Source: Armatimonadota bacterium (GTDB taxonomy: Bacteria > Armatimonadota > UBA5829). Taken from it: a stretch of 64,000 nucleotides of DNA. The notes beneath the pieces are model-generated. The model saw nothing but the letters and a program-made list of their open reading frames with translations. It made no database searches and was not told the origin of the DNA. The translations under genes and the position numbers were made by a program. Shown here one piece after another: positions 1 through 64,000 of this stretch. The stretch is taken from positions 41,142 through 105,141 of the forward strand of contig JAPLCU010000012.1 in NCBI GenBank assembly GCA_026392045.1. Reading direction: 5' to 3'. Position 1 is the first letter of the stretch, and every line of letters starts with the position of its first letter.

Positions 1-96
1 CAAGATATTCTTGGTCGAAAGGTGGACGTAGTAACCGAGGGCTCTCTGCACTGGTATATTAGAGATCGTGTCCTAAATGAGGCTGTGCCATTATGA
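1..96 (+). CDS. Partial (C-terminal 31 codons) MntA-like nucleotidyltransferase antitoxin; 5' end lies outside the window
   Basis: Frame-1 translation QDILGRKVDVVTEGSLHWYIRDRVLNEAVPL then stop. Stop TGA 94-96 overlaps ATG 93-95 of the downstream DUF86/HepT gene (ATGA coupling), the usual MntA-HepT arrangement. Confidence 0.5.
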   Translation, partial: QDILGRKVDVVTEGSLHWYIRDRVLNEAVPL

Positions 97-425
97 AAGA
101 TGACCGGCTATACTTAATTCACATCGGCGAGTGCATTGAACGTATTGGTCGTTATGTCGAAGATGGCGAAGTTACGTTCATGCAGTCTTTGCTAATTCAG
201 GATGCCGTATTGCGAAATTTGCAGACGCTGTCCGAGTCTACCCAAAGACTATCCGACAAGCAGAAAGAACTGCACCCGGAAATTGACTGGAGACGAATAG
301 CAGGATTCCGCAATGTGATAGTGCATGATTATCTTGGGGTAGATATACCACATGTGTGGGATATCATAGCCCGCGAATTGCCCATGCTCAAGAGCACAGT
401 CATGACAATGCTAGAGGAAATATGA
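93..425 (+). CDS. hepT: HepT-like (DUF86) toxin of a HepT/MntA toxin-antitoxin pair
   Basis: 110-aa ORF with the Rx4HxY motif (FRNVIVHDY) typical of DUF86/HepT RNases. Translationally coupled to the upstream nucleotidyltransferase C-terminus. Confidence 0.75.
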   Translation: MKDDRLYLIHIGECIERIGRYVEDGEVTFMQSLLIQDAVLRNLQTLSESTQRLSDKQKELHPEIDWRRIAGFRNVIVHDYLGVDIPHVWDIIARELPMLKSTVMTMLEEI

Positions 426-531
426 TGTAACACCTGTGCCGGACCATCGGGCCATCATACTATCCGACTATCGGCCAAATTATGGCCTTTTGACCTTAAG
501 ACTTTTACTAGTAACTAGGAGGAATTTTCTT

Positions 532-2355
532 GTGAGCAATACAGTGACTAAGCTGAGTAAAGAAGAAGCGCTGCGGGAGACCGCGAAACGTTACTTAGCC
601 GACAAAATATATCTGAGCGTGCTGGGCAAAAGCCAGTCTCTCAAAATCAGGCAGGTGCTCAAGGGCATCGATGTTGAGGGTATAACGCTGCGCCTGTTAC
701 GCAATGTTATGGCTAACAACAGCCGTTTCGAAACGGTCGACCACCGCTGGGCGGCATCCGTGAGGTTCGGCGACACTCAGCGCCCGTTTGAGAGGGTTCT
801 TCAGGACATATTCATCTCGGCAGGTATACCCCTTACCGTCACACAGCTCGCAGCAGAGCTTGCCCAGGTCTACAGCCGCACGGTCGCTTATTACGGTGGA
901 ACTCTGCCGAAGATCCTGAAAAACAAAGAGAAATTCTTCGCGGTTGACGGCGCCTACGGCCTCGCGAGCTGGCTTATAATTCCAGCCGATGAAGAAGACA
1001 TCATCTTCGATAGCTTTATCTCCAATGATCAGGTCGCCGAGTTCTCGGAAATCTGCCCGGAGGTCGAGTGGACAGTCGACACCATCGCCGATGCAGCCGC
1101 TGCCGTGGTAACAGCCTGCAAAGAACCGATTCCTCTCAAAATCCTGGCGCTGTTTGCATGGCGCGCACTCGGCGAAGACTTTGACGCGGTCGATTTCTAC
1201 GCAAAGGTCATTGCCGATGAGCGCATTATGGTCCTTTCAGACCAAAAAGTTTACCCGGCGAGCGCAGCTAAAGGCTTCGCCAAAACCATAGCCAAGCTTG
1301 CCGACGAGCTCTCCAAGCTTCCTATGGAAGCCGAAGAGGAAGAAGCAGACGGCCCGGTCACGGTCACCGACACGGATAAAGAAGAGATCATAAAGATGAT
1401 CATCGAAAAGGGCAGCGCGTCCGCCGAAGAGCTTTTAGATTCCATTCTGGAAGTTTCGCAGGAAGACCCGGCTTTCGCTGGCACACTCGAAAGCCTCAAG
1501 ACAGCTCTAGCCGAAGAGGAACGCATAATGTGGCTTGGCGGAACCCGCTGGGGCAAGGTCGAGGTATTCCCGGAAGAAGTGACCGAAATCCCGGCATCGT
1601 TGATTGTGCCCGCCGTACAGCCGTTCGAGACTCCAGAGGGCGATGTTTTCGACCAAATGCTTGAGGAAGACGGCTTCGAAGGCAACCTCAAGAGCGCGGT
1701 CTACGATCCGCTCGCTGAGGATATCACAGACGAAGACCCCGCGCGCACCAAATATCAGCCAAACGGCGATAGCCAGCGCTGCGTACTCAAATATCATCAC
1801 AAACAAGAGGGCACGTTCCCGCTTTGCCAGATCAACCCGAATTTCTTCGGCGCGGAGCCTGAAATCATCCCGATCGTGCTGATCGACGAAGGCAAGCGCA
1901 AAACCTGTTACGTAAACAATACTACACGGCTGATCTACGGCCTCAAAGATCTATGCAAAGACATCACTGAGGTCTCGGGCGCTGTGTTTTACATTGAAAA
2001 GACCGCGAAATCAGGGGAATATCGCTTCAAGTTCGACGGTGAGGTCGACAGCCAGCTGGGCATTGATCTCAACCGCTCACTGGAGCTCATGGAAGAGAAG
2101 CACAGGTTCGAGAGCTCCGACATGCCGATCTATGACGTGATCACCGACATCCTCGGCAAGCAAGGTATGACCTTCGCGCAGCTCACAAACGAGGTCAACA
2201 TTGTAAAACGCTGCTCACGGCTCTTGGTCGCATCGATTCTGATCTCATATCACGCTTTCCACACCCGCGGCAAGTCTGATCAATGGCTCTTCGATGAGAA
2301 AAAGAAATCGCAGGGTTTCAATAAGACCAAGAGGAAGTATATCAAGAAGGACTAG
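532..2355 (+). CDS. Hypothetical 607-aa protein with four or five tandem HARE-HTH-like modules separated by acidic linkers and a Lys-rich C-terminal tail
   Basis: GTG start at 532 lies 9 nt after AGGAGG (517-522). A possible TTGACC-N17-TAACTA promoter sits at 494-522. Recurrent F/IxxLSDxxWGLxSW-like signatures occur (SRFETVDHRWAAS, KFFAVDGAYGLASWL, ERIMVLSDQKVYPAS, ERIMWLGGTRWGKVEVF), resembling the C-terminal hallmark of HARE-HTH domains such as the N-terminus of the RNA polymerase delta subunit. An acidic stretch EAEEEEADGPVTVTDTDKEE is present. The ORF track's upstream ATG at 436 has no RBS. Confidence 0.5.
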   Translation: MSNTVTKLSKEEALRETAKRYLADKIYLSVLGKSQSLKIRQVLKGIDVEGITLRLLRNVMANNSRFETVDHRWAASVRFGDTQRPFERVLQDIFISAGIPLTVTQLAAELAQVYSRTVAYYGGTLPKILKNKEKFFAVDGAYGLASWLIIPADEEDIIFDSFISNDQVAEFSEICPEVEWTVDTIADAAAAVVTACKEPIPLKILALFAWRALGEDFDAVDFYAKVIADERIMVLSDQKVYPASAAKGFAKTIAKLADELSKLPMEAEEEEADGPVTVTDTDKEEIIKMIIEKGSASAEELLDSILEVSQEDPAFAGTLESLKTALAEEERIMWLGGTRWGKVEVFPEEVTEIPASLIVPAVQPFETPEGDVFDQMLEEDGFEGNLKSAVYDPLAEDITDEDPARTKYQPNGDSQRCVLKYHHKQEGTFPLCQINPNFFGAEPEIIPIVLIDEGKRKTCYVNNTTRLIYGLKDLCKDITEVSGAVFYIEKTAKSGEYRFKFDGEVDSQLGIDLNRSLELMEEKHRFESSDMPIYDVITDILGKQGMTFAQLTNEVNIVKRCSRLLVASILISYHAFHTRGKSDQWLFDEKKKSQGFNKTKRKYIKKD

Positions 2356-2446
2356 TTGGTCCGATGGCTTGATAGCCTGATAGTTTGATAGTCAGATATT
2401 CATCAGCCATCAGCTTTGAGTTGACGGCTGATGATTTAATCATCTT

Positions 2447-2474
2447 GTTCGGGCGGATTTGCAATCCAGCCCGC
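2447..2474 (-). repeat. REP-like palindromic element, family A (GTTC + CGGGCTGGATTGCAAATCCAGCCCG), inverted orientation
   Basis: GTTCGGGCGGATTTGCAATCCAGCCCGC. Other copies at 6478-6505, 39963-39990 and 42601-42627. Confidence 0.8.
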
Positions 2475-2563
2475 ATTGGCCATCTGGGATCTGCGATCCC
2501 TGTGTATTTCGCATTTTCGCTATTTTTCGCGTTTTCGCGATAATTTGAACCAAAGGAAATGAC

Positions 2564-4030
2564 TTGAGTAAACCAAGAGTAAGATTCGCGCCGAGCCCCA
2601 CCGGCTCCCCGCACATAGGCAACATTCGCACCGCCGTATTCGATTATCTTTATGCGCGCCACACAGGCGGCGCTTTCATATTGCGCATTGAGGACACCGA
2701 CCGCGCCAGATTCGTTGAAGGCAGCCTTGAAGAATTGATGGAAGGGCTGCGTTGGGTTGGGATGCAATGGGACGAGGGCCCCGAGGTTGGCGGCGAATAT
2801 GGCCCATATTGGCAGAGTGAGCGGTTGGAGAATTACTCCAAATACGCGCAGCAGCTTATAGACAGCGGCAGGGCTTATTACTGCTACTGCACCAAGGAGC
2901 GGCTCGAAGAAATGCGAAAAGGGCAGGAGGCTGCAAAGCTGCCGCCGGGCTACGACCGCCGCTGCCGCGCGCTTACTCCCGAAGAGCGAGAAGCGGCCGC
3001 CGCAGAGAACTCCAACCCGGTTATACGGTTCGCGATGAAACGCGAGGGTCGGACGGAGTTTGACGACGTTATTCGCGGACGGGTTGGCTTCGAAAACTCG
3101 CTGCAGGACGATTTTGTGATGATAAAGGCGGATGGTTTTCCAACCTACCATTTCGCTGCGGTCGTTGACGACCACCTGATGGAAATTACGCATGTGGTAC
3201 GCGGCGATGAGTGGATTTCGAGCGCGCCTAAGCACGTGCAGCTCTACGAGGCTTTGGGCTGGGAGGCGCCGGTTTGGGTGCATCCGCCACTAATTCTCGA
3301 CACCACCGGCAAAAAGCTCTCCAAGCGCAGCGAGACCCAGACGACGTTCACCTACTACCGCGAGGCTGGGTATTTGCCGGATGCCATGCTCAATTTCCTG
3401 GCGACGATGGGCTGGAGTTCGGGCGAAGACAGAAAGCTTTTCAGCCGCGCCGAACTGATTGAGAAGTTCAGCTTCGAGGGTATTGTAAATCATCCGGCGA
3501 TTTTCGACCTGGCCAAGCTCAACGATCTTAATGGCGAGTATATTCGCATGATGAGCGTGGATGAGCTGGCTGAGATGATTTTGCCGTGGGTGCAGAAGGC
3601 TGGATATTTGGGCGAAAACCCGACCGCCAAAGATCTGGCTTATATCAAGGAGGTTACCGCGCTTATTCAGGATAGAATGGTGACCCTCGGGGAAGCTCCC
3701 GATTTGGTTTCATATTTCTATAACTGCGGTTTTGATTATGATGAAAAAGGAATAAAAAAGCATTTAGCGAAGGATACTACGCCTGCTTTGTTGAAGGCAA
3801 TTATAAGTAAGCTTTCAGATGTTTCTGATTGGAATACGGAGCGCATAGAGGCAGCGGTGCGCGAAGCCGGAGCAAGCGTAAGCATGGAAGGCGGGCATGT
3901 GATTCATCCGGTGCGAATGTCTATAACAGGCCGCACATGGGGGCCAGGCCTTTTCGAGCTTATGAAAATAATCGGAAAAGAGCGCTGCCTGACCAGGCTC
4001 CAAAAAGCCATAGATAAGTTTGGAGTGTAG
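2564..4030 (+). CDS. gltX: Glutamyl-tRNA synthetase
   Basis: Class I aaRS with HIGN (PHIGNIRTA) and KLSKR (KMSKS-type) motifs. TTG start. Confidence 0.9.
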   Translation: MSKPRVRFAPSPTGSPHIGNIRTAVFDYLYARHTGGAFILRIEDTDRARFVEGSLEELMEGLRWVGMQWDEGPEVGGEYGPYWQSERLENYSKYAQQLIDSGRAYYCYCTKERLEEMRKGQEAAKLPPGYDRRCRALTPEEREAAAAENSNPVIRFAMKREGRTEFDDVIRGRVGFENSLQDDFVMIKADGFPTYHFAAVVDDHLMEITHVVRGDEWISSAPKHVQLYEALGWEAPVWVHPPLILDTTGKKLSKRSETQTTFTYYREAGYLPDAMLNFLATMGWSSGEDRKLFSRAELIEKFSFEGIVNHPAIFDLAKLNDLNGEYIRMMSVDELAEMILPWVQKAGYLGENPTAKDLAYIKEVTALIQDRMVTLGEAPDLVSYFYNCGFDYDEKGIKKHLAKDTTPALLKAIISKLSDVSDWNTERIEAAVREAGASVSMEGGHVIHPVRMSITGRTWGPGLFELMKIIGKERCLTRLQKAIDKFGV

Positions 4031-4105
4031 AGTAAGAAGAATCCCTTCCCTTCTTTCCGCTTTCCACTCTCCACTTTCCGCTATTATGAAGGAGAATTAA
4101 AGAAA

Positions 4106-4429
4106 ATGAGCGCAGCTCCTGCAGTTACAGCAGCAAATTTTGAGGAAGAAGTATTAAAGTCGGCAATTCCCGTATTGGTGGATTTTTGGGCTGAATGGTG
4201 TGGTCCGTGCAAGGCATTGGGCCCGACCATAGACCTGATTGCAGCCGAATACGAAGGCAAGGCGAAGATTCTCAAGCTGGACGTGCAAACCGAAGCCGCA
4301 TTGGCCGGAAAATACGGCGTGCAGAGCATTCCCACCCTGCTGATCTTCAAAGACGGCGAGATTAAAAGCCGCCTGGTAGGCCTCCACCCCAAACCCGACA
4401 TTACCGCCGAGATAGATAAGCAGCTTTAA
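4106..4429 (+). CDS. trxA: Thioredoxin
   Basis: 107 aa with the WCGPC active site. AAGGAG RBS upstream. Confidence 0.9.
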   Translation: MSAAPAVTAANFEEEVLKSAIPVLVDFWAEWCGPCKALGPTIDLIAAEYEGKAKILKLDVQTEAALAGKYGVQSIPTLLIFKDGEIKSRLVGLHPKPDITAEIDKQL

Positions 4430-4461
4430 GCTTTCGGCTAACCGATTTCGAAGACAATGCT

Positions 4462-4493
4462 GCGCAAGAATAATTCTTGCGCGGCCTTTTTTA
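4462..4493 (+). terminator. Rho-independent terminator downstream of trxA
   Basis: Hairpin GCGCAAGAATAATTCTTGCGC followed by a TTTTTT run. Confidence 0.7.
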
Positions 4494-4594
4494 TGCCTCC
4501 AGTGAACCCTTTCGTCAATTTCTGCAACTAAACAAATAGAGAAGGGAAAAACGGCGGATTGAGTGAAGGCGCCTATAGAACACAAGGTCCGATA

Positions 4595-4646
4595 GCATTC
4601 CCTGACACGAGGTGTTTCGGGATTTGAGCGAAGCGGAAATCCCGAA
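4595..4646 (+). repeat. Family C composite intergenic repeat (cattcc-type flank + TTTCGGGATTTGAGCGMAGCGGAAATCCCGAAA)
   Basis: The core is an imperfect palindrome. Copies at 10655-10740 (inverted), 24678-24728 (a variant with an insertion) and 26217-26279. Confidence 0.75.
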
Positions 4647-4660
4647 ATATTTGGAGATGT

Positions 4661-5230
4661 ATGGCTGATTACCGTGATGAGAAAAAACTGGTTGCAGGGC
4701 TGAGGGCGGGGGAGCGGGAGGCGTATGAGCGGCTTCTGGACCTCTACCAGGATAAGGTCTACGGCATGGCTCGCAGAATGGTTGGCGGGCTGGATGCCGA
4801 GGACGCGGCGCAGGATGCGCTGGTGGAAATCTGCAACTCGGTAAAGGGCTTCAAAGGCAGGTCCAGCCTCGCTACCTGGGTATACAGGGTGGCGATGAAT
4901 GTCTGCCTGGAGCGCCGCCGCATGCGCCGTCTGGAGACCGTGCCAATCGAGGAAAATACGCTTGATAGGCAAGAAAATTCAAGCTCTGAGCCGGGAGCGG
5001 TTGCGGTGAGAAACGAAACGAAAACCACGGTAAATAACGCCATAGATTCTCTGCCGGATATTCACCGGGATGTGGTAATTTTGCATGAATTGCATGGGCT
5101 TACCTACAGCGAATGCGCTGAAGCGCTCAGTTGCCCGGTGGGAACGGTAAAAAGCAGGCTCTCGAACGCCTTTCGAGCGCTGCGAGAGCAACTTCGGGAA
5201 TACGCATCAGAAGGCGGGTTAGAACTATGA
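4661..5230 (+). CDS. ECF (sigma-70 family, group 4) RNA polymerase sigma factor
   Basis: 189 aa with sigma-70 regions 2 and 4 (DAAQDALVEI..., C-terminal HTH GLTYSECAEALSCPVGTVKSRL). Confidence 0.85.
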   Translation: MADYRDEKKLVAGLRAGEREAYERLLDLYQDKVYGMARRMVGGLDAEDAAQDALVEICNSVKGFKGRSSLATWVYRVAMNVCLERRRMRRLETVPIEENTLDRQENSSSEPGAVAVRNETKTTVNNAIDSLPDIHRDVVILHELHGLTYSECAEALSCPVGTVKSRLSNAFRALREQLREYASEGGLEL

Positions 5231-6468
5231 ATTGCCGGATGGTGAAAAGCGAGATTAAAGCATATATTGACGGCGAGCTTGGGCGGGTAATGCGCTGGCG
5301 CGTCAGCCGACACCTTGCAAGCTGCGTCGAGTGCCAAATGGAGGCTAAATCTATGACGGACCTTACAAATGAAGTTAATAATATAAGTGATATCACTGCC
5401 CCCAGCGGGCTGCGGGAGAAAGTGCTCGGAAAACTTAATTTTGAGCCTGTGGTCAGAGCAGGTTGGAAGTGGCCGTATAAAACCAGGCCGATTGCTGTGG
5501 CGGGGTTGCTGGCGATTGCTATAGTGGCGGCTGCGGTAGTGATACCGATGTTTGGACCTGCGAAGGTGCAAAGCAGGAAGATTGCGAGTGCGGGCAAAAT
5601 GCAAGCAAAAACAGAGCAAACAGCCGCTACTAGGCCAGAGGAATCACTGAAGTTCGACACACCTGCCGACACCATTTCCGCCAAAGTTGATAACTTCATA
5701 TATAACAAAGCACCTGACCATGCACCCATGATCGCCGTAGGAAAGACGGTGCCTGCGCGAAACGCGGCTAAATTTAGCGACGGTCACATAAACCCGCAGC
5801 TCATGATAATCAAAAACGCCGAAATGACTGTGCTGGTTAAGGATTTCTCTAAAGCCAATGATGCGGCGGTTTTTGTGGCTAAGTCTCTTGGCGGGTTTGT
5901 GACTGATTCTTCGGTGAGCTCTGATGAGGGCGCGCCTGTTTCGGGTTCGATGTGCCTGCAAGTTCCTGTGGATTCTTTTGAAAACGCAATTGAAAAGCTC
6001 GGAAAGCTTGGCAAAGTGACAGTTAAAAACCTGACGGGCGAGGATGTGACCGGCCAGGTGGTGGATATTGATTCTCGGCTTCGCAATAAACGCGCCGAAG
6101 AGCGGCAGTATTTGGAAGTTATGAACAAAGCCAGGCGCATCGGGGATATTATGAATGTCTCAAACGAGCTTTACCGCGTGCGCGGCGAGATAGAAGAAAT
6201 GGCTGGTCAGATAAAGCAGTTGAAGAGCTCCGCCGCCATGAGCACAATAAATCTGACCCTGACCGAGAAACCTAAGCCTAAAGCCGCACCGATGGGCTTC
6301 ATTCAAAAGAGTTTTACGGGCGCTGTGGCTTCGCTGGTGGGCTCTTTAAGCAAGATCGCAGGTATCATTATCTGGCTGGTAGTATATTCGCCATTCTGGG
6401 GCCTGCCGGTTTTCGGTTATCTATACTGGAGAAGACGAACGCCGATTGCGGGGACAAATGAAGCATAG
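5227..6468 (+). CDS. Anti-sigma factor with N-terminal zf-HC2 motif, one TM helix and a C-terminal DUF4349-like coiled-coil domain
   Basis: ATG at 5227 overlaps the sigma-factor stop (ATGA). An Hx3Cx2C motif (HLASCVECQ) is present. A hydrophobic helix (IAVAGLLAIAIVAAAVVI) follows. The C-terminal region matches the DUF4349 pattern. Confidence 0.7.
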   Translation: MNCRMVKSEIKAYIDGELGRVMRWRVSRHLASCVECQMEAKSMTDLTNEVNNISDITAPSGLREKVLGKLNFEPVVRAGWKWPYKTRPIAVAGLLAIAIVAAAVVIPMFGPAKVQSRKIASAGKMQAKTEQTAATRPEESLKFDTPADTISAKVDNFIYNKAPDHAPMIAVGKTVPARNAAKFSDGHINPQLMIIKNAEMTVLVKDFSKANDAAVFVAKSLGGFVTDSSVSSDEGAPVSGSMCLQVPVDSFENAIEKLGKLGKVTVKNLTGEDVTGQVVDIDSRLRNKRAEERQYLEVMNKARRIGDIMNVSNELYRVRGEIEEMAGQIKQLKSSAAMSTINLTLTEKPKPKAAPMGFIQKSFTGAVASLVGSLSKIAGIIIWLVVYSPFWGLPVFGYLYWRRRTPIAGTNEA

Positions 6469-6477
6469 ATGCTTTTG

Positions 6478-6505
6478 CGGGCTGGATTGCAAATCCAGCC
6501 CGAAC
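6478..6505 (+). repeat. REP-like palindromic element, family A
   Basis: CGGGCTGGATTGCAAATCCAGCCCGAAC, a perfect 26-bp palindrome plus GAAC tail. Intergenic. Confidence 0.8.
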
Positions 6506-6558
6506 AGATAGAACGATTTAGCTTGAAGGCTTATCATGCTGCTCATCCTTCGAGACCC

Positions 6559-6632
6559 TCAGGATGGCGAATTGCAAGCTCAGGATGGCGAATTGGTAGC
6601 TCAGGATGGCGATGTGCGAGCTCAGCATTGCT
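6559..6632. repeat. Tandem repeat, 21-bp unit x 3.5 (CTCAGGATGGCGAATTGCAAG)
   Basis: Units at 6559-6579, 6580-6600, 6601-6621 and a partial unit to 6632, in the convergent intergenic region between the anti-sigma and CaCA genes. Confidence 0.8.
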
Positions 6633-6641
6633 CCTGTTAAG

Positions 6642-7667
6642 CTAATGTGCGACCTTCACAGAATAGCCGAGCATTGGCATGAGCCAGAAAACTGCTATTG
6701 GGTAGAGGGCGTATAGCGCGCCGCCGATTAGCAGCGAATATGGGCTGAGGCGTTTGCGCAGGGTCATCTCGCCCCAGATTATTGAGGTTGCAAGAATAGC
6801 TATGACGATTGCTGTTACCGCCTGCGCGTTAAGCGCCCAGGGAGTGAAAAGCATGCCTATGGCAGGAAGAATGCTGCTTTGAAAAACCATTGCGCCAGTG
6901 ATGTTGCCGAGGGCCAGAGTATCTTTGCGATGCCTGGTCCAGGTGATTGAATTGAACTTTTCGGGCAGCTCGGTGGCTATCGGGGTGATGATAATGCTCA
7001 AAACCAACGGCGAAATTCCGAGAGTCCCTGCAGCTATGGTGATGCTGTCCACAAACTCCTTCGCTCCGATAAGCATAAGCGCCAGACCTGCGACCAATTG
7101 CACGACGACAATTCGCAGGTGCGGAGTGGCCACCCTCCTGTGAAAATGCAGAGGCCGCAGGCTCTGCTCATCAGTTGTGCTTTCAGATGCCATGGTCTTC
7201 TTTACATAGAGTATGTAGATTACAATGAGAATAGCCGCAATTGCGAATTTGGCTGCGGGAATACTGTGGAACGCCGATCCCACCAATGCGAGCAAATAAA
7301 CAAGAAAGAATGTTCGAAGATCACATCCGACGACCTTATAATCTGCGTGAATTATGGGCTTTCGAATCTTCATAGCGCTGAATATGAGGATGGAAGCGCC
7401 CGTGATAAACATTGCAAGGGTGCTGAGCATCATTGGCGCGCCCAGAATAGCGCCGATACCTGCTTCAGTGTTCGCGGTTCCACCCATAACTACCGCAACA
7501 ATAGCAACCGTTGTTTCCGGGAGCGCAGTGCCAACCGCCGCGAGCACACTGCCAACTGCGCCCTCGCTCAGCTTCAGGTGTTTTCCAAACCATTCTACTG
7601 CGTTTGTGAAAAGCTCCGCAGCCAGAAATATCAGTAACAGGCCGCCAAGGAGAGTGAGCCAGGTCAT
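6642..7667 (-). CDS. Ca2+/Na+ (cation) antiporter, CaCA family (YrbG-like)
   Basis: Polytopic membrane protein with duplicated alpha-repeat motifs (GTALPE ... GNITGAMVFQSSILPAIG). Confidence 0.8.
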   Translation of the reverse strand: MTWLTLLGGLLLIFLAAELFTNAVEWFGKHLKLSEGAVGSVLAAVGTALPETTVAIVAVVMGGTANTEAGIGAILGAPMMLSTLAMFITGASILIFSAMKIRKPIIHADYKVVGCDLRTFFLVYLLALVGSAFHSIPAAKFAIAAILIVIYILYVKKTMASESTTDEQSLRPLHFHRRVATPHLRIVVVQLVAGLALMLIGAKEFVDSITIAAGTLGISPLVLSIIITPIATELPEKFNSITWTRHRKDTLALGNITGAMVFQSSILPAIGMLFTPWALNAQAVTAIVIAILATSIIWGEMTLRKRLSPYSLLIGGALYALYPIAVFWLMPMLGYSVKVAH

Positions 7668-7760
7668 TTGCTTTATTACCTCTTTTTTAGGGAACAGGGA
7701 ATAGGGAACAGGTTACAGAAGGGAAGGAGCTTGATGGCCCTAATATATCATAAAGCAATG

Positions 7761-9473
7761 CTATGGCGCAAGCTCTGAAACTCCACAAACTTTCCAATCG
7801 CCGCGCGGTTTGGTCTTGCAGAGGCTGATTTTCTCAAATATTTTGTTGTGGCTGGGAATATTGAAAACTACCTCGACCTCGGCTCTGTCTTTGCCCAGAT
7901 ATTCGGGCGCACGCACCACGTAGCTCGCGGCTTTGTCATGAACCAGGCCATGATATTCTTTTGCTTTGATTTTGGCTTCGGCGGCTCCGTTCCAACCCGG
8001 CGCGCTTTCTACGGAATAATTGAGCGCCTTTGAGACTTTGTTCCTGGCCAATTGCTGCACCCAAACCCACGCAACCCGGTCTGTGGCTATGGGCATGGTG
8101 TAGCGATACCCGATCCAGCAGGAGAGGATAATCAAGCCCATGAAAGCCGTCGATACAACGCGATGTTTTTGTCTGCAAGTATAGATGTCTGCCCGCGTGC
8201 TGGTGGAGCGTCTATTGCAGACCCATGTAAAGCTGATTACCGTGCCTGCAGTGATTAGTATCGCGCTGATCCAGAACGGGACGTTATAATTTATTACCCC
8301 AAGTTTCGGAAAACTCAACGCATCTGATTTGTAGATAAGCGGCCCAACGAGCGTTCCAGCCATCGCCGCCAAGCCCTGAGCCAAACCCACCGCGCCCAGC
8401 ACCTCTCCGCGCCGTTTGGGGTCGGTCGCGGAAATAACAAGGGCGTTCCAGGCAGGAAATGCGACTGTGAACCCAAGCCCGATTAGAATTCCAGCGATAC
8501 CAATTAAGGGCAAGAACTTGGTGAGAGCCAAAACCCACATAGCAATTGAGCTGGCAAATAGACCCCAGCAGACCGCCGAAGTTTTTCCGTATTTGTCGCC
8601 CAAATGACCAAGCGGAATAGCAAAAATACCCATAAATGCTGCAATCGGCGCAACAGCAACGCCGAACTGGGTTTCGGTGAGCATTAGATGGTCTATTGCG
8701 TAGAGCTTGACAATAGGAGTCAGCATTCCCATTCCAAGGAATGTGACCATCGCCATGACCACCATATCCGGCACTTCCTTAAAGCTCCGCAAAATATGCT
8801 CGGGCTTGAAATCCGGCGGGGTTTCGTGACCGGGAATATCCACATGATGCGGCTTACCCAACTTTGGAAAGAAAACAAGAAGCACCAGAAATGAGAGCAC
8901 AAATAATATGCTGGCTAGATAGAACGATGCTTTGAGCGTGTGAAAATAATCATTCGCTCCGCCGCCAAGCAAAAAACCGAGCGCCATTCCGCCCATATAG
9001 GTGACATTGAGCACGCTTAGAGCGGCGCTTCGATGTTCATCGTCCACGAGATCGCCAACCGCAGCAAAAGCGTTCATCCACAGCGCGCTACTTCCCAGAC
9101 CATCAAGCACACGCAAGCCAATGAGGTAATAAAGGACATACGGGCCTCGGTAGACAATTGTAAGGTAAGAAGTAATCGCGGTAATAAGCGGACCCGCAAG
9201 CATAAGCGGTTTTCTGCCTATTCGGTCGCCAAGCGCGCCAAGAGCAGGCCGCGATAGCGCTTCCACAGCCAAGAACGTGCCAAAGATGAACCCCCAATTC
9301 TTGCCCAGATTCAGGGATTTATCCACATACATAGGCATAGCGGAGAGGTTTAAGACGGCGTACGCAAGCTCAGCCAAAAGCGCTGCGCTGGCGAGCATAA
9401 GAAGTGAGCGATATTCATGGGCTAATGGCCTAATTCTGACCATCGACTCTTTAAGCTTGATTTTAGAGATCAA
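7761..9473 (-). CDS. MFS transporter fused to an additional C-terminal soluble domain
   Basis: MFS signature GDRIGRKP, about 12 TM segments, then an extra TM helix and a roughly 110-aa hydrophilic domain. Confidence 0.7.
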   Translation of the reverse strand: MISKIKLKESMVRIRPLAHEYRSLLMLASAALLAELAYAVLNLSAMPMYVDKSLNLGKNWGFIFGTFLAVEALSRPALGALGDRIGRKPLMLAGPLITAITSYLTIVYRGPYVLYYLIGLRVLDGLGSSALWMNAFAAVGDLVDDEHRSAALSVLNVTYMGGMALGFLLGGGANDYFHTLKASFYLASILFVLSFLVLLVFFPKLGKPHHVDIPGHETPPDFKPEHILRSFKEVPDMVVMAMVTFLGMGMLTPIVKLYAIDHLMLTETQFGVAVAPIAAFMGIFAIPLGHLGDKYGKTSAVCWGLFASSIAMWVLALTKFLPLIGIAGILIGLGFTVAFPAWNALVISATDPKRRGEVLGAVGLAQGLAAMAGTLVGPLIYKSDALSFPKLGVINYNVPFWISAILITAGTVISFTWVCNRRSTSTRADIYTCRQKHRVVSTAFMGLIILSCWIGYRYTMPIATDRVAWVWVQQLARNKVSKALNYSVESAPGWNGAAEAKIKAKEYHGLVHDKAASYVVRAPEYLGKDRAEVEVVFNIPSHNKIFEKISLCKTKPRGDWKVCGVSELAP

Positions 9474-9548
9474 GGATTACCTCGTTGTTTTGAGCTGACA
9501 GCAATGAGCTTTCAGCTTTTCAGCGCATTTTGTAATTGATAACTTAGT

Positions 9549-9576
9549 GTGCCGCATCAGAGATTGTGCCCGAACA
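9549..9576 (+). repeat. Family B REP-like element (degenerate copy)
   Basis: GTGCCGCATCAGAGATTGTGCCCGAACA. It shares the TCAGAGATTG loop and the CCCGAACA tail. Confidence 0.55.
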
Positions 9577-9596
9577 GGACCGTCGGCCAATTATTT

Positions 9597-10637
9597 CTAT
9601 TCGATTCTTATTTCTCTGCCCTCTTCGCTGGACTGGTAGAGCGCATCCAGGATTTTCATCACGTTCAGGGCTTGCTCGCCGGTTACGGGCGGCTCGGTGT
9701 CGTTTATTATGGCGTCATAGAAGCTTCGGATCTCTACTTCGTAAAAATCGACCGTGGGAAGCAGAGATGGTGTTATATCCAAAAGAGCGCCTTTATCTTC
9801 GCCGAAAAGCCTGAGCGGATTTGTGTCGGCGCCGCCTTTTGTGCCCAGCAAAGAAACATTCATGCGGTCCTCGGCAATATTCGCGGCGAAGCTGGATTCT
9901 ATGATCAGCGAGGCGCCGTTATCCAGCCGCACGAAACCGGCCGCGAAGTCTTCTACCGTGTAATTCTTATAATCCCACGTCCCCCAGCGCCCGACATGGT
10001 TCGGAGTGTTGCCTATTTTTGTGTAGGCCATGCCGGAGGCCGCAACGGGTTTCGGGTGGCCCATGAGATAGAGCGCCAGGTCCAGCATGTGAACGCCAAT
10101 ATCGATCAGCGGGCCGCCGCCCTGCTTTTCTTTGTCGGTGAAAACACCCCAGCTCGGAACTCCTCTGCGGCGCAGCGCCCAAACTCGGGCAAAATATATC
10201 TCGCCGAGGTCGCCGGCGTCAATGCATCTTTTCAAAAACTGAGCTTCGGAGCCAAAGCGAAAACACTGAGCAATCATTAGTTTCTTGCTGCTGCGCTTCG
10301 CCGCCTCAACGATCAGCGCGCCCTCGACAGCGTTTCGCGCAATCGGTTTTTCTAAAAGCACATGTTTGCCTGCGTCCAGCGCATCCACCGCAGGCTGCAC
10401 ATGCAGGAAATTGGGCGTGCAGATATGAATGGCGTCGAGCTCGTCCATTTGCAACATCTTCTTATAATCGGCGAAGACATGCGGCACGTTGAACTTTTCG
10501 GCGGCTGATTTTGCCGAGGCCTCGTTGACATCGCAAACAGCCATAATATTAAGATCGGAAAATCTTGCCAGCGCGGGCATGTGCCTGCTCACAGCGATTC
10601 CACCTGTTCCGATAATTCCTACGTTTATCTTGCTCAA
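9597..10637 (-). CDS. Gfo/Idh/MocA family NAD(P)-dependent oxidoreductase
   Basis: N-terminal Rossmann GIIGTGGIA, with EKP and other family motifs. TTG start preceded by an AAAGGAG RBS. Confidence 0.85.
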   Translation of the reverse strand: MSKINVGIIGTGGIAVSRHMPALARFSDLNIMAVCDVNEASAKSAAEKFNVPHVFADYKKMLQMDELDAIHICTPNFLHVQPAVDALDAGKHVLLEKPIARNAVEGALIVEAAKRSSKKLMIAQCFRFGSEAQFLKRCIDAGDLGEIYFARVWALRRRGVPSWGVFTDKEKQGGGPLIDIGVHMLDLALYLMGHPKPVAASGMAYTKIGNTPNHVGRWGTWDYKNYTVEDFAAGFVRLDNGASLIIESSFAANIAEDRMNVSLLGTKGGADTNPLRLFGEDKGALLDITPSLLPTVDFYEVEIRSFYDAIINDTEPPVTGEQALNVMKILDALYQSSEEGREIRIE

Positions 10638-10654
10638 TGATTTCTCCTTTGTGG

Positions 10655-10740
10655 TTTCGGGATTTCCGCTGCGCTCAAATCCCGAAAAACCGAACCTTTG
10701 GATTCCCGCCTTAGCAGGAATGACAAATTTCGCTGACAGA
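10655..10740 (-). repeat. Family C composite repeat in the rtcB / Gfo-family intergenic region
   Basis: TTTCGGGATTTCCGCTGCGCTCAAATCCCGAAAAA plus flank ...GGAATGACAAA. Confidence 0.75.
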
Positions 10741-10757
10741 TTGCACCGCTCTCTTGA

Positions 10758-12224
10758 CTATCCCTTTGCCACTCCCAGCGGCCGCATTTTGGCCACTATT
10801 CTGGAAATATCTGCGCCCTGGCAGGTTTCCACTACGTCGGCTACGTCTTTATAGGCATACGACGCTTCTTCTGAAAGAGTGTCCCTGCCCTTTGCTTTCA
10901 CAACAATTCCTCTGGCGGCAAGTTCTTCCTGAACGGCTTTACCGGTCATCTTCTTGATGGCAGCGTGCCTGCTCATGACTCGACCGGCGCCGTGGCAGGC
11001 GCTTCCCCAGGTAAGCTTCATCGAGGTCTCGGTGCCTACGAGCAGGAACGAATATCTGCCCATGTCTCCAGGCACTATCACAGGTTGGCCGACCTTGCGA
11101 TATTGCTTTGGAATATTTTCATTGCCTGGCCCAAAAGCTCTGGTCGCGCCTTTTCGGTGGACGCAGAGTTTTTTGAGCTTGCCGTCGACCTCATGATGCT
11201 CGATTTTGGCCATGTTGTGCGCAACATCGTAAACCTGATTCAAACCTAACTTATACGCGCCCGCCCCTAATACCTTCTCAAAACTTTCTCGCACCCAATG
11301 CGCGATCGCCTGACGATTTGCCCAGGCGAAGTTTGCCGCGCAAGCCATAGCTCCAAGATATTGCTGTCCCTCTGGCGAAGTGATCGGCGCGCAGGCCAGT
11401 TGGCGGTCTGGGATCGATATATTGTATTTTTGAGCCGCTCTTTGCATGACATGCAGCGAATCTTCGCAGACCTGATGGCCAAAACCCCGGCTGCCGGTGT
11501 GAATCATGACGGTGATCTGGCCGGGTTCGGTGATGCCGAAAATGTGTGCAATTTCAACGTCATATATCTCTTCAACTACCTGAATTTCCATAAAATGGTT
11601 CCCCGCGCCAAGAGTGCCGAGTTGGGGCCTGCCGCGCTTTATGGCTTCTTTGCTGATGACATCCGGATCGGCAAAATCCATCGCGCCGCCCTGCTCGCTC
11701 ACTTCGAGGTCCTCGGCCCACCCCATTCCATGCTCAACCATCCACTTTGCGCCCTTGCGCATAACCTGCTTTAGCTCCTGATCATCAAGACGAAGTTTAC
11801 CCTCGCCGCCGACACCGGTCGGGACGTTCATATAAAGCTGGTCGATGAGGTCTGAAACGCGGCCTTTCACGTCTTTTAGAGTGAGATCGCTGCGAAGTAA
11901 TCGAACGCCGCAGTTGATGTCGTAACCCACCCCGCCAGGTGAAACCACGCCGGTTTCGTAGTCCATCGCGGCAACTCCGCCTATGGGGAACCCGTAGCCC
12001 CAGTGAATATCCGGCATAGCCATCGATTGGCCGACTATCCCCGGCAGGAACGCGACATTTGCGACCTGCTCCAGGGCTTCGTCCTGCATAATCTGCTGAA
12101 GCATGCTTTCAGTGGCAAAAACCACGCCGTCTGTCCGCATTCCAGACTTATAGCTCTGTGGAATCCGCCACCTGTAATCATCTATTTTTTGGAGTATTTG
12201 AGTCCACTCAGGCATATTATTCAC
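10758..12224 (-). CDS. rtcB: RNA-splicing ligase RtcB
   Basis: 488 aa with conserved metal and GTP-binding motifs (GAGNHFMEIQ, HTGSRGFGHQV). Confidence 0.9.
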   Translation of the reverse strand: MNNMPEWTQILQKIDDYRWRIPQSYKSGMRTDGVVFATESMLQQIMQDEALEQVANVAFLPGIVGQSMAMPDIHWGYGFPIGGVAAMDYETGVVSPGGVGYDINCGVRLLRSDLTLKDVKGRVSDLIDQLYMNVPTGVGGEGKLRLDDQELKQVMRKGAKWMVEHGMGWAEDLEVSEQGGAMDFADPDVISKEAIKRGRPQLGTLGAGNHFMEIQVVEEIYDVEIAHIFGITEPGQITVMIHTGSRGFGHQVCEDSLHVMQRAAQKYNISIPDRQLACAPITSPEGQQYLGAMACAANFAWANRQAIAHWVRESFEKVLGAGAYKLGLNQVYDVAHNMAKIEHHEVDGKLKKLCVHRKGATRAFGPGNENIPKQYRKVGQPVIVPGDMGRYSFLLVGTETSMKLTWGSACHGAGRVMSRHAAIKKMTGKAVQEELAARGIVVKAKGRDTLSEEASYAYKDVADVVETCQGADISRIVAKMRPLGVAKG

Positions 12225-12809
12225 CTATTTACAGTTGTCGCAAATGTCTGATTTTCCATCGTGCAAATTGTTGCACATCGAACACTTACGCCACCCATTT
12301 TCGAGCTTAGATTTCTCTAATTTCTTGCTTGTCAGGACTGCATGCGCGATGCGTTTTGCCAGCTCTTCCGAAGGGCTGATAGATGCGACTTTTTGGGCCA
12401 GTTCGGATGCTAACAAATCGATTTCTACGGCCTCTATATCGTCTTTTGGTATGTTGGGCTTATTTGCGGCCAGAGAGGCCTCCAGCGCCTTTTTGAAACC
12501 CCTGGAAGAGAAGCGGATGTCAGTGACCACTTTGCTGCCCGCCGCTTTGTTGAGTTCTTTGATTATATGCTGCTTATGGAAGGTGCATTCGTTTGCCCAT
12601 GCGCTGCTTTTGCAGCAAACATATAAAATGCCCTCCTGGATTCTTTCGGCAACGGTGACAGCGGCAATGTGCGTACCCACGACCTGCTTCCATTTTATCA
12701 CGGCCTGATACTGCATTATTTTATGGCGAAGCCCCATTTCTTCCAAAGACCTGTTTACCAAGCCCCCGAGTCTGTTGAAATTGCCTCTTCTGAAATCCGA
12801 TCTTCTCAT
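12225..12809 (-). CDS. DUF721 (DciA-like, helicase-loader family) protein with a C-terminal Cys4 zinc ribbon
   Basis: MRRSDFRRG N-terminus and SSAWANECTFHKQHIIKELN core typical of DUF721. The usual recF-downstream position. C-terminal CSMCN...CDNCK. Confidence 0.7.
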   Translation of the reverse strand: MRRSDFRRGNFNRLGGLVNRSLEEMGLRHKIMQYQAVIKWKQVVGTHIAAVTVAERIQEGILYVCCKSSAWANECTFHKQHIIKELNKAAGSKVVTDIRFSSRGFKKALEASLAANKPNIPKDDIEAVEIDLLASELAQKVASISPSEELAKRIAHAVLTSKKLEKSKLENGWRKCSMCNNLHDGKSDICDNCK

Positions 12810-13924
12810 ATTGCCGTAACCTTGCCCGATTTTACCTCAAAAATAGCTGCCGAGCTCGTGGCGACATCTCGGATATCGTCCAGGCTGGTGGTGGTTATGA
12901 AAGTCTGACACTTGCCCAGCATTATCTCTAAAATGCGCGCTCGGCGTGTTTCGTCGAGTTCCGCCATTACATCATCCAACAACACAACCGGACTTTCCTC
13001 CGCAGATTCTTCCATAAGCTCGATTTCCGCAAGTTTAATTGCGATAGCCGCAGACCGCTGCTGGCCCTGGGAGGCGAATTCTTTGGCGGGAAAATTGTTG
13101 ACGCTTAGAAGAATATCATCCCTGTGAGGGCCCGCGGATGTTGTTCCCCTGAAAATGTCATTCTCTCGCCTGGATGCCAGTTTTCTTGCATAAGCGGATT
13201 CAATCTCTTTTTCAGTATCTGAAGCGGAGCATTCTATATTGGGTTTATAAGATATTTTGAAATCTTCGGATTGATCCGTGAGCAATGCATAGATTCTGGC
13301 AGCCGCTGCGGCTAGAAAATCTATAAATTTGGCACGGCGGTGGATCACGCTCGCTCCATATTGGCAGAGCTGAGAATCCCACATTTCCAAGTCTGGCGCT
13401 TTCGCGGAACCTTTATTAATTTCCTTCAGGAGATTGTTTCTCTGATCCAGGACCCTTTTATAACGCCCGAGAGCATAAATATATTGAGGGCGGATTTGGG
13501 CGATTTCCAGATTGAGAAATCGCCTGCGCAGCGATGGTTCGCCTCTGACCATATCTATGTCTGAATTGCTGAAAATTACTGCGTTTAATTGACCTATTAT
13601 GTCCCCGATCTTCGGGGTTTTGACTTTGTTTATCTTAACAGCCTTTTTTTCTTGCCTATTGAGGATAATCTCTAAAATTGCATCGCTTCTTGCTGATCTT
13701 GTGATTTCCACACAAGCTCTGGCATTGATATCCCCTATCTTTATCATGTCCATATCTCGAGATGTCCTATGAGATTTACTCGTCGCCAAGAGATAAAGAG
13801 CTTCAAGTATTGCGCTTTTTCCCTGCGCATTAGGACCCACGAGAATGTTCAACCCCTTAGAGGGCTTGAATTCTAAATGCTCATAATTCCGAAAGTTAGT
13901 CAGACAGATCGTATCAATATACAT
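12806..13924 (-). CDS. recF: DNA replication and repair protein RecF
   Basis: Walker A GPNAQGKSAILEAL and SMC-like signature, 372 aa. The stop overlaps the start of the downstream DUF721 gene. Confidence 0.9.
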   Translation of the reverse strand: MYIDTICLTNFRNYEHLEFKPSKGLNILVGPNAQGKSAILEALYLLATSKSHRTSRDMDMIKIGDINARACVEITRSARSDAILEIILNRQEKKAVKINKVKTPKIGDIIGQLNAVIFSNSDIDMVRGEPSLRRRFLNLEIAQIRPQYIYALGRYKRVLDQRNNLLKEINKGSAKAPDLEMWDSQLCQYGASVIHRRAKFIDFLAAAAARIYALLTDQSEDFKISYKPNIECSASDTEKEIESAYARKLASRRENDIFRGTTSAGPHRDDILLSVNNFPAKEFASQGQQRSAAIAIKLAEIELMEESAEESPVVLLDDVMAELDETRRARILEIMLGKCQTFITTTSLDDIRDVATSSAAIFEVKSGKVTAI

Positions 13925-14241
13925 GGTCTATATATTATATATATAAATTGTGGTAGTGGTAATAGGAGGTGTGGATACTGTGGAAAACAGCCTCTATTAC
14001 GCTTACCCTAAGCTCATCTGCTCATGTGGACAAAACAGGGTGAACCATAAGCCCAACTGCTAAGCTGCTGTAAAAACTATGTGGATACTAACAACCGCGC
14101 AATCCACATTACTATCAACAGATTTGTCCACAGGTTCTTACCGGAAGGTTTCCACAAGTTTTACATGGCCTTTCATGGGCAATAATGTCTGAAATTCAAA
14201 GGTTGTGGAAGGGCGCACTCAAGTGACAGATAGCATATTCT
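13925..14241. promoter_or_regulatory. oriC: Putative chromosomal replication origin (oriC): AT-rich DUE plus a cluster of DnaA-box-like 9-mers
   Basis: AT-rich tract TATATATTATATATATAAATT at 13928-13950. At least seven TTATCCACA-like boxes on both strands: TGTGGATAC 13969-13977 and 14080-14088, TGTGGAAAA 13979-13987, TGTGGACAA 14026-14034, ATCCACA 14103-14109, TTGTCCACA 14123-14131, TTTCCACA 14150-14157, TGTGGAAGG 14205-14213. Confidence 0.7.
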
Positions 14242-14244
14242 TAC

Positions 14245-14309
14245 GGGCGGATCAGAGATTCCGCCCGAACATAGAATGGGGACGCCCGCATCAGAGATTG
14301 CGGGCGAAC
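14245..14309 (+). repeat. Two tandem REP-like hairpins of family B (stem-TCAGAGAT-stem + GAAC tail) immediately downstream of dnaA
   Basis: CGGGCGGATCAGAGATTCCGCCCGAACA and CGCCCGCATCAGAGATTGCGGGCGAAC. The stems differ but remain complementary. Confidence 0.75.
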
Positions 14310-14341
14310 TTCGAATGGTGTTGGCCCGAACATGGTGTTGA

Positions 14342-15745
14342 CTAGCCTCTTGAGCCGGTGATTTGGTTGGTTAATTCCGTTATTATGGCTTGGAATGATT
14401 TGTCCGTGGCTAATTTCCCTTCGACCTTTTTGCAGGAGTGCATGACAGTGGTGTGGTCCTTGCCGCCAATAGCTTTTCCGATTGCGGGTAGGGAATAATC
14501 TGTGAGTTCGCGCATCAGATACATAGCGATCTGACGAGGCGCCACTATGTTTTTGCTGCGGCATTTACCTTTGAGATCGGTTAGCTCCACGTAAAACTTC
14601 TTTGAGACTGCGTTCAAGACTTTTTGAGCGTCGACGACCGTCGGGGCAGCGTCACCAAAATTTTTGCTTAGGACCTCTTCAGCTAAAGAAAGCGTGACAG
14701 CAGTCTTCATCAGCGATGCATAAGCATGCAGTGTTATTAGCGCGCCCTCGAGCTGCCTTATGTTCGTTCTTATCAGTTTTGCGATATAGAGAATGACGTC
14801 GTCCGAGAGGGTCATGTTCTCGCACTCTGCCTTGGTCTGCAAAATTGCCATGCGGGTTTCGAGGTCCGGCGGGGAGATGTCTGCGAGCATGCCGCACTGG
14901 AACCTGGAAAGAAGCCTGCTATCCAGCTGCAGGTCTTTGGGCGCACGGTCGCTTGTTAATACAATCTGCTTGCCCATGTCGTAGATGGCGTTGTATGTGT
15001 GAAAAAATTCTTCTTCCGTGCGCTCCTTACCCACCAAAAACTGAATGTCATCCACCAGCCACACATCAATGCTGCGATATTGCCGCCTGAACTCAGCCGT
15101 GCGATGCTCTCTTAGAGAGGTTATATAGTGATAGGTGAATGCCTCGCCCGATACATAAGCCACCTTTGCGTCGGGCGACTTGGCTAGGACAGTCTGCCCC
15201 AGAGCATGCATCAGGTGTGTTTTGCCAAGCCCCGCGCCGCCATAAATGAAAAGCGGGTTGTAGGTCTTGCCGGGGTTTTCAGAGATTGCCATGGCGCAAG
15301 CATGCGCGAGCCTGTTTGTGGGTCCAACAACGAAGTTATCGAAGTTATACTGGTTGTTGAGCGGCAGAGAAATAGGCTCTTCGTCGTGTTTAGGCTGCGG
15401 TTTTGGCTTTTGCGGGAGTGTTTCCGTGAGAATAACGGGCTCATCGGATTCTGAAAAGTCTACCCTGAGCTGGAGTTTTCTTTCAAGTTGTGTTTCCAGG
15501 ATTTCTTTGATGAGCGGCAGATGTTTGCTCTCCAGCCAGTGCTTTGCAAATCGGCTGTTTGTGGTGATCATGACCAGATTGCCATCCACCGAGACGGGCT
15601 TTGCAGTTTTGATCCAGCTGTCGAACGAGGGCTTGTTGACATGCTTAGATAGCACCTCAAGCGCGCACTCCCACGCATTCTGGAGCGCCACATAGGCATC
15701 GTCCACCCCTAATTGTAGCTGCTGATCCGACAAAGTATTCTCCAA
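14342..15745 (-). CDS. dnaA: Chromosomal replication initiator protein DnaA
   Basis: AAA+ Walker A GGAGLGKTHL, a sensor motif, and the C-terminal DnaA DNA-binding domain (...VAPRQIAMYLMRELTDYSLPAIG...). Confidence 0.95.
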   Translation of the reverse strand: MENTLSDQQLQLGVDDAYVALQNAWECALEVLSKHVNKPSFDSWIKTAKPVSVDGNLVMITTNSRFAKHWLESKHLPLIKEILETQLERKLQLRVDFSESDEPVILTETLPQKPKPQPKHDEEPISLPLNNQYNFDNFVVGPTNRLAHACAMAISENPGKTYNPLFIYGGAGLGKTHLMHALGQTVLAKSPDAKVAYVSGEAFTYHYITSLREHRTAEFRRQYRSIDVWLVDDIQFLVGKERTEEEFFHTYNAIYDMGKQIVLTSDRAPKDLQLDSRLLSRFQCGMLADISPPDLETRMAILQTKAECENMTLSDDVILYIAKLIRTNIRQLEGALITLHAYASLMKTAVTLSLAEEVLSKNFGDAAPTVVDAQKVLNAVSKKFYVELTDLKGKCRSKNIVAPRQIAMYLMRELTDYSLPAIGKAIGGKDHTTVMHSCKKVEGKLATDKSFQAIITELTNQITGSRG

Positions 15746-15901
15746 CCCTAAAAGCGCTTATAAAATCTAAGAACTTGATTATAGCACTCAGCCACATGAG
15801 CTATCAACCATTACAACAGAAATTTTATGTCCCAAAATTACCCAACATTATTGCAGGAAAAATAGAGGATTACCTGTAATATCTCATTCTCGGTGAGAAA
15901 G

Positions 15902-15971
15902 GGGAGGGCGAGGCTCCCGCCGAGCTTCTTAACTGCGAAGGGAAACGGCTCAGGGGGACCTTCGCCCTCCC
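15902..15971 (+). repeat. 70-nt GC-rich structured element (family D), copy 1
   Basis: GGGAGGGCGAGGCTCCCGCCGAGCTTCTTAACTGCGAAGGGAAACGGCTCAGGGGGACCTTCGCCCTCCCC. Its 12-bp terminal arms are complementary. About 93% identical to 51856-51925. Confidence 0.7.
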
Positions 15972-16087
15972 CAGGCTCACTCAGTGTTTAGCCGCATACA
16001 GCGCAAGGGAAAAACAAAACGCCAGTTGGCAATAGATTACCACAAACTGGTAAGCCTCGGGTTGATTACACAAAGGAGGAATGGTAA

Positions 16088-17032
16088 ATGCACAGGGTAA
16101 GCGTATCGGCAATAATCTTCTCGGTTCTATTATTGATGGCTGTGAGCCCACCGGTTTTGTCTGGCAGGCTGAATGGTGAAGTTACTCAGGTGACCGATTT
16201 CGGCATCTCTGCAACATTTCCCGCCGCAGTGAAGCCAGGTTCGGCGATGATGGTGATGAGCGGCATGGGAGAATCTGTCTGCGCAATGGCAATCTCGGAT
16301 TCCTGCCAGGGGGAGGGACCCTATTTTGTGAGTGGCAAGCTTGCCTGGATCACCGATATCTTGAATCTGAGATCCGGCAAAGTAGTGTATGTAAATTCCC
16401 TCAATGCAAGCGCCATACCAAGTCCTCCAGTTTCCAAGCCGAAGTATCAGGACCAGGATCTGAGATTTTACTATTATAGCGCTGCGCAGAATCTCGGTTA
16501 TGGAGCTGTTGGTCTGGGATTGGAGCGCTCGCTCAGAATTAGCAAAGGGCTGGCTTTGGAGATTGACGGCGGCATTACCGGCATGGGAAATCTGGCTGCA
16601 AATGGCGGCAATAAGATAAATACGGATTGCGTCATAAAGAACTTTAACGGCAGGTTGAAGATGGATCTGGTGCCGGGTTTCTGTATCTACACAGGCTATC
16701 GGTGGAACGAGGGACGCGGCAATGACCAGCGCTGGAGTAAACTTATCGATAACATTCCGAGGACGGAGTTCTTAAAAGAATCTGAAAAGGCAAGCGGCAC
16801 CGTGCTTCTGCAGGGATTGGAATATGGGCTGACAATAAGGCCGTTTCGGGCGATATCGGTCTCTGCGGGCTATGTGCCGCAGTTAAGAACCGACTTTGGC
16901 AGCATCGGCATTAGCTCTGAACCGGCATATACCGGCGAGCTGAGATTCGGCTATGGGAGCGGTGCAATAAGGCTGCGAGGAATGAAAACCAACAGCTACT
17001 GGCTTGCGGATTTGAGCATTACCATAAAATAG
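16088..17032 (+). CDS. Hypothetical secreted protein
   Basis: N-terminal signal peptide (IIFSVLLLMAVSPPVLSG), GGAGG RBS, Gly/aromatic-rich sequence. I recognise no family. Confidence 0.5.
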   Translation: MHRVSVSAIIFSVLLLMAVSPPVLSGRLNGEVTQVTDFGISATFPAAVKPGSAMMVMSGMGESVCAMAISDSCQGEGPYFVSGKLAWITDILNLRSGKVVYVNSLNASAIPSPPVSKPKYQDQDLRFYYYSAAQNLGYGAVGLGLERSLRISKGLALEIDGGITGMGNLAANGGNKINTDCVIKNFNGRLKMDLVPGFCIYTGYRWNEGRGNDQRWSKLIDNIPRTEFLKESEKASGTVLLQGLEYGLTIRPFRAISVSAGYVPQLRTDFGSIGISSEPAYTGELRFGYGSGAIRLRGMKTNSYWLADLSITIK

Positions 17033-17104
17033 CTTCGGTGATCGAGATTTTTATCACGATGTGCGGTAGGCTTCGGCATCAGGATACCGAAGCAACTAAC
17101 TGTT

Positions 17105-17128
17105 GGGCCGCAATCTCTGATGCGGCCC
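17105..17128 (-). repeat. Family B REP-like hairpin, inverted orientation
   Basis: GGGCCGCAATCTCTGATGCGGCCC, that is GGCCGCA-TCAGAGAT-TGCGGCC on the other strand. Confidence 0.7.
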
Positions 17129-17179
17129 TTGCCATAAATTAGGACGGGCATTGTACTTCACCCGTCCCTTTGTGTTTGT

Positions 17180-19708
17180 TTAGTCTTCACAGTCCGGCGG
17201 TAGGACTTTCCATTCCTGAATAGCGGATGTCGTCCCTGATTTCATCTGCACGACCAGCCTCAGAGAGGTAGTCTTTACCGGCGCAAACATAATCTGGCTC
17301 CAGCCGTCCGCCTCGAGAGGATAGGCTCCGATTGCATCAACCGGTTTCCATGTCTCTGCGTCCAGATATTCGATTTTCCAGGACTCCGGCAGCTGGGTAA
17401 CCATCATTCTTCTTCTGCTGCGATTAGAATTTGGGGCAGGCGCTGGGGTTGTGGTACCCGTGGTTGTAGGAGCGATGTTTGTGTTTATGCTGTCGGCAAA
17501 CCAGTAGACTTTTGCTCCGCCAACTGATACCGGTTTGTGCCACTTGTAACACACCCATTCGGATGTTCCTGTGTTAGGCCACCAGCCGAATGCGCCGGAG
17601 GCGAAGGCTCCATAGCCGCCGTAGCTGCTGCCTGCGCTGAAACTGGCAGCGTTCCTAACTTCTTTGCCATCGTTCAGGGCGGAAACTTGGCCCCACTGAC
17701 TAAACGAAGCGGACGCCTGGGCGAATGATTCCAAACCGTTGGCAGGTTTCGGATTTGTGGGAATCCAAAGCGCCATAGGGCAGGCCTCGCGGTTGTCCCA
17801 CGCATAGTAGGGTATAGCTGTGATCTTAACAGAGTTGGCCGAGACGGCCTCGCGATAGAGCTTGCCGGACCAGTCTGTGATGTCGATCGCTTTTCCCATT
17901 CCTGTAATGGTCACAATGCCGCCGAGCAGGTCGGGACGCTTGACGGGCTTGAGCTCGGCATCGATGGGCAGAGCGAGGCAGTTGAGAGGAACCGTTTGGT
18001 CGCAGCCCTCCAGAGCGTAGATGATAGGCCCGCGCTGGATAGCAAGCATGCCCTGAGTGGCGGTTACCTGCGAGTTCGCTTCAATTTTTCGTACGGGCAT
18101 AGGCATGTTGAAGTCGATGGAATCGCCTGTGCGCCAGTTTTGTTCGAGGACGATGTAACCCGACTCTACTTTTGGTGACCTGATGCGCCTGCCATTGACC
18201 TTGACCGCTGCGCCCTGGCACCAACTGGGCACGCGAAGCCGAATGCCGAATTTAGCGGGGGAATCGATAACGGGCTTGATGTTTACCGCACCGTCCCACG
18301 GGTAATCAGTTGTGACTTTAAGAGTGACCTTGCTCTTGCCGACCTTGCAATCGACCGATCCACCTATGTAAAGGTTCACCCAAACGGCATCTTCGGATGT
18401 GGCATAGGCATAGCCGCCGATAGAAGCCAGTGTGCGAATAACGTTAGGTGGGCAGCATGCGCACTCAAACCACGGAGTGCGGTGGCGGGAGCCATTGCTG
18501 GCCAATGGGTTGGAGTAGAAGAATGTGTCACCCTTGAGCGAAACGCCATCCAACACGCCGTTGTAAAGAGCTTTTTCGACATAGTCGGCATATCGGGCGC
18601 TACCGTAGAGAAGAGCCAGGCGCTGGTTCCACATAGCCATGGCGATCGAGGCGCACGTTTCCTGATAGGCGGTGGAGGTTGGCAGATCATAGTCTATGGT
18701 GAAGCCTTCGTTGCTTGACGATGGGCCGATTCCGCCGGTGATGAACATGCGCTTTTTGGTGGTGTTGTACCAGATGCGATTGATTGCGCTGAGAAGGTCT
18801 GTGTCGCCGTCAATTCCGGCCACGTCGGTCGCGCCTGAAAGCAAATAGGCGGCGCGGACCGCATGTCCTACTATAGATGTCTGGTCTTTGATCTTGGCGT
18901 TGTCCAGCCAGTAAGCGGGATCAGGATCGCGGCGATCATCAGAATGATCTTCGGTGGCAAAGAAACCAGCGCCGCGATTATCTATGAAGAACTTTGAGAG
19001 CTTGAAATAGCGGTCATCACTGGTAGCGCGCCAGAGTTTTATGAGCGCAAGTTCGAGCTCCGGATGGCCGGGATAGCCCATACGCTTACCAGGGCCAAAT
19101 TTGCTGTCTATGTTGTTTGCGCATTTAATGGCGATATCAAGGAAATTGCGCTTGCCTGTGGCTTGAAAGTGAGCGACTGCGCCCTCTATCATATGGCCCG
19201 CGCAGTACATTTCATGGTCGTCTCGAAGGTTGGTGAAACGGTAGTCAGGGTAGTTTATCTGGTAGTTTGTATCAAGATAGCCGTCCGGCATCTGCGCGGC
19301 TGCCATTTTAGCGATGATGGCGTCGACCTGCTTGTCCAGCGCCGGATCAGGATGGGTGGCAAGGCTGAATGAGGCCGCTTCGAGGACTTTGTATATATCG
19401 GAGTCCTGAAAAACCAGCCCTTGGAAGCCGTCGCGCGCGCCTGCAGCGGCAAGCTCGAGGTTTTTGATGTTTCCCGATTCCTCAAGCATCTTGAGATTGT
19501 GTGGGATAGAGACTTTTCGGTTGGTCTCGCAGCGCGGAGCCCAGAATTTGTCGGTGATCTGGACCTGAGTGAAAGGTACAGCATTCAAATGGCGAAGCTG
19601 CGCGGGTTGTGCCCCCCATGCGCAGCCGGATGCCGCGAAAAGGGCTAGTGTAACTGAAAATAACTTCAACTGTTTCCTCCAAAGCTGTCGTACACATGTA
19701 AGCCGCAT
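17180..19708 (-). CDS. Glycoside hydrolase family 127 (beta-L-arabinofuranosidase, HypBA1/DUF1680-like) with an extra C-terminal beta-sandwich domain; secreted or lipoprotein
   Basis: N-terminal QVQITDKFWAPRCETNRKVSIPH...LAAAG, a conserved cysteine cluster ECACCPPN and a conserved ETCAS motif. Signal peptide with a possible lipobox (AASGC). Confidence 0.75.
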   Translation of the reverse strand: MRLTCVRQLWRKQLKLFSVTLALFAASGCAWGAQPAQLRHLNAVPFTQVQITDKFWAPRCETNRKVSIPHNLKMLEESGNIKNLELAAAGARDGFQGLVFQDSDIYKVLEAASFSLATHPDPALDKQVDAIIAKMAAAQMPDGYLDTNYQINYPDYRFTNLRDDHEMYCAGHMIEGAVAHFQATGKRNFLDIAIKCANNIDSKFGPGKRMGYPGHPELELALIKLWRATSDDRYFKLSKFFIDNRGAGFFATEDHSDDRRDPDPAYWLDNAKIKDQTSIVGHAVRAAYLLSGATDVAGIDGDTDLLSAINRIWYNTTKKRMFITGGIGPSSSNEGFTIDYDLPTSTAYQETCASIAMAMWNQRLALLYGSARYADYVEKALYNGVLDGVSLKGDTFFYSNPLASNGSRHRTPWFECACCPPNVIRTLASIGGYAYATSEDAVWVNLYIGGSVDCKVGKSKVTLKVTTDYPWDGAVNIKPVIDSPAKFGIRLRVPSWCQGAAVKVNGRRIRSPKVESGYIVLEQNWRTGDSIDFNMPMPVRKIEANSQVTATQGMLAIQRGPIIYALEGCDQTVPLNCLALPIDAELKPVKRPDLLGGIVTITGMGKAIDITDWSGKLYREAVSANSVKITAIPYYAWDNREACPMALWIPTNPKPANGLESFAQASASFSQWGQVSALNDGKEVRNAASFSAGSSYGGYGAFASGAFGWWPNTGTSEWVCYKWHKPVSVGGAKVYWFADSINTNIAPTTTGTTTPAPAPNSNRSRRRMMVTQLPESWKIEYLDAETWKPVDAIGAYPLEADGWSQIMFAPVKTTSLRLVVQMKSGTTSAIQEWKVLPPDCED

Positions 19709-20009
19709 CTTATTGTCCGGCGTGGAACAATCAGCGGTTCTCGGTAGACAGCGCTTCTCTAATAGAGAGTTAATGTATTATCGCTGATTTCCTCCATGTT
19801 CACCATGGGTTCGATCAATTTTTGTATATTTTTGAGGCAGGAAAGAACATTCAATCACTGGAACACGGAAGCTGAAAAGCACGGAAGGGATTTTTGACGA
19901 TGGAATGGCAGTAATCGCGCATGCGGGTTTCAAACAACCTATAAGCTGCGTTATAAACACCCACTCAAATGGAAATACTAATAATGTGAATATGATTGGA
20001 GGCGCCGAA

Positions 20010-20798
20010 ATGCAATATGATGAATTCTTAAAACAAGTCAGGCTGCGCGGGGGTCTGCACAACAATGATGAAGCCAGAAGCGCCATCCGCGCGGTATTTG
20101 AAACTCTGAAGCGCAGAATAGTCCACGATACCGGCGATAATATCAAAGCCCAGCTTCCACACGATATACAACCGCTCTGGGAAAGCGGTTTCATAGAGCA
20201 CATAAGCGTGAAGGCGGGAGGCACTGAGCGAATGGATTTGACGGCATTCCTGGGAAGAGTGGCGGACCGCCTGGAAACCAATGATTTTGCCCGCGTAGAA
20301 ATCATAACCAGAGCTGTCTTTACAACACTGAGGCAAGCGATAACCCCCGGCGCGCAGGAATCCGTGGAAAGAGAGTTGCCGGAGGATCTTAGAGGATTCT
20401 GGTTGGCTTGCCAACCGCCTGAAATGCCGCAGGAAGCTCATGCGCCAAGACAACATACTCAGAAAGAAGAAGAGTCATATCTTCATGCTGAAGTTCACCC
20501 TCCGTCTGAAGAGAGGTTGGAGGTCATACCTCCACCGGGATTACATAAACCGGAAGAAGGCCCCGGCAGCACAACTCATTACAGGCTGGACCCTCAGCTA
20601 GAGCAGGAAATAAAAGAGCTGCTGGATAAGAGCGATGAGGTGGAAGCCGATAAGATAGACATATTCGTGCAGGCAGGCAACGTGACCCTGCGCGGCACAG
20701 TTAAAACCGATGATCAACGCCAAACCGCAGGCCACATCGCGGCCAAAGCGTTGGGCGTTGGGGATATTCTCAATGAATTGAGCGTTGAAGAGAAGTAA
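20010..20798 (+). CDS. DUF2267 domain protein with a C-terminal BON domain
   Basis: Starts MQYDEFLKQV after GGAGG. DUF2267-like helical repeats occur twice. C-terminal DIFVQAGNVTLRGTV...ALGVGDILNEL is BON-like. The ORF track's upstream ATG at 19905 lacks an RBS. Confidence 0.6.
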   Translation: MQYDEFLKQVRLRGGLHNNDEARSAIRAVFETLKRRIVHDTGDNIKAQLPHDIQPLWESGFIEHISVKAGGTERMDLTAFLGRVADRLETNDFARVEIITRAVFTTLRQAITPGAQESVERELPEDLRGFWLACQPPEMPQEAHAPRQHTQKEEESYLHAEVHPPSEERLEVIPPPGLHKPEEGPGSTTHYRLDPQLEQEIKELLDKSDEVEADKIDIFVQAGNVTLRGTVKTDDQRQTAGHIAAKALGVGDILNELSVEEK

Positions 20799-20882
20799 TT
20801 GGAGCGGTTCCGGCATTGAAACGCTGAAACATCTAAGATTGAGTAGATTTGGGTGGCGATTCAAAGATCGCCGCCCAAATTG

Positions 20883-21353
20883 CTATATATGGCAGCTTCG
20901 TTCGCCGCGTTTTTCTAAGTATTGCTGGTGGTATTCCTCGGCCATATAGAAAGCGGCGGCAGGGACGATTTGGGTGACTATCGGCCTGGTGAACTTATCG
21001 CTTGCTTCAAGGGTTTCTTTTGATGCTATGGCTGCGGCTTCCTGCTCCGGCGAATGGAAGAAAATTGCCGATCTGTATTGCGTGCCGAAGTCCGGGCCCT
21101 GCCGATTTAGCGTGGTGGGGTCGTGGTTTGCCCAGAAGACGGCTAAGAGTTGCCCGTAGCTAATCTCGGCTGGGTCGAACTCTACCTGCACAACTTCCGC
21201 ATGCCCGGTTTCATCCGTGCAGACATCTTTATATGATGGATTTTCAGTTGTTCCGCCCATAAAGCCGACAGCAGTTGCTTTGACTCCATCGACCTCGCGG
21301 AAAGCAGCCTCAACGCCCCAAAAACAACCTGCTGCGAATGTAGCTTTTTCCAT
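20883..21353 (-). CDS. msrA: Peptide methionine sulfoxide reductase MsrA
   Basis: GCFWG active-site motif, 156 aa. Confidence 0.9.
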
Positions 21354-21378
21354 AGTTCTTATCCTCCGAGTTACAATA

Positions 21379-23256
21379 TCAGTCGCTCATCTCGGCGCCT
21401 TCAGCCAGAGTCATGAGGTCGCCTTCGGGCTCCTCGGGCTCTTTCGTATTTGGATTTCTCAATATACTTATCCAATTGCTTATGGAGTTTACGCTGATAA
21501 TGCAGGCTAGAATCATCATAATTATCGTAAGAACTATTTTGACGATCGCGGATGTGTGGTCTGCTGGGAGCAATTTGGGCAGATCTCCATAATTCTTGTG
21601 GACGAATTGCACGCCAGCCGTGAGGACCGTTATTATCATAAAGACGAACGGCGCGAAGGTGGTTAGCGCGTAGATTCGCTTGGCTGATCTGCGCAGGATA
21701 AACGTGGTGCCGATTGCGAGCGCTATTGCGCCCAGAAGTTGGTTAGCTATACCGAACATCGGCCAAATGGTGTTCACGGCGCCGCCTCTGAGTAGGTAAT
21801 ACCAGGAAAAAGACACTATAAAACTGGTGATGATAACGCCCGGAATCCAGGTGCCCTTACCGAGAGGTTTGTAGACTCGCCCCAGCATTTCTTGCAAAAT
21901 AAAGCGCGCCACGCGGGTGCCGGTGTCGATAGTGGTCAATATAAAAAGCGCCTCGAACATGATCACAAAATGATACCAGTAGCTCATCATGTATTTCATG
22001 CCCGGAATGTTTTTGAAGATACTCGCCATGCCCACGGCCAGAGTGACGCCGCCGCCGGTGCGCCCGATGAGTGATGTTTTTTCACCCACCTGGCTGGTCA
22101 ATAGCTTGAGCTGAGCGGCGGTTTCCGGCGTGATCAGGACGGCTCCTGCTTTGGCGTTGATGGCGAAATAGTGCGATTGTGTGAGCGTGCAAGCGGCTAC
22201 CAGCGCCAGGAGACCGACGAACCCCTCGATGAGCATCGCGCCGTAGCCGATAGGAAGGATTTCGCGCTCGTTGTTGATCATTTTGGGGGTAGTTCCGCTG
22301 CCGATCAGCGCATGGAAACCGGAAATCGCCCCGCAAGCAATTGTAATACAAACATAAGGCCACACCGGGCCGGGAATGATGGGGCCGCCGCCATGGATGT
22401 ATTGGGTAGTGGCGGGCATGACCAGATTTGGGTGCACAATAAATATCCCCACCGCAAGTAGCGCAATAGTGCCAAGTTTCATATATGTTGATAGATAATC
22501 CCTTGGGCAAAGAAGCATCCAAACCGGCAAAGCCGCGGCGATGAAGCCGTAGACAGGAAGCGCAATCTCAAGCTTTTCTGTTGAAAGCGTGAACCAGCCG
22601 GCAATTGAGCTCTGGGAAACAGGATGACCGGCGACCACTCCGATCAGCAGAAGAATAGTTCCAATAATAGTGGCCTCAGTTACCTTGCCAGGGCGGATTT
22701 TATACATCCATTGCCCCATTAAGAACGCTATAGGAATGCTGCAGCCGATGGTGAAAACTCCCCACGAGCTATCCTTGAGCGCGTTTACAACCATCAGCGC
22801 AAGACCAGCGAGAGCCACAATGATTATTATGAGAGTGGCGAACGCCGTGCACCAGCCGGCGACTCGCCCAAGGTATTTCTCGGCAATCTTAGAAATGGAC
22901 TCGCCTTTGTGCCTGACGGATGCGAAGAGGATGATGAAGTCTTGCACGGCGCCCGCGAAGACAGCGCCGATCAAAATCCAGAGCACGCCCGGAAAATACC
23001 CGTATTGGGCGGCGAGAACCGGGCCAACCAGCGGCCCCGCGCCTGCGATAGCCGCGAAATGGTGCCCGAACAGCACGTATTTGTTGGTGGGGTGGTAATC
23101 TTTGCCGTCTTTGAACTCGTGTGCGGGAGTGACCCGTTTGGGGTCTAATACAGCTACCTTCGCAGCCAAAAATGCACCGTAGACACGGTATGCAAGCGCA
23201 AACACACACAGCGCGATGATCAGAAGAGTGAGAGAATTCATATTGTCCTCCGTCAA
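21379..23256 (-). CDS. cstA: Carbon starvation protein A (CstA family peptide/pyruvate transporter)
   Basis: Polytopic membrane protein with CstA N-terminal conservation ([12 protein letters not shown]...[38 protein letters not shown]). Confidence 0.85.
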
Positions 23257-23285
23257 TAGTGATTTTGACTAGATTGTCTTTTCTG

Positions 23286-23714
23286 CTATTTGTGGGTTTT
23301 TCTGAATGTCCAGAGCTTGTTGGCGGAAAAGTTCCAGAAAAACACAATTGGGATCGCGATGAGTTTTGCGATGATCTTTCCAAAGCCATGTTTGTGAACG
23401 AGCATAAGCACGATCAGCTCCGTGAGCGTAAAGCCGACGGCCGACACAATGGCAAACTGGGTGAGTTTTCTTTTTTCCTTGCCCGTGGTGTCATAGCGAA
23501 AAGACCAGCGGGAGTTCCAGAAATAGCCGTTTACCGTGCCCCCAGCGTATCCGATAGCCACCGCCAGCCAGAGCAGATCTGGGGCATTAGCCATGAAATG
23601 GTGGGAGAATTTCAGTAAAGCGACATCGATGACCGTGCTAACGGCTCCGACTACCCCAAATTTGAACATTTCCCTGATTACGCGCGGCGGTTTCTTGGTT
23701 AGCATTGAGCACAT
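23286..23714 (-). CDS. GtrA family membrane protein
   Basis: 142 aa with four TM helices and GtrA-like N- and C-terminal motifs (FKFGVVGAVSTVIDV ... FFWNFSANKLWTF). Confidence 0.7.
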   Translation of the reverse strand: MCSMLTKKPPRVIREMFKFGVVGAVSTVIDVALLKFSHHFMANAPDLLWLAVAIGYAGGTVNGYFWNSRWSFRYDTTGKEKRKLTQFAIVSAVGFTLTELIVLMLVHKHGFGKIIAKLIAIPIVFFWNFSANKLWTFRKTHK

Positions 23715-23911
23715 GGGCCTCTATCCCTGCTCAATTGTAACATAAAAGTCTGTTTTAATCACGGAAGCACGGAATTTGTGAATCACGGAAGAAAGGCGCT
23801 CAAAAAAGGGATTGACTCGGCGGGAACCTCTCCTATTCCTCGTGAAATTGACTCATCCTGCCCGTATCTTCTATACTTCATGTGCGAATCGAACACATAA
23901 CGAGGTGAACA

Positions 23912-24667
23912 TTGAATACTCGCCAGACTAATATTATCCAAATGTTGGGCCAGAACGAGAGAATAGACGTAGCTGATCTCGCGAGGCAGTTCGACGTTGC
24001 GGAGATGACCATCCGCCGCGACCTCACCGACCTCGAAAAGAAAGGCTTTCTGGTGCGAACGCACGGCGGAGCTGTGAGCGCAGGGCGTACTCGTTTTTTG
24101 CAGCGTGCTTTTCCGCATTATTCTGTTTCGCCCGAGAAAGAGGCGATAGGGAAGATGGCGGCGAGTTTGGTCAAACCCGGGCAGACGATCATGGTGGATA
24201 GAGGCACCACGGCCCTGGAAGTCTCTCTGCACCTTTCGCAGGATGCCGGGATAACCGTGGTGACATCATCATTGTGCGTAGCGCAGGCGCTCTTCGGCTC
24301 TCCGGTGGATGTGCTGCTTCTGGGCGGATACTTAAGCAAAGACTTCCCCAGCCTCTACGGCCCCCTCACTGAAACTATGCTCGAAAGCCTGCACGTGGAC
24401 ATACTATTTATCGGCTGCGACGGCGCCCACAGCATCGACGGTCTCTATGCGGCTGATCTCCATATTGCCAAATTTCAGCACGCCATGATGGGAATCGCCG
24501 ACAAGGTGGTAGTCGTCACTGAAAGCCACAAGTTCAAAAACAAGTCGTTCGCGCGCTACGGTCAATGGAATGAAGTAAACACCCTCATCACCGACCCCGG
24601 ACTCTCACCCAGTGACCAGGCGAACCTGAATGAGTATGACATTGAACTGCTGATGGCAAAAAATTAG
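23912..24667 (+). CDS. DeoR/GlpR family transcriptional regulator
   Basis: N-terminal HTH (RQTNIIQMLGQNERIDVADLARQFDVAEMTIRRDL) and a C-terminal DeoR sugar-phosphate sensor domain. Confidence 0.85.
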   Translation: MNTRQTNIIQMLGQNERIDVADLARQFDVAEMTIRRDLTDLEKKGFLVRTHGGAVSAGRTRFLQRAFPHYSVSPEKEAIGKMAASLVKPGQTIMVDRGTTALEVSLHLSQDAGITVVTSSLCVAQALFGSPVDVLLLGGYLSKDFPSLYGPLTETMLESLHVDILFIGCDGAHSIDGLYAADLHIAKFQHAMMGIADKVVVVTESHKFKNKSFARYGQWNEVNTLITDPGLSPSDQANLNEYDIELLMAKN

Positions 24668-24677
24668 ACCTATTCGG

Positions 24678-24728
24678 TGTTTCGGTGATTTGAGTGGAGC
24701 GTCAGCGGAACGGAAATCCCGAAACAGA
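24678..24728 (+). repeat. Family C repeat, divergent copy
   Basis: TGTTTCGGTGATTTGAGTGGAGCGTCAGCGGAACGGAAATCCCGAAACA between the deoR-family gene and argH. Confidence 0.6.
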
Positions 24729-24800
24729 ACAAGCGAAACTTGACACTCCCCGCTCCTCCCCCTAACATGATGAAGAATCAACACATCAGGAGCGAACACC

Positions 24801-26183
24801 TTGTCTAAAAAACTCTGGGGCGGAAGATTTTCAAAGGCTACGGATAAGACCGTTGAGGCGTATACCGAGTCGATATCATTCGATTCGCGCCTGATCGAGC
24901 ATGACATCAGAGGCAGCATAGCGCATGCCAAAATGCTTGGCAAGTGCGGGATAATTCCCGAGGCGGACGCTAAAAAGATCGTGAGCGGCCTCGGTTTTAT
25001 ACTCGACGATTACCTCGCGGGCAAGATTGTGTTCGACCCCAGCGCGGAAGATGTGCATATGAACGTGGAGAAGCTGCTATTCGAGAAAATCGGCGAGCCA
25101 GCGGGTAAGCTCCACACCGCGCGCAGCCGAAATGACCAGGTTTGCACTGATATACGGCTATTCCTGAAAGCAGAAATCACCCGCATTTTAGGGCTGACCG
25201 AAAACTTGCAGACGGCGATAATCGAGCAGGCCGAAGCTAACGCCAATGTGATATTGCCGGGCTACACCCACCTCCAGCACGCTCAGCCCGTATTGCTGGG
25301 GCATCACCTGATGGCATATTTTTGGATGCTTGAGCGCGACAAAGGCCGCATGCTAGATTGCATGAACCGGCTGGATGTGCTTGCGCTCGGCTCGGGCGCG
25401 CTTGCGGGGACAACTTTCCCCATCGACCGCCAATTTGTGGCCGATGATCTCGGTTTCGCGTCTATTTCCGAAAACAGCATGGACTCAGTGGCCGACCGAG
25501 ACTTCGTAGCAGAGTTCCTGGCGGCGGCTGCTATTATAATGGTTCACCTCTCTCGCTGGGCGGAGGAAATCATCATCTGGAACACGTCTGAGTTTAAATT
25601 CATCGACCTAGACGACTCCGTCACCACGGGCTCGTCTATTATGCCGCAGAAGAAGAACCCGGACGTTGCCGAGCTGGTTCGCGGGAAGAGCGCGCGGGTT
25701 ATTGGCGACCTTATGACGCTTTTGACCCTGCAAAAGGGCCTGCCGCTTGCTTATAACCGCGACCTGCAGGAAGACAAGGAACCGCTTTTCGATGCCGTCG
25801 ACACCGTGCAGATGTCGCTGGATGTTTTCGCGCTAATGCTCGCGACCGCCAAGTTCAACGCAGCGCGCATGCACGCATCTGCTGGCGAAGCCTATTCCAC
25901 CGCTACCGACCTCGCCGACCATCTTGTGCGCGCTGGCGTCCCTTTCCGCACGGCGCACTCAGAAGTGGGCTTGCTGGTGGCGTATTGCGTGGACAACAAC
26001 AAAGAGTTCTCCGACCTCACCATACAAGAAATCAAACGCTTCGCCCCCGAAGCCGCCGACACGGTAGCATCCGAGCTAACCGTAGAAGCAAGCGTAGCCG
26101 CCCGCTCAGCGGTCGGCGGAACCGCCCTATCCGAGGTGCGGCGGCAGATCGAGAAGGCGAAACAGGTGTTGGGTGATGGGTGA
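24801..26183 (+). CDS. argH: Argininosuccinate lyase
   Basis: Fumarate-lyase signature GSSIMPQKKNPD, 460 aa. TTG start. Confidence 0.9.
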   Translation: MSKKLWGGRFSKATDKTVEAYTESISFDSRLIEHDIRGSIAHAKMLGKCGIIPEADAKKIVSGLGFILDDYLAGKIVFDPSAEDVHMNVEKLLFEKIGEPAGKLHTARSRNDQVCTDIRLFLKAEITRILGLTENLQTAIIEQAEANANVILPGYTHLQHAQPVLLGHHLMAYFWMLERDKGRMLDCMNRLDVLALGSGALAGTTFPIDRQFVADDLGFASISENSMDSVADRDFVAEFLAAAAIIMVHLSRWAEEIIIWNTSEFKFIDLDDSVTTGSSIMPQKKNPDVAELVRGKSARVIGDLMTLLTLQKGLPLAYNRDLQEDKEPLFDAVDTVQMSLDVFALMLATAKFNAARMHASAGEAYSTATDLADHLVRAGVPFRTAHSEVGLLVAYCVDNNKEFSDLTIQEIKRFAPEAADTVASELTVEASVAARSAVGGTALSEVRRQIEKAKQVLGDG

Positions 26184-26207
26184 TGGGTGATGGGTGTTGG
26201 GTGTTGG
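26166..26207. repeat. Heptanucleotide microsatellite (GTGATGG/GTGTTGG) x 6 spanning the argH stop codon
   Basis: GTGTTGGGTGATGGGTGATGGGTGATGGGTGTTGGGTGTTGG. The argH C-terminus ...VLGDG and its stop are encoded by the repeat. Confidence 0.8.
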
Positions 26208-26216
26208 GAAGGGACT

Positions 26217-26279
26217 GTCATTCCGCGACAACCTGTCATTGGTCTTTCGGGATATCCGCTGCGCTCAAATTCCGAAAAA
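26217..26279 (-). repeat. Family C composite repeat
   Basis: GTCATTCCGCGACAACCTGTCATTGGTC + TTTCGGGATATCCGCTGCGCTCAAATTCCGAAAAA. Confidence 0.75.
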
Positions 26280-26512
26280 CCAAAGCTTACCTGGTATAAT
26301 TACCAGGTTTTTGGCAACCAGATGCTCAGATCCCCCAGTTTCCAAAAATATTTCAAAAATACCTATTGACAAACAAGTATTCATGGGTTACACTGCAATC
26401 AGGCTAAGATGTTTCACTGCAGTTGTGACTCGCTACTTGGACGCTGCTGTTTCTCACAGACCAAATGCGGTGCAAACTTCTACAGACCACAACAAGAAAG
26501 GGGAAAACTAAT

Positions 26513-27145
26513 ATGAATAAAAGAATGTTGATGATTGTATTTGCCCTGGTGCTGGCTTTCACAGTGGGCAGCGTTGTTCAGGCGAACGTGCTCTGGAATT
26601 CCAGCTTCGAGGACGTTTCCGCCGGGGTGGGGCCGCCCGCTTTGCCGCTCAACTACTGGTACCTTGCTGATCGCGGAGGAACCGGCATGTTCAGCACCGA
26701 TCAGGCTCACACGGGCGATTACTCAGCCAAGATCGTCGGTGGCGTCCCGAACAGCATGAAGCAGGACCAGGGGTCTAGGGGCGGCGTGAAGATAGCTCTG
26801 GATCCATTAGCCACATATAGTCAGAGCGTGTGGGTATACCTCACAGCGCTGGCTGACCCGATCCTCGGAACCCAGATATATTTCAGAGCTGGATGGGGAC
26901 TTAACGGGTATGACGCGGGTGCGACATACATGGTTACAGAGGCCAATAAGTGGGTGCAGGTTGTGGACACTCGCACCTTTACCGGTAATACAGAATGTTC
27001 CATGTGGAGTGTTCGAGCGTTCTCGGGTAATGACGCTGTCTACTTCGACGACGCGGTACTGGCTCCTGAGCCTTCTTCCATAGTTGGTCTTTTGACAGGC
27101 GGACTGGGCATGCTCGGTTTCGCAATTCGCCGCCGCAAAGCGTAA
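26513..27145 (+). CDS. PEP-CTERM sorting-domain secreted protein
   Basis: Signal peptide MNKRMLMIVFALVLAFTVGSVVQA. C-terminal PEP (APEPSS) followed by a TM helix and RRRKA. Preceded by a TTGACA-N17-TACACT promoter at 26366-26394. Confidence 0.75.
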   Translation: MNKRMLMIVFALVLAFTVGSVVQANVLWNSSFEDVSAGVGPPALPLNYWYLADRGGTGMFSTDQAHTGDYSAKIVGGVPNSMKQDQGSRGGVKIALDPLATYSQSVWVYLTALADPILGTQIYFRAGWGLNGYDAGATYMVTEANKWVQVVDTRTFTGNTECSMWSVRAFSGNDAVYFDDAVLAPEPSSIVGLLTGGLGMLGFAIRRRKA

Positions 27146-27178
27146 TCTGAAACACAATTAAGCGTCCATTAAAACAAC

Positions 27179-27215
27179 AAAGCCCCGGGTGAATATCCGG
27201 GGCTTTGTTGTTTGG
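27179..27215 (+). terminator. Rho-independent terminator after the PEP-CTERM gene
   Basis: Hairpin AAAGCCCCGG-GTGAATAT-CCGGGGCTTT followed by GTTGTTTGGTTTTT. Confidence 0.75.
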
Positions 27216-27340
27216 TTTTTCGAGATTTGAGGGTGGAGCACAATTTATAAAGCTATAATCCAAGCATTCAACCCAACCCGCCAATCCCGAAAACACGGAC
27301 GTTGATATTCAGATTGAACATTCGCAGGTTTCTCATGAGA

Positions 27341-29146
27341 TTACAGCGACTCCACGTATTCGGCAAGGTCGTCGAGCTGTTTTTTGCTCAACTTCGAGGT
27401 GTTACCGTGGCGGTTACCCTTGTTGTGGGTGGTCAGCACGTCTTTGATTGAAGCAGCGGAGCCATCGTGAAGATACGGGCCAGTGCGCCAAACCTCAACG
27501 AGGGTCGGATTGTCGAACTTGTGATCCTCACGGTCGAGCTCGCCCTTAGTGCCGACATCATAGGATTTCAGATCGGTATAAAGCCCAGATGAATGACAGG
27601 AAACGCATCCCACATTCTCGCTCATAAAGAGTTTTTTGCCTCTCAATGCCGAGGCGGAAAGTTTGCCATTTGCCAAGCGTGGGCTTGGATACGCAGTCAG
27701 CGACTTAAGGTAAGCATCAATCGCTTTCGCATCAGATTCCGGTCGAGTTGCGAACAGGATAAATCTGATACCAGACCGAACTGCTGTCTCAGCCTTGTCG
27801 CGAACCGCCAGGCTCATCACAGGAGGAGTGCGGTGTGCCAGAAGCATGCTCCTTGAGTTTTTAGGGTTGCCGATGCCGTCGTTGAGCAGGTCCCAGTTGA
27901 GGCCGTCCGTTCTTGCATCAGGATGGCAGCTTAAACAGCTCTGCCAACCCTGGAAACAGATCGACGCGTCACTATAAAGCATTTCACCCTTGCGCTGCTC
28001 AGACACTGCGACCTTCGGCCCCAGTGCAATAGACCCGCGAACCACGGCATCCTTGAGATTGACAATACTTATCGAATCAGAGAAATATTCACCTACATAA
28101 GCATTATCGCCCAACACCATAACCGACCTTGGGCCGATGCCATTCACATGAACGCGCTTGCGAATGTCAGACATAAACGCCAAATCGTTCGGGACATCAT
28201 CAGGATTCGCCTTAGCAAGCTTGGCAAGCATCGCCTGAGTATCTATAATGCTCAGCTCATGGGTTCCGGCGGAGGTAATGCAAATTGTCTTGCCATCAGC
28301 AGAGAACGCAACCGCCCAGGGGTTGGCTGCGCCCGCGTCTATGTCGTCAAGCAAAACTGTGTTAACGAGCTTGCGGGCGCCGATGTCTATGATGCTCATC
28401 GCATTGGTGTTCATCCATCCGCGCTCGAGCTGGGTGGTTGGAAGGCTATATCGGCCAACAATATGCCCCACACAGGCATACTTGCCATCAGGAGAAATGG
28501 CCACACCATGCAGGCTGGTACTGCCGTTGGGCAACTGAATATTCTTGGCGAGTTTATTCGTTGTGGTATCAATCACGCTGACGCAGGCAGCTACAACATC
28601 GGCATTGGCGCTTCCGGTAGGCAGCAGATTTGAAACGACCAGAGACTTGCCATCCGGAGTAATCGCCGCCCCAATTGGCTCACGCTTAACAGCTATGCGG
28701 CTAGTGGTTTTGCCGGTGGCAAGGTCTATAAATGCTACTTCATTCAAGAACCGATTGCATACATAGAGCTTTTTGCCGTTACCAGCCAAAACTGGAGCGC
28801 ATGCGCCAGACCCGGCCTTAATGGTCTTCACAATTTTGCCTGTTTTGGCGTCAATCACACAAACAAATCCGCTTGGCAAATCGCAGGTAACATACAACTG
28901 CGCGTTGCCGGCAGCTATTCCGTTGGGATTTCCTGCAACGGCTATGCTCTTTACGATCTTGCCTGATGCCGAATCGACACAAAGCGCTTTCTTGCCTGTT
29001 GTGCATGCAATATACAATACTTTGCCGCTCTGTGCCATAGCGCATGGTGACAGATATTTTGGGGCGGGCACGGGTGTCTTGGCCGTCGCTGTAAAGGCAA
29101 GAACCATAGAAATGACCACAATGCTCCACATGGTAAACTTCTTCAC
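27341..29146 (-). CDS. Secreted fusion of a YVTN-type beta-propeller with a C-terminal di-heme cytochrome c peroxidase (CCP/MauG family) domain
   Basis: Signal peptide. N-terminal repeats of the GKIVKTI...YVTCD type. C-terminal domain with two CxxCH motifs (CLSCH, CVSCH) and the CCP hallmark WRTGPYLHDGS. Confidence 0.65.
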   Translation of the reverse strand: MKKFTMWSIVVISMVLAFTATAKTPVPAPKYLSPCAMAQSGKVLYIACTTGKKALCVDSASGKIVKSIAVAGNPNGIAAGNAQLYVTCDLPSGFVCVIDAKTGKIVKTIKAGSGACAPVLAGNGKKLYVCNRFLNEVAFIDLATGKTTSRIAVKREPIGAAITPDGKSLVVSNLLPTGSANADVVAACVSVIDTTTNKLAKNIQLPNGSTSLHGVAISPDGKYACVGHIVGRYSLPTTQLERGWMNTNAMSIIDIGARKLVNTVLLDDIDAGAANPWAVAFSADGKTICITSAGTHELSIIDTQAMLAKLAKANPDDVPNDLAFMSDIRKRVHVNGIGPRSVMVLGDNAYVGEYFSDSISIVNLKDAVVRGSIALGPKVAVSEQRKGEMLYSDASICFQGWQSCLSCHPDARTDGLNWDLLNDGIGNPKNSRSMLLAHRTPPVMSLAVRDKAETAVRSGIRFILFATRPESDAKAIDAYLKSLTAYPSPRLANGKLSASALRGKKLFMSENVGCVSCHSSGLYTDLKSYDVGTKGELDREDHKFDNPTLVEVWRTGPYLHDGSAASIKDVLTTHNKGNRHGNTSKLSKKQLDDLAEYVESL

Positions 29147-29325
29147 TTAAGTGTAATCCTCCAACGCAAAAATAACTTTCTCAACAATAAGTAATTAGCC
29201 GCCGCGTGCAGAACTCCTCTAATGTTGCATGAGCAATACTGTAATTGGCGATAAAATGGCAGACAACTATTTCTGATTTTTTTGCTTTGGGAGGCTTTTT
29301 CTCCCGAAGCATACCCAGAAGGAAC

Positions 29326-30690
29326 CTAACTTCTAATCTCGTTAAGCAGCTCCGCGACTTTTGCTTCCATCAGCTCGCGGGTCTTGGCTTCGAGGTTCAG
29401 CCTGATGAGTGGCTCGGTGTTGGAGGCTCTTACGTTGAACCACCAGTCTTCGAACTCCACTTTGTAGCCGTCGATCTCAGTGACCCTCTTGGCGCTTGGG
29501 CCGTATTTATCTTCGAGCCTCTTGAGAATGGCTGGGATGTCTTTCACTTCGGAGTTAATCTCGCCGCTGTGGAAATATTTCTTGAGCGGGGCAACTATCT
29601 CAGAAACCGGCTTGCCTTCGCTAAGAACCAGCTTAAGAATATTGAGCATCGCCAAGTCGCCGTTGTCGGTGGTGTAGAAATCGCTGAAATAGTAGTGGCT
29701 GGAGAGTTCGCCGGCGAAGAATCCGCCCTCAGCGCGCATCTGCTGCTTGATCAGGCCATGTCCGACGCGGCACTGCTCCGCAATTCCGCCCGCTTTCTCG
29801 ATCTCCTCAGGCACAACCCAACTGGAGCGCAGATCATAGAGAATCCTCGCGCCGGGCTGCTTTTTGAGCAATTCGCGAGCGATTAAAGCGGTGATGAAAT
29901 CGCCCGGGATGACCTGGCCCTTCTCATCAACAAACGCCACGCGGTCGCCGTCGCCATCGAATGCTATTCCAAGATCGGCCTGATCATCCACCACGCGGTC
30001 GCGCAGGGCAAGCAGGGTCTCGGTCTTGAGTGGGTTTGCCTCATGGTTCGGGAAGCTGCCGTCAAGTCTCCAATAGAGCCGAATCGGGTCATTACCGACC
30101 TTTTTGCAGATAGTTGGCTGAATGTGTCCGCCCATGCCGTTCGCGCAATCTATTACCAGCTTGAGATTTCCGAAGCTGCGGATGTTTACTTTGTTGAGCA
30201 CTGCCTCTGAATACTCATCGAGCAGGTTAACAGCGTCATGCAAAGTACCCTTGGCTGCGGGCTCGGGAAAATCGCCTATGCACGCCAGCTCATAAAGCTT
30301 GTCATTATTAATAAAAGCGATGCTTGGCACCGCGCCCTTGCCGGTCATCTTGTAGCCGTTATATTCGGCAGGGTTGTGCGAGGCTGTGCACATTACGCCA
30401 GCGTCTGCCTCCAAATGGTTAACTGCAAAATAATACATGCAGGTGGAAGTCAGGCCAATAGGCACAACATCGGCGCCCTGGTCTATAAGGCCGCGAATGG
30501 TAGCCGCCTCGAATGTCTCCGCAGAATCCCGCATGTCATGCCCAACAACAACCCTCTTGCATCCAAGCGCTGCGGCATACGCTCGCGCAATGCGGTAGGC
30601 GTCATCATCATCCATCTCCTGGGGGTAAAGGCCCCGAATATCATAAGCTTTGAAAATGAACTTGTTAATCTCTTTGTGTCCCAGTTGCAT
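29326..30690 (-). CDS. Phosphoglucomutase/phosphomannomutase (alpha-D-phosphohexomutase family)
   Basis: Active-site TASHNPAEYNGYK, a metal-binding DGDGDR loop, and a sugar-binding GGEeS-type motif (GELSSH). Confidence 0.85.
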   Translation of the reverse strand: MQLGHKEINKFIFKAYDIRGLYPQEMDDDDAYRIARAYAAALGCKRVVVGHDMRDSAETFEAATIRGLIDQGADVVPIGLTSTCMYYFAVNHLEADAGVMCTASHNPAEYNGYKMTGKGAVPSIAFINNDKLYELACIGDFPEPAAKGTLHDAVNLLDEYSEAVLNKVNIRSFGNLKLVIDCANGMGGHIQPTICKKVGNDPIRLYWRLDGSFPNHEANPLKTETLLALRDRVVDDQADLGIAFDGDGDRVAFVDEKGQVIPGDFITALIARELLKKQPGARILYDLRSSWVVPEEIEKAGGIAEQCRVGHGLIKQQMRAEGGFFAGELSSHYYFSDFYTTDNGDLAMLNILKLVLSEGKPVSEIVAPLKKYFHSGEINSEVKDIPAILKRLEDKYGPSAKRVTEIDGYKVEFEDWWFNVRASNTEPLIRLNLEAKTRELMEAKVAELLNEIRS

Positions 30691-30845
30691 GTATCGCCCT
30701 CCTAGCCAAAAACATCTGAATTATAGCACACAAGCAAATAGGGCGTGAATACACGCCCTAGCATATTACCAAAATAATCGAATATTACCAAGTGAGCTTT
30801 CGTTGTGCCGTGAGGTATATACTCCGCACATCGTAACAGCTCAGT

Positions 30846-30896
30846 CTTAATGAGAATACACGCTTAATGAGAATACACGCTTAATGAGAATACACG
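30846..30896. repeat. Perfect tandem repeat, 17-bp unit x 3 (CTTAATGAGAATACACG)
   Basis: Three identical units in the GH51 / phosphohexomutase intergenic region. Confidence 0.85.
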
Positions 30897-30905
30897 CACA
30901 AACTA

Positions 30906-30989
30906 GCATCCTGAGCTCCGTCGAAGGGTGCGGTCAAGTCCAAACATGCGTATCTTCGCAGCCGCATACTTCGACGGAGCTCAGCATGC
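30906..30989. repeat. Family E: 28-bp motif GCATCCTGAGCTCCGTCGAAGGGTGCGG and its inverted copy, forming a long hairpin immediately downstream of the GH51 gene
   Basis: Arms at 30906-30933 and 30962-30989 with 25 of 28 positions complementary. A third copy at 34615-34642. Confidence 0.7.
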
Positions 30990-33392
30990 TTACATTGTAA
31001 TCAGCAAGTCTGAGCTCTTAATTGTTACTGAGTTTGCGGGGAAGTCATACTTGAACTGGGTTCCCTTGACGTTTATTGTGCTAGTCTTTGGTTTGATCTT
31101 CTCCGTTTGCTCAATTGAGTTTTCATCCATGCCGTTTGCGGAGGTCAGGACGATTACTTCGGCCTTGGAACCGAGGTTCTTTGCGCCTGCCAGAGTCACA
31201 TCGGTGGCTTGAGGAGACCATCCGGCGTTTACCACTTTTACGATAATATCGCCGGTTTTTTCATCACGGCTTGCCGTTGAATGAAGAGGGCTTATTGACG
31301 GGAAAGCCTCTTCCTGGACCAGCTTGCCATCCAGATAGCAGCGGATTTTATCTTTACCAAGATCCACTTTGACATCATACCACTTGCCCGTCTCAACATT
31401 GCCGCGAATACGCCTGCCAATTGGGGAACGATTCCACTCTATTGCGTTCTGGGTATTCCTCCAGCCGCCCACATTCCACCATGCGCAGATGTTCTTGTCC
31501 TGGGCATAGAATACAAGCAGGAATCCTTCTTCACCTTTGATCTTTCGGGCTTTGCAGGAGAATGTGTATTCTTTCCAATTGGTATCGCCGAAAGTCGCGC
31601 GGGCGTTTTCTATCAGGGCGGTCTGCCTGAATGCGCCATCCACCACTTTCCAGTCGCCATTGATTGTCTGCCAGTCTTTGGCTTCTTTGGAGAAATCGCC
31701 TTTGTAAAGAATTTCATCACCCTTGGTTACTAATACATCTTTGAACTCAGCTTCGGTTACCCACGTGCTCAGACCGATAGCGCCGTGAGTTGGCTCGGAA
31801 AGGGTGGTTGTGCGTTCGATAGTTACCGGCAGCACAACATCGCCCTTGTTTTGGCTGAACATCTGCTGCACATAGTAAGACGGGATGCCGTAGACCCGCG
31901 AGCTGTCGAAGTCTATAAGGTTCGGGTTCCATGCCCTGTGATTGATATTCACGAATAGCGGAGCATAGGAGCACATTGTGACGATATCCGAGTTTCTCTC
32001 CATTCCACACATAAACGCCGCTTCGCCGACTGCGCCCCTGAGGCTGCCCTGGCCCGTGCCCTGGGTGACGGCATATTCGCCGACATAGATTTTCGGGCCT
32101 TTGCGGTCATAGGTGTCGTATTTATTGGCGTTGTTGATGAAGAACTCCGGGTTGGAATAGTAATGCTCGTCGATGATCTCAGGTGAGTTCTTGTCTGGAA
32201 CGCCGCCCCAAACATTGGCGATCAGATGCATGTCTGGATACTTGGCCTTGATGGCTTTGACAAACAGCGGCCATCTTTCGTTATATGCGCCGCCGCCGTT
32301 TTCGTTGCCGATTTCCATATACTTGAGGCCGAACGGCTTCGGATGACCGGCTTTTGCGCGCACGGCTCCCCACTTGCTGTCTGCCGGGCCGTTTGCGTAT
32401 TCGATGGCATCAAGCGCGTCCTGCACAAACTCGTCCATTTTGTCCATCGCAATGACTCCGCCGTGAGACATGCCGCAGTTGATAACAAACAGCGGCTCGC
32501 TGCCGAGGTCTTCACAGAGCTGCAGGTATTCATGGAAACCGAGGCCGTTTGTGGCTTCATAGCCCCAGATATTGTGCTGGGTGCGTCTATCTTCAACGGG
32601 GCCTATGGTGGTTTTCCACCGCTGGGCCTCTGCCATGGTGTTTCCTTCGACCCAGCATCCACCGGGGAAGCGCACAAATGCGGGCTTCAGGCCAACGAGC
32701 ATTTCGGCCAGGTCCGGGCGAAGACCGTGGTTCTTCCAGGTCTTTGCGGGCATTAGGGAGACACAGTCCAAGCCTAAACTGCCGCTCTCGGTGGTGGTTA
32801 TAACCAACCGCGCTTTTGGATCGGTGGCTTTGGAGACAAGGCGAGATGTAAACTTCTTCCACTCGGATGTCAAGCCGCTGATCTTGGCAGAAGCATAAAC
32901 ATCACCTTTGGCGCTTTCCAGGCTCGCAGTTAAGCTGCCCTTGATACTCTTGGCGTAGGCATACAAGGAGAGATTGTAGGTTTCACCCTTTTTGATACCC
33001 ATTCCCCACCAGCCGTCATTCGCGACACCCACCCGGCCGCCTCCCTTGTTGGAGATCTCAAGGCGAAGCGATTTCTGGTTGAACTCGCTTTTGGTCGCCG
33101 GGTTTGATGTATCGACGACGCTCGCAGTCTCGGCAGGACCTTCGTTTACCAAAGTCCAGTAATCGAGTTTGTCCGAATCTTCAAAAGAACGATTGCGCAC
33201 GAGTTCCGGGTAGATGCCGCCGTCGCCCGAACAGTTGATCTCTTCATAGAAGATTCCGTAAAGTGTAGGGCTGATCTTGTGGCTGGGTTTGTCCACCTGC
33301 ACAGTCAGTTTTGCCGGTTCTGCCCCAAACGCTGCCGAGACAATGGATAGGGTCACTGCGGCGAGTGCCATTAATTTCAGAAATCTGGTCAT
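30990..33392 (-). CDS. Multidomain secreted alpha-L-arabinofuranosidase, GH51 catalytic domain with N-terminal CBM-like and C-terminal beta-sandwich domains
   Basis: Signal peptide. GH51 core (FVRFPGGCWVEGNTMAEAQRWK...EIGNENGG... with catalytic Glu motifs). Confidence 0.7.
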   Translation of the reverse strand: MTRFLKLMALAAVTLSIVSAAFGAEPAKLTVQVDKPSHKISPTLYGIFYEEINCSGDGGIYPELVRNRSFEDSDKLDYWTLVNEGPAETASVVDTSNPATKSEFNQKSLRLEISNKGGGRVGVANDGWWGMGIKKGETYNLSLYAYAKSIKGSLTASLESAKGDVYASAKISGLTSEWKKFTSRLVSKATDPKARLVITTTESGSLGLDCVSLMPAKTWKNHGLRPDLAEMLVGLKPAFVRFPGGCWVEGNTMAEAQRWKTTIGPVEDRRTQHNIWGYEATNGLGFHEYLQLCEDLGSEPLFVINCGMSHGGVIAMDKMDEFVQDALDAIEYANGPADSKWGAVRAKAGHPKPFGLKYMEIGNENGGGAYNERWPLFVKAIKAKYPDMHLIANVWGGVPDKNSPEIIDEHYYSNPEFFINNANKYDTYDRKGPKIYVGEYAVTQGTGQGSLRGAVGEAAFMCGMERNSDIVTMCSYAPLFVNINHRAWNPNLIDFDSSRVYGIPSYYVQQMFSQNKGDVVLPVTIERTTTLSEPTHGAIGLSTWVTEAEFKDVLVTKGDEILYKGDFSKEAKDWQTINGDWKVVDGAFRQTALIENARATFGDTNWKEYTFSCKARKIKGEEGFLLVFYAQDKNICAWWNVGGWRNTQNAIEWNRSPIGRRIRGNVETGKWYDVKVDLGKDKIRCYLDGKLVQEEAFPSISPLHSTASRDEKTGDIIVKVVNAGWSPQATDVTLAGAKNLGSKAEVIVLTSANGMDENSIEQTEKIKPKTSTINVKGTQFKYDFPANSVTIKSSDLLITM

Positions 33393-33422
33393 TTTTTCCT
33401 CCGTGTTTTTGTATAATGCAGC

Positions 33423-34586
33423 TTATCGCTGATAGCTGTCCTTTAGAATCTGATGGATTTCCTCCAGGGTGGCGATGCGCGGGTTGTTTTTGTAGTCCGG
33501 CAACACCATGGAAGCTTTCGCGAGTTGCGCTATTTCTTCCTGCGGGAATTTCAGTTTTTTGAAAGAAAGCCAGAGCCCAATCTCCTTCAGGAAGTTGTCT
33601 ATGGCAATGCAGCTCTGCTCAGCGGCTTCTTTGTCTGATACAGCGCAGAGCGATGGGTCTAAGATTCGGCCGACTGCGGCGAATCTATCGATTGCGCTCG
33701 TGTAGGTGTATCTGGTGAACGCCGGGTAAGTCACCGCGAGGGCTTCGCCGTGGGCAATGTGCGGCTGCATGCCGCTTATCGCCATGCCGATGCCGTGGGG
33801 CAAGGTCACGCCTGCGTTTGCGATGCACAGCCCTGCGAGAGTGTCTGCCCAGGCCATTGCGCTTCGGGCTTGGATATCGGCGCCATCACTTACTGCGGCA
33901 GGAAGGCAGCTCACGATGAGATTTATAGCCTCCAGCGCCAGTGTATCGGTATACGGAGATGCGCCGGAATGGATGAATGCTTCAAACGCGTGGGTGAATG
34001 CGTCCCAGCCGGTGCATGCGGTGATATATGAAGGCAGGCTGATCATCAGCTCGGGGTCTACAATAGCGGCCTTTGGGTAGAGCAGGCTGTTATATAGCGC
34101 GGACTTGCACCGCTCGGCGGTGTTTGTAACTACGGCGACCTGCGTGACCTGCGAACCTGTGCCGGAAGTGGTAGAGACAGCAACGACCGGCAGGGTTTTT
34201 TCGGTGGGCGGGGTCTTGAAAAAGAGATAATCCCAGCAGGAACCCTCATGGGCCGCTTCGACCGCTATGGCTTTGGCGGTGTCCATGCTCGATCCCCCGC
34301 CAACACCCAAAATGACGTCTGCTTTGTGTGTGCAAGCCATTTTTGCGCCTGCAGCGACTATCTCAGTGGTAGGGTTCGGGATTACGCCGTCGAAGTGGGC
34401 AACTTCCACGCCCGCTGCCTTAAGGGACTTCTTCACTTTGGCGTAAATCGGCGCGATGGCATCAAACTCGGGTACGGTTACCAGGAGGCAGCACTTGCCG
34501 TAGCAAGAAACGATCTGCCCAACCTCACTGACTCGACCTGCCCCAAAATGGATGCTGGTGGATTGGAAATAGTTAAATGGTTTCAT
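33423..34586 (-). CDS. Iron-containing (group III) alcohol dehydrogenase
   Basis: GGGSSMDTAK motif, His-rich metal site and NAD-binding GVIPNP. GGAGG RBS. Confidence 0.85.
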   Translation of the reverse strand: MKPFNYFQSTSIHFGAGRVSEVGQIVSCYGKCCLLVTVPEFDAIAPIYAKVKKSLKAAGVEVAHFDGVIPNPTTEIVAAGAKMACTHKADVILGVGGGSSMDTAKAIAVEAAHEGSCWDYLFFKTPPTEKTLPVVAVSTTSGTGSQVTQVAVVTNTAERCKSALYNSLLYPKAAIVDPELMISLPSYITACTGWDAFTHAFEAFIHSGASPYTDTLALEAINLIVSCLPAAVSDGADIQARSAMAWADTLAGLCIANAGVTLPHGIGMAISGMQPHIAHGEALAVTYPAFTRYTYTSAIDRFAAVGRILDPSLCAVSDKEAAEQSCIAIDNFLKEIGLWLSFKKLKFPQEEIAQLAKASMVLPDYKNNPRIATLEEIHQILKDSYQR

Positions 34587-34604
34587 TTATTCCTCCAAGA
34601 CGAT

Positions 34605-35522
34605 TTATATTTGGCCGCACCCTTCGACGGAGCTCAGGATGCTAGAAATCTTAGGCATTGCTCCTTTTTGGGAGCAGACGTAGGCTGCCAGCCGATTTGC
34701 TGTGTCGTTGATTTTGTCTAAATCGGTTCCGTTGAGCATTCCCATTACAATTGCGGCAGTGAATGAATCACCTGCGCCGACTGTGTCCACGATCTTCGCC
34801 GGGTAGCCCCGGTGCTCGCTTGTTTGATTTGGCGTGCATAGAATGCTGCCGCGGCTTCCCCGCGTGAGAGCTATTAGTTTCAGCGAATATCTTTCCACCA
34901 ATTCATTCAGCGCTTCATTAGTATCCATGCTTAGCCCGAGCATTTTGCATAGAATGGGCAGCTCTTCATCATTGAGCTTCATGACGTTTGAGCGCGTCAG
35001 TGATTCGACAATCACATCTAAGCTGTAATACGACTGGCGCATGTTGATATCGAAGACTCGCAGAGAGGTCTCCGGCATGCAGGTTAGAAACTTCTGCACG
35101 GTTTCACGTGATATCGCCGACCTCTGGCACAGCGAACCGAAGCAAACTGCGTCTGCGTGCGCAGCCACTTCTTCCAATTCATTCGACCACGGAATGCAAT
35201 CCCATGCTACATCAGTGTGAATGACATAGCTGGGGACGCCGTTTGCGTCGAGCGTTACGGATACTGTGCCGGTCGGGTGGTTTTTGTCCACTGCCAAATA
35301 TGTGCGATCCAAGCCTGCATTATCCAGCAAACTGAGGATTTCATCGCCCAATGGGTCAGCGCCCACGCAGCTTACCACGCACGATTGTGCTCCCAGAGCC
35401 TGCGCATGATACGCGAAATTGGCGGGCGCGCCGCCGAGCTCTTTACCGCCTGGCAACAGGTCCCAGAGTATCTCGCCCAGCCCGATTACGTTGTATTGGT
35501 TTTCTGACAATTGGTTCTCCAC
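34605..35522 (-). CDS. PfkB-family carbohydrate kinase (fructokinase / ketohexokinase-like)
   Basis: N-terminal GG motif (LGGAPANFAY) and C-terminal DTVGAGDSF anion-hole motif. Confidence 0.8.
   Translation of the reverse strand: MENQLSENQYNVIGLGEILWDLLPGGKELGGAPANFAYHAQALGAQSCVVSCVGADPLGDEILSLLDNAGLDRTYLAVDKNHPTGTVSVTLDANGVPSYVIHTDVAWDCIPWSNELEEVAAHADAVCFGSLCQRSAISRETVQKFLTCMPETSLRVFDINMRQSYYSLDVIVESLTRSNVMKLNDEELPILCKMLGLSMDTNEALNELVERYSLKLIALTRGSRGSILCTPNQTSEHRGYPAKIVDTVGAGDSFTAAIVMGMLNGTDLDKINDTANRLAAYVCSQKGAMPKISSILSSVEGCGQI
34615..34642 (-). repeat. Family E 28-bp motif, single copy overlapping the last codons of the PfkB kinase gene
   Basis: CCGCACCCTTCGACGGAGCTCAGGATGC, the exact reverse complement of 30906-30933. 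Confidence 0.7.
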
Positions 35523-35570
35523 TAAAATGTTGCGCCCTCACCCTAACCCTCTCCCCCAGGAGAGGGGATT

Positions 35571-36641
35571 TTAGAGGTCGATGAAGACCTTCATGGACTT
35601 GTCGCCCTGTTCGTCAATGTAGCGATAGGCGTCCATATAGCGCTCGAGCGGGAAATGCTTGGAATCCAGCGGCTCGGTTTTGATTTTGCCGCTTGCGATC
35701 CATTCGACCGCCTGCACGTAATCTTCGTAACGATACATCATGGTGCCGATTATGGAAAGCTCATGCTCGCCCACGCGTGCCATGTCTATTCCCGGCTTGC
35801 CTCCGAAAACTCCCAGCACAACAATAGCGCCGCCCTTGCCGATGGCTTGAATGGCCTGGTCCATGGCGGCTTCGCTGCCTGCGGCTTCCATCGCAAGGTC
35901 GAAGCCTTCATCGCCGAAAACTCGTTTGGCGGCTTGGGCCAGGGTCTCTTCTTTGGCGTTCGATACGGCGTCTATGCCCACCTGGCGAGCAATTTCCAGC
36001 CGGTAAGCGCTGATATCTGTGATCAAAACTTTTTTCGCGCCGCGGCATTTGCACGCTTGCGCTGCGTAGTTGCCTATCGGGCCTGCGCCGAGCACGACCA
36101 CATTTTTGCCCTCAACCCCGCCTGCTCTGGCGGTGGAATGTGCGCCCACGGCCACTGGCTCAATGAAAGCGCCCTGCTCCGGGGTGAACGAATCCGGCAA
36201 TATGACTATTTTGTCTGCCTCGGTGGCGTAAAGGTCCTGCGCAACACCCGGCGCCTGGAACCCGCGCACCTTGAGGTTTTCGCATACGTTATACTGCCCC
36301 CGCAGACACGGTCGGCACTCTCCGCAGACCTCTTGGGGAGTTGCAGTGACCTTCATTCCAGGCTTTATGTCAGTGACACCCTCGCCAACGGCTTCAACAA
36401 TCGCCGAAAACTCATGTCCCTGAACCACGGGGTATTTGGTAAAAGGGTGCTTGCCGTGATTTACATGAACATCGCTCCCGCACACGCCAATGCGCTGGAT
36501 TCGCATGAGCGCCTGTCCCTTGCCGGCAACGGCGTCCGGCACCTGGCGGATTTCTATCACGCCTGGCGCTGTCATAACTGCTTGTCGCACAGTATTATTC
36601 CTCCTGATCACTTTCTCTGAGCTGTTTGAAGCCCAGCCCAT
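35571..36641 (-). CDS. Zinc-dependent medium-chain alcohol/polyol dehydrogenase (sorbitol/threonine dehydrogenase-like)
   Basis: GVCGSDVH, GHEFSAIVEAVG, structural-zinc Cys cluster CGECRPCLRGQYNVC, Rossmann VVVLGAGPIG. Confidence 0.85.
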   Translation of the reverse strand: MGWASNSSEKVIRRNNTVRQAVMTAPGVIEIRQVPDAVAGKGQALMRIQRIGVCGSDVHVNHGKHPFTKYPVVQGHEFSAIVEAVGEGVTDIKPGMKVTATPQEVCGECRPCLRGQYNVCENLKVRGFQAPGVAQDLYATEADKIVILPDSFTPEQGAFIEPVAVGAHSTARAGGVEGKNVVVLGAGPIGNYAAQACKCRGAKKVLITDISAYRLEIARQVGIDAVSNAKEETLAQAAKRVFGDEGFDLAMEAAGSEAAMDQAIQAIGKGGAIVVLGVFGGKPGIDMARVGEHELSIIGTMMYRYEDYVQAVEWIASGKIKTEPLDSKHFPLERYMDAYRYIDEQGDKSMKVFIDL

Positions 36642-36833
36642 AGCTCTACATTAGTATACTACAAAAGGATATGGGGTGAGGTAGTCAATCTTTTGCAGGA
36701 CAAAAGACTTTTGGGTTTTTCGGAATGTCGGGTTTCGGGTGTAATTAAAATGAGTATAAATATAGAGCTTGATTGAACTAACGAACAGACTCATGAAACC
36801 GATAATTAGTAAAGTGGAAGGGAGGCGATTATT

Positions 36834-37121
36834 GTGGATGATGAATTATTGATGGCTGCGATGATTGAAGCTCCCAATGCCTGCGAAGATAAAATCGAAT
36901 ACGACAACCGAATAGAGGACATCACCGAAACTGAGATGGATGCCGAAGAAGAGGCAGAGGGAATGGGAATTGCGCCTCGCTCTGTGTGGGATGAGTCTGA
37001 TCGGGAGTTCACCCGGTATGAGCGGAATTATCGCGCTCGCAGGATACGGGAACTTACAAAGGCCCCAGTCAAGGAGGGCAAATCGAAAGCAGAACCGACA
37101 TCTGATCAAATTGCTGCATAA
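36834..37121 (+). CDS. Hypothetical small acidic protein (95 aa)
   Basis: An ORF with its own downstream terminator. Asp/Glu-rich N-terminal half and a basic C-terminal half. I recognise no family. Confidence 0.4.
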   Translation: MDDELLMAAMIEAPNACEDKIEYDNRIEDITETEMDAEEEAEGMGIAPRSVWDESDREFTRYERNYRARRIRELTKAPVKEGKSKAEPTSDQIAA

Positions 37122-37141
37122 ATAAGAGAAACAAAACATTC

Positions 37142-37176
37142 GCCAAGCAGGTATCATTTGCTTGGCTTTATTCTTT
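37142..37176 (+). terminator. Rho-independent terminator
   Basis: Hairpin GCCAAGCAGGTATCATTTGCTTGGC followed by TTTATTCTTT. Confidence 0.7.
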
Positions 37177-37303
37177 GGTGGAAATAATCCGGTAACTGAT
37201 ATAAAATGTATCATCATCCGAAACATTGCCTGGTATTATTCGTCTAAGTAAGTAAGTGATATTGCAGGACACTTTCATGTAGTTGAAAAGGAGTAACGGT
37301 GCA

Positions 37304-38203
37304 ATGCGAAATCTGAAGTTTGTGCTTTTGGTTATGGCAGCTATTTTGCTGCTCTCGGGAGTGGCTTTCTCGGCTACCACGACGCTTAGTCCAGTGCCGC
37401 CGCCGCAAATGGTTCCCTATGTGTTAGAGGGAGTGATCTCGGCAATTGTTCCAGAAACCGGCGCAATAACGCTGGTTTTTCCGAATATGCCGCAGAGGCT
37501 GCCGGAAGGGTTCTTTGTGAACAACCTTACCAGGATACTCAAGAATGGCCAAATTGCCCCATTCAGCGCTCTGGCAATCGGTGACTGGTGTCGAGCAGAA
37601 ATCAAACCGACGACTCAAAATGTGCCTCTGGCTGTAAATGTGCAAGCTAAAACGCCGCCAGTTGCTCCGCCTCCCGGAGCTATGGTGCTTGAAGGCATTA
37701 TAACTCAAATCAACGCAGACGGGCATTCGATTACACTCAGTCCTCCCCCTGGGGCGCCTGCAAGACCGCCTGTGACATTCTTAGTGAATGACGCGACTAA
37801 GATTATGAAGAATGGTCAGCCTGCTCAGTTCAGCGCGCTGGCGGTTGGCGATAAATGCCGGGCTGAAGTTGTACAGCGTGAGGGTGTTTGGGTTGCGCTA
37901 AATGTGCAGGCAGGTTCAGCCGCGCCTCCGCCTCCGCCATTGACATGGGCACGCGGTAAGATCACTGTTATTGCCCCTGCAGCCTTAACGTTCACCCTCT
38001 TGGTCACAAACGCAGAGAATCCGAACGGCGTGGCTAGACTGTTCTTTGAAGATAGAGAAACTAAGATCCGCAGGAATGGCATTGCTGTCGGCTTTGGCGA
38101 CCTCAAAGTGGGGGATTTTGCAGAGGTAGGATTCGTGTTGCCGCCGACAGCGACAACAAACCGCCTCCGCGCGGCCGTAATCGAGGCCAAATCCGCGCTA
38201 TAG
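37304..38203 (+). CDS. Secreted protein with three tandem DUF5666-like repeats
   Basis: ATG at 37304 after AAGGAG, then a signal peptide. A roughly 65-aa unit repeats three times (TRILKNGQIAPFSALAIGDWCRAEI / TKIMKNGQPAQFSALAVGDKCRAEV / TKIRRNGIAVGFGDLKVGDFAEV), separated by Pro-rich linkers. Confidence 0.55.
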   Translation: MRNLKFVLLVMAAILLLSGVAFSATTTLSPVPPPQMVPYVLEGVISAIVPETGAITLVFPNMPQRLPEGFFVNNLTRILKNGQIAPFSALAIGDWCRAEIKPTTQNVPLAVNVQAKTPPVAPPPGAMVLEGIITQINADGHSITLSPPPGAPARPPVTFLVNDATKIMKNGQPAQFSALAVGDKCRAEVVQREGVWVALNVQAGSAAPPPPPLTWARGKITVIAPAALTFTLLVTNAENPNGVARLFFEDRETKIRRNGIAVGFGDLKVGDFAEVGFVLPPTATTNRLRAAVIEAKSAL

Positions 38204-38228
38204 TTCGGTTTCATAGGTTCATATTCAA

Positions 38229-38272
38229 CAGCCGCCCTATGCTTGAAAAAGAATGGGGCGGCTGTTTTTTAT
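38229..38272 (+). terminator. Rho-independent terminator
   Basis: CAGCCGCCC ... GGGCGGCTG hairpin followed by TTTTTTATT. Confidence 0.75.
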
Positions 38273-38341
38273 TATTCGCAATTTGCGTTTGAGTAGTTCC
38301 TGCAACTGGTAACACTCCTCCATAGGTCAGGAGAGTGAATT

Positions 38342-38719
38342 ATGCTGGAACCAGGCAAAGAAGAGATATTTACAGCATTTGTTGAAGACTTCGAGGGAGC
38401 CGATATCTCATTGCTATGCTTGTGCGGAGAACTCGATGCCTCGTCTGTAGCTGGATTTCTTTTGGAGCTGCAGCATGTCATCGAGCGCAAAAATGACTTG
38501 GTCATGGACGTTCATCTGCTTGAATACGTGGACAGCGCCGGGATTGCCGCGATGTTGTCTGCGAGGAACGCATTGGCAGATTTTGGCAAGAGAATTTATT
38601 TGGTTGGCTGCCACGGCCTTCTCTCGAAGATTATCCACATAACCCAGACTGAGGGCGAGCTTCTATGTTTTGAAGATCTGGAATCTGTAGTCGATCTACT
38701 GAAATCTCAAAAGGCCTAG
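38342..38719 (+). CDS. STAS-domain anti-sigma-factor antagonist (SpoIIAA/RsbV-like)
   Basis: 125 aa. The SpoIIAA-like core ...VDSAGIAAM... keeps the Ser after Asp, which is the phospho-site position. Confidence 0.7.
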   Translation: MLEPGKEEIFTAFVEDFEGADISLLCLCGELDASSVAGFLLELQHVIERKNDLVMDVHLLEYVDSAGIAAMLSARNALADFGKRIYLVGCHGLLSKIIHITQTEGELLCFEDLESVVDLLKSQKA

Positions 38720-39126
38720 CCTTTCAGCTCTGGGAACCAAAGGTCGATTTCCATATTTGCTGTGTCAAGAGAATCTGAGCCGTGAATCAGATTTTCTTGC
38801 AATGAAATAGTGAGATCTCCTCGTATTGTGCCCGGCGCGGCTTGCTCGGGACTGGTGGCGCCCATTGTATTGCGCATCAGCTTTATTGCGTTCTCGCCCT
38901 CGACCACCATAGCCACTACAGGACCGGACATAACAAACTGAACAAGCGGATCGAAGAATTCCTTGCCTTTGTGAACCACATAATGCTGCTCGGCCAGCTC
39001 TTTGGAAGGAGTGAGCATTTTCATCGCAACAATACTGAAATTGCGCCTCTCGATCCTGGTTATAATTTCGCCGATGAGTTTTCTTCTGAGGGCATCGGGC
39101 TTGATGATGACAAACGTTCTCTCCAT
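38716..39126 (-). CDS. ndk: Nucleoside diphosphate kinase
   Basis: NIIHGSD-type motif (NLIHGSD) with the active-site His, 136 aa. Its stop overlaps the STAS stop by 4 bp, and the genes are convergent. Confidence 0.9.
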   Translation of the reverse strand: MERTFVIIKPDALRRKLIGEIITRIERRNFSIVAMKMLTPSKELAEQHYVVHKGKEFFDPLVQFVMSGPVVAMVVEGENAIKLMRNTMGATSPEQAAPGTIRGDLTISLQENLIHGSDSLDTANMEIDLWFPELKG

Positions 39127-39422
39127 TTTGACTCCTCCTAGCCATGACTATACCAGACTGTAACCCAATTCGGCAAGTTGTGCTTGATCAGGCGGCCTTA
39201 TCCTGGTATACTGCGATGGTAATAATTGCCTGAGAGGTCATAGCAAATGAGTTTTGATATATTGCCGGAGTTGGCAACGCGGGACAAGTCCAGACCCTAT
39301 TTCGAGCGCTGTTCATTTCCAAGCTAACGCAATATGATTTGAGGCCGTCGGGGTAAAACCTCGACGGCCATTGACTATCGTTGATATGGATTCCCGCATT
39401 CACGGGAATAATAGAGGGCGGC

Positions 39423-39947
39423 TTACGCCGCTTTTTTGCTGTCCTCAACCTTAATTTTGGAAAGCAAGTCGTTTTCTTTGGCGCTGAGCACTTTTTCAAC
39501 GTCCAGGAGAATCACCAGGCGGCCATCCTGCTTGCCGACACCTCTCACGTAGGCTGAATCAACGTTCACTACAATCGGTGACGGAGGCTCTATTGCATCC
39601 TGCGGGAGCTTTAGCGTTTCGCAGACGGCGTCGACCATCATTCCTATCATCTGATCGGCAGCTTCCACGACAACTATGCGGGAAGCTTTAGTTATTTCGC
39701 CAACGGGCAAACCGAAGCGCTTCCTGAGATCGATGACCGGGATGATGCTGCCGCGCAGGTTGATGACACCCTCCACGAAATTCGGGGTTCGAGGGATGGA
39801 GGTCACTTCCTGCATTCGTATAATCGTGCTGACTGCGCCGATGCTTACGCCGTAGCGTTCGCCGGATATCTCCATCACAACCAACTGCTCGGCGCTGTCA
39901 TCAAGAGCTATTTCTCGGATATCTGTTTCCATTTGCACAATCTCCAT
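39423..39947 (-). CDS. cheW: Chemotaxis coupling protein CheW
   Basis: Single CheW-like domain (...GVINLRGSIIPVIDLRKRFGL...). Confidence 0.85.
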   Translation of the reverse strand: MEIVQMETDIREIALDDSAEQLVVMEISGERYGVSIGAVSTIIRMQEVTSIPRTPNFVEGVINLRGSIIPVIDLRKRFGLPVGEITKASRIVVVEAADQMIGMMVDAVCETLKLPQDAIEPPSPIVVNVDSAYVRGVGKQDGRLVILLDVEKVLSAKENDLLSKIKVEDSKKAA

Positions 39948-39962
39948 TTATCTTCTGAACAG

Positions 39963-39990
39963 CGGGCTGGATTGCAAATCCAGCCCGAAC
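39963..39990 (+). repeat. REP-like palindromic element, family A
   Basis: Identical CGGGCTGGATTGCAAATCCAGCCCGAAC between cheW and the MCP gene. Confidence 0.8.
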
Positions 39991-40121
39991 TTAGGTTTTC
40001 AGCCCAAACATAGGTGGGAACTTTTGTCACCCTGAACTCGATTCAGGGTCTGCGTTTAGATGCTGAATCAAGTTCAGCATGACACGATTCCATGACGTGA
40101 TGCCCACCACTGTTGTTTACT

Positions 40122-42455
40122 TTAAGCAGCTTTCTTGCGCTTGCGAGAGGTGACTTCAGCGGTCACGTCTTGCAGTGAGTTGTCGCTCACCTTGAACTGA
40201 CCGACCAACTCTTGCAGGCTCTGAGCCATAACGGCGAGCTCGCTGCTTGCCGCGCTCATCTCTTCGACAGATGCCGTCTGCTCCTCGGCTGTCGCTGAAA
40301 CTTCCTGAGCGGAAGCGGCGTTCTCCTGGCTGACAGCTGCGACCTGCTCTATCTGGGTCGAAACTTCACTGCTCGATGAGGCCATCTCTTCAGTTGCCGC
40401 GGCGCTTTCTTCAGTGATCGCGGAAACGTTTTCGATTGCCCTGATGACTTCGGTCGATGAACTGGTCATCTGCTCGGCGGCGGAGGAAACATCCTTGACC
40501 TGGCTTACAACGCTTGCGACGGCGTCCTGAATCCTGGTCAAAGCCTGACCCGCCTGGTTGCCCAAATCTGTGCCATCTGAAACTTCCTTGCTTCCAAGTT
40601 CCATTGCCTCTACGGCCTGATCGGTCATCTTTCGGATTCCGCCAATCAGATCTGCGATCTCGCCAGTTGCCTTGGATGATCTTTCGGCAAGTTTTCGCAC
40701 TTCATCGGCGACAACTGCGAATCCCTTGCCGTGTTCGCCTGCTCTTGCGGCCTCGATTGCGGCGTTGAGAGCGAGGAGGTTGGTCTGCTCGGCAATATCA
40801 TCAATTGTTTCGACTATCGCGCCTATCTGCTGTGAGCTCTCGCCCAGCTGCTTGACCATATCGGCGACCTTGTCGGTAGCTACTTTGATGCGATCCATGC
40901 TGCTCACGGCTTCGCTGACCTGCTGTCCGCCGGCGGTAGCAACTTCGCTCACCTGCTGGCTTGTCACTGCTGCCTCGTCAGCGCTCTTTGCCACCTGCTC
41001 AATAGCTGAAGCTATCTGCTGGACCAGGCTTACGGTCTCATCGACCATCTTAGCCTGACTCTGAGCGCCCTGGGCAACTTCTTGAATCGCCCTGCCTAGC
41101 TGATCAATACCCATTGCGCTGGACTGGACGACTCGGCTCTGCTCGCCTGAACCAGAAGCGACCTGCTCGATGGTCTCGGCGATCTGCTGAGCGCCCTTAC
41201 CGACTTCATCGGCGCTTGCAGATATTGCCTGGGCAGACGCAGCCACGCGGCCCGCTGATTCAGTGACCTCCCGCATTGCCATTTCAAGGTGATCCATAGC
41301 GGTGTTAAGGCTGTCCTTGATCTTTGCCAGATCGCCGTTGTAATCTCCGTTCATTCTCGCGGTGAGATCGTTAGCGGCAAGTCTTTCCAGAACATCGGCT
41401 GCTTCGTTGACAGGGGTTATGACGGCATCGAGCGTGTCATTTACACCTTGAACGATTTCTCTGTAGCCGCCTTCGAATTTCTCTGCATCGCCTCTAGTCT
41501 CAAGCTTGCCCTCAATTGCTGAATTGCTGAGCATACCGACCTCGGAAACTAGATTGCGCAGAGTTTCAACCACGTGGTTCATGCTATTCGCAAGAACATC
41601 TTTGTCTGACTTTGCCTCAATCTCTACGCTCAAGTCTCCGTCGGCGATTTTGTCTGCTGCATTGGCGTTGGCCTTTATGCCTTCGACCATCAAGCCCATA
41701 GATCTTGTAAGCTCGCCGATTTCATCCTTAGCCGAAGAATTGGCAAAAACATCAACATCGCCAAGCGCGAGCTTGTCGGCCAATCCCTTTAGCTGAGTCA
41801 TGGGCTTGGCAACACTTGTGGCGATGAAGAAACCAAATGCCCAAGCAATAATAACGCCGACTATCATGAAGACAATCATTGTTGTATTTGTTGATATATA
41901 ATCCTTGTCAAAATTCTGATCGAATTGCTGGGCGCCTTTCTCATTAATGTCGGCGATCTTCTGAATGAGCGCATCGGCTCTATTATAAGCATCTCGAGCG
42001 GTAGTAAAGGATATCATCCTGGCTTCTTCCAGCTTGCCTGATTCAGCAAAAGAAACAGATTGTTGGCTCAAACCCTTCCAAGTCTCGAAGGCCGGCACAA
42101 ATGCCTTCCACACTTTCGCTTCTTCTTTAGTTTTCGGAAGTGGTTCGTATTCTTTCCAATGTTTCTCCAGGCTAGCCCAGTTCGTTGATAATCGCTTGAT
42201 CTGATTCTGCTTGATCTTTTCGTCAATGTTTGGTATCAGCAGTGTGCGCTCAGCCATTTGAATCAGCCCCATGTTACCTTCTACTACCCTGGTTGCGTTA
42301 AGGCTGGGCAGGTTGGTTGCGGCTATCTGGTCCTCTGCTACCTTCGCAGCGTTCATGCCAGACAAACCTTTGAACCCAATTATTGCGGCAATCGCGGCAA
42401 CAATCATAACTGCGCCGATAAGCCTCGGCTTTAGCTTTATTGAATCTACATGCAT
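40122..42455 (-). CDS. Methyl-accepting chemotaxis protein with a periplasmic sensor region, multiple HAMP units and a C-terminal MCP signalling domain
   Basis: Two TM helices flank a roughly 170-aa periplasmic region. Repeated HAMP-like segments. Highly conserved signalling tip [33 protein letters not shown]. Confidence 0.9.
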
Positions 42456-42600
42456 TTGAAGGAAACCTCCTCCTACTTGAGTAATGTTTCTTCAGGAATA
42501 GCTATTTACAATTGCTATATACTGTTTTTCGGTAGTTGTGATCGTTTTCATCAGAGATAATAGAGTAATTTTTTGGCGCAATATTGAATATCTGGCAAAA

Positions 42601-42627
42601 CGGGCTGGATTGCAAATCCGCCCGAAC
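42601..42627 (+). repeat. REP-like palindromic element, family A (one-base deletion in the right arm)
   Basis: CGGGCTGGATTGCAAATCCGCCCGAAC between the MCP and MBL genes. Confidence 0.75.
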
Positions 42628-42645
42628 ACAGTTACCGTTTGGTAA

Positions 42646-43203
42646 TCAGTGGGGTTTTGATACTATCGGCGGCCCGTGGCCCGGGTAAACCACGCGCACA
42701 TCCAAGCTGGCGATGTAGCCCATAGCGGCGAGAAACTGGTCGGAGTAATTAAGGTCACGAGCGGCCAGGCTGGGGGGGTTGTCTCCCGAAAACAGAACAC
42801 CGTCGGCAGGGCAGTATAAGCAGATGGAATCAGAGCTGTGACCCGGCGCCCAGATCACCCTGAACTCTTTATCTCCACAGCGCAGCATGTCTCCATCGTG
42901 CATCACGCGGTCAACACCCGGAATATTGCGCGAGTATGCACAGACAATCGGCGAATAAAGCTCTTGTATCTTCTCCAGCATACCTGTGTGATCGTAATGG
43001 TCATGAGTGAGTATCACCTGGGCAATGCGCTTCTTGCCTATGCCGGTTGACGCGTCTCCAATTCTTGACATGATATCGGGGTCGCGGCCCACATCCACCA
43101 GTGTGTTGACATCATCTATGGTTTTCCAGTCGCCGGTCACCAGATATGCATTGCCCGTGTAGCAAGTGGTCGTGTTGCGATTTATGAGGTTCAGTATTTT
43201 CAT
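42646..43203 (-). CDS. MBL-fold metallo-hydrolase (glyoxalase II-like)
   Basis: THDHYDHTG (HxHxDH) motif with downstream His and Asp ligands. Confidence 0.75.
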   Translation of the reverse strand: MKILNLINRNTTTCYTGNAYLVTGDWKTIDDVNTLVDVGRDPDIMSRIGDASTGIGKKRIAQVILTHDHYDHTGMLEKIQELYSPIVCAYSRNIPGVDRVMHDGDMLRCGDKEFRVIWAPGHSSDSICLYCPADGVLFSGDNPPSLAARDLNYSDQFLAAMGYIASLDVRVVYPGHGPPIVSKPH

Positions 43204-43244
43204 GATCTCCTAAACCGGTTCTTTGTATGGTTCATGTGATGGTG

Positions 43245-43841
43245 TTAGATCCGCTGAAATACGGGTCCGATCCCAGATACTGGCCGAAACCATTCGCGCG
43301 CTTCATCTGGCAGCTTTTGTGTTTGCTCTACCCCAAGGTAGCCCCCCGGGCAAAGCACGTCATAAAACATCTTAAAGACATCGATTCTTTGTGCTGGGCT
43401 CAAGTGCAGCAGCACGTTCTTGCACAAAATCAGACCAAAATCTTTCCTGATAGGCTTGAGGGTAGTTAGGTCATGCGCTTCAAATGTGACTCGCCGCCGC
43501 ACTTCTTCGTCCAATATATACGTATCGGGTTTCTTACCCGGTGTAAAGTAAGTCTGCATTATATGTGCGGGGATTCGTCCCACCTCATCTGCCGCGTAGA
43601 CACCCTTGGCAATTACCTCATCAAACTGGGGATTGAGGTCGGTGGCATAGATGTGAACCTTCCGAAACATAAATTGGCCCATGTTCTCTTTCAAAAGAAT
43701 GGCCAGGGTGTAGGGTTCCGCGCCATTTGCGCAACCTGCGTCCCAGATGTCCAAATGTCTCTCTTCTTTGATAGCTGAGATAACGTGCTGGGTGATGATC
43801 TCCATTGTGGGCATGTCTCGAAAGAAATAGGTAAAGGCCAT
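43245..43841 (-). CDS. cheR: CheR-type chemotaxis protein methyltransferase, SAM-binding domain only
   Basis: TYFFRD, DIWDAGCANGAEPYTLA, ATDL and LILCKNVLLHL motifs of CheR. It lacks the N-terminal all-helical subdomain. Confidence 0.75.
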   Translation of the reverse strand: MAFTYFFRDMPTMEIITQHVISAIKEERHLDIWDAGCANGAEPYTLAILLKENMGQFMFRKVHIYATDLNPQFDEVIAKGVYAADEVGRIPAHIMQTYFTPGKKPDTYILDEEVRRRVTFEAHDLTTLKPIRKDFGLILCKNVLLHLSPAQRIDVFKMFYDVLCPGGYLGVEQTQKLPDEAREWFRPVSGIGPVFQRI

Positions 43842-44008
43842 CTGGTAATTCCTTCAGTAAGTGTTGCTGATTATATCTTCGGTTATAAGTCTGTATGTCT
43901 GGGTAAGTGTAATACACTGAATCATCCGATGCGGTCTTAGCCACTCGTTTGATTTACCGACATAAAATTGCTTCCGGATTAGATACACAACAAATCAAAA
44001 TCAACGAT

Positions 44009-44038
44009 TTGCCATTGGATGTGAGAACATGGTATAAT
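44009..44038 (+). promoter_or_regulatory. Sigma-70-type promoter (TTGCCA-N18-TATAAT) for the ORF at 44146
   Basis: Near-consensus -35 and perfect -10 hexamers in an AT-rich intergenic region. Confidence 0.55.
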
Positions 44039-44145
44039 ACTTTAGCTTGTTGATGTGCTTTGAGTGCGTTTCGACAGGCGCCAGGAGCCCGGAGGCGTAA
44101 ACGCAGACCGGAAATTTTTGAGCAAATCAACAGCGGAGGAATCAA

Positions 44146-44514
44146 TTGGCTGAAAAAGGTAAATTAAGTAAGACCGCGAGAGCCTCAACCCATTTTGGCA
44201 AGGGAGAGGCGAAAAACACGGTAATTGAGAACGATAGCTCGCGTGGTAAAGTGTTTGTAGAGGTAAAAAAGCTTCTCATTGATGCAAATATCGGCTTTCA
44301 GAACTTGAGCTCGAGTCACCCGATCATCGTCAACAAGGGCAGTTTTAACGAAGCCCTTACGGCGGTGAAAGGCGCCCTCGCTGAGGGTGACGCCGCTCGA
44401 TACACAGTTGAGAATGAAGAAGCCGGACAGGCTGTGCTTGTGGAGAACACCGCCAAGGAGCCAAGCAAAATGGTTATAAAAGAGAGCCCATTTGCCTGGT
44501 ATGCAGCCACCTAA
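44146..44514 (+). CDS. Hypothetical protein (122 aa), monocistronic
   Basis: Own promoter, GGAGG RBS and a downstream terminator. I recognise no family. Confidence 0.5.
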   Translation: MAEKGKLSKTARASTHFGKGEAKNTVIENDSSRGKVFVEVKKLLIDANIGFQNLSSSHPIIVNKGSFNEALTAVKGALAEGDAARYTVENEEAGQAVLVENTAKEPSKMVIKESPFAWYAAT

Positions 44515-44544
44515 TTAAGTAAAACAAGAAAACCTGGTGGTTTG

Positions 44545-44583
44545 ATGACCTGCTTTAATATTTGAAGCAGGTCATTTGTTTTG
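44545..44583 (+). terminator. Rho-independent terminator serving the + strand ORF; it overlaps the stop codon of the convergent PAS-PP2C gene
   Basis: GACCTGCTT-TAATATTTG-AAGCAGGTC hairpin followed by TTTGTTTTG. Confidence 0.7.
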
Positions 44584-46593
44584 AAGAGCGGGATTCCACT
44601 TAAGTACTAGAATAGCTGCATCGTCCTGAAGACTGCCGCCAGCATGAGCTCTGGCCGCTTCGAGCAATCCCGCGGCGACCTCTTCCGGATGATCTGCCCG
44701 GCATGTGGAAAGAAAATCGTATACACCCTCCTTGCCGAAGAGACAACTGCCGACTCGGGCTTCAGTTATCCCATCAGTGAGGGCAATCAATGTGTCATTC
44801 GCCTCCAGCTTAAAAATGCTCTCTTTATATATGATGCCCTTGTTGATACCTAACGGATAATCAGCGGTATAGCTCAGTTCAGAGATTTTTGATTCGCCGC
44901 CCCAGACTATCGGCGGCTCATGCCCCGCATTCGCATAAGTTATGACCCCTGTATTTACATCCGCCACGGCAAAATAGGCCGTAAGCAGCTCAGAGCAATC
45001 ATCATTTTCTCGACAAAGAGCTTCATTCGTCAGAGACATTACTGCGGATGGACTGGGGTTGATATACGCATAGCTGCGAATTGCATACCTCACCGATGCC
45101 ACGCGTATTGCGGCGGCAAGGCCCTTTCCCGCTATATCACCAATAAGCAGCCCTACCCTGCCTTCACCCAGATCAATAACATCATAGAAATCTCCGCCTA
45201 CCTCGGCCTCGTTAAGCGCCGGCTGGTATTTGAGCGCGATTCGACAGTTGCCCAATTCGTATATATCCTGCGGCGGGATCAAGGCCTGCTGCAAAATTTC
45301 TGCTATTCGATGTTCACGTTCATAGAGCTTTTGCTTCGCCTGCTCCAGATCAATTCTTTCACTTATATCACGGAAGACATTCGTTGCGCCAATTACGCAG
45401 CCGTCGCGATCAAAAACAGGTGAGGCGCTGCAGCTAACTACGATTTGGCGGCCCCACGGGTTGCTTAGCCTGTAGCGCACATCTTGAACGGTCTCGCCTT
45501 TTAGCGCGCGGCGAGATGGGAGCTCTTCTCTCTTGACAGGCTTGCCCTCAAAGGTCAAGCGCTGGCAGCGCCTGATCCAGTCACTATACGTCTCGGTCGC
45601 AGGCATACCCAGCATATCTCTCATGGCATCGTTAACAAATACAGCTTCACCTTCTGCGTTGTATATCACAACACCGTCCGCTATGCTGGAAAGGAATGAT
45701 TCCATTTCAGCGGCCCGCTGTTCAGTCTGATCTATCAGCTCTTCTATGTGTTTGCGCGACCTGACCTGCTCGTTGACATCCACAGCCACAATCAGCACAT
45801 CTACCATACCTTCAGCGGTAATTATCGGGATTAGCGATATATGCCAGAAAGTCAGACCTCGCGCAGGGTTCTGACACTGGACATCCGGGTCCACATACGG
45901 CACGCCGGACGCGGCAACCGTCATGAGCAGTTCATCAAAGCCAGTCTCCGCAAATTGAGGACAATACTCATGAATCGACAAGCCGGCGCAATCTTTGTTG
46001 CGGTAGGGCTCAGAAACTAAGTTTTGGTATGCGAGGTTTGCGCACTTCATTCGATTTGTGCGGCCATCGACGAGAGCTATAGCCATGGGCACATGGTCGA
46101 TGATGATCTGCATAGAAGAGTTTTGCAGAGAATACGTGTGATAGGGTGTATGGGAATCGGTCTGAGTAATTGTCAGCCCGTGGATTCTGCCTGTTCGATT
46201 GATCAGAGGAGTTATAATCCAGCTGCAGCTTTTGGTGTTTCCACTTGTGGTTCGGCAAGCGCGGCCCGTGGCAAGCGCGTTTCTGAGAATGGAGTGTAAT
46301 TCGGAATCCGGGTAAACTTCCGGAAAAATACGGCCAATTAGCTGCTTGGCTCTGATGCCTGTTTCGTGCTCAAACGCCTCATTCACCCAGATGATGTGAA
46401 AGTCTTTGTTCAGATGGACCATGGAGCATGGTTTGGCGACGGGCGGTTTACCGGGCGTACCCAAGCGCTCGGCCCGCTCATTGAGCCGACATTTTTGGAT
46501 GCTTTCCTTGTTACATACGATCAGAACCGGCTTTGCGTCTGAATCTTTAGCCATAAATCTGTCACCATTCCCAGTATAGTCCCTCCGAGTCAT
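44572..46593 (-). CDS. PAS-domain sensor fused to a PP2C-type (SpoIIE/RsbU-like) serine phosphatase
   Basis: N-terminal PAS-like segments. C-terminal PP2C/SpoIIE domain (GGDFYDVIDLGEGRVGLLIGDIAGKGLAAA...). Confidence 0.8.
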   Translation of the reverse strand: MTRRDYTGNGDRFMAKDSDAKPVLIVCNKESIQKCRLNERAERLGTPGKPPVAKPCSMVHLNKDFHIIWVNEAFEHETGIRAKQLIGRIFPEVYPDSELHSILRNALATGRACRTTSGNTKSCSWIITPLINRTGRIHGLTITQTDSHTPYHTYSLQNSSMQIIIDHVPMAIALVDGRTNRMKCANLAYQNLVSEPYRNKDCAGLSIHEYCPQFAETGFDELLMTVAASGVPYVDPDVQCQNPARGLTFWHISLIPIITAEGMVDVLIVAVDVNEQVRSRKHIEELIDQTEQRAAEMESFLSSIADGVVIYNAEGEAVFVNDAMRDMLGMPATETYSDWIRRCQRLTFEGKPVKREELPSRRALKGETVQDVRYRLSNPWGRQIVVSCSASPVFDRDGCVIGATNVFRDISERIDLEQAKQKLYEREHRIAEILQQALIPPQDIYELGNCRIALKYQPALNEAEVGGDFYDVIDLGEGRVGLLIGDIAGKGLAAAIRVASVRYAIRSYAYINPSPSAVMSLTNEALCRENDDCSELLTAYFAVADVNTGVITYANAGHEPPIVWGGESKISELSYTADYPLGINKGIIYKESIFKLEANDTLIALTDGITEARVGSCLFGKEGVYDFLSTCRADHPEEVAAGLLEAARAHAGGSLQDDAAILVLKWNPALQNK

Positions 46594-46920
46594 TTTAACA
46601 GGATGCCCGAAGTTGTCCTCTTGGTATTGCTGGACAGAAGTAACATAGTGAATCGCACCAATGGTGAGCTTACACCATAATGCGTGTAGTATACCATTCG
46701 TATTTTATTATGTCAAGTATATGTTACACATACACCGCTGTCAGTATTTGTCAGTGACAGCGGTATATGCGTAATGGTATTGCACTGAATATATATAATA
46801 TACATGTGATGAAAGAGACACAAAATACCCAATTCTACTTTAATATTTATCGTTGGCATCGAGAGCGTGCGCCACCATCACATATTGACAACCTGGCCTA
46901 TCTAGGGTATCCTTAATAAA

Positions 46921-48234
46921 ATGTGTATGCGCCTGATGCTGGGCGCATGTTTTGGTATTATGAGGCTAATTTCAAGCAAATCTTGCCTATCGGGAGCGGT
47001 GGAAATCCCGGGTTCTAAGTCGCACACCGTGCGCGCGGTGGCTATTGCGTCGCTTGCCGACGGCGTTTCGATCATTCGAAAGCCGCTTGTGGCGGCGGAC
47101 ACGCTTTCGGCTGTGCACACGTATCGTGCGCTGGGAGCGGAGATCGAAACGCAGGCCGACAGATGGATAGTGCGCGGATTCGCAGGAAAGCCGAGAGCAG
47201 CCGGGGAAGATATCGATGTAGGAAACTCCGGCACAACGCTATACATTGCTCTTGGAACCGCTTGCCTCACGGATCAGCCGAATGTGCTGACTGGCGACGA
47301 ACAAATCAGGCGCAGACCTGCAGGTCCGCTTGCTGAGGCGCTGCAGGCGTTGGGCGCTAAGATTGAGTTCGCAAACCCTCAAGGGACGCCCCCGATACGT
47401 GTGAACGGGGCGATGAAAGGCGGATGCGTCAGGCTGGAGTGCAGCAAGACATCTCAGTATTTGACGAGTCTGCTGATCAACTGCCCTCTGGCAAGCGGCG
47501 ATACGAAGATCGAAGTCAAAAATCTGGTTGAAAAGCCTTACGTGGAGATGACCCTGCGCTGGCTTCAAGATCAGGGGATGGTGATCGAAAACGATGGTTT
47601 TGAGAGGTTTGTGATTCCCGGAAGGCAGCATTACAGGCCTTTTGATAGAAGCATTCCGGCGGACTGGAGCTCGGCGGCGTTCTTTATGTGCGCGGCGGCA
47701 ATTACCGGCTCGACAATTACCTTGCCGGGCTTGGATTTGAGCGACACCCAGGGCGATAAAGCTGTCGCTGATATGCTTGAGCGGATGGGCGCTATAGTAG
47801 AAACGACCGAACGTGATATCCGCGTGACGGGCGGAAAGCTAATTGGGGGAGAGTTTGATCTTGGCAACACTCCCGACGCGCTTCCCGCGCTTGCGGTGAC
47901 AGCGTGCTTTGCCCAGGGCGAGACAAGGCTGGTAAATGTAGCGCAAGCCAGGCTCAAGGAAACCGACCGCATACGCGTTATGCGCGAGGAACTCAGCAAG
48001 CTGGGGGCGGATATTGAAGAGCTGCCGGACGGTTTGGTCATACGGGGAAGGCAGCTTCATTCGGGGGATGTTCACGGCCACTATGACCACCGTGTCATAA
48101 TGGCGCTTGCCATAGCGGGGCTTTGCCTGGCGGGACAGACGACGATTTGGGCTGCCGAAGCGCTGGATGTAACTTTCCCGACGTTTGTGGAATTGATGAA
48201 TGGCGCGGGAGCTACGATGAAAATGTGCGATTAG
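46921..48234 (+). CDS. aroA: 3-phosphoshikimate 1-carboxyvinyltransferase (EPSP synthase)
   Basis: LSGAVEIPGSKSHTVRA N-terminal signature and EPSP synthase fold motifs. An alternative in-frame ATG lies at 46960. A palindromic element and a candidate promoter are upstream. Confidence 0.9.
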   Translation: MCMRLMLGACFGIMRLISSKSCLSGAVEIPGSKSHTVRAVAIASLADGVSIIRKPLVAADTLSAVHTYRALGAEIETQADRWIVRGFAGKPRAAGEDIDVGNSGTTLYIALGTACLTDQPNVLTGDEQIRRRPAGPLAEALQALGAKIEFANPQGTPPIRVNGAMKGGCVRLECSKTSQYLTSLLINCPLASGDTKIEVKNLVEKPYVEMTLRWLQDQGMVIENDGFERFVIPGRQHYRPFDRSIPADWSSAAFFMCAAAITGSTITLPGLDLSDTQGDKAVADMLERMGAIVETTERDIRVTGGKLIGGEFDLGNTPDALPALAVTACFAQGETRLVNVAQARLKETDRIRVMREELSKLGADIEELPDGLVIRGRQLHSGDVHGHYDHRVIMALAIAGLCLAGQTTIWAAEALDVTFPTFVELMNGAGATMKMCD

Positions 48235-48287
48235 AAAGATTATAAAGGACCGAGCGACGAAGCTTTGGAGTTATTTGGAGGAAAAAC

Positions 48288-49412
48288 ATGTTAGGTAATA
48301 GTTTCGGAAGAATGTTCAGGGTCACGGCGTGCGGGGAGAGCTACGGCGACGCTTTGGTGGCAATAATTGATGGGTGTCCGGCTGGTCTTGAGATTTCGGA
48401 TGGGGAAATACAAATGGAACTGGACGCCAGGCGCCCTGGCACCAGCCCGCTGGACTCCCCCAGGCAGGAAACCGATCAGGTGCATATATTTGCGGGAGTT
48501 CTCAATGGAGTTACTACCGGCGCGCCGCTCGGTTTGATAATCTACAATGTGGACAGGCATGATATTCATGTTAAGCAGTATTTCGATGTCAAAGACCTCG
48601 TGCGCCCAGGACATGCCGAATATACGCATATGATCAAATATGGCCAATTCGCCGACTGGTGCGGCGCGGGCAGAGCGAGCGGCCGCGAGACCTGCATGCG
48701 CGTTGCGGCTGGCGCTGTGGCGAAGAAAATACTTGCAAAGCAGGGCATTGAAGTATTGGGCCATACCTGCGAATGCATGGGAATCAAATCCAAACCGCTT
48801 TCTTTTGAGGATATTAAAGCCCATTACCGCAAAAACCATATCAACTGCGCAGATCCCGAGGCTGCAAAAAAGATGATCGAGCGTGTGCTTGTGATAAAAG
48901 ACGAAGGCGACACCGCTGGCGGCGCTGTCGAAGTGATCGCGCATGGCGTTCCGGCAGGTCTTGGCGAGCCGGTGTTCGATAAGATTAACGCGACTCTCGC
49001 CCACGCGCTTATGAGCATTGGCGCTGTGAGAGGCGTGGAGTTCGGCGCGGGGTTTGGCGTGAGCAATATGAAGGGTTCTGAATGCAATGACATTCCTTAC
49101 GTCGATGAAGACGGAAAAGTCAGGTTCAGAACCAACAGGGCTGGAGGCATTGAGGGCGGCATTACAAACGGCGAGGATATTATGATAAGAATCGCGGTGA
49201 AACCCACCCCTACGGTCTCAATCGATCAGCAGACGGTGAATATGGCCACGATGCAAAACCAAAAGCTATCGGCTATCACACGCAGAGACCCGACAGTCAC
49301 TGCCAGGCTGGTTGCAGTCGCCGAAGCTATGGTTCGCTTGACTATTCTCGACCACCTTATGATGTGGCGCGGTTACGATGCGATACAAAACATCGAACAC
49401 CCTTGGAGATAA
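48288..49412 (+). CDS. aroC: Chorismate synthase
   Basis: N-terminal GNSFGRMFRVTACGESYGDAL and the other chorismate synthase signatures, 374 aa. Confidence 0.9.
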   Translation: MLGNSFGRMFRVTACGESYGDALVAIIDGCPAGLEISDGEIQMELDARRPGTSPLDSPRQETDQVHIFAGVLNGVTTGAPLGLIIYNVDRHDIHVKQYFDVKDLVRPGHAEYTHMIKYGQFADWCGAGRASGRETCMRVAAGAVAKKILAKQGIEVLGHTCECMGIKSKPLSFEDIKAHYRKNHINCADPEAAKKMIERVLVIKDEGDTAGGAVEVIAHGVPAGLGEPVFDKINATLAHALMSIGAVRGVEFGAGFGVSNMKGSECNDIPYVDEDGKVRFRTNRAGGIEGGITNGEDIMIRIAVKPTPTVSIDQQTVNMATMQNQKLSAITRRDPTVTARLVAVAEAMVRLTILDHLMMWRGYDAIQNIEHPWR

Positions 49413-49505
49413 GCTTAAATGTCCCGATGCGAGATGCATCGGGGCATTTATTTGACTTGGATAGTTGCCCTGCTAAAGGTAACTCCTTGACTCAGCATTG
49501 GCGAC

Positions 49506-51380
49506 ATGTTAAGCTTTGGCAGAGGAATAACAACTTTGCGCAACAACTCAAAACCTAAACCAAGAACTGCTCGCATCAAGCGACAGGCTCTACCAATAAT
49601 AATTGTCTTGGCGGCCCTGCTGCCTTACCTCTCATCTCTGCGGGGCAAGTTCACTCTGGACGATTGGGCTCTGATTGTCTACGATCCGCTGGTCCACAGT
49701 CTATCAAACATTACGAAAGCTTTCCAGACGGATTTTCTGCACGGCAATCTCGGCGACACAATAGGTTTTTACTATCGCCCGCTCAGTACGGTCAGTTTCC
49801 AATTAGACTATGCGCTTTGGGGCGCTAATCCACTTGCATTTCGCGTTATGAATGTCTTGATGAACCTTGCGGTGGTCCTGCTGGTGTTTGGGATAAGCAA
49901 GCGCATAGCAAAGAGCAACTTCGTGGCCGGGGTGGCCGCAGTAGCGTTTGCGGTGTTACCCAGCCATGCGGAATCGGTATCCTGGATCTGCGGAAGGACG
50001 GATGTCTTATCCACGCTTTTCATTCTTGCTTCGCTGTTACTTTTCATGACGCTTTATGAAACCAGGCCGCAATTCAATTGGCCCTTGGCTGTTTGCTGCT
50101 CGCTATTATTCGGATGCGCTCTATTCTCTAAAGAAATGGGAATCGCCACACTCATATTGATAGCTGCTTATCTGTGGATATTTGGCAAATCCGAGCGCAA
50201 AAAGGACCTGCTGAAGTGGGTGATTGTGATGCTCCCCACGCTTATTGTCTACATGGTCTGCCGGAAACACGTGGTAGGTTCTTCATTGGAAAGCATCATT
50301 GCACTTAAAATTCATGAGCGGTTAGTCTGCATAGGAATCGCGTATGCAGCTTATCTAAGGATGCTTTTTGTGCCTCAGGAATCGCGAGTCATTTATGATG
50401 TATTCCCGATGGCTATGAAATATCCAATGATTGCGGCTGCAACATGGCTGCTGCCCATCGGACTATTGGGGCTGACGGTCTGGGCAAGGAAACGCACTCC
50501 GATTGTGGCATTTGGAGCGCTTTGGGTATTCTTGGCGCTGTTGCCGGTTTCTAACATTTTGCCTACCATTGGTCCGCTGCCAGCCGAGCGATTCGTCTAC
50601 CTCGCAAGCGTGGGATCTTCGCTGATCATCGGCTGGATGGCTTTGAAACTATATGAATTGCGGCCCAAATCAATGGCAAACTGGCCTACTATTGCTATGA
50701 TTATTATTTGTGCGTTTATGATCTACTGCGGGCTGCTGACGGTGCAGAGCTGCAAGAATTACGAGTCGGATATCAGGTGGGCACGAGGAATCTCTGCAAG
50801 CAACACAAGATTTGCAATAATGAGATCAGAGGCAGGCAGAATATTTTTTGCGGCAGGATACCCTCAAGAGACAGATAAGGAAATTGAAGCGGCAATTGCT
50901 CGTTCTATACCGGGGCAGCTGGACTCATGCGATTACATACGGCTTGCAGTGGTAAAACGCACGCTTGGCCAAGTAGATGCTTCGCTGAAACGGCTGGCGG
51001 AAGCAAAACGGCTATTCGGAGATAAGCCTGAGATAGAATATCAGGCCGGAATAGGGCTTGCGGCAACGGGACAGATGCAAAAGGCTGCTGAGGCATTCCA
51101 GCTGGCGACAAAATTGGACCCAAAACTGGCACCGGCTTGGCGCAATTTGGGAAAAGCAAGCTTCGAGTTAAAAGATTACAAAGAGGCGATCCGGGCGTAT
51201 GAGCGGGCAGCGTCTCTCGTGAGATTGAGCGCTAAGGATAGGCTGAATCTGGCATTGGCTTACAAAAAGGCAGCGATGCCCGGCAAAGCTCAGCGTCTAT
51301 TTCAGCAAATAGTGAAAGAGGACGCACAAGGGGAGCCGGGCAAACGTGCTGCTAAAGAAATATTGTCAATAAGACAATAA
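49506..51380 (+). CDS. Polytopic membrane protein with a C-terminal TPR-repeat domain (PMT/TMTC-like, DUF1736-type glycosyltransferase-like)
   Basis: About 11 TM helices with the conserved N-terminal loop (DDWALIVYDPLV...FYYRPLSTVSFQLDY), then TPR-like repeats (AAEAFQLATKLDPKLAPAWRNLGKA...). Confidence 0.65.
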   Translation: MLSFGRGITTLRNNSKPKPRTARIKRQALPIIIVLAALLPYLSSLRGKFTLDDWALIVYDPLVHSLSNITKAFQTDFLHGNLGDTIGFYYRPLSTVSFQLDYALWGANPLAFRVMNVLMNLAVVLLVFGISKRIAKSNFVAGVAAVAFAVLPSHAESVSWICGRTDVLSTLFILASLLLFMTLYETRPQFNWPLAVCCSLLFGCALFSKEMGIATLILIAAYLWIFGKSERKKDLLKWVIVMLPTLIVYMVCRKHVVGSSLESIIALKIHERLVCIGIAYAAYLRMLFVPQESRVIYDVFPMAMKYPMIAAATWLLPIGLLGLTVWARKRTPIVAFGALWVFLALLPVSNILPTIGPLPAERFVYLASVGSSLIIGWMALKLYELRPKSMANWPTIAMIIICAFMIYCGLLTVQSCKNYESDIRWARGISASNTRFAIMRSEAGRIFFAAGYPQETDKEIEAAIARSIPGQLDSCDYIRLAVVKRTLGQVDASLKRLAEAKRLFGDKPEIEYQAGIGLAATGQMQKAAEAFQLATKLDPKLAPAWRNLGKASFELKDYKEAIRAYERAASLVRLSAKDRLNLALAYKKAAMPGKAQRLFQQIVKEDAQGEPGKRAAKEILSIRQ

Positions 51381-51399
51381 GTGCAGTAAAGATAAGAAA

Positions 51400-51792
51400 C
51401 TATCCTGCTTTGATCTTCAAAAGCTCAATCTCGAAATGCAGAGTGGCATTCGGCGGAATTGGGCCTTGACCTGTTTCGCCGTAGCCCAATTCCGGTGGGA
51501 TAGTCAGTTTTCGGGTTTCTCCAACCTTCATTCCAATTAGGCCTTCATCCCAACCCCGGATAACTTGACCTGCGCCCACTGTGAACTCAAACGGCTCGCG
51601 GCCGGGTTTCTTAGATGTGTCGAAGACCTTGCCATTATCTAGCCAACCTTTGTAATGGACTGTAACTGTATCTCCTACCGCAACAACAGGCGCTGGCAAG
51701 GGAGCCTTAGCTTTGGGCTGGGACTTTTTCCCACAGCCTGCAACCACGATGACTAGCGCAAATAATACCAATAACAGTGATTTGATCTTCAT
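51400..51792 (-). CDS. FKBP-type peptidyl-prolyl cis-trans isomerase, lipoprotein
   Basis: Lipobox VVAGC. FKBP core [15 protein letters not shown]...LLKI. Confidence 0.85.
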
Positions 51793-51855
51793 TTTCAGGT
51801 TCCTTTCTTAAACTAAAGTTATCTTAGCGCACAAAGCATTCGGCGTCAAGTTTGT

Positions 51856-51925
51856 GGGAGGGCGAGGCTCCCGCCGAGCCTTGTAGCTGCGAAGGGAAAT
51901 GGCTCAGGGGGACCTTCGCCCTCCC
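51856..51925 (+). repeat. 70-nt GC-rich structured element (family D), copy 2
   Basis: GGGAGGGCGAGGCTCCCGCCGAGCCTTGTAGCTGCGAAGGGAAATGGCTCAGGGGGACCTTCGCCCTCCC, 110 nt upstream of argC. Confidence 0.7.
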
Positions 51926-52034
51926 GTGGTCGCAGCGAAGTATTCATCGTTTCTTAACTCTTACATGTTTGCCAATGGTATCTGGTCGCTGTATAATTTG
52001 AGTGTAATAAAATTGTTGAGGTGGAAATACGGCG

Positions 52035-53087
52035 ATGATTAAAGTAGGCATTATTGGGGCTTCAGGATATGCGGGAGCAGAGCTGATCAGGTATCTGCTG
52101 GCCCATCCTGAAGTAGAGATCACTTATTTAGCGAGCAGCACATTCGAGGGAAAGCCAATATCTGAAGCATTCCCCAGTTTTTTGGGCCAAAATCTGCCGC
52201 TGTGTGAGAGCTATAATCTGGACACGGCAGCGAAAAAAGCAGATTTCTTTTTTCAGGCACAGGGAAACGGCGCGGGGATGAAGATTGTGCCCGAGCTTCT
52301 TGCCCGTGGTAAGAAAATTATTGATGTGCCCGCTGATTTCCGCCTTAAAGACGTAGAGACATACAAGAAATACTATGGCATGGAGCACATCGCCATAGAC
52401 GCGCTTGCGGAAGCAGTTTACGGCATCAGTGAACTTCACCCGAAAGAGATCGCGGCGGCCAGGATAGTCGCGAACCCGGGTTGCTATGCCACGGGCGCGA
52501 TTCTGGCGCTTGCGCCGCTTGTCGGCAGCGATTTCGTGTGCGTGCAGTCTATGATTGTCGATTCCAAATCGGGTGTGTCGGGCGCTGGGCGCTCCAAGCT
52601 GAGCGCGGCGGGCTTATTCTGTGAGGTCAACGAAGGATGCAAAGCGTATGATGTCGCAACTCACAGGCATACACCTGAAATCGAGCAGGAGCTTTGCGTA
52701 ATTTCGGGCAAGGATGTGCGCCTGAATTTCACGCCTCATCTGGCGCCGATGAACCGCGGCATTTTGACAACGGCATACGCAAGCGCCGCGCAGGGCAAGA
52801 CTGTACCTACAAGCGCTGAGATGATTGCGCGTTACCGTGAGTTCTATGCCAGGCAGCCGTTTGTGATGGTGCTGGATGAAGGAAAGCAGCCTTGCACAAA
52901 AGATGTCTTCGGTACTAATTTCTGCCACATCGGGCTGGTTTCCGATTCACGCACGAATCGAGTGATCGTCACCTGCGCAATTGATAATATGGGCAAGGGC
53001 GCTGCCGGCCAAGCTATTCAAAATATGAACCTGATGTGCGGATTTGATCAGGCTGCCGGACTCATGAGCCCCGCAATCTATCCGTAG
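52035..53087 (+). CDS. argC: N-acetyl-gamma-glutamyl-phosphate reductase
   Basis: GASGYAGAEL Rossmann motif and active-site PGCYATG. Confidence 0.9.
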   Translation: MIKVGIIGASGYAGAELIRYLLAHPEVEITYLASSTFEGKPISEAFPSFLGQNLPLCESYNLDTAAKKADFFFQAQGNGAGMKIVPELLARGKKIIDVPADFRLKDVETYKKYYGMEHIAIDALAEAVYGISELHPKEIAAARIVANPGCYATGAILALAPLVGSDFVCVQSMIVDSKSGVSGAGRSKLSAAGLFCEVNEGCKAYDVATHRHTPEIEQELCVISGKDVRLNFTPHLAPMNRGILTTAYASAAQGKTVPTSAEMIARYREFYARQPFVMVLDEGKQPCTKDVFGTNFCHIGLVSDSRTNRVIVTCAIDNMGKGAAGQAIQNMNLMCGFDQAAGLMSPAIYP

Positions 53088-53109
53088 TTTTTTATTGGAG
53101 TAGTGAAAT

Positions 53110-54309
53110 ATGAAGCAAGTGGAGGGTGCAATTACTGCGCCAAAAGGATTCAAGGCAGCTGGGGTCAGATGCGGCATTAAGGAAAAAGGGACGGATTTGG
53201 CGCTCATTTACTCGGAAAGACAGTGTTCTGTCGCCGGAGTCTTTACAACAAATGCATTCAAGGCGGCATCGGTCGTCCGAAATATGGAAAGAATCAAGAT
53301 CGCGCGCGGCAGGGCGATTGTGGTTAACAGCGGTAATGCAAATGCATGCACTGGTGAGCAGGGGCTAAAGGATGTCGATTATATCTGCCGTTTCGCCGGT
53401 GAGCTGCTGAATGTGCCAATAGACGAGGTTTACAATGCTTCCACGGGCATAATCGGAGTTCGGCTCCCGATGGACAAGATCGATGTCGGCATTATGGATG
53501 CGCTCGCTGAGCTTGATGAAAACGGCGGCGAAGCTGCTGCTCAAGCTATTATGACCACCGATACTCGCCCAAAAATGACCGCTTATGAGATCGAAATCAG
53601 CGGAGCGCCGGTGAGAATCGGAGCGATCTGCAAAGGCGCGGGCATGATCTGCCCTAATATGGCCACAATGCTGTGTTTTGTTACGACCGACGCGAATATT
53701 AACCCGGTGACGTTCCAGAAATGCCTCGTCTCAAGCGTGGATAGGAGCCTGAACTGCCTTACGGTCGATGGCGATATGAGCACAAACGACTCAGTAATTG
53801 CGTTTGCAAACGGCGCTTCGGGTTGTTCGGAGATTCTTGAAGGCGCTCCCGAGCATAGAGATTTCGAGGAAGCGCTCGCAAAGGTCTGCATGGAAATGGC
53901 TCGGGCAATTGCCATGGATGGCGAGGGCGCCACGAAATATGTTGAAATTCATGTAGTTAATGCGGAAACTTACGCTGATGCAAAGGCGGCAGCGCTTAAA
54001 GTTGCGAACTCGCCCCTGGTCAAAACGGCTATCTTTGGCGAGGATCCGAACTGGGGCAGGGTATTGTGCGCAGTTGGCGGTTCTGGAGCGAAAGTAGTTC
54101 CGGAAAATGCATCTCTGTCATTCGGCGATGTGAAGATAGTCGAGCGCGGAGAGCCCGTGAAGATGGATCCTGAACTTGCGAGAAAGCCTATGCTGGAAAA
54201 AGAGCTTCACATTACGGTTGATTTGGGGTTGGGTGAGCACAGCGCCACGGCGTTTACATGCGATTTCTCATACGATTACGTGAAGATTAATGCACAATAC
54301 CATACGTAG
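53110..54309 (+). CDS. argJ: Bifunctional glutamate N-acetyltransferase / amino-acid acetyltransferase
   Basis: ArgJ family signature, with the autocleavage-site region ...ATMLCFVTTDA... Confidence 0.9.
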   Translation: MKQVEGAITAPKGFKAAGVRCGIKEKGTDLALIYSERQCSVAGVFTTNAFKAASVVRNMERIKIARGRAIVVNSGNANACTGEQGLKDVDYICRFAGELLNVPIDEVYNASTGIIGVRLPMDKIDVGIMDALAELDENGGEAAAQAIMTTDTRPKMTAYEIEISGAPVRIGAICKGAGMICPNMATMLCFVTTDANINPVTFQKCLVSSVDRSLNCLTVDGDMSTNDSVIAFANGASGCSEILEGAPEHRDFEEALAKVCMEMARAIAMDGEGATKYVEIHVVNAETYADAKAAALKVANSPLVKTAIFGEDPNWGRVLCAVGGSGAKVVPENASLSFGDVKIVERGEPVKMDPELARKPMLEKELHITVDLGLGEHSATAFTCDFSYDYVKINAQYHT

Positions 54310-54321
54310 AGGTGGAACTAG

Positions 54322-55131
54322 GTGATATCATCTGGATTTAGGTCGATTCTTGTTGGAGCGCTTGTTTTATTGAGCACTGGGCTTGCTGCGGCGGGGGACA
54401 TATTCTGTCCGCCTGAAGACGCGCTAATCAAGCTTTTTAAGGATGCGAGGCGCGTCGATCTCCGGACGTGCCAGGCCTCATCCGTGCTTGCCTTGCGCAA
54501 TGTGGTTAAAATTCCCGCTCCTGAAACCGCTGTGCTTGTGAAAACCTTTGCGAGAAAGTCGCTGCCGGCTGAGCTTCGGGAGACGTTTGCATCTCCTGAT
54601 GCCAGCAATTCAGCGTTGAATGGCGTGACCATGAATGGCCGTTACATCGTAGTTATACGCTCGGGTTTTGCGAAAGAGGACTCTGACATACTCAATCACG
54701 AACTTGTGCACGCTTATATATCGCTTGCTTCCCCGAAACCGCTGCCTTTCTGGTTCCAGGAGGCTAGTGCGGTTCATTTTTCGACCGATACCAGTAGACG
54801 GGTGTATGGTAAGCCATCCGAAAAGCTTTCCGGTGTAACTGAAGCCAAAGTTGTGGAGCTTACTGGGCAATATCAGCGGAAGCTGCAGAGTTTCCACTTT
54901 CTGATCGAACGGGTAGGCATAAAGAGATTCTACAAGTGGTATGCTAATGCGGTGGAGACCGGCATAATAGACACCCACCCACTACTGGGCTTGTCTGCAG
55001 CTCGCCCGCCGATTCCTGATGAGTCTGGGAAGCCGCTGCTGATCGGTATTATCGTGGCTGCGATGGTGATTGTTTTGACTATGATCGTTCGTGGTTTGGT
55101 CTCTGCAAAGAGAGACAGAGAGTTCTACTGA
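54322..55131 (+). CDS. Hypothetical membrane-anchored protein with an HExxH motif (possible Zn metallopeptidase-like)
   Basis: GTG start after AGGTGG. Signal peptide and C-terminal TM helix. HELVHAY motif. I recognise no family. Confidence 0.45.
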   Translation: MISSGFRSILVGALVLLSTGLAAAGDIFCPPEDALIKLFKDARRVDLRTCQASSVLALRNVVKIPAPETAVLVKTFARKSLPAELRETFASPDASNSALNGVTMNGRYIVVIRSGFAKEDSDILNHELVHAYISLASPKPLPFWFQEASAVHFSTDTSRRVYGKPSEKLSGVTEAKVVELTGQYQRKLQSFHFLIERVGIKRFYKWYANAVETGIIDTHPLLGLSAARPPIPDESGKPLLIGIIVAAMVIVLTMIVRGLVSAKRDREFY

Positions 55132-55162
55132 AAAAATATTTAGAAATATTTTTTGGGAACCC

Positions 55163-55190
55163 TAAAGACTGCATCTGCTGCTGCCGATAA
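55163..55190 (+). promoter_or_regulatory. Sigma-28 (FliA)-like promoter TAAA-N16-GCCGATAA upstream of flgM
   Basis: Exact GCCGATAA -10 element at 55183-55190, with TAAA 16 nt upstream. flgM is classically FliA-dependent. Confidence 0.5.
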
Positions 55191-55393
55191 TGAATATTGA
55201 AGTAAATATTGACGATAAAGGCAAACTTCTCGAAAGGGGAGGACGCAAAGCCATCGGGACTAACGCTCACTTAGGTGAGATAAGTCAGCCGGGCTGCCGT
55301 TTTCCAAGCCTTCGAGGTTTGCCTTTTTTTGCGTCCTGTCGTATTATGTAGAGGCTTCTTCGAAGTGGATGGATAACACGGGAGGACAATACA

Positions 55394-55696
55394 ATGAAGA
55401 TTTCGCAAGTTGAATCAGGTAAGGCAGCTGGAAGCGCCGGTGCGGCGCAGACTAAAATTCTCCCCGAGGATAGACCCAGAGGTCTGATTTCCTCTAAGCC
55501 GACTAACGGCAGGCAGTTATCACCGCTTGAACAGGGAATGGTAGTGGCTGAGGCGGCGCTTGCAGGTGTTCCCGATATCCGCGAAGAAGTGGTTAACGAC
55601 CTCAAGGAAAGAATCCGCAAGGGCGAGTATAATGTTAGCGGCAAAGATATTGCTGACATGATGATTCGGCGCCTGGAAGCGGACAGGATAAGGTAG
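55394..55696 (+). CDS. flgM: Anti-sigma-28 factor FlgM
   Basis: 100 aa. The C-terminal conserved FlgM segment IREEVVNDLKERIRKGEYNVSGKDIADMMI, with a disordered N-terminal half. Confidence 0.7.
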   Translation: MKISQVESGKAAGSAGAAQTKILPEDRPRGLISSKPTNGRQLSPLEQGMVVAEAALAGVPDIREEVVNDLKERIRKGEYNVSGKDIADMMIRRLEADRIR

Positions 55697-55718
55697 ACAC
55701 GTGTCTAGTGCGTAGTGT

Positions 55719-55755
55719 GCCAGGGCTGGCATGGAGCTGAAGCCCTGGCTTTTTG
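55719..55755 (+). terminator. Rho-independent terminator after flgM
   Basis: CCAGGGCT ... AGCCCTGG hairpin followed by CTTTTTG. Confidence 0.7.
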
Positions 55756-55816
55756 TGTACGGATTTAGGAGGAGTTGAGGCCAGCGATGGCTAAAACATA
55801 TTTGACTAAGTAACTG

Positions 55817-56605
55817 ATGGACGATAAAATGACTAATATTCTAGCTGTTGTAAACCAAAAAGGCGGCGTGGGGAAGACCACGACGGCGGTAAACCTGGCT
55901 GCTTGCCTGGCTGTCGCCGGAAAGAAGGTATTGCTTGTGGACACCGATCCGCAGGGAAATGCCACGAGCGGTGTGGGTGTTGTCAAATCTCACCTGGACC
56001 ACTGCATTTATGATGTCCTGATCAATGATGTGCCCCTTGAGCAGGTCATTGTACACACAGACATCGCTGGACTGGACCTGGTGCCGGCAAAGCTGGACCT
56101 GGCTGGCGCTGACATTGAGTTGATGTCGATGATGTCTCGCGAAACCAAGCTCAAGCAGGCAATAGGGCGCGTGAGTGAGAATTATGATTTCGTTATCATC
56201 GATTGCCCTCCTTCGCTTGGTCTGCTAACGGTAAACGTATTGGCGGCAGCGAGCCATGTGGTGATGCCGATACAATGCGAATATTATGCACTTGAAGGGA
56301 TTAGCCAGCTTCTGAGAACGGTGGAACTAGTTAAGCAGCACCTGAACCCGGACCTGGACATTGCCAAAGTACTATTGACTATGTTCGACTACCGGACGAA
56401 TCTCTCGCAGCAGGTTGCTGAAGAAGTGCATAGATTCTTCGGCGAAAAGGTATCGAAGGTTGTTGTGCCGAGAAATGTTAGACTTAGCGAGGCGCCCAGC
56501 CATGGTATGCCTATCATCACATACGATCCTAAATCAAAGGGAGCGGAAGCCTACACAAAATTCGCCGAGGAGGTAATTGTATTTGGAACGCAGGGGTCTC
56601 GGTAA
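55817..56605 (+). CDS. parA: Chromosome partitioning ATPase ParA/Soj
   Basis: Deviant Walker A KGGVGKTTT, 262 aa. Confidence 0.9.
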   Translation: MDDKMTNILAVVNQKGGVGKTTTAVNLAACLAVAGKKVLLVDTDPQGNATSGVGVVKSHLDHCIYDVLINDVPLEQVIVHTDIAGLDLVPAKLDLAGADIELMSMMSRETKLKQAIGRVSENYDFVIIDCPPSLGLLTVNVLAAASHVVMPIQCEYYALEGISQLLRTVELVKQHLNPDLDIAKVLLTMFDYRTNLSQQVAEEVHRFFGEKVSKVVVPRNVRLSEAPSHGMPIITYDPKSKGAEAYTKFAEEVIVFGTQGSR

Positions 56606-57455
56606 AGGGCTTGGTGCCTTAATTCCTGGTGCGGAGAGAGGCGATCGTCAGGGGGGGCCTGAGATCGAGCTTCAGCGCATCAGCGCAAATCCATATCAGC
56701 CTAGAGAAACATTTAGCGACGAGAAGTTTCAGGAGCTTGTTAACTCGGTAAGAGTTCATGGCATCCTGCAGCCAATTGTGGTACGACCGAAAGGCGATGG
56801 CAATTTTGAGCTTGTCGCGGGGGAGAGACGGTTCCGGGCCGCAAATGCTGCGGGGCTCAGTCGCATTCCTGCTGTGGTAAGAGAACTGACTAATGAGCAG
56901 AGCCTTCAGGTGGCGCTCATTGAGAACCTGCAGCGCGAAGATATTAACGCTGTTGAAGCCGCCAATGCTTACAAGCGCTTGGCCGAGGAGTTCAGTCTAT
57001 CGCAGGAGGACTTGGCATTCAGTCTTGGAAAGAGTAGATCATCCATCGCTAACACGATTCGTCTACTTAACTTGCCGGAGGTGGTTCTGGAACACTTGCG
57101 CATCGGCAGAATCTCTGAAGGCCATGCACGCGCCATTCTATCAGTCGATAGCGATAATGCCCAAATCGAAGTTTGTGACCGAGTAATGAGCAGAGGGCTT
57201 TCAGTACGCGAGTCGGAACGACTCGCCCGCGAATGGTCGAAGAGCCGAATGGGAAAATCTTCTGGTAGCAATGTTTCACGTGAAACATTATCCAGAGAAC
57301 AGGACCCAAACATGCTTGCTATCGAAGCCCGGCTGCGCGAAGTCTTCGGAACTAAAGTCAATCTCGTTCGCAACAAGGAGCGCGGCAGAATTGAAATTGA
57401 ATTCTATTCTGACGACGATATGGAACGAATATTACTTCTTCTTGCAGGCGCCTAG
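56577..57455 (+). CDS. parB: Chromosome partitioning protein ParB/Spo0J
   Basis: GERRFRAA (ParB box II), an HTH, and an N-terminal LGKGLGALI. Overlaps the parA 3' end. An alternative TTG start lies at 56583. Confidence 0.85.
   Translation: MYLERRGLGKGLGALIPGAERGDRQGGPEIELQRISANPYQPRETFSDEKFQELVNSVRVHGILQPIVVRPKGDGNFELVAGERRFRAANAAGLSRIPAVVRELTNEQSLQVALIENLQREDINAVEAANAYKRLAEEFSLSQEDLAFSLGKSRSSIANTIRLLNLPEVVLEHLRIGRISEGHARAILSVDSDNAQIEVCDRVMSRGLSVRESERLAREWSKSRMGKSSGSNVSRETLSREQDPNMLAIEARLREVFGTKVNLVRNKERGRIEIEFYSDDDMERILLLLAGA
57272..57287. promoter_or_regulatory. parS: parS centromere site (perfect TGTTTCACGTGAAACA) inside the 3' part of parB
   Basis: Exact 16-bp palindromic match to the conserved bacterial parS consensus. 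Confidence 0.85.
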
Positions 57456-57691
57456 GCCTATAGGGCCAGCGCCTGCCCTACATTTTATGGATTCAGCACA
57501 AATCCGCATTTCATCCCCTTGTTTATCGTATGCAACTAATAGTGTGATAATGGCCACCCCAACAAATATTTATTATCTAACGAAATCTGGCCCGATACAG
57601 ACAGATGTCTGTCTACTTGGGGTTTATAACAAAATAGCCCTCAAGGACTGGCTCCTCGAGGGCTTAGACTCATCGCTTGCTGCTTCCAGGT

Positions 57692-59092
57692 CTACGGAGT
57701 GGCTATAACGATCTTCCCTTCGGTCTCTATGGTTCGGCCACCGACCGTCACGGACATTTTTACGGGCACGTCGCCTGACACGCCAAGCGGCGGCTTCGCC
57801 TTGAATGACGCTGAACCTAATCCATCGCCCTGGGGCGCCGAGAACTCCTTAGTTCCCACGTTGCGCCACAGCTCCCAACCTGTAGGGAGGCTGATCTTTG
57901 CAGTTCCGCGAATTCTGCCCCGCGTATTATTTCGCACAACCACTGCGAACGTAATATCCTTAACGTCTGGTTTGATCTTTTTTGATGGAAGCTTGAGCTC
58001 AATCTCAAACGGCTCAACGACCTCGAAGCTAATCAACGCGCTTCCGAGCCGTTCTGTTCTAGACCGCACTTCAGCGCCAATAGCCCAGCTCCCAAGCCTC
58101 ATATCGCTGGGAACGATAGATTTGACCTCATGGACCAAGTGACTTTTGGGAGATATTCCTTCTGTGCGCACCTTTTGGCTGCTCAAAAACTCGCCAGCTT
58201 TTCCCTCGCCGCCTATCACATAGCTCCGAACGTCAACGCTCTCTGCGCCCGTGTTTGTCAGGTGGAATTTCCCTACCACTTCATCGCCCCGCGCAACGCG
58301 CTCGTTCCTGAGCACAAATCCCAGGTCCAGCGGCTTGAGCGCGGCAAATTTCTTGGTAACCAGAGTACATTCTCGTGTATCCCCAATATCTTTGGTAGGT
58401 ATCCACCCACCAAATGCATCGCCTGCGTTCAAGTTTATCTGAAGCCCTATCTTGCGGTCCGGTGTCATCTTAAGTCCCTTGATCAACATAGCCGGGATCT
58501 TCATCTCAATCATATTAGTCGTGTCGGTGCGCCCGTTTTTTATATCTATTAGCGAAGCTTCATCTTGTGAAACCGGTGCAGCTATGGGAATCTTAGTATT
58601 TCTTGAATTATATTTGCTCACAATGAGCGTCGTAGCGCCGCTGGCGCCGCCTGTAGTCTTGAACTCGTAGTTGTCGTCACCGTTGAACCAACCATCCGAA
58701 TTGCAATCAATTACAGCCTGAAGATCAATAGGTTTGCTGGATTTCACGCCTATGTAGAGATTTGCTCCGTCCCAATCCACGAATGTGGTCGCGTCCCAAC
58801 CTGTGGCTGCAAACGCATAGAACGCGTCCCATTCACCATCCTCGATCATACCATCGATCACGGGAGTTCTTCTAAATATCGAAGTATCCGCCATTATTGC
58901 CGGCGCCACGAATGCAGTTGCGGCTGGCGCTGGCGCTGGTGTTACAACGGGTGGGGTGGATTCCGCTGCAGGGGGCTCTGTCGCTGCGGGTGGCGGGTTG
59001 GTCGGTGGTGTTTCCTGCGCCACGAGATAACCAGCCGGCATCGCGAGCATCGCTACCACGATCAAGATCAAAATACACTTAAATCTACTCAT
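57692..59092 (-). CDS. Hypothetical secreted protein with a Pro/Thr/Ala-rich N-terminal linker
   Basis: Signal peptide, a PT-rich low-complexity region, then a roughly 380-aa region of predicted beta-rich character. I recognise no family. Confidence 0.5.
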   Translation of the reverse strand: MSRFKCILILIVVAMLAMPAGYLVAQETPPTNPPPAATEPPAAESTPPVVTPAPAPAATAFVAPAIMADTSIFRRTPVIDGMIEDGEWDAFYAFAATGWDATTFVDWDGANLYIGVKSSKPIDLQAVIDCNSDGWFNGDDNYEFKTTGGASGATTLIVSKYNSRNTKIPIAAPVSQDEASLIDIKNGRTDTTNMIEMKIPAMLIKGLKMTPDRKIGLQINLNAGDAFGGWIPTKDIGDTRECTLVTKKFAALKPLDLGFVLRNERVARGDEVVGKFHLTNTGAESVDVRSYVIGGEGKAGEFLSSQKVRTEGISPKSHLVHEVKSIVPSDMRLGSWAIGAEVRSRTERLGSALISFEVVEPFEIELKLPSKKIKPDVKDITFAVVVRNNTRGRIRGTAKISLPTGWELWRNVGTKEFSAPQGDGLGSASFKAKPPLGVSGDVPVKMSVTVGGRTIETEGKIVIATP

Positions 59093-59369
59093 CTCTTCCT
59101 CCTGAAGAATCTCCGTTTATCGGCAGTCGATAACGGCCATAATCCTTATCCCTGTTGTTGATTATAGAACAGGCAGGACGGCTACGTCAACAACCTCAAT
59201 GCATCAAACGTCGAGACTTTGCGCCTTTTCTACTTAGACGCTTCCAGTATTCGTGTGTTGCAGCAATCAACGACTATTTTGTGATCCATGTAAAAACTGC
59301 CTCGCTTGATGTTTGACCGCCTCAGCTATTTGCTATAATGTTTAATATGCAACAATCAAGGAGGCGCGT

Positions 59370-60878
59370 ATGGTGGGTAATCTTAGGATTTTATCTCTGG
59401 CAATTCTCTTGACAACGGCCCTCGCGGCGCCTTCGTGGTCAGGTGAAGATGTCACGCTTTCCGACTCCGCCGGCAATACGCTGAAGCATTCACAGATCGA
59501 AATGGTTGACTATAAAAAAACCTGCGGTAACTGTCACGACGTCGCCGATAAAGCTGCGTCCGTGCATTTCAACAGGGAAAGCGACAGCTTAGACGCTCAA
59601 TCCGGCGATTGTTTCAGCTGCCATCTGAGCACGAAGCCCAGTGCGTTTAGTTCAAGCGGCACAATCGATAAGCTCTCACTTAAGCCGAGCAATGCCGCCT
59701 GCGAATCCTGCCACAGCAGTATGCAAGACACTAATGTCGGTAACGCTCATAACGGTATGACTTGTGTAGATTGTCATCAGAACGCCGGCCACCGTGCCTT
59801 GAGCTCGCCGTCGTGCGTCGGATGCCACAATGCCAAATCCACTGCGCCAAAGCCCTTACATCGCGGATTCACGGCCCTTCATATAAAAAAGATCGCCTGC
59901 GAGACCTGCCATGCTGGTCGTTCCGACCATTCTGGTAATATTTCCTTTGCAATTCGCAACGGAAGGATCTTGCCAATCGATACCGAGACGCCCATCCATC
60001 ACGATGTGGCGGTCTCATCTCTCGCCCTGGGCGCCACAGGGTGCCAGAATTGCCATTCGAATACCTCTCAATTCTTCTTCGGCGCAAATGGCGGAAGCAT
60101 TCCGAATTACCGTGCAATGGGGCTGACAAGAAAAGACATAATGTCGGGCGATATCCGCGAGCGCCTCGTAAAACCGCTTTCAGTATGGCTATTTGTTATC
60201 ATTTTCGCGCTCAGCGCCCTCCATTATGCCATATTCGGGCCGCATAGAGTAAAAATGGTCCGTGGAGAGCCAAGCATCCTGCGCTTTACCATCTACGAGC
60301 GAATTGTGCACTGGCTAACAACGGCCAGCTTCGCATTTCTGGCGATAACCGGTGTTGCATTTCTGCTTCATCTGGAGACACCGGACGGGCGTTGGCGCGG
60401 CATTCACGGGCAGGTGGGTGCTATTTTTATGATCTCACTGGTTGGGATGCTGGTTATATGGTGGAAAAATGCGCGCTTCACGCCGTGTGACATACATTGG
60501 CTTCGCCGATTTGGCGGCTATCTCTGGCTGAGGGGGAGTTGTCCGGCTGAAAAGTTCAATGCCGGCCAAAAACTCTTCTTTTGGCTAATCGTTTTCTGCA
60601 CAGGGATTTTGATGTGCGCCACGGGATGGATGCTGGTGCATGGGAAGGGTTCTGCGGCATCTTGGACGTTTACGCTTCACGACATCGCTGCCGTCATCAT
60701 GATCGCAGGAATTCTCGGCCATCTATATCTGAGTGTTTTTGCAAATCAGGGCTCGATCAGCGGCATTCTTACAGGACGTGTGACACGCAGCTGGGTCACG
60801 CACCATCATCCGATCTGGTTGTTACATATTGAGCCCGGCAGCAAGCCAACCGAGCATACAGACAGCAAACTTATTTAA
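59370..60878 (+). CDS. Fusion of a periplasmic 7-heme c-type cytochrome with an FdnI/HydC-like di-heme cytochrome b membrane domain (CbcL-like quinol-oxidising electron conduit)
   Basis: Signal peptide. Seven CxxCH motifs (CGNCH, CFSCH, CESCH, CVDCH, CVGCH, CETCH, CQNCH). A C-terminal 4-TM domain carries the Ni/Fe-hydrogenase/formate dehydrogenase cytochrome b signatures (YERIVHW..., NAGQKLFFW, conserved His). Strong promoter at 59312-59339 and AAGGAGG RBS. Confidence 0.65.
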   Translation: MVGNLRILSLAILLTTALAAPSWSGEDVTLSDSAGNTLKHSQIEMVDYKKTCGNCHDVADKAASVHFNRESDSLDAQSGDCFSCHLSTKPSAFSSSGTIDKLSLKPSNAACESCHSSMQDTNVGNAHNGMTCVDCHQNAGHRALSSPSCVGCHNAKSTAPKPLHRGFTALHIKKIACETCHAGRSDHSGNISFAIRNGRILPIDTETPIHHDVAVSSLALGATGCQNCHSNTSQFFFGANGGSIPNYRAMGLTRKDIMSGDIRERLVKPLSVWLFVIIFALSALHYAIFGPHRVKMVRGEPSILRFTIYERIVHWLTTASFAFLAITGVAFLLHLETPDGRWRGIHGQVGAIFMISLVGMLVIWWKNARFTPCDIHWLRRFGGYLWLRGSCPAEKFNAGQKLFFWLIVFCTGILMCATGWMLVHGKGSAASWTFTLHDIAAVIMIAGILGHLYLSVFANQGSISGILTGRVTRSWVTHHHPIWLLHIEPGSKPTEHTDSKLI

Positions 60879-61071
60879 CATTAGGGGTTTACACTGCGTT
60901 ATGCATGTGATATTATGAGACTTGTGTGGGCAACAGACTCGTCATTAGAACGGGCATTGCCCAACTGGGAAAAGAGGAAGGGGCGCCTAGCCGCAATACT
61001 TGGGCGGTGATGGGACCCATTTGGATCTCCAAAGGCGCGGTGGGAATGGAATAAACCAAGGAGGTTTTCCA

Positions 61072-61710
61072 TTGCGAAACACCAACCCCTGGGCCGCACT
61101 AACCGTGGCGGTCCCGCTTCTCCTCGCGACGGCTAGCGCATCGTTTGCCGCACCGAATGAAGCTCAGACACCACCCCAGATCCAAATCGAGGCTAACCAA
61201 GCCATCGATGACGGAACCGGCAGCGAAAGCATGCAAGATGTCTCTGTCGTTCTCACGCTTGATGACGGTGCAGTCAGGTCAGCGGCGCCTTCCAAGACCT
61301 GCAAATCTGCACAAAACACGCCATCTGCCAAAAATGGCGCCCTTTGCAACATTCGCAAAGTCGCTACCCGTTATCTCGGGACTCCCTACAAATGGGGCGG
61401 CATCACCCCAAGCGCGTTCGATTGCTCCGGCTTCACGCGCTACGTCTACTCATCGCTCGGTGTCAGTATTCCAAGAACCGCGCGCCAGCAGTTTAAGGCC
61501 GGAAAGCCCGTTAAACGCAACCAGCTAAAGACGGGCGATCTCGTCTTTTTCGACATGATGAAGGGTTACGTTAGCCATGTGGGTCTGTATCTGGGCAATG
61601 GCGTATTTATCCACGCATCAACCCCCACAACAGGCGTGAAATTCAGCAATATTAATACAGGAGCCTACAAGAAGTGTTTTGTAGGCGCGCGACGTTTCTC
61701 TTACGTATAG
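61072..61710 (+). CDS. NlpC/P60 (C40) family cell-wall peptidase, secreted
   Basis: TTG start after GGAGG, then a signal peptide. Catalytic Cys motif FDCSGF plus downstream His (SHVGLY...HAS). Confidence 0.8.
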   Translation: MRNTNPWAALTVAVPLLLATASASFAAPNEAQTPPQIQIEANQAIDDGTGSESMQDVSVVLTLDDGAVRSAAPSKTCKSAQNTPSAKNGALCNIRKVATRYLGTPYKWGGITPSAFDCSGFTRYVYSSLGVSIPRTARQQFKAGKPVKRNQLKTGDLVFFDMMKGYVSHVGLYLGNGVFIHASTPTTGVKFSNINTGAYKKCFVGARRFSYV

Positions 61711-61818
61711 AGCTGAGAAATTGCTCGGGCGATCCAATCGGGTCGCCCATTTTTTGTTTTGCGGCAATTTGCTTGTGGTATAATATTGCCCAGATTAGCA
61801 ATAGCGAGGTTATATCAC

Positions 61819-62127
61819 ATGCCGCACAAAATCAAGAATCTGATGGAAATGATCGAAATGCCCAAAGAAGGCATTCTCAGCATCCCTGTGGAAGATAACG
61901 AATATTACAAAGTCGTTCTTTTCATGATGCCCGCGGGTCAGTATCTTTCCCCCCACACATCCACCATGCCCGCAGTCATATATGTAATTCAAGGTCTGGC
62001 TGATTTCACTCTTGGCCAAGAGGTAAATGAAGTCAAGGCAGGTGATCATTTCTACATGCCGCCGAACTATAACCACGCTGTTCGCGCAAAGGAAGATTTT
62101 GTATTCCTACTTCACCTGAGGAAGTAA
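61819..62127 (+). CDS. Cupin-domain protein
   Basis: Cupin_2-like motifs (MPAGQYLSPHTS...GDHFYMPPNYNHAV). Confidence 0.65.
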   Translation: MPHKIKNLMEMIEMPKEGILSIPVEDNEYYKVVLFMMPAGQYLSPHTSTMPAVIYVIQGLADFTLGQEVNEVKAGDHFYMPPNYNHAVRAKEDFVFLLHLRK

Positions 62128-62299
62128 AACAGCGCCTGAATCGACTGCGCAATAAGCATAGCCCATTATTTGTTCGCAGGACAGGACATCAAAGAGATAA
62201 GTTTCACCTTTCTGCCTTGCAGGTAAACCCATAGAAGGAAAAAAGCGCGTCTTAGGCGAAGCTTATTATGTCTGTTTGCTACGCGCAAGGAGGAATATT

Positions 62300-62737
62300 A
62301 TGTCCGAGAGCACATCATTAAGTATAATCGCAGTTTGCCAATTGTTTCTAACCGCCGGGGTTGTTGTTGCGGCTCTGGCTATTATCTATGCCATCTTTGC
62401 ATTCAAAAAGATGATCAGCACAAAGATAGACGAGGTTATGGATAAGGTGCAGCCGGTCGTAGACCGTGTGGAATCCATCGCTCAGCAAGCTAAAGAGACC
62501 GCCGAAAAGGTCAGCGTGAAGGTAGACTCCATCATGACCAAGGCCGAATCAACGGCGGATTCGGTGGGAAATACCGTCCAATCGGTTTCTGAAAAGGTGA
62601 ACGAAGCGGTTAGCCCCAAGATGGCTGCCGCGGTTGGTGTAGCCGGAACAGCGCTTAAAGTCATGCAGCTATATCAAGGTATTTCAAAGATCAAACAAGC
62701 CCATGCGCCTGAGACAAAAGAACCTAAGGCTGAATAG
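62300..62737 (+). CDS. DUF948-like membrane-anchored coiled-coil protein
   Basis: ATG after AGGAGG. One N-terminal TM helix, then a helical region with ...VSVKVDSIMTKAESTADSVGNTVQSV... Confidence 0.55.
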   Translation: MSESTSLSIIAVCQLFLTAGVVVAALAIIYAIFAFKKMISTKIDEVMDKVQPVVDRVESIAQQAKETAEKVSVKVDSIMTKAESTADSVGNTVQSVSEKVNEAVSPKMAAAVGVAGTALKVMQLYQGISKIKQAHAPETKEPKAE

Positions 62738-62826
62738 GCGATATTTATAGGCTGGGTTCTGTAACCGGTGGGCACGTATTAACGTCAAATAATATGTATT
62801 GCTTACGCAAACCTTAGGAGGAAAAG

Positions 62827-63933
62827 ATGAAAACCGCTCGATTTATGCTCATCGCGGCGCTCGCGATAGCAACGGCTGCAATTCCGTCTTCCGCAGCCAA
62901 TGACAAAAATGCCATTTTATTTTCGTGGGATGGCGTCCAGCGCGAGCACTTGAAAGAATGCCTTTCTAAAAATGAACTGCCTAACCTCGCCGCGCTCATC
63001 AAAGAGGGAAAGCTGGTAGACATCCAAGTCACGCACGTCACAGACACCAAAGCCGGACACTCTCAAATGCTCACAGGATACGACCCCGAGGTCACCGGCG
63101 TCTTCAGCAACGGCAAATTCAAGCCGATCCCCGTGGGTTACACTATATTCGAGCGGCTGGAAAGCGCCCTGGGCAAAGATAAGATCGCCACGGTTATGCT
63201 TACAGGCAAGACCCATCACATCGGCAATTGCCCGCCCAAGGTTGCCATTGATCCCAAGACCCTTGATCCCGGGGATGCAAAACCAGCCGATGCGGCCGTG
63301 ACCGCTCCCAAATCTGGCGAAACGCCCGCTGTAACAGCGCCGGTAACCCCTGCCGCTGCAACTCCCAGGAATCCCCTGAGAGCACAGCGCAGAGCAGCCA
63401 ACCAGGCAGCAGCGAAAAAGAAAGCGCAGAATGCCGCTGGGCAGAACAAACTCGGCGAGCCCTGGTATCTGGTCTACAAGAACATGGACGTCTGGGATGG
63501 TGAGAAAGCTCGCCACGCTCCCGAGGTCGGTCCATTAGCTCTCGGTTATCTGGATAAATACAGCAAGGATCGCTTCTTCATGTTCTTCCACTTCAGTGAT
63601 CCGGATAGCCAGGGCCACAAGTTCGGGGAGAACTCCAAGCAAGAAAACGATTCCTACATTCTCTGCGATGAATGGCTGGGTAAGGTCGTGACAAAACTTA
63701 AAGACTTGAAGATCTATGACAAGACTCTGATCTACGTGAACTCGGATCATGGCTTTGATGAAGGCGGCAAGGGCCATAAGAACGCACCAACGGTGTTTCT
63801 AGCCACCAATGACAAGCAAGTTACCCGCGACGGCAACCAGAGAGATATAGTCCCGACAATTCTCGCTGAGATGGGAGTCGATTCCTCCAAGTTTGAGCCG
63901 AAACTCACCGGCAAGAGCTTGACCGAGAAATAA
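62827..63933 (+). CDS. Alkaline-phosphatase-superfamily (type I phosphodiesterase/nucleotide pyrophosphatase-like) secreted protein with a low-complexity insert
   Basis: Signal peptide. N-terminal metal-site region LFSWDGVQREHL and C-terminal DSDHGFDEGG...H motif. An Ala/Pro/Thr-rich insert. Terminator at 63953-63985. Confidence 0.55.
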   Translation: MKTARFMLIAALAIATAAIPSSAANDKNAILFSWDGVQREHLKECLSKNELPNLAALIKEGKLVDIQVTHVTDTKAGHSQMLTGYDPEVTGVFSNGKFKPIPVGYTIFERLESALGKDKIATVMLTGKTHHIGNCPPKVAIDPKTLDPGDAKPADAAVTAPKSGETPAVTAPVTPAAATPRNPLRAQRRAANQAAAKKKAQNAAGQNKLGEPWYLVYKNMDVWDGEKARHAPEVGPLALGYLDKYSKDRFFMFFHFSDPDSQGHKFGENSKQENDSYILCDEWLGKVVTKLKDLKIYDKTLIYVNSDHGFDEGGKGHKNAPTVFLATNDKQVTRDGNQRDIVPTILAEMGVDSSKFEPKLTGKSLTEK

Positions 63934-64000
63934 ATCCTATTATTTGTAATAATGTGGGGCCGGGAATCTCTCGGCCCTGTTTTTTTGATTGGTATATTGA

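Follow-up and report, generated by a model that had tools for sequence, protein, structure and literature searches.

The four copies of a short intergenic hairpin (family A) found in the window, i.e. the whole 64-kb stretch of DNA analysed here, are considered as REP elements of a non-canonical type, hairpins spread by a REP-associated tyrosine transposase (RAYT), with a probability of about 85%. On the GTTC-first strand, its foot is GTT(C/G), the final base of which is also the first of an 11-bp stem; two 5-bp halves, in many cases with a 1-nt bulge between them, compose this stem, and a 3-nt loop closes it. In the loci of relatives, a single RAYT gene, encoding a HUH/Y1 nuclease, lies between inverted ends that are each built from this hairpin (hairpin 1), a short linker with GGCAA and a smaller hairpin 2.

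Hairpins of the window and their covariation

The window is a chromosomal origin region (dnaA, a DnaA-box cluster, recF, dciA, rtcB and parAB). On the ORF map, family A is present as four intergenic copies spaced 2.6-33 kb apart (Table 1). The copy at 6478-6505 (CGGGCTGGATTGCAAATCCAGCCCGAAC; on the - strand, GTT-CGGGCTGGATT-TGC-AATCCAGCCCG) lies between convergent genes, 10 nt past the stop of a DUF4349/anti-sigma gene (5131-6468, +) and 137 nt past that of a Na/Ca-exchanger gene (6642-7667, -). Its twin at 39963-39990, for which the preceding G matches too, is located between an MCP gene (40122-42455, -) and cheW (39423-39947, -), 16 nt upstream of the cheW start. The copy at 42601-42627 (GTT-CGGGC-GGATT-TGC-AATCC-A-GCCCG), which has the form seen in other Armatimonadota MAGs, is found 19 nt past the stop of an MBL-fold gene (42646-43203, -). 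It is identical to the inverted copy at 2447-2473, between a gene at 436-2355 (+) and gltX (2564-4030, +), and both are one A shorter (…AATCC-GCCCGAAC). Together with the linker and hairpin 2 that follow it, this first copy makes up a whole hairpin 1-linker-hairpin 2 unit (2447-2500), of which positions 2474-2500 are the same as in the unit beside a RAYT gene of locus L019 (CATTGGCAAACC-GGGATCTGCGATCCC) except for 4 linker bases.

Table 1. Positions of the putative REP hairpins and of a third hairpin family in the window
Feature	Position	Strand	Sequence or form	Support
Family A	2447..2473	+	bulged form, hairpin 1 of a complete two-hairpin unit	covariance model
Linker + hairpin 2	2474..2500	+	CATTGGCCATCT + GGGATCTGCGATCCC	match to L019 unit
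Family A	6478..6505	-	perfect-stem form	covariance model, 45.2 bits, E 5.6e-10
Family B, decayed copy	9551..9577	-	GTTCGGGCACAATCTCTGATGCGGC	under covariance-model threshold
Family B	14244..14270	-	GTT-CGGGCGGA-A-TC-TCT-GA-TCCGCCCG	covariance model, 28.9 bits, E 1.8e-5
Family B	14283..14309	-	different, fully compensated stem (CGCCCGCA…TGCGGGCG)	covariance model, 22.1 bits
Further GTTG hairpin	17070..17096	-	head-to-head with 17102..17128	
Family B	17102..17128	+	GTTG foot (GGGCCGCA…TGCGGCCC), between convergent genes	24.1 bits
Family A	39963..39990	-	perfect-stem form, identical to 6478..6505 base for base	covariance model
Family A	42601..42627	-	bulged form	covariance model, 32.8 bits
Third hairpin family	4611..4647			
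Third hairpin family	10653..10695			
Third hairpin family	24678..24730			
Third hairpin family	26245..26288			
Third hairpin family	27211..27231			

The sequence-only reading had described four copies, identical or differing by one base, of a perfect 26-bp palindrome. All four are present and intergenic, as two identical 28-mers and two identical 27-mers without one base, the first of them ending at 2473 and not at 2474. The string given as a palindrome is 25 nt long and gapped, with perfect 11-bp arms around a 3-nt centre (GCA). The 13-mer core GGATTGCAAATCC was observed 4 times in the window for 0.18 expected, and the 25-mer is expected 0.00 times (100 dinucleotide-preserving shuffles). With a length of 27-28 nt, an 11-bp stem and a 3-nt loop, the element is a short stem-loop, as REPs are (imperfect palindromes of about 20-40 nt); folding as single-stranded DNA gave -13.1 kcal/mol (z = -6.5) for the full form and -9.8 kcal/mol (z = -4.4) for the one-base-shorter form, in which an A is bulged.

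The apical part GGA-TTGCAAA-TCC (6484-6496 and the other copies) is shaped like the anticodon arm of tRNA-Cys (GCA), and TTTGCAA on the opposite strand resembles the anticodon loop of tRNA-Ala (UGC). This likeness is probably a coincidence, since no tRNA or Rfam model supports a relation; a tRNA or tRNA-derived element was rejected, as ARAGORN called no gene and Rfam gave no match at the family-A sites. Just downstream of the copy at 6478-6505 is a tandem repeat of 21-nt units (CTCAGGATGGCGAATTGCAAG, ~3.5 copies, 6558-6631). A further hairpin that recurs, GTCA(Y)SCTGAACTYGATTCAGS, is present at 40023-40090 as two copies in tandem inversion, and also just 3' of family-A copies in loci L011 and L012, so that it is found 20-40 nt from a family-A hairpin in three independent loci.

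Family B combines a conserved loop, TCAGAGA(T), and the GCCCGAAC tail with stems that differ and are compensated; the decayed copy at 9551-9577 has retained loop and foot, its stem being broken. That families A and B have this tail in common, as had been noticed from the sequence, is borne out by 10 occurrences of GCCCGAAC for 2.25 expected. A covariance model was built from 26 distinct hairpins and run unfiltered on the window. Exactly 7 sites (4 of family A, 3 of family B) were found at E < 0.002 and nothing more below E = 0.2 except reverse-strand echoes, a result which, the model having been trained on the same hairpins, shows the exclusivity of the set and not an independent discovery. 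All 7 significant sites are intergenic, though ORFs make up 89% of the window (0.109^7, ~2e-7).

In the alignment of the 26 hairpins, GTT is invariant (26/26) and the foot is GTTC or GTTG; 97.4% of the cells pair, a value that is partly circular as most rows were chosen with a hairpin filter, and 10 of the 11 pairs are changed on both sides. The alignment was put in register by hand, with N at bulge positions. None of 500 shuffles reached the values found, and a one-column shift of the partners makes the pairing collapse. What is informative here is the variation of the stems from locus to locus at a fixed foot, register and loop class. On the GTTC-first strand, 6 G-T wobbles and 3 C-A/A-C mismatches were counted; these mismatches become wobbles when the other strand is read, and the alignment does not single out an active strand. 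Family A and B hairpins do not carry the GT[AG]G foot of canonical REPs, which rules out a 'canonical REP' only and leaves the wider REP class unaffected.

The family-B copy at 14244-14270 is downstream of dnaA and adjoins the DnaA-box cluster. The region 13925-14230, between dnaA and recF (no dnaN is present between these two genes), combines an AT-rich stretch with clustered sites that resemble DnaA boxes (TGTGGATAC, TTGTCCACA, ATCCACAT and others), and probably is oriC. Two family-B hairpins and a partial foot (GTTGGCCCGAAC, 14320-14331) lie at the edge of this putative oriC. A c-di-GMP-I-GGC riboswitch aptamer was detected at 55211-55302 (+) (Rfam RF03167, 65.8 bits for a gathering score of 59), ~500 nt upstream of parA/parB.

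Other repeats of the window were recorded as well. A 70-nt repeat (GGGAGGGCGAGGCTCCCGCCGAGC…GACCTTCGCCCTCCC) is found at 15902-15971 and 51856-51925, its two copies being 93% identical, both intergenic, each forming a long hairpin. Three perfect 17-nt units starting with CTTAATGAGAATACACG form a tandem repeat at 30846-30897. A 42-nt inverted repeat, 90% complementary (30903-30944 and 34604-34645), brackets a 3.7-kb segment with a GH51-like arabinofuranosidase gene and an iron-type alcohol dehydrogenase gene, and a local hairpin is present at 30905-30990.

RAYT genes and two-hairpin units in related loci

The sequence-only reading would have been undone by a motif restricted to the window. The 19-mer CGGGCTGGATTGCAAATCC was found in five related MAGs, three of which bear an Armatimonadota or Armatimonadetes label (one of these three being a complete 5.4-Mb chromosome), always in the bulged form followed by GCCCGAAC (in L010, GCCCGAGA). 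A metagenome scan yielded 14 more contigs, and ten Armatimonadota-like metagenome contigs carry the same sequence. The exact 19-mer occurs 1-5 times per related genome, the complete 5.4-Mb chromosome included, and thus is not high-copy there, unlike classical REPs, of which a genome has more than 100 dispersed copies; in the 64 kb of the window, 4 family-A and 3-4 family-B copies were counted. Four further matches, in Clostridia, were rejected as chance, as they lie in coding DNA without the 3' arm and are not picked up by the covariance model.

In many copies, read on the GTTC-first strand, hairpin 1 is followed by a linker with GGCAA and by a second hairpin (core ATCTG(C/T)GAT or ATTTGTAAT). 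L011 (5181-5302) and L013 (4436-4558) contain inverted doublets of this two-hairpin unit, ~120 bp long and without RAYT, wherein GTTC-hairpin 1-GGCAA-hairpin 2 faces its own mirror image. These doublets look like REPINs, or like a RAYT unit that has lost its gene.

A search for an associated RAYT gene, which had been proposed with the motif, was performed by tblastn with four RAYTs and found none in the 64-kb window; the best match (E = 0.017) is inside gltX and was rejected as chance. In related loci, RAYT genes are flanked by the same GTTC-footed hairpin in inverted orientation. Locus L022 has a 180-aa ORF between inverted clusters of GTTCGGGCGGATTTGCAATCCGACCG hairpins, which passes the NCBIfam model NF047646 'REP-associated tyrosine transposase' (97.9 bits for a cut-off of 80) and also matches Pfam Y1_Tnp. 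Homologues of this RAYT were found by tblastn in L019, L018 and L005. The NF047646 scan covered six proteins (those of L022, L019 and L005, P0002 of L018, P0004 of L030 and P0006 of L028), and all six passed with 80.4-103 bits for the cut-off of 80. HUH (THVH/NHLH) and Y..NP motifs are visible in the sequences of the relatives' RAYT proteins, and P0006, which NCBI names as coming from an Armatimonadota MAG, aligns to the E. coli TnpA-REP (PDB 4ER8) with E = 4e-4, the alignment spanning both the HUH and the Tyr motif. With the L019 protein as query, proteins of ~180 aa were retrieved that form one clade, with 60-77% identity.

The L019 RAYT is located between nuoM and nuoN. Its right flank (+ strand), GGGATCGCAGATCCC-GGTTTG-CCAATG-CGGGCTGGATTGCAAATCCGCCCG-AAC, is nearly base for base the unit of the first window copy, and its left flank is the inverted counterpart of the right one, with a compensated stem. 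Inverted hairpins flank the RAYT genes of L022/L025, L018, L019, L028/L029, L030, L032, L033, L034 and L035, with a count of eight independent related loci, two of which have the gene order of the window; the window itself has no such RAYT. The order GTT(C/G)-hairpin 1-GGCAA-hairpin 2, RAYT, hairpin 2'-TTGCC-hairpin 1'-GAAC holds in L028/L029, L030, L032, L033, L034, L035 and L018. A REP is defined by its place at the end of a RAYT unit, and the REP-like reading, with GTTC/GAAC in the role of GTAG, gains support from the relatives. The possibility that the motif belongs to a larger IS terminal repeat, which would have told against this reading, was right about a larger terminal structure and wrong about its nature, this being the end of a RAYT unit and not a conventional IS.

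Within one RAYT clade, two core types were distinguished, ATTTGCAAT for family A and ATCTCTGAT for family B. The RAYTs of L018, L019, L030, L032, L034 and L035 are flanked by family-A cores, those of L028 and L033 by cores of the family-B type (…AGATCAGAGATCT…GCCCGAAC). Since one clade comprises both A- and B-flanked genes, the two families belong to one clade, in agreement with the earlier suggestion that a single recognition system may serve both.

L028 and L033 share the gene order of the window, dnaA-recF-dciA-[RAYT-glycosyltransferase]-rtcB-gfo, and the window proteins are 49-81% identical to their L028 counterparts. Their RAYTs (L028, 10001-10549; L033, 1946-2494) occupy the same place beside the origin genes, a position that looks as expected for a vertically inherited single-copy gene. 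At 12224/12225 of the window, dciA abuts rtcB, and the RAYT and the glycosyltransferase (GT4) gene are absent, with no remnant. None of the window's hairpins is present in the orthologous L028 spacers (dnaA-recF, rtcB-gfo and after gfo), and this presence/absence pattern fits mobility.

The hairpins of a third family in the window (TTTCGGGATTT…AAATCCCGAAA) frequently carry a …CCGAAC tail. Similar hairpins (GTTCGTTTCGGGAACAAGTTCCCGAAAC) flank a second, more distant RAYT, located in L005 (1414-1947, -; NF047646, 87.7 bits), and this third family probably represents the REPs of a different type of RAYT.

Proposed mechanism and rival explanations

By homology with E. coli TnpA-REP and IS200/IS605 TnpA, we infer that the RAYT would bind the folded hairpin on single-stranded DNA, using the foot as a guide, and would cut and rejoin the DNA, so that hairpins or hairpin doublets could spread into intergenic DNA. 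Families A and B would be alternative hairpin cores for one RAYT clade, and hairpins located after stop codons may have a further putative role in the stabilisation of mRNA 3' ends. As no RAYT is present in the 64 kb, the window copies would be served in trans from elsewhere, or be left after RAYT loss.

The latter case has its own version, possible and still clearly less probable than the main reading, in which the copies are REPs by descent, immobile relics whose cognate RAYT has been lost and which, if kept, would owe this to a host use such as mRNA 3'-end protection. It is favoured by the dciA-rtcB junction, from which RAYT and neighbouring glycosyltransferase are missing where L028 and L033 have them, by the lack of RAYT within 64 kb and by the decayed family-B copy (9551). 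However, the copies are pairwise identical over 27-29 nt, which suggests recent copying, conversion or selection, and the window is richer in hairpins per kb (7 in 64 kb, none beside a RAYT) than the relatives, whose 20-kb RAYT loci have only two flanking hairpins; moreover, a RAYT elsewhere in the genome is quite possible, since 64 kb is ~1% of a genome. A stronger claim is rather doubtful, namely that the GTTC guide and two-hairpin end are a distinct mode of RAYT-REP recognition, proper to an Armatimonadota RAYT clade with vertical inheritance at the replication origin (dnaA-recF-dciA-RAYT), and that this gene was lost here while identical hairpins were kept or even multiplied. If it were true, either another RAYT would have to mobilise the hairpins in trans, or the hairpins themselves would be under selection by the host.

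Improbable, in turn, is a host motif unrelated to transposition, i.e. an intrinsic terminator, an mRNA-stabilising stem-loop or a palindromic site for a regulator or nucleoid protein. Strong stems, copies 10-19 nt past stop codons or 16 nt ahead of a start codon, and GTTC standing first on the transcribed strand in 5/5 informative window copies are what such a motif would show. This orientation bias is gone in the relatives, whose single copies are 3 co-oriented and 3 anti-oriented, so that the check on bias relative to flanking genes, which had been suggested with the motif, established none. In eight loci, the inverted ends around RAYT genes consist of this same sequence, no Rfam family matches, and the orthologous spacers of L028 are without hairpins. 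No T-run follows the stems and none of the family A or B hairpins was called by the terminator scan; an intrinsic terminator was rejected on the tails of the GTTC-first strand (CAAAAG, CTGTTC, CATTGG, TTTTGC) and of the other strand (AACAGA…). That the hairpins are pieces of the terminal inverted repeat from a conventional IS or MITE is more improbable still: the composite units of ~60 nt and inverted doublets of ~120 nt seen in related loci would suit it, but the units flank a Y1/HUH RAYT and not a DDE transposase, no target-site duplication or longer shared flank was found at the four window copies, and three of the four are bare hairpins of 27-28 nt. A CRISPR array was also rejected, the window copies being far apart and the clusters of L022/L023 being of mixed orientation with irregular spacing (61-157 nt).

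Comparison with known systems

REP/RAYT systems have been studied mostly in Proteobacteria, with GTAG-type feet, and Armatimonadota is a phylum on which little work exists. As in the E. coli REP/BIME system with TnpA-REP (RayT; PDB 4ER8; PMC3479197), the enzyme is of the HUH/Y1 type, its gene lies between inverted REPs, and the REP is an extragenic stem-loop, often bulged in its stem, with a conserved tetranucleotide at the 5' foot. The hairpins described here differ from those of E. coli in that this tetranucleotide is GTTC (or GTTG) and not GTAG and that its last base pairs in the stem, and the window has no alternating arrays in the style of BIMEs; the similarity of P0006 to 4ER8 is marginal (E = 4e-4). 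The REPIN-RAYT system of Pseudomonas (Bertels and Rainey 2011, PMC3116915; PMC5581495) is alike in that the RAYT looks single-copy and vertically inherited and in the RAYT-less inverted doublets of L011 and L013. A Pseudomonas REPIN is made of two copies of one REP, whereas here the two hairpins of the unit differ, and the window holds single hairpins and one half-unit, with no doublets.

The IS200/IS605 family (IS608) shares the single-stranded-DNA hairpin with a guide tetranucleotide at its foot and the HUH/Y1 core (Pfam Y1_Tnp), but here the ends are inverted and not direct and the gene is not multi-copy; with the IS200 NCBIfam model, the RAYT proteins of the relatives score 16-30 bits for a cut-off of 55. 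A survey of palindromic repeats recognised GTAG and CGTC tags (Di Nocera et al. 2013, PMC3733652) on short stem-loops dispersed between genes, to which the present elements are similar except that their tag differs from both. The foot of canonical REPs is GT[AG]G (PMC6006769); GTTC is described as a foot in neither PMC6006769 nor PMC3733652, and GTTC/GAAC occurs nowhere in the text of the latter. Among the papers searched, none joins Armatimonadetes with REPs.

Subclass 2.6 of TnpA-Y1 (Bertels RAYT group 5) is mostly found in Bacteroidetes, with a median length of 179 aa (Quentin et al. 2018, PMC6006769). Its members carry WQ, YIH[QN]NP and SS motifs and are associated with 'atypical secondary structures', and the hairpins of subclasses 2.6 and 3 are also without GT[AG]G (PMC6006769). 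The Armatimonadota RAYTs, with ~180 aa, WQ, Y..NNP, a C-terminal SS and hairpins without GT[AG]G, would be assigned to this subclass on motifs and length only; likewise, the Bacteroidota-like locus L022 has GTTCGGGCGGATTTGCAATCCGACCG arrays around its RAYT. They differ by their occurrence in Armatimonadota, by a HUH motif that is THVH and not NH[LIV]H, and by the GTTC foot and the hairpin 1-GGCAA-hairpin 2 unit, which are not reported in PMC6006769. The subclass-2.6 flanks of its supplementary file 2 include GGATTGCAAATCC and GGGATTACAAATCC hairpins, and its table gives …CGGATTGCAAATCCG… for Flavobacterium johnsoniae and …GGGATTACAAATCCC… for Runella, with the same apical cores as here. As GGATTGCAAATCC is already listed for Bacteroidetes RAYTs of subclass 2.6, this kind of element was known before, and the present reading explains several puzzling repeat families in Armatimonadota genomes without calling for a new kind of system. 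GTTC-footed, RAYT-associated hairpins are first seen here in Armatimonadota, a case which brings together a GTTC guide, a two-hairpin end, natural stem covariation and two cores for one enzyme clade, and is a convenient test case for the reading of guide and hairpin by a RAYT.

Follow-up and report, generated by a model that had tools for sequence, protein, structure and literature searches.

Results

Genes flanking the dnaA–recF gap

The window analysed here, a 64-kb stretch of DNA from an uncultured Armatimonadota bacterium, carries on its minus strand the consecutive genes dnaA, recF, a DUF721 gene encoding a DciA-type helicase operator, and rtcB (Table 1), an order that had been proposed in a first-pass annotation of the sequence and was borne out by Pfam searches. 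The start of dciA overlaps the recF stop by 4 nt, and dnaA and recF are separated by a gap of 417 bp (13925–14341), in which most of the features described below are located. The DnaA protein encoded in the window is 56–75% identical to the DnaA proteins of about 20 Armatimonadota metagenome-assembled genomes (MAGs) and its RecF is 47–90% identical to the RecF proteins of Armatimonadota MAGs, the only record of the exact recF–dciA sequence being a short assembly from a public sequencing run (SRR20698647).

The canonical dnaA–dnaN–recF–gyrB arrangement, with dnaN right after dnaA and gyrB after recF, was not found at this locus. The first-pass annotation had already remarked on the lack of dnaN and gyrB, and tblastn searches with E. 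coli DnaN and the N-terminus of E. coli GyrB extended this observation to the entire 64 kb, in which neither query gave a match; the same queries retrieved neither gene from any of the Armatimonadota dnaA or recF loci that were fetched. Both query sequences were validated by their matches in control loci, DnaN and GyrB being detected together in an Elusimicrobia locus, DnaN also in a Treponema locus, and both genes in most of the Firmicutes-like control loci.

Divergently oriented with respect to dnaA lies a 314-aa ORF (16088–17032, plus strand) with no Pfam match. Homologues with 39–50% identity adjoin dnaA or lie upstream of it in three loci (L002, L021 and L022), and an ORF equal in length and position is present in a further one (L110).

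Table 1. Coordinates of genes and sequence features at the dnaA–recF locus (positions in the window)
Feature	Position	Strand	Remarks
dnaA	14342–15745	minus	467-aa ORF; Pfam DnaA_N, Bac_DnaA (2e-65) and Bac_DnaA_C, each full length
Distal box array	14100–14156	plus	CAATCCACA, CTATCAACA, TTGTCCACA, GTTTCCACA; 12-bp register
Single box GTATCCACA	14080–14088	minus	Same sequence as the pair's proximal box
Lone forward box TTGTCCACA	14025–14033	minus	37 nt upstream of the box pair
Abutting box pair TTTTCCACA GTATCCACA	13970–13987	minus	One mismatch each
GC spacer (C) and DnaA-trio-like triplets	13948–13969	minus	CTC CTA TTA CCA CTA CCA CAA
Sigma-70-like promoter, predicted	13934–13962	minus	TTACCA-17-TATAAT; 10/12 positions matched (consensus scan)
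AT-rich tract, predicted DNA unwinding element	13925–13952		Ends at the recF ATG
recF	12806–13924	minus	Pfam SMC_N
dciA (DUF721 helicase operator)	12225–12809	minus	Pfam PF05258, 8.7e-20
rtcB	10758–12224	minus	Pfam RtcB, 3.7e-177; abuts dciA; syntenic neighbour

DnaA boxes

Read in the direction of the genes, the dnaA stop is followed by two hairpins, the four-box array, a GTATCCACA box and a lone TTGTCCACA box, and then by a 37-nt spacer, the pair TTTTCCACA GTATCCACA, one C, the triplets, TTTATATATATAATATATAGACC and the recF ATG. At least seven DnaA-box-like 9-mers had been noticed on the two strands of the gap, two of them identical. Our count gave eight within two mismatches of TTATCCACA, starting at 13970, 13979, 14025 and 14080 in minus orientation and at 14100, 14112, 14124 and 14148 in plus orientation, and the identical boxes are the TGTGGATAC sequences at 13970–13978 and 14080–14088. 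The eight boxes span 187 bp, and five of them, with a single mismatch, fall within 163 bp. Of the 24 one-mismatch boxes in the window, 5 thereby fall in the gap, as do 8 of the 44 TGTGGA cores, and no other 420-bp stretch of the window scores as high on any of the three counts. When enrichment was checked, as the first-pass annotation had suggested, Poisson p values, uncorrected for the number of windows, ranged from 7e-9 to 1e-11, and when the sequence of the gap was resampled with a first-order Markov model, eight boxes were reached in 0.04% of cases. A statistically enriched intergenic DnaA-box cluster, which is one of the marks of an oriC, is therefore present in the gap.

The distal array has one empty position in its register and an orientation opposite to that of the proximal pair, pointing toward dnaA; arrays of 3–8 boxes with 3-bp spacers occupy the equivalent position in relatives. 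No DnaA-box cluster was found upstream of dnaA at 15746–16087, and a bipartite origin was rejected on this account. Elsewhere in the window, an MFS transporter gene (7761–9473) contains four one-mismatch or perfect boxes within 1 kb (8330–9327), located at 8330, 8836 and 9074 and, as a perfect TTATCCACA, at 9319, about 4.6–5.6 kb from the putative origin. This group may represent a secondary DnaA-binding cluster or may have arisen by chance.

Hairpins next to the dnaA stop

Two REP-like hairpins described next to the dnaA stop proved to be 37-nt direct repeats (14243–14279 and 14282–14318), each of them able to form an 8-bp stem with an 8-nt loop. The stem sequence differs between the two copies in a compensatory manner, the pairing being kept. 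The element can be defined as a GC-rich stem of 7–8 bp, a loop ATCAGAGATT and a tail CGAAC, and further copies occur in other intergenic gaps, a perfect one at 17102–17121 (minus strand) and a degenerate one at 9556–9575. With four copies in three intergenic gaps, three of them with perfect 7–8 bp stems, the hairpins behave as a REP-type element, and because of the copies in other intergenic gaps we regard them as dispersed rather than origin-specific. Roles as dnaA terminators or as origin elements were rejected, owing to the lack of a T tail and to these additional copies. Among all the fetched loci, the element was detected exclusively in L001, which is the window's own sequence. An Rfam scan of the gap returned a single sub-threshold sRNA match without significance (15.5 bits versus a gathering score of 428).

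Box pair, trios and AT-rich tract

An AT-rich tract directly followed by DnaA boxes had been described at the recF end of the gap. Both tract and boxes are there, but they are not contiguous, since about 21 bp of trinucleotide repeats (13948–13969) lie between them. On the complementary plus strand (13948–13968) these repeats read 3'-GAG GAT AAT GGT GAT GGT GTT-5'. The AT-rich tract (13926–13952) reaches at least 92% AT over 24 bp, as happens at only one other place in the 64 kb, and provides the AT-rich unwinding element expected to flank the boxes of an oriC.

This order of elements is that of the basal unwinding system (BUS) defined in B. subtilis, in which tandem boxes are followed, after a short GC spacer, by three or more DnaA-trios (3'-GAT-5' consensus) and an AT-rich element (PMC6669920). 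Search rules for such modules were taken from Pelliciari 2021 (PMC8287927). They call for a box with at most two mismatches, optionally with a tandem box, oriented toward the trios, and TTTTCCACA and GTATCCACA abut in just this manner. They further call for an unbroken run of three or more trios with A in the centre (3'-NAN-5'), no more than 16 bp from the first box, and here CTC CTA TTA (3'-GAG GAT AAT-5') begin 1 nt after the second box, with CCA CTA CCA CAA continuing the series. No other box pair in the window is followed by at least five of seven trios and then by an AT-rich tract.

A wider scan covered both strands of 849 kb, comprising the window and the fetched loci, and asked for two boxes separated by 0–3 nt, neither with more than two mismatches, together with five or more CTA-like triplets out of seven and a 16-mer rich in AT. 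It yielded 17 stringent matches, 13 of them in the Armatimonadota gap upstream of recF (the window and L001, which are the same sequence, both being counted). The window itself contains exactly one. Positive controls were provided by three matches in dnaA–dnaN gaps of Firmicutes-like loci (L064 and L065, which are one sequence, and L101), and a fourth control match, in L095, lies just upstream of its dnaN. One match, in the Firmicutes-like metagenome contig L089, is a full module of pair, trios and AT-rich tract situated between recF and gyrB (2747–2830) and not between dnaA and dnaN.

A promoter-like site within the module

The predicted sigma-70-like promoter has its −35 hexamer within the trios and its −10 hexamer within the AT-rich tract. 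In the window TATAAT and the recF ATG are 9 nt apart, so that a 5' leader of about 2–3 nt is predicted, and recF has no Shine-Dalgarno motif; a GGAGG-like motif is present in 27 of the 44 genes of the window. A leaderless or near-leaderless recF–dciA transcript that starts inside the unwinding element is predicted from these features, and the promoter-like site probably drives this transcript out of the origin. Since the hexamers overlap the trios and the AT-rich tract, some of the conservation reported below could be due to the promoter alone. A TATACT-like hexamer was also seen near the start of another gene (35571–36641, minus strand), as with recF.

Conservation of the module in Armatimonadota

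The gap was compared with 21 related loci (L002, L004, L007–L009, L013–L018, L020–L022, L026–L028, L106–L108 and L110, making 22 with the window). The geometry of the module is nearly fixed among them, while the rest of the intergenic sequence is unalignable. An abutting pair is present in 21 of the 22 loci, the exception being L014, in which the first box is degenerate, and the lone box lies 36–38 nt upstream of the pair in every relative checked. TATAAT follows the pair at 28–31 nt in 14 of 15 loci scored, the recF ATG follows TATAAT at 8–11 nt in most loci, and an AT-rich tract occupies the equivalent position in the relatives. In the long relative OW818698.1 (8.2 Mb) the module is located near 3.54 Mb. 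The 21 nt after the pair display a strict 3-nt period in the 22 sequences and almost no G, every third position being A in 15–19 of them and the first position C in 11–17. The spacer between lone box and pair (13988–14024 in the window, 37 nt) is likewise of fixed length in the relatives, and many loci carry a semi-conserved AAGCGTG/AAGCACG about 15–20 nt upstream of the pair, a motif that could be a candidate site for an accessory origin protein.

In canonical trios the central A is the most conserved position (PMC8287927). This does not hold across the 22 loci, where on the box-pair strand only 45% of the middle positions are T (A when read as 3'-GAT-5'), against 65% C and 75% A at the outer positions, so that the trio logo of the lineage is closer to 3'-GNT-5' than to the canonical one. 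The departure concerns the motif logo and not the architecture.

The succession dnaA, gap, recF and dciA was found in 14 relatives (L002, L004, L007, L008, L009, L014, L015, L017, L018, L020, L021, L022, L028 and L110), dciA follows recF in every related locus where the region is present, and the synteny with rtcB is shared as well. The gene context is unusual, as had been noted at first sight, but the same arrangement in relatives makes it typical of the lineage and not peculiar to this genome.

Several loci, on the other hand, show the module apart from dnaA. In L016, the module occupies the space between pcrA/uvrD and recF, and dnaA, transcribed divergently from pcrA/uvrD, is located on the opposite strand at a distance of 2.8 kb. 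In three relatives dnaA is on another contig or missing from the 6 kb upstream of recF: GCA_964494345.1 has dnaA on contig 11 (L010) and recF on contig 2 (L108), GCA_038207085.1 has dnaA on contig 9 (L019) and recF on contig 2 (L106), and in these two recF loci as well as in L107 the recF–dciA–rtcB genes are preceded by unrelated ones (beta-lactamase-like or rpoN). The distal array, lone box, pair, trios and TATAAT are nonetheless all found directly upstream of recF in L106, L107 and L108, and no box cluster was detected within 6 kb of dnaA in the corresponding L010 and L019. These two belong to a set of seven Armatimonadota loci in which recF does not follow dnaA (L003, L005, L006, L010, L011, L012 and L019), and all seven lack a DnaA-box cluster within 6 kb, from which it follows that dnaA would not be autoregulated there via a nearby cluster. 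Two of them (L006 and L011) have cobO (corrinoid adenosyltransferase) after dnaA and a SpoIIE-type phosphatase gene upstream.

Judging from this comparison, the constant neighbour of the origin module is recF–dciA and not dnaA, and the module behaves as an independent element, separable from dnaA. No module was found upstream of recF in the distant recF–dciA loci L029, L036, L043 and L045 (RecF 38–43% identical), which makes the linkage of module and recF clade-specific. The recF gene of Fimbriimonas was not among the best 120 homologues, all of them close relatives.

GC skew

Skew in the window was analysed as a cumulative profile and per gene, at all sites and at third positions, with regression on strand and side and with every possible switch point considered. 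The cumulative curve of the 64-kb window has only a local minimum at 12–14 kb. Same-strand genes have an all-site skew of about −0.07 on the left side of the gap and of about +0.05 on its right side. At third positions the skew undergoes no sign change at the gap, and the best-fitting switch lies at about 57.7 kb with the wrong sign for an origin; the skew being patchy and leaving the test little power, we do not read this as evidence against an origin. At that position both third-position and all-site skew go from positive to negative with only five genes beyond, a change whose sign is of the terminus type or which may mark a rearrangement boundary.

Among 12 relatives, same-strand genes on the recF side exceed those on the dnaA or far side in coding-strand skew in 12 of 12 cases for all sites and in 11 of 12 for GC3. 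When the relatives were pooled, the strand asymmetry was strong on the recF side and about zero on the dnaA side, with no reversal, and pooled GC3 was fitted equally well whether or not the model included a switch at the gap. These loci are not independent, because the same syntenic genes recur in them. A jagged GC skew, in which no oriC could be identified, has also been reported for Fimbriimonas ginsengisoli Gsoil 348, a cultured member of the phylum (PMC4072686). Given the lack of a clean reversal, the non-independence of the loci and this precedent, we count the skew, which runs in the expected direction, as weak support for an origin at this site.

Discussion

The proposal that the dnaA–recF gap contains the chromosomal origin is supported by the non-random distribution of the boxes, their BUS geometry, the conservation of the module in 21 related loci and the absence of dnaN and gyrB. 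On these grounds we consider it very probable that the gap is a DnaA-dependent chromosomal oriC of the BUS type in this uncultured Armatimonadota bacterium. Points on the other side are the weakness of the skew signal, the low conservation of the central A in the trios and the overlap of the promoter-like hexamers with the trios and the AT-rich tract. At such an origin, DnaA would first occupy high-affinity sites, namely the pair (13987–13970), the lone box, the further box and the array (14100–14156), and ATP-DnaA would then oligomerise from the pair on one strand of six or seven trios (plus strand, 13948–13968). The resulting filament would stretch and open the adjoining 92% AT tract (13925–13952), and the loading of DnaB might be aided by the DciA-type helicase operator encoded two genes downstream. 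We infer these steps of DnaA binding, unwinding and helicase loading from the origins of B. subtilis and C. difficile, from H. pylori-type origins and from other BUS origins.

Other readings of the gap have to be weighed against this one. The module might be a DnaA-controlled promoter or operator of recF–dciA, at which box-bound DnaA would activate or repress TTACCA-17-TATAAT, the real oriC lying elsewhere, e.g. near dnaN. It always travels with recF–dciA, as expected of a promoter, and the match of 10 of 12 positions, the fixed distance of TATAAT from the box pair and from the recF ATG and the weakness of the skew evidence for an origin could be accommodated in the same way. A promoter, however, has no need of six in-register 5'-CNA-3' triplets, a GC spacer behind an abutting box pair or a 12-bp-register array of four to eight boxes. 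The BUS scan, moreover, finds the same signature in or next to the dnaA–dnaN gaps of control loci, and no other box cluster was found near dnaA in 21 Armatimonadota dnaA loci. We therefore judge it improbable that the module serves transcription instead of replication, bearing in mind that the promoter and origin functions are not mutually exclusive.

A still smaller probability is assigned to the view that the boxes are no origin but titrate or recycle DnaA, as a cluster akin to datA, DARS or the DBCs of B. subtilis. Outside oriC, dense clusters of boxes are known in E. coli and B. subtilis (PMC3245932). The existence of such clusters and the variable adjacency of dnaA in the lineage would both fit a titrating role, which the geometry of pair, trios and AT-rich tract, conserved to the nucleotide in its spacing across 22 loci, argues against. 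To our knowledge, clusters of the datA, DARS and DBC types lack this geometry of oriented pair, trios and AT-rich tract. A chance build-up of words containing TGTGGA in AT-rich intergenic DNA would account for isolated boxes, given that single one-mismatch boxes arise by chance at about 0.4 per kb, but it is refuted by the Poisson values (7e-9 to 1e-11) and by an architecture conserved in 21 other loci, and its probability is practically nil.

Within the preferred interpretation of the gap as a BUS-type oriC, we tentatively raise a more specific one, which we find possible though rather unlikely, namely that the origin and the recF–dciA operon constitute one fused unit, with dnaA as a frequent neighbour, a sigma-70 promoter inside the trios and unwinding element that fires a leaderless recF–dciA mRNA, and trios of the 3'-GNT-5' form. 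Were this true, the DnaA filament and the open complex of RNA polymerase would act on the same 40 bp, and either origin opening would be coupled to DciA expression or transcription would help to open the origin.

As a BUS-type oriC the gap would belong to a known class, and the general picture of bacterial replication initiation is left unchanged by it. It is set apart by the recF–dciA context without dnaN and gyrB, the monopartite organization, the variable adjacency of dnaA, the trio logo and the embedded promoter. The module can part from dnaA and dnaN and yet stay joined to recF–dciA. It provides a concrete candidate origin for a phylum that has been little studied and is mostly uncultured, and would add a deep-branching lineage to the evidence that the combination of box pair, trios and AT-rich tract is ancestral in bacteria. 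Its main value lies in its use as an origin marker for Armatimonadota genomes and in its being a natural example of an origin joined to the operon of the helicase operator. Origin prediction in MAGs and coverage-based estimates of replication rate could make use of it, as could work on the link between DciA-type helicase loading and the origin.

Among known systems, a close parallel is found in the incC unwinding region of B. subtilis, located in the dnaA–dnaN gap (Richardson 2016/2019; Pelliciari 2021, PMC8287927; PMC6669920). There too, two tandem boxes in TTATCCACA orientation are followed by a short GC spacer, 3'-GAT-5'-like triplets on one strand, an AT-rich element and then the downstream gene, and a distal box subregion, which is required in B. 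subtilis, lies upstream, the whole being placed downstream of dnaA. The Armatimonadota locus differs in that the downstream gene is recF and not dnaN, in being monopartite, with no box cluster upstream of dnaA, and in the trios, whose outer positions (3'-G.T-5') are more conserved than the middle A. The helicase, handled in B. subtilis by DnaD/DnaB/DnaI, would here presumably be handled by DciA. The oriC2 of C. difficile, downstream of dnaA, has the trio sequence 5'-CACCTACTACTATTACTACTATGA-3' directly in front of its unwinding element (PMC7561715). Nearly the same string occurs in L002 and L015, and it resembles the CCTCCTATTACCACTACCACAA of the window, with matching orientation; unlike the origin proposed here, that of C. 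difficile is bipartite and has dnaN downstream (PMC7561715).

Within the phylum, our search for literature on the oriC of Armatimonadetes returned nothing beyond the description of F. ginsengisoli, in which dnaA, dnaN, recF and gyrB are scattered and dnaA and recF, the latter at about 1,929 kb, lie 1.9 Mb apart (PMC4072686). The initiation genes are unclustered in the window as they are in F. ginsengisoli, but the window and the 21 related loci carry an origin module upstream of recF.

The gene order itself resembles that of the actinobacterial origin cluster after removal of dnaN and gyrB. The origin cluster of Mycobacterium tuberculosis is dnaA-oriC-dnaN-recF-dciA(Rv0004)-gyrB-gyrA. In the window, as in the actinobacterial cluster, a DUF721/DciA gene comes right after recF, near oriC and dnaA (for DciA, see bioRxiv 10.1101/2022.01.24.477630). 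In contrast to that cluster, dnaN and gyrB are missing here and rtcB follows dciA, and because dnaN is missing the putative origin abuts recF directly.

Follow-up and report, generated by a model that had tools for sequence, protein, structure and literature searches.

At positions 59370..60878 on the forward strand of a 64-kb window (the whole stretch of DNA that was analysed), we observed a gene whose 502-aa product is, judging from its sequence, a fusion on one polypeptide of a heptaheme cytochrome c, a helix corresponding to the membrane anchor of FdnH, and a di-heme cytochrome b of the FdnI type. On balance, we propose that this protein is an inner-membrane quinone-pool:cytochrome c oxidoreductase made from parts of formate dehydrogenase-N (Fdh-N), which probably oxidises menaquinol and feeds periplasmic or outer-membrane cytochromes. 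The product is 100% identical to MCX6343816.1 (database protein P0001) of an Armatimonadota metagenome-assembled genome (MAG). The features of the locus are as follows:

59313..59339, + strand: promoter-like site, with a -35 element TTGACC at 59313-59318, a 15-nt spacer and an extended -10 element TGcTATAAT at 59331-59339
59357..59363, + strand: Shine-Dalgarno sequence AAGGAGG, 6 nt before the ATG
59370..60878, + strand: coding sequence of the heptaheme c / FdnH-anchor / FdnI fusion (ORF list; MCX6343816.1)
59370..59441, + strand: predicted Sec-type signal peptide, aa 1-24 (hydrophobic N-terminus, its position conserved in the alignment)
59442..60155, + strand: predicted periplasmic heptaheme cytochrome c domain, aa 25-262 (motifs; Pfam)
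59523-59537, 59610-59624, 59700-59714 and 59763-59777, + strand: CxxCH motifs 1-4 (motif count)
59814-59828, 59898-59912 and 60042-60056, + strand: CxxCH motifs 5-7 (motif count)
60165..60242, + strand: linker helix TM0, aa 266-291 (invariant H285-Y..FGP; FdnH-anchor homology)
60276..60821, + strand: FdnI-type four-helix di-heme cytochrome b, aa 303-484 (Pfam, TIGR01583, 1kqf_C)
60555..60572, + strand: F-N-A-G-Q-K motif, aa 396-401, in the predicted cytoplasmic TM2-TM3 loop (1kqf_C alignment)

The open reading frame with its seven CxxCH motifs and C-terminal b domain is present exactly as the first-pass annotation had claimed, and the two cytochrome b signatures that it cited are found at aa 309-315 (YERIVHW) and aa 397-405 (NAGQKLFFW). 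Its count of four transmembrane helices holds for the bundle of the b domain itself, but the total after the heme domain is five, because the extra linker helix precedes this bundle. The strong promoter that it had noted is likewise borne out in part: both the TTGACC and the TGcTATAAT elements are in place, but a consensus scan, which accepts only spacers of 16-18 nt, does not report the site because its spacer is 15 nt. Cleavage of the signal peptide is predicted about the SWS-GEDV junction, the family consensus being AxA-GEDV.

The seven CxxCH motifs begin at aa 52, 81, 111, 132, 149, 177 and 225. Their clustering in one reading frame is not a chance occurrence, because in all six frames of the 64-kb window, counting segments of 60 aa or more, a single further ORF segment (27344-29146, reverse strand) bears any such motif, and it has two. 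In an alignment of 17 homologues all seven motifs are invariant together with H141, H164 and H171, and H66, H127 and H211 are conserved in at least 90%; with H210 these residues make up the candidate distal ligands, and all seven c hemes are probably bis-His. Seven CxxCH motifs also occur in all full-length relatives, and the relative at locus L087 is a shortened version with five hemes. The domain matches the Pfam models Cytochrome_C7 and Cytochrom_c3_2, and its structural model is of low confidence (pLDDT about 50). The heme loading of the protein is given here as predicted from its motifs.

The C-terminal domain was recovered with the Pfam model Ni_hydr_CYTB (PF01292; E 1.4e-18; score 67.8 above a cut-off of 30.1), the check that the first-pass annotation had itself suggested. 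Against TIGR01583, the model for the gamma subunit of formate dehydrogenase, the protein scores 109.3 bits (E 2.5e-31), slightly below the cut-off of 115.85, which the homologue P0013 clears at 118.2. The b domain matches E. coli FdnI (1kqf_C) with an E-value of 2.4e-16, which reaches 6.4e-26 with the family profile, and a Foldseek search with a b-domain model of fair confidence returned 1kqf_C as its sole significant match. In phmmer comparisons it scores 62-113 bits with true FdnI proteins. H314, H346, H437 and H451 align to H18, H57, H155 and H169 of 1kqf_C, which assigns H314/H451 to heme bC and H346/H437 to heme bP, and all four ligands are invariant in the 17 homologues. Equally invariant is the NAGQK segment (N397-K401), aligned to N110-K114 of FdnI, which we take to be the menaquinone/HQNO-site loop of Fdh-N; the structure reportedly described by Jormakka in 2002 is the basis for this quinone-site assignment. 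Taken at the level of sequence, the b module is thus a genuine FdnI. The first-pass annotation had placed it among the di-heme cytochromes b of the FdnI/HydC family, and had named the loss of heme-b histidines and an affiliation with NapC/NrfH as the two findings that would tell against its CbcL/FdnI-type reading. Neither was found, since all four ligands are present in the transmembrane helices and affinity with NapC/NrfH is not meaningful: TIGR03153 gives an E-value of 0.14 and the protein has no match to Cytochrom_NNT (PF03264), which rules out that affiliation.

The helix ahead of the b domain points to the same source. TM0 carries an invariant H285-Y..FGP in the 17 homologues, 11 of which match Form-deh_trans (PF09163) with a best E-value of 1e-4; the 502-aa protein alone gives 0.039, below the Pfam cut-off. 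The pattern K-P...HY..GP-K/R, on a single helix ahead of FdnI, is a feature of the FdnH anchor. A TM0 profile run against 10,367 unrelated ORFs recovered only the C-termini of FdnH and equivalent helices, the latter in larger fusions and at the N-termini of stand-alone TM0+b proteins; a canonical fdnGHI operon at locus L039 served for comparison. E. coli FdnH was not retrieved from the PDB in a phmmer search with the 57-aa TM0 segment, which is too short and hydrophobic. On these profile matches, TM0 is a homologue of the membrane-anchor helix at the C-terminus of FdnH, and therefore the multiheme domain appears to have replaced the Fe-S domain of FdnH.

Compared with E. coli Fdh-N (1kqf), the protein thus keeps the four-helix di-heme b with its four histidine ligands and NAGQK loop, as well as the HY..GP-bearing anchor helix and a quinone site predicted on the cytoplasmic side. 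Unlike in Fdh-N, the anchor and FdnI are fused, a seven-heme c stands in place of the four-cluster ferredoxin domain of FdnH, the score falls just under the TIGR01583 equivalog cut-off, and no gene for the FdnG molybdoenzyme is near. Indeed, neither FdnG (molybdopterin) nor FdnH (4x[4Fe-4S]) genes adjoin the gene in the window or at eight related loci, and hence the heme domain, not a molybdoenzyme, would be the periplasmic redox partner. Some relatives carry a JGI label as the gamma subunit of formate dehydrogenase; a role in a real formate dehydrogenase was rejected, as genes for alpha or beta subunits are near the gene at none of these loci.

We then considered the contextual information from the window and the eight related loci. 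The fusion family is small and, where its members are labelled, confined to Armatimonadota. At five of the nine loci the gene adjoins a DmsE/MtrA-family decaheme cytochrome (10 CxxCH; TIGR03508 DmsE-family score of 244.6 against a cut-off of 192.2) and an MtrB/PioB-like barrel of 645-670 aa, which clears the Pfam MtrB_PioB cut-off in two of the five; these conduits are without an MtrC-like outer cytochrome. Because the gene adjoins a porin-cytochrome pair in its relatives, the protein probably connects the quinone pool, at the inner membrane, with trans-envelope electron transfer. The role in extracellular electron transfer (EET) suggested in the first-pass annotation draws its support from the relatives, but the pair is absent from this 64-kb window. 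The annotation was correct that no partner cytochromes are adjacent here, as judged from the six-frame CxxCH scan and the neighbourhood. The gene content of the window, with an Fe-ADH and glycosidases, is that of a sugar-degrading heterotroph; cultured Armatimonadota are aerobic sugar degraders.

In light of these observations, we posit the following arrangement, in which we infer how the protein lies in the membrane, which way the electrons run and what the partner here would be. The mature protein would hold its seven-heme domain in the periplasm, tethered by the FdnH-derived helix and followed by the FdnI-type bundle with two stacked b hemes (bP and bC), with the quinone site (NAGQK loop and H451) facing the cytoplasm. 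By way of heme bC and then heme bP, electrons would be exchanged between menaquinol at the cytoplasmic face and the chain of hemes in the periplasm. The carrier that follows would, in most relatives, be the adjacent DmsE/MtrA decaheme, inserted in the MtrB/PioB-like outer-membrane barrel, giving a route from the quinone pool through the fusion protein and the porin-cytochrome to the cell exterior. With outward flow, protons would be released inside and electrons would move with the membrane potential, such that no energy would be conserved and low-potential acceptors would become reducible. Others have put forward the same outward logic for CbcL and CbcBA, and for CbcL specifically as n-side quinol oxidation without energy conservation (10.1101/2022.08.31.506072; 10.1101/2023.05.03.539133).

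The same parts could also run the other way, as an inward cytochrome c:menaquinone reductase that works like the redox loop of Fdh-N without a dehydrogenase, a reading that we regard as unlikely though not negligible. FdnI and the Desulfovibrio Qrc complex generate proton-motive force, and here too the heme domain would take electrons from donors of low potential in the periplasm or outside the cell (H2 or formate by way of soluble cytochromes; Fe(II) minerals, reduced humics or cathodes through an MtrAB-like conduit) and pass them through the b hemes to the cytoplasmic face, where menaquinone would be reduced with proton uptake, generating proton-motive force. Speaking for this and against the outward reading, the b module and anchor are true FdnHI homologues, and FdnI itself works inward, n-side quinone reduction being established for Fdh-N (PMC10772276). 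Furthermore, the MtrC-less conduits of the relatives resemble the MtoAB/PioAB arrangement that iron oxidisers use for electron uptake (PMC8805035). However, to bring electrons in against the membrane potential as far as a quinone site on the cytoplasmic side, a donor must have a potential well below that of menaquinone, and most Fe(II) couples are too positive at neutral pH. Neither the window nor the eight related loci showed genes for a periplasmic hydrogenase or formate dehydrogenase close to the family member, and a sugar-degrading heterotroph such as the window indicates would need electron sinks, not donors. Outward flow with menaquinol oxidation is, on this analysis, the more likely direction.

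Less probable still is that the gene is an orphan in this genome, either linking the quinone pool to soluble periplasmic enzymes, for example a di-heme peroxidase-propeller, or persisting as a decaying remnant. Consistent with this, the gene here, like its counterparts at the syntenic loci L087 and L002 of relatives, is without the mtrAB-like pair found beside it in five relatives, the L087 version is the one shortened to five hemes, and no DmsE homologue from the same MAG (MCX63...) was found among the annotated Armatimonadota DmsE-family matches, many of which have no accession. Yet decay is disfavoured because the heme motifs, histidine ligands and quinone-site residues are all intact, and promoter-like and ribosome-binding sites are present; moreover, the MAG may be incomplete. 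The CCP-propeller gene (27341-29146), which the first-pass annotation had offered as a possible partner, is encoded on the opposite strand at a distance of 30 kb, and no evidence ties the two genes together.

The reading of the fusion as CbcL-like stands for its architecture but probably not for strict homology. As in CbcL, one polypeptide joins an N-terminal periplasmic multiheme c to a C-terminal PF01292 di-heme b, without the use of an Fe-S, flavin or molybdopterin partner and with the same predicted localisation; CbcL has been proposed to oxidise menaquinol and feed periplasmic cytochromes in EET (PMC9129911; 10.1101/2022.08.31.506072). CbcL (GSU0274), however, has nine hemes (PMC9129911) against seven here, and six helices with five candidate histidine ligands (10.1101/2021.04.15.440034) against five helices with four canonical histidines plus H285 in the anchor. 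Judged from its published fragments, its b domain is of a different subtype with an EKFDY.AV.WG motif, unalignable to the b domain here by phmmer or BLAST, and CbcL is limited to Desulfuromonadia, while the fusion family is found in Armatimonadota. A further hallmark of CbcL is that cells need it to reduce acceptors below about -0.1 V. Machine-read CbcL fragments from the supplement of PMC9129911, an unreliable stand-in for authentic GSU0274, score 74 against b domains of the P0116 type and at most 33 against that of the fusion. In turn, this CbcL-fragment-matching type (P0116, P0185, P0221) scores 0-19 bits against the b domain here in phmmer and 52-64 bits on TIGR01583, against 109 bits for the fusion. 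A search with the CbcL-type b domain showed no Geobacter among the 120 matches listed of 913, and a scan of the genome contigs gave FdnI-type matches only. Hence the fusion protein is most probably not a CbcL orthologue, and the notion that it represents Geobacter CbcL itself by descent, minus two hemes, for all its shared domain order, b family and localisation, is very improbable given the heme, helix and histidine differences and the b-domain scores obtained through those fragments.

By its parts list (seven hemes, one helix and a four-helix b) the fusion is numerically nearer to CbcBA (GSU0593-0594) than to CbcL, as CbcBA comprises a seven-heme periplasmic c, one C-terminal helix with a conserved histidine and a four-helix di-heme b (10.1101/2021.04.15.440034). 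CbcBA is nevertheless two proteins, b then c, whereas here they are fused, c then b; cbcB-cbcA fusions have been reported in Chloroflexi. CbcB, contrasted here from its published description, resembles thiosulfate-reductase/hydrogenase b subunits and has three histidines, the fourth coming from the c helix, against four histidines plus the anchor histidine in the fusion, which scores 15 bits on the PhsC model NF011582 (cut-off 204) and 109 on the FdnI model. In its apparent place beside a decaheme and a barrel in relatives, the protein recalls CymA/MtoC with MtrAB, MtoAB and PioAB (PMC8805035). Nonetheless, CymA is a one-helix tetraheme cytochrome that lacks b hemes and has its quinol site on the periplasmic side, and it is wholly unlike the fusion in fold and origin.

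Of all the steps of EET, the one carried out by inner-membrane quinol oxidases is the hardest to predict, and only a few types of these enzymes are known to us: CymA, ImcH, CbcL, CbcBA and NetBCD. If the proposal is correct, formate-dehydrogenase parts would have given rise to a further type, adding markers by which electroactive organisms could be recognised in metagenomes. Furthermore, synteny ties the family to MtrAB-like conduits, and its phylum does not figure in surveys of Mtr systems, the survey in question covering three phyla without Armatimonadota (PMC8805035). An envelope electron-transfer pathway in this phylum, which is not known for such transfer, is undescribed, and our literature searches found nothing on CbcL or EET in Armatimonadota. 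More tentatively, and falling a little short of what we would call probable, we suggest that Armatimonadota have a phylum-specific envelope electron-transfer pathway, entered through a fusion to FdnI in which a multiheme module was swapped for the Fe-S domain of FdnH, with modules that interchange. The family also offers a natural experiment on sidedness, its quinone site being derived from an enzyme for which structures have established the chemistry on the cytoplasmic side; therefore the question of whether bc-type oxidases dissipate or conserve energy could be tested on a protein simpler than CbcL.

The N-terminal heme module of the fusion is found, too, joined to a b domain of the CbcL type (P0116, P0185), which suggests that exchange of interchangeable periplasmic and membrane modules is how quinone-pool:cytochrome c oxidoreductases evolve. 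Unnamed multiheme-FdnI fusions of 800-1150 aa from Planctomycetota/Brocadiia, Coatesbacteria and others have the same anchor and FdnI (107-131 bits) and a heme domain collinear with that described here, but with 6-8 hemes and long insertions. In Desulforamulus/Desulfotomaculum, similarity of the heme proteins to the heme domain here is not detectable, and the parts are split into a pair of genes, one for a 5-6-heme protein and one for a TM0-FdnI protein, the b protein carrying the same helix at its N-terminus.

The open reading frame at 59370-60878 (+) is present in the ORF list and encodes 502 aa, with a hydrophobic N-terminal signal sequence, a domain in which the seven CxxCH motifs reported by the first-pass annotation were recovered (residues 52, 81, 111, 132, 149, 177 and 225) and five succeeding hydrophobic helices (266-291, about 312-335, 346-367, 400-424 and 431-458). 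The earlier description of a heme domain joined to a b domain thus stands, although it had counted four helices rather than five. A six-frame scan of the window found CxxCH elsewhere in a single ORF segment, so that seven clustered motifs are no chance occurrence:

27344-29146 (-): 601-aa protein, N-terminal beta-propeller (YNCE-like), two CxxCH motifs

This protein, weakly matched by di-heme CCP/MauG and cytochrome c models, is the window's sole candidate c-type cytochrome besides the fusion protein; it had been put forward as a periplasmic partner for the latter, but we found no evidence linking the two. The following elements precede the fusion gene:

Upstream of the gene: promoter-like site, TTGACC, 15-nt spacer, TGcTATAAT
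6 nt 5' of the ATG: AAGGAGG

The -35/-10-like elements make the previously claimed strong promoter plausible, although a consensus scan did not report the site because of the short spacer.

The C-terminal part of the protein matches Pfam Ni_hydr_CYTB (1.4e-18) and E. coli FdnI (PDB 1kqf_C; 2.4e-16), and NCBIfam TIGR01583 (formate dehydrogenase gamma) is recovered just below its cut-off (2.5e-31; 109.3 against 115.85 bits). In the alignment with 1kqf_C the four heme-b ligands H314, H346, H437 and H451 correspond to FdnI H18, H57, H155 and H169, and N397-A-G-Q-K401 corresponds to N110-K114. In genome-scan tblastn, query residues of about 264-484 matched regions spanning two genes in several Desulfuromonadales and other genomes; in a Geobacteraceae locus (L039) the two genes proved to be fdnH and fdnI, within a canonical operon of the order fdnG(Sec)-fdnH-fdnI-fdhE. 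The C-terminal anchor of this FdnH reads IKPLGILGFWGSIGAMLLHYVTIGPKR and the equivalent helix of the fusion protein (TM0) reads VKPLSVWLFVIIFALSALHYAIFGPHR. Pfam Form-deh_trans is recovered in 11 of 17 family members, with a best E of 1e-4, and a TM0-segment profile run against 10,367 six-frame ORFs from non-family loci found its matches in three places and none elsewhere in that set: the C-terminus of about 260-aa proteins with two ferredoxin motifs encoded directly 5' of fdnI, the corresponding helix in larger fusions, and the N-terminus of stand-alone helix+b proteins. The AlphaFold model is fairly confident over the b domain (pLDDT 70-90), for which 1kqf_C is the sole significant PDB match. 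Taken together, the anchor sequences, the two profiles and the structural match indicate that the fusion protein is an FdnH anchor plus FdnI in which a heptaheme domain replaces the FdnH Fe-S domain.

The first-pass annotation had likened the protein to CbcL, which has nine hemes (residues 30-279), six helices and five candidate histidines (PMC9129911; 10.1101/2021.04.15.440034). The CbcBA system, which lacks sequence homology to CbcL, comprises CbcA, with seven hemes and one C-terminal helix, and CbcB, a four-helix thiosulfate-reductase-like protein (10.1101/2021.04.15.440034); its parts match the fusion protein numerically, but we reject orthology. CbcL (GSU0274) was compared through machine-read supplement fragments, an imperfect text. 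These fragments align to the b domains of three proteins bearing an EKFDYFAV.WG motif (P0116, P0185 and P0221; Smith-Waterman 61-74), whereas the diagnostic fragment of this machine-read text gave no alignment with the fusion protein or true FdnI (scores <= 29). The two b types are further separated as follows.

Comparison of b domains of the FdnI and P0116 types
phmmer against the fusion b domain: true FdnI 62-113 bits; P0116-type 0-19 bits
TIGR01583 score: fusion b domain 109 bits; P0116-type 52-64 bits
Match to 1kqf_C: family profile 6.4e-26; P0116-type 0.078

Within the limits of the imperfect CbcL text, we therefore retain CbcL as an architectural analogue and reject it as an orthologue, given the phmmer scores of at most 19 bits for the b type that its fragments match. 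P0116 (582 aa; L090 3016-4764) and P0185 (605 aa) combine the CbcL-resembling b domain (EKFDYFAVYWG) with the N-terminal heme module of the fusion protein (35% identity over residues 5-185, E 1e-32). By these alignments one periplasmic heme module appears on two different b modules, which indicates probable module exchange between the periplasmic and membrane parts.

A word-indexed search recovered about 25 clusters of close relatives with 41-51% identity, nearly all full-length members having seven CxxCH at equivalent positions; NCBI and JGI labels for the family are generic only, as in the 100% identical MCX6343816.1 from a 109,557-bp contig of an Armatimonadota MAG ('cytochrome b/b6 domain-containing protein'). 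When 1.84 billion representatives were searched exhaustively with a profile, the compact form was limited to about 7-9 clusters (50% identity level), and GTDB species representatives include at least one full-length relative (L006, an Armatimonadota MAG, 46% identity). In an alignment of 17 close relatives all seven CxxCH, the four b-heme histidines, the NAGQK motif and an extra histidine in TM0 (H285) are invariant, as are H141, H164 and H171, while H66, H127 and H211 are conserved in at least 90% and H210 in most. The latter seven, as candidate distal ligands, would be consistent with all c hemes being bis-His-coordinated. Three shortened relatives (P0019 at L087 8001-9182, P0022 and P0023) have five hemes, being devoid of about 100 residues carrying hemes 6 and 7.

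Beyond this family, 800-1150-aa proteins from Planctomycetota/Brocadiia, Coatesbacteria and other MAGs share the anchor helix and the FdnI module (107-131 bits) and carry 6-8 hemes, in domains that are collinear with the fusion heme domain save for long insertions. One locus (L007 478-3201 and 3786-6509) encodes a tandem pair of 908-aa eight-heme FdnI fusions with identical profile matches and the same 32-residue TM0 segment at the same score. In the Gram-positive sulfate reducers Desulforamulus/Desulfotomaculum (L010 8761-10618, L011, L012) a 5-6-heme gene lies directly 5' of a 235-aa anchor+FdnI gene; here the fusion idea is split over two genes, and the heme proteins show no detectable similarity to the fusion heme domain. 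Stand-alone proteins of about 240 aa (P0102, P0103, P0109) consist of the anchor helix and FdnI bundle without a periplasmic domain, and score as high as the large fusions against the fusion b domain (98-120 bits).

Comparison of nine family loci, the window included, revealed a cytochrome (272-380 aa) and a barrel protein (645-670 aa) adjoining the fusion gene in five (L003, L005, L086, L088, L089). Ten CxxCH are present in the cytochrome of four of these loci and eight in that of L086. The L089 cytochrome passes the TIGR03508 DmsE-family cut-off (244.6 > 192.2), and many Armatimonadota MAGs contain relatives of it labelled 'DmsE family decaheme'. The barrel ends in an aromatic residue, and those of L088 and L003 (33.7 and 30.2) pass the Pfam MtrB_PioB cut-off of 23. 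The recurrent order is GT2, barrel and decaheme (minus strand), fusion gene, NlpC/P60. The NlpC/P60 flank is kept in the window, L087 and L002, from which the pair is absent, as it is from the 12-kb contig of L006; L087, whose synteny with the window is the closest, has a five-heme copy. No accession from the same MAG occurs among NCBI-annotated decaheme matches, nor does any of them lie on a contig of 109,557 bp; given a possibly incomplete MAG, this is a weak negative. The window copy is an orphan without its conduit. The family gene of L005 (7364-9068), which lies on a contig of 2.44 Mb beside an intact decaheme and barrel, is broken into 3-heme and 4-heme+b ORFs in different frames; it is either a pseudogene or the result of a frameshift error in long-read sequencing. 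The barrel gene of L086 adjoins a gene (10940-12316, -) for a 457-aa cytochrome with five CxxCH and a NapC/NirT region at its N-terminus, so that two different candidate quinol dehydrogenases are present in this locus.

Such bc-type fusions are already known as a class (CbcL; cbcB-cbcA fusions are mentioned for Chloroflexi). Full-text searches returned no literature linking Armatimonadota to CbcL-like proteins, Mtr-type conduits or extracellular electron transfer, and the three phyla given in a survey of MtrCAB do not include Armatimonadota; the survey names CymA, NetBCD and MtoC as inner-membrane partners (PMC8805035).

Based on FdnI and the positive-inside distribution, we predict a periplasmic heme domain, TM0 running from outside to inside, heme bC (H314 and H451) near the cytoplasmic face, heme bP (H346 and H437) near the periplasmic face and a cytoplasmic NAGQK loop. 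Jormakka et al. 2002 reportedly described contacts of the Fdh-N quinone with His169, Asn110, Gly112 and Gln113. In Fdh-N, quinone reduction and protonation occur at the n-side (PMC10772276). Outward flow would pass electrons from menaquinol to the c hemes with the membrane potential and release protons inside, conserving no energy and extending the reach to low-potential acceptors, as proposed for CbcL and CbcBA (10.1101/2022.08.31.506072; 10.1101/2023.05.03.539133). We lean modestly towards this direction because the organism seems to live by fermentative or respiratory sugar degradation and relatives possess outer-membrane conduits. Flow in the inward direction would generate proton-motive force; as it demands donors far below the menaquinone potential, we regard it as rather unlikely. 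The genomic surroundings include the following genes:

12809-13924 (-): recF
14345-15745 (-): dnaA
55817-57455 (+): parA and parB, the TTG start of parB overlapping parA
57692-59092 (-): 466-aa secreted protein with a Pro/Thr-rich linker, divergent from the fusion gene

The recF, dnaA and parA/parB genes place the window in the origin-proximal part of the chromosome; the sign of the GC skew flips in the region of about 8-14 kb. Genes for amino-acid and aromatic biosynthesis, GH127, arabinofuranosidase, alcohol dehydrogenases and a chemoreceptor are also present. The fusion gene looks monocistronic, and none of its immediate neighbours in the window (the secreted protein, NlpC/P60, a cupin and a phosphodiesterase) has a recognised redox function. 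The secreted protein has no Pfam match; its syntenic upstream counterpart in L087 (54% identity) has a weak precomputed CBM9_1 match. As heme-binding DOMON domains are akin to CBM9-like folds, a redox role for the secreted protein is conceivable by analogy.
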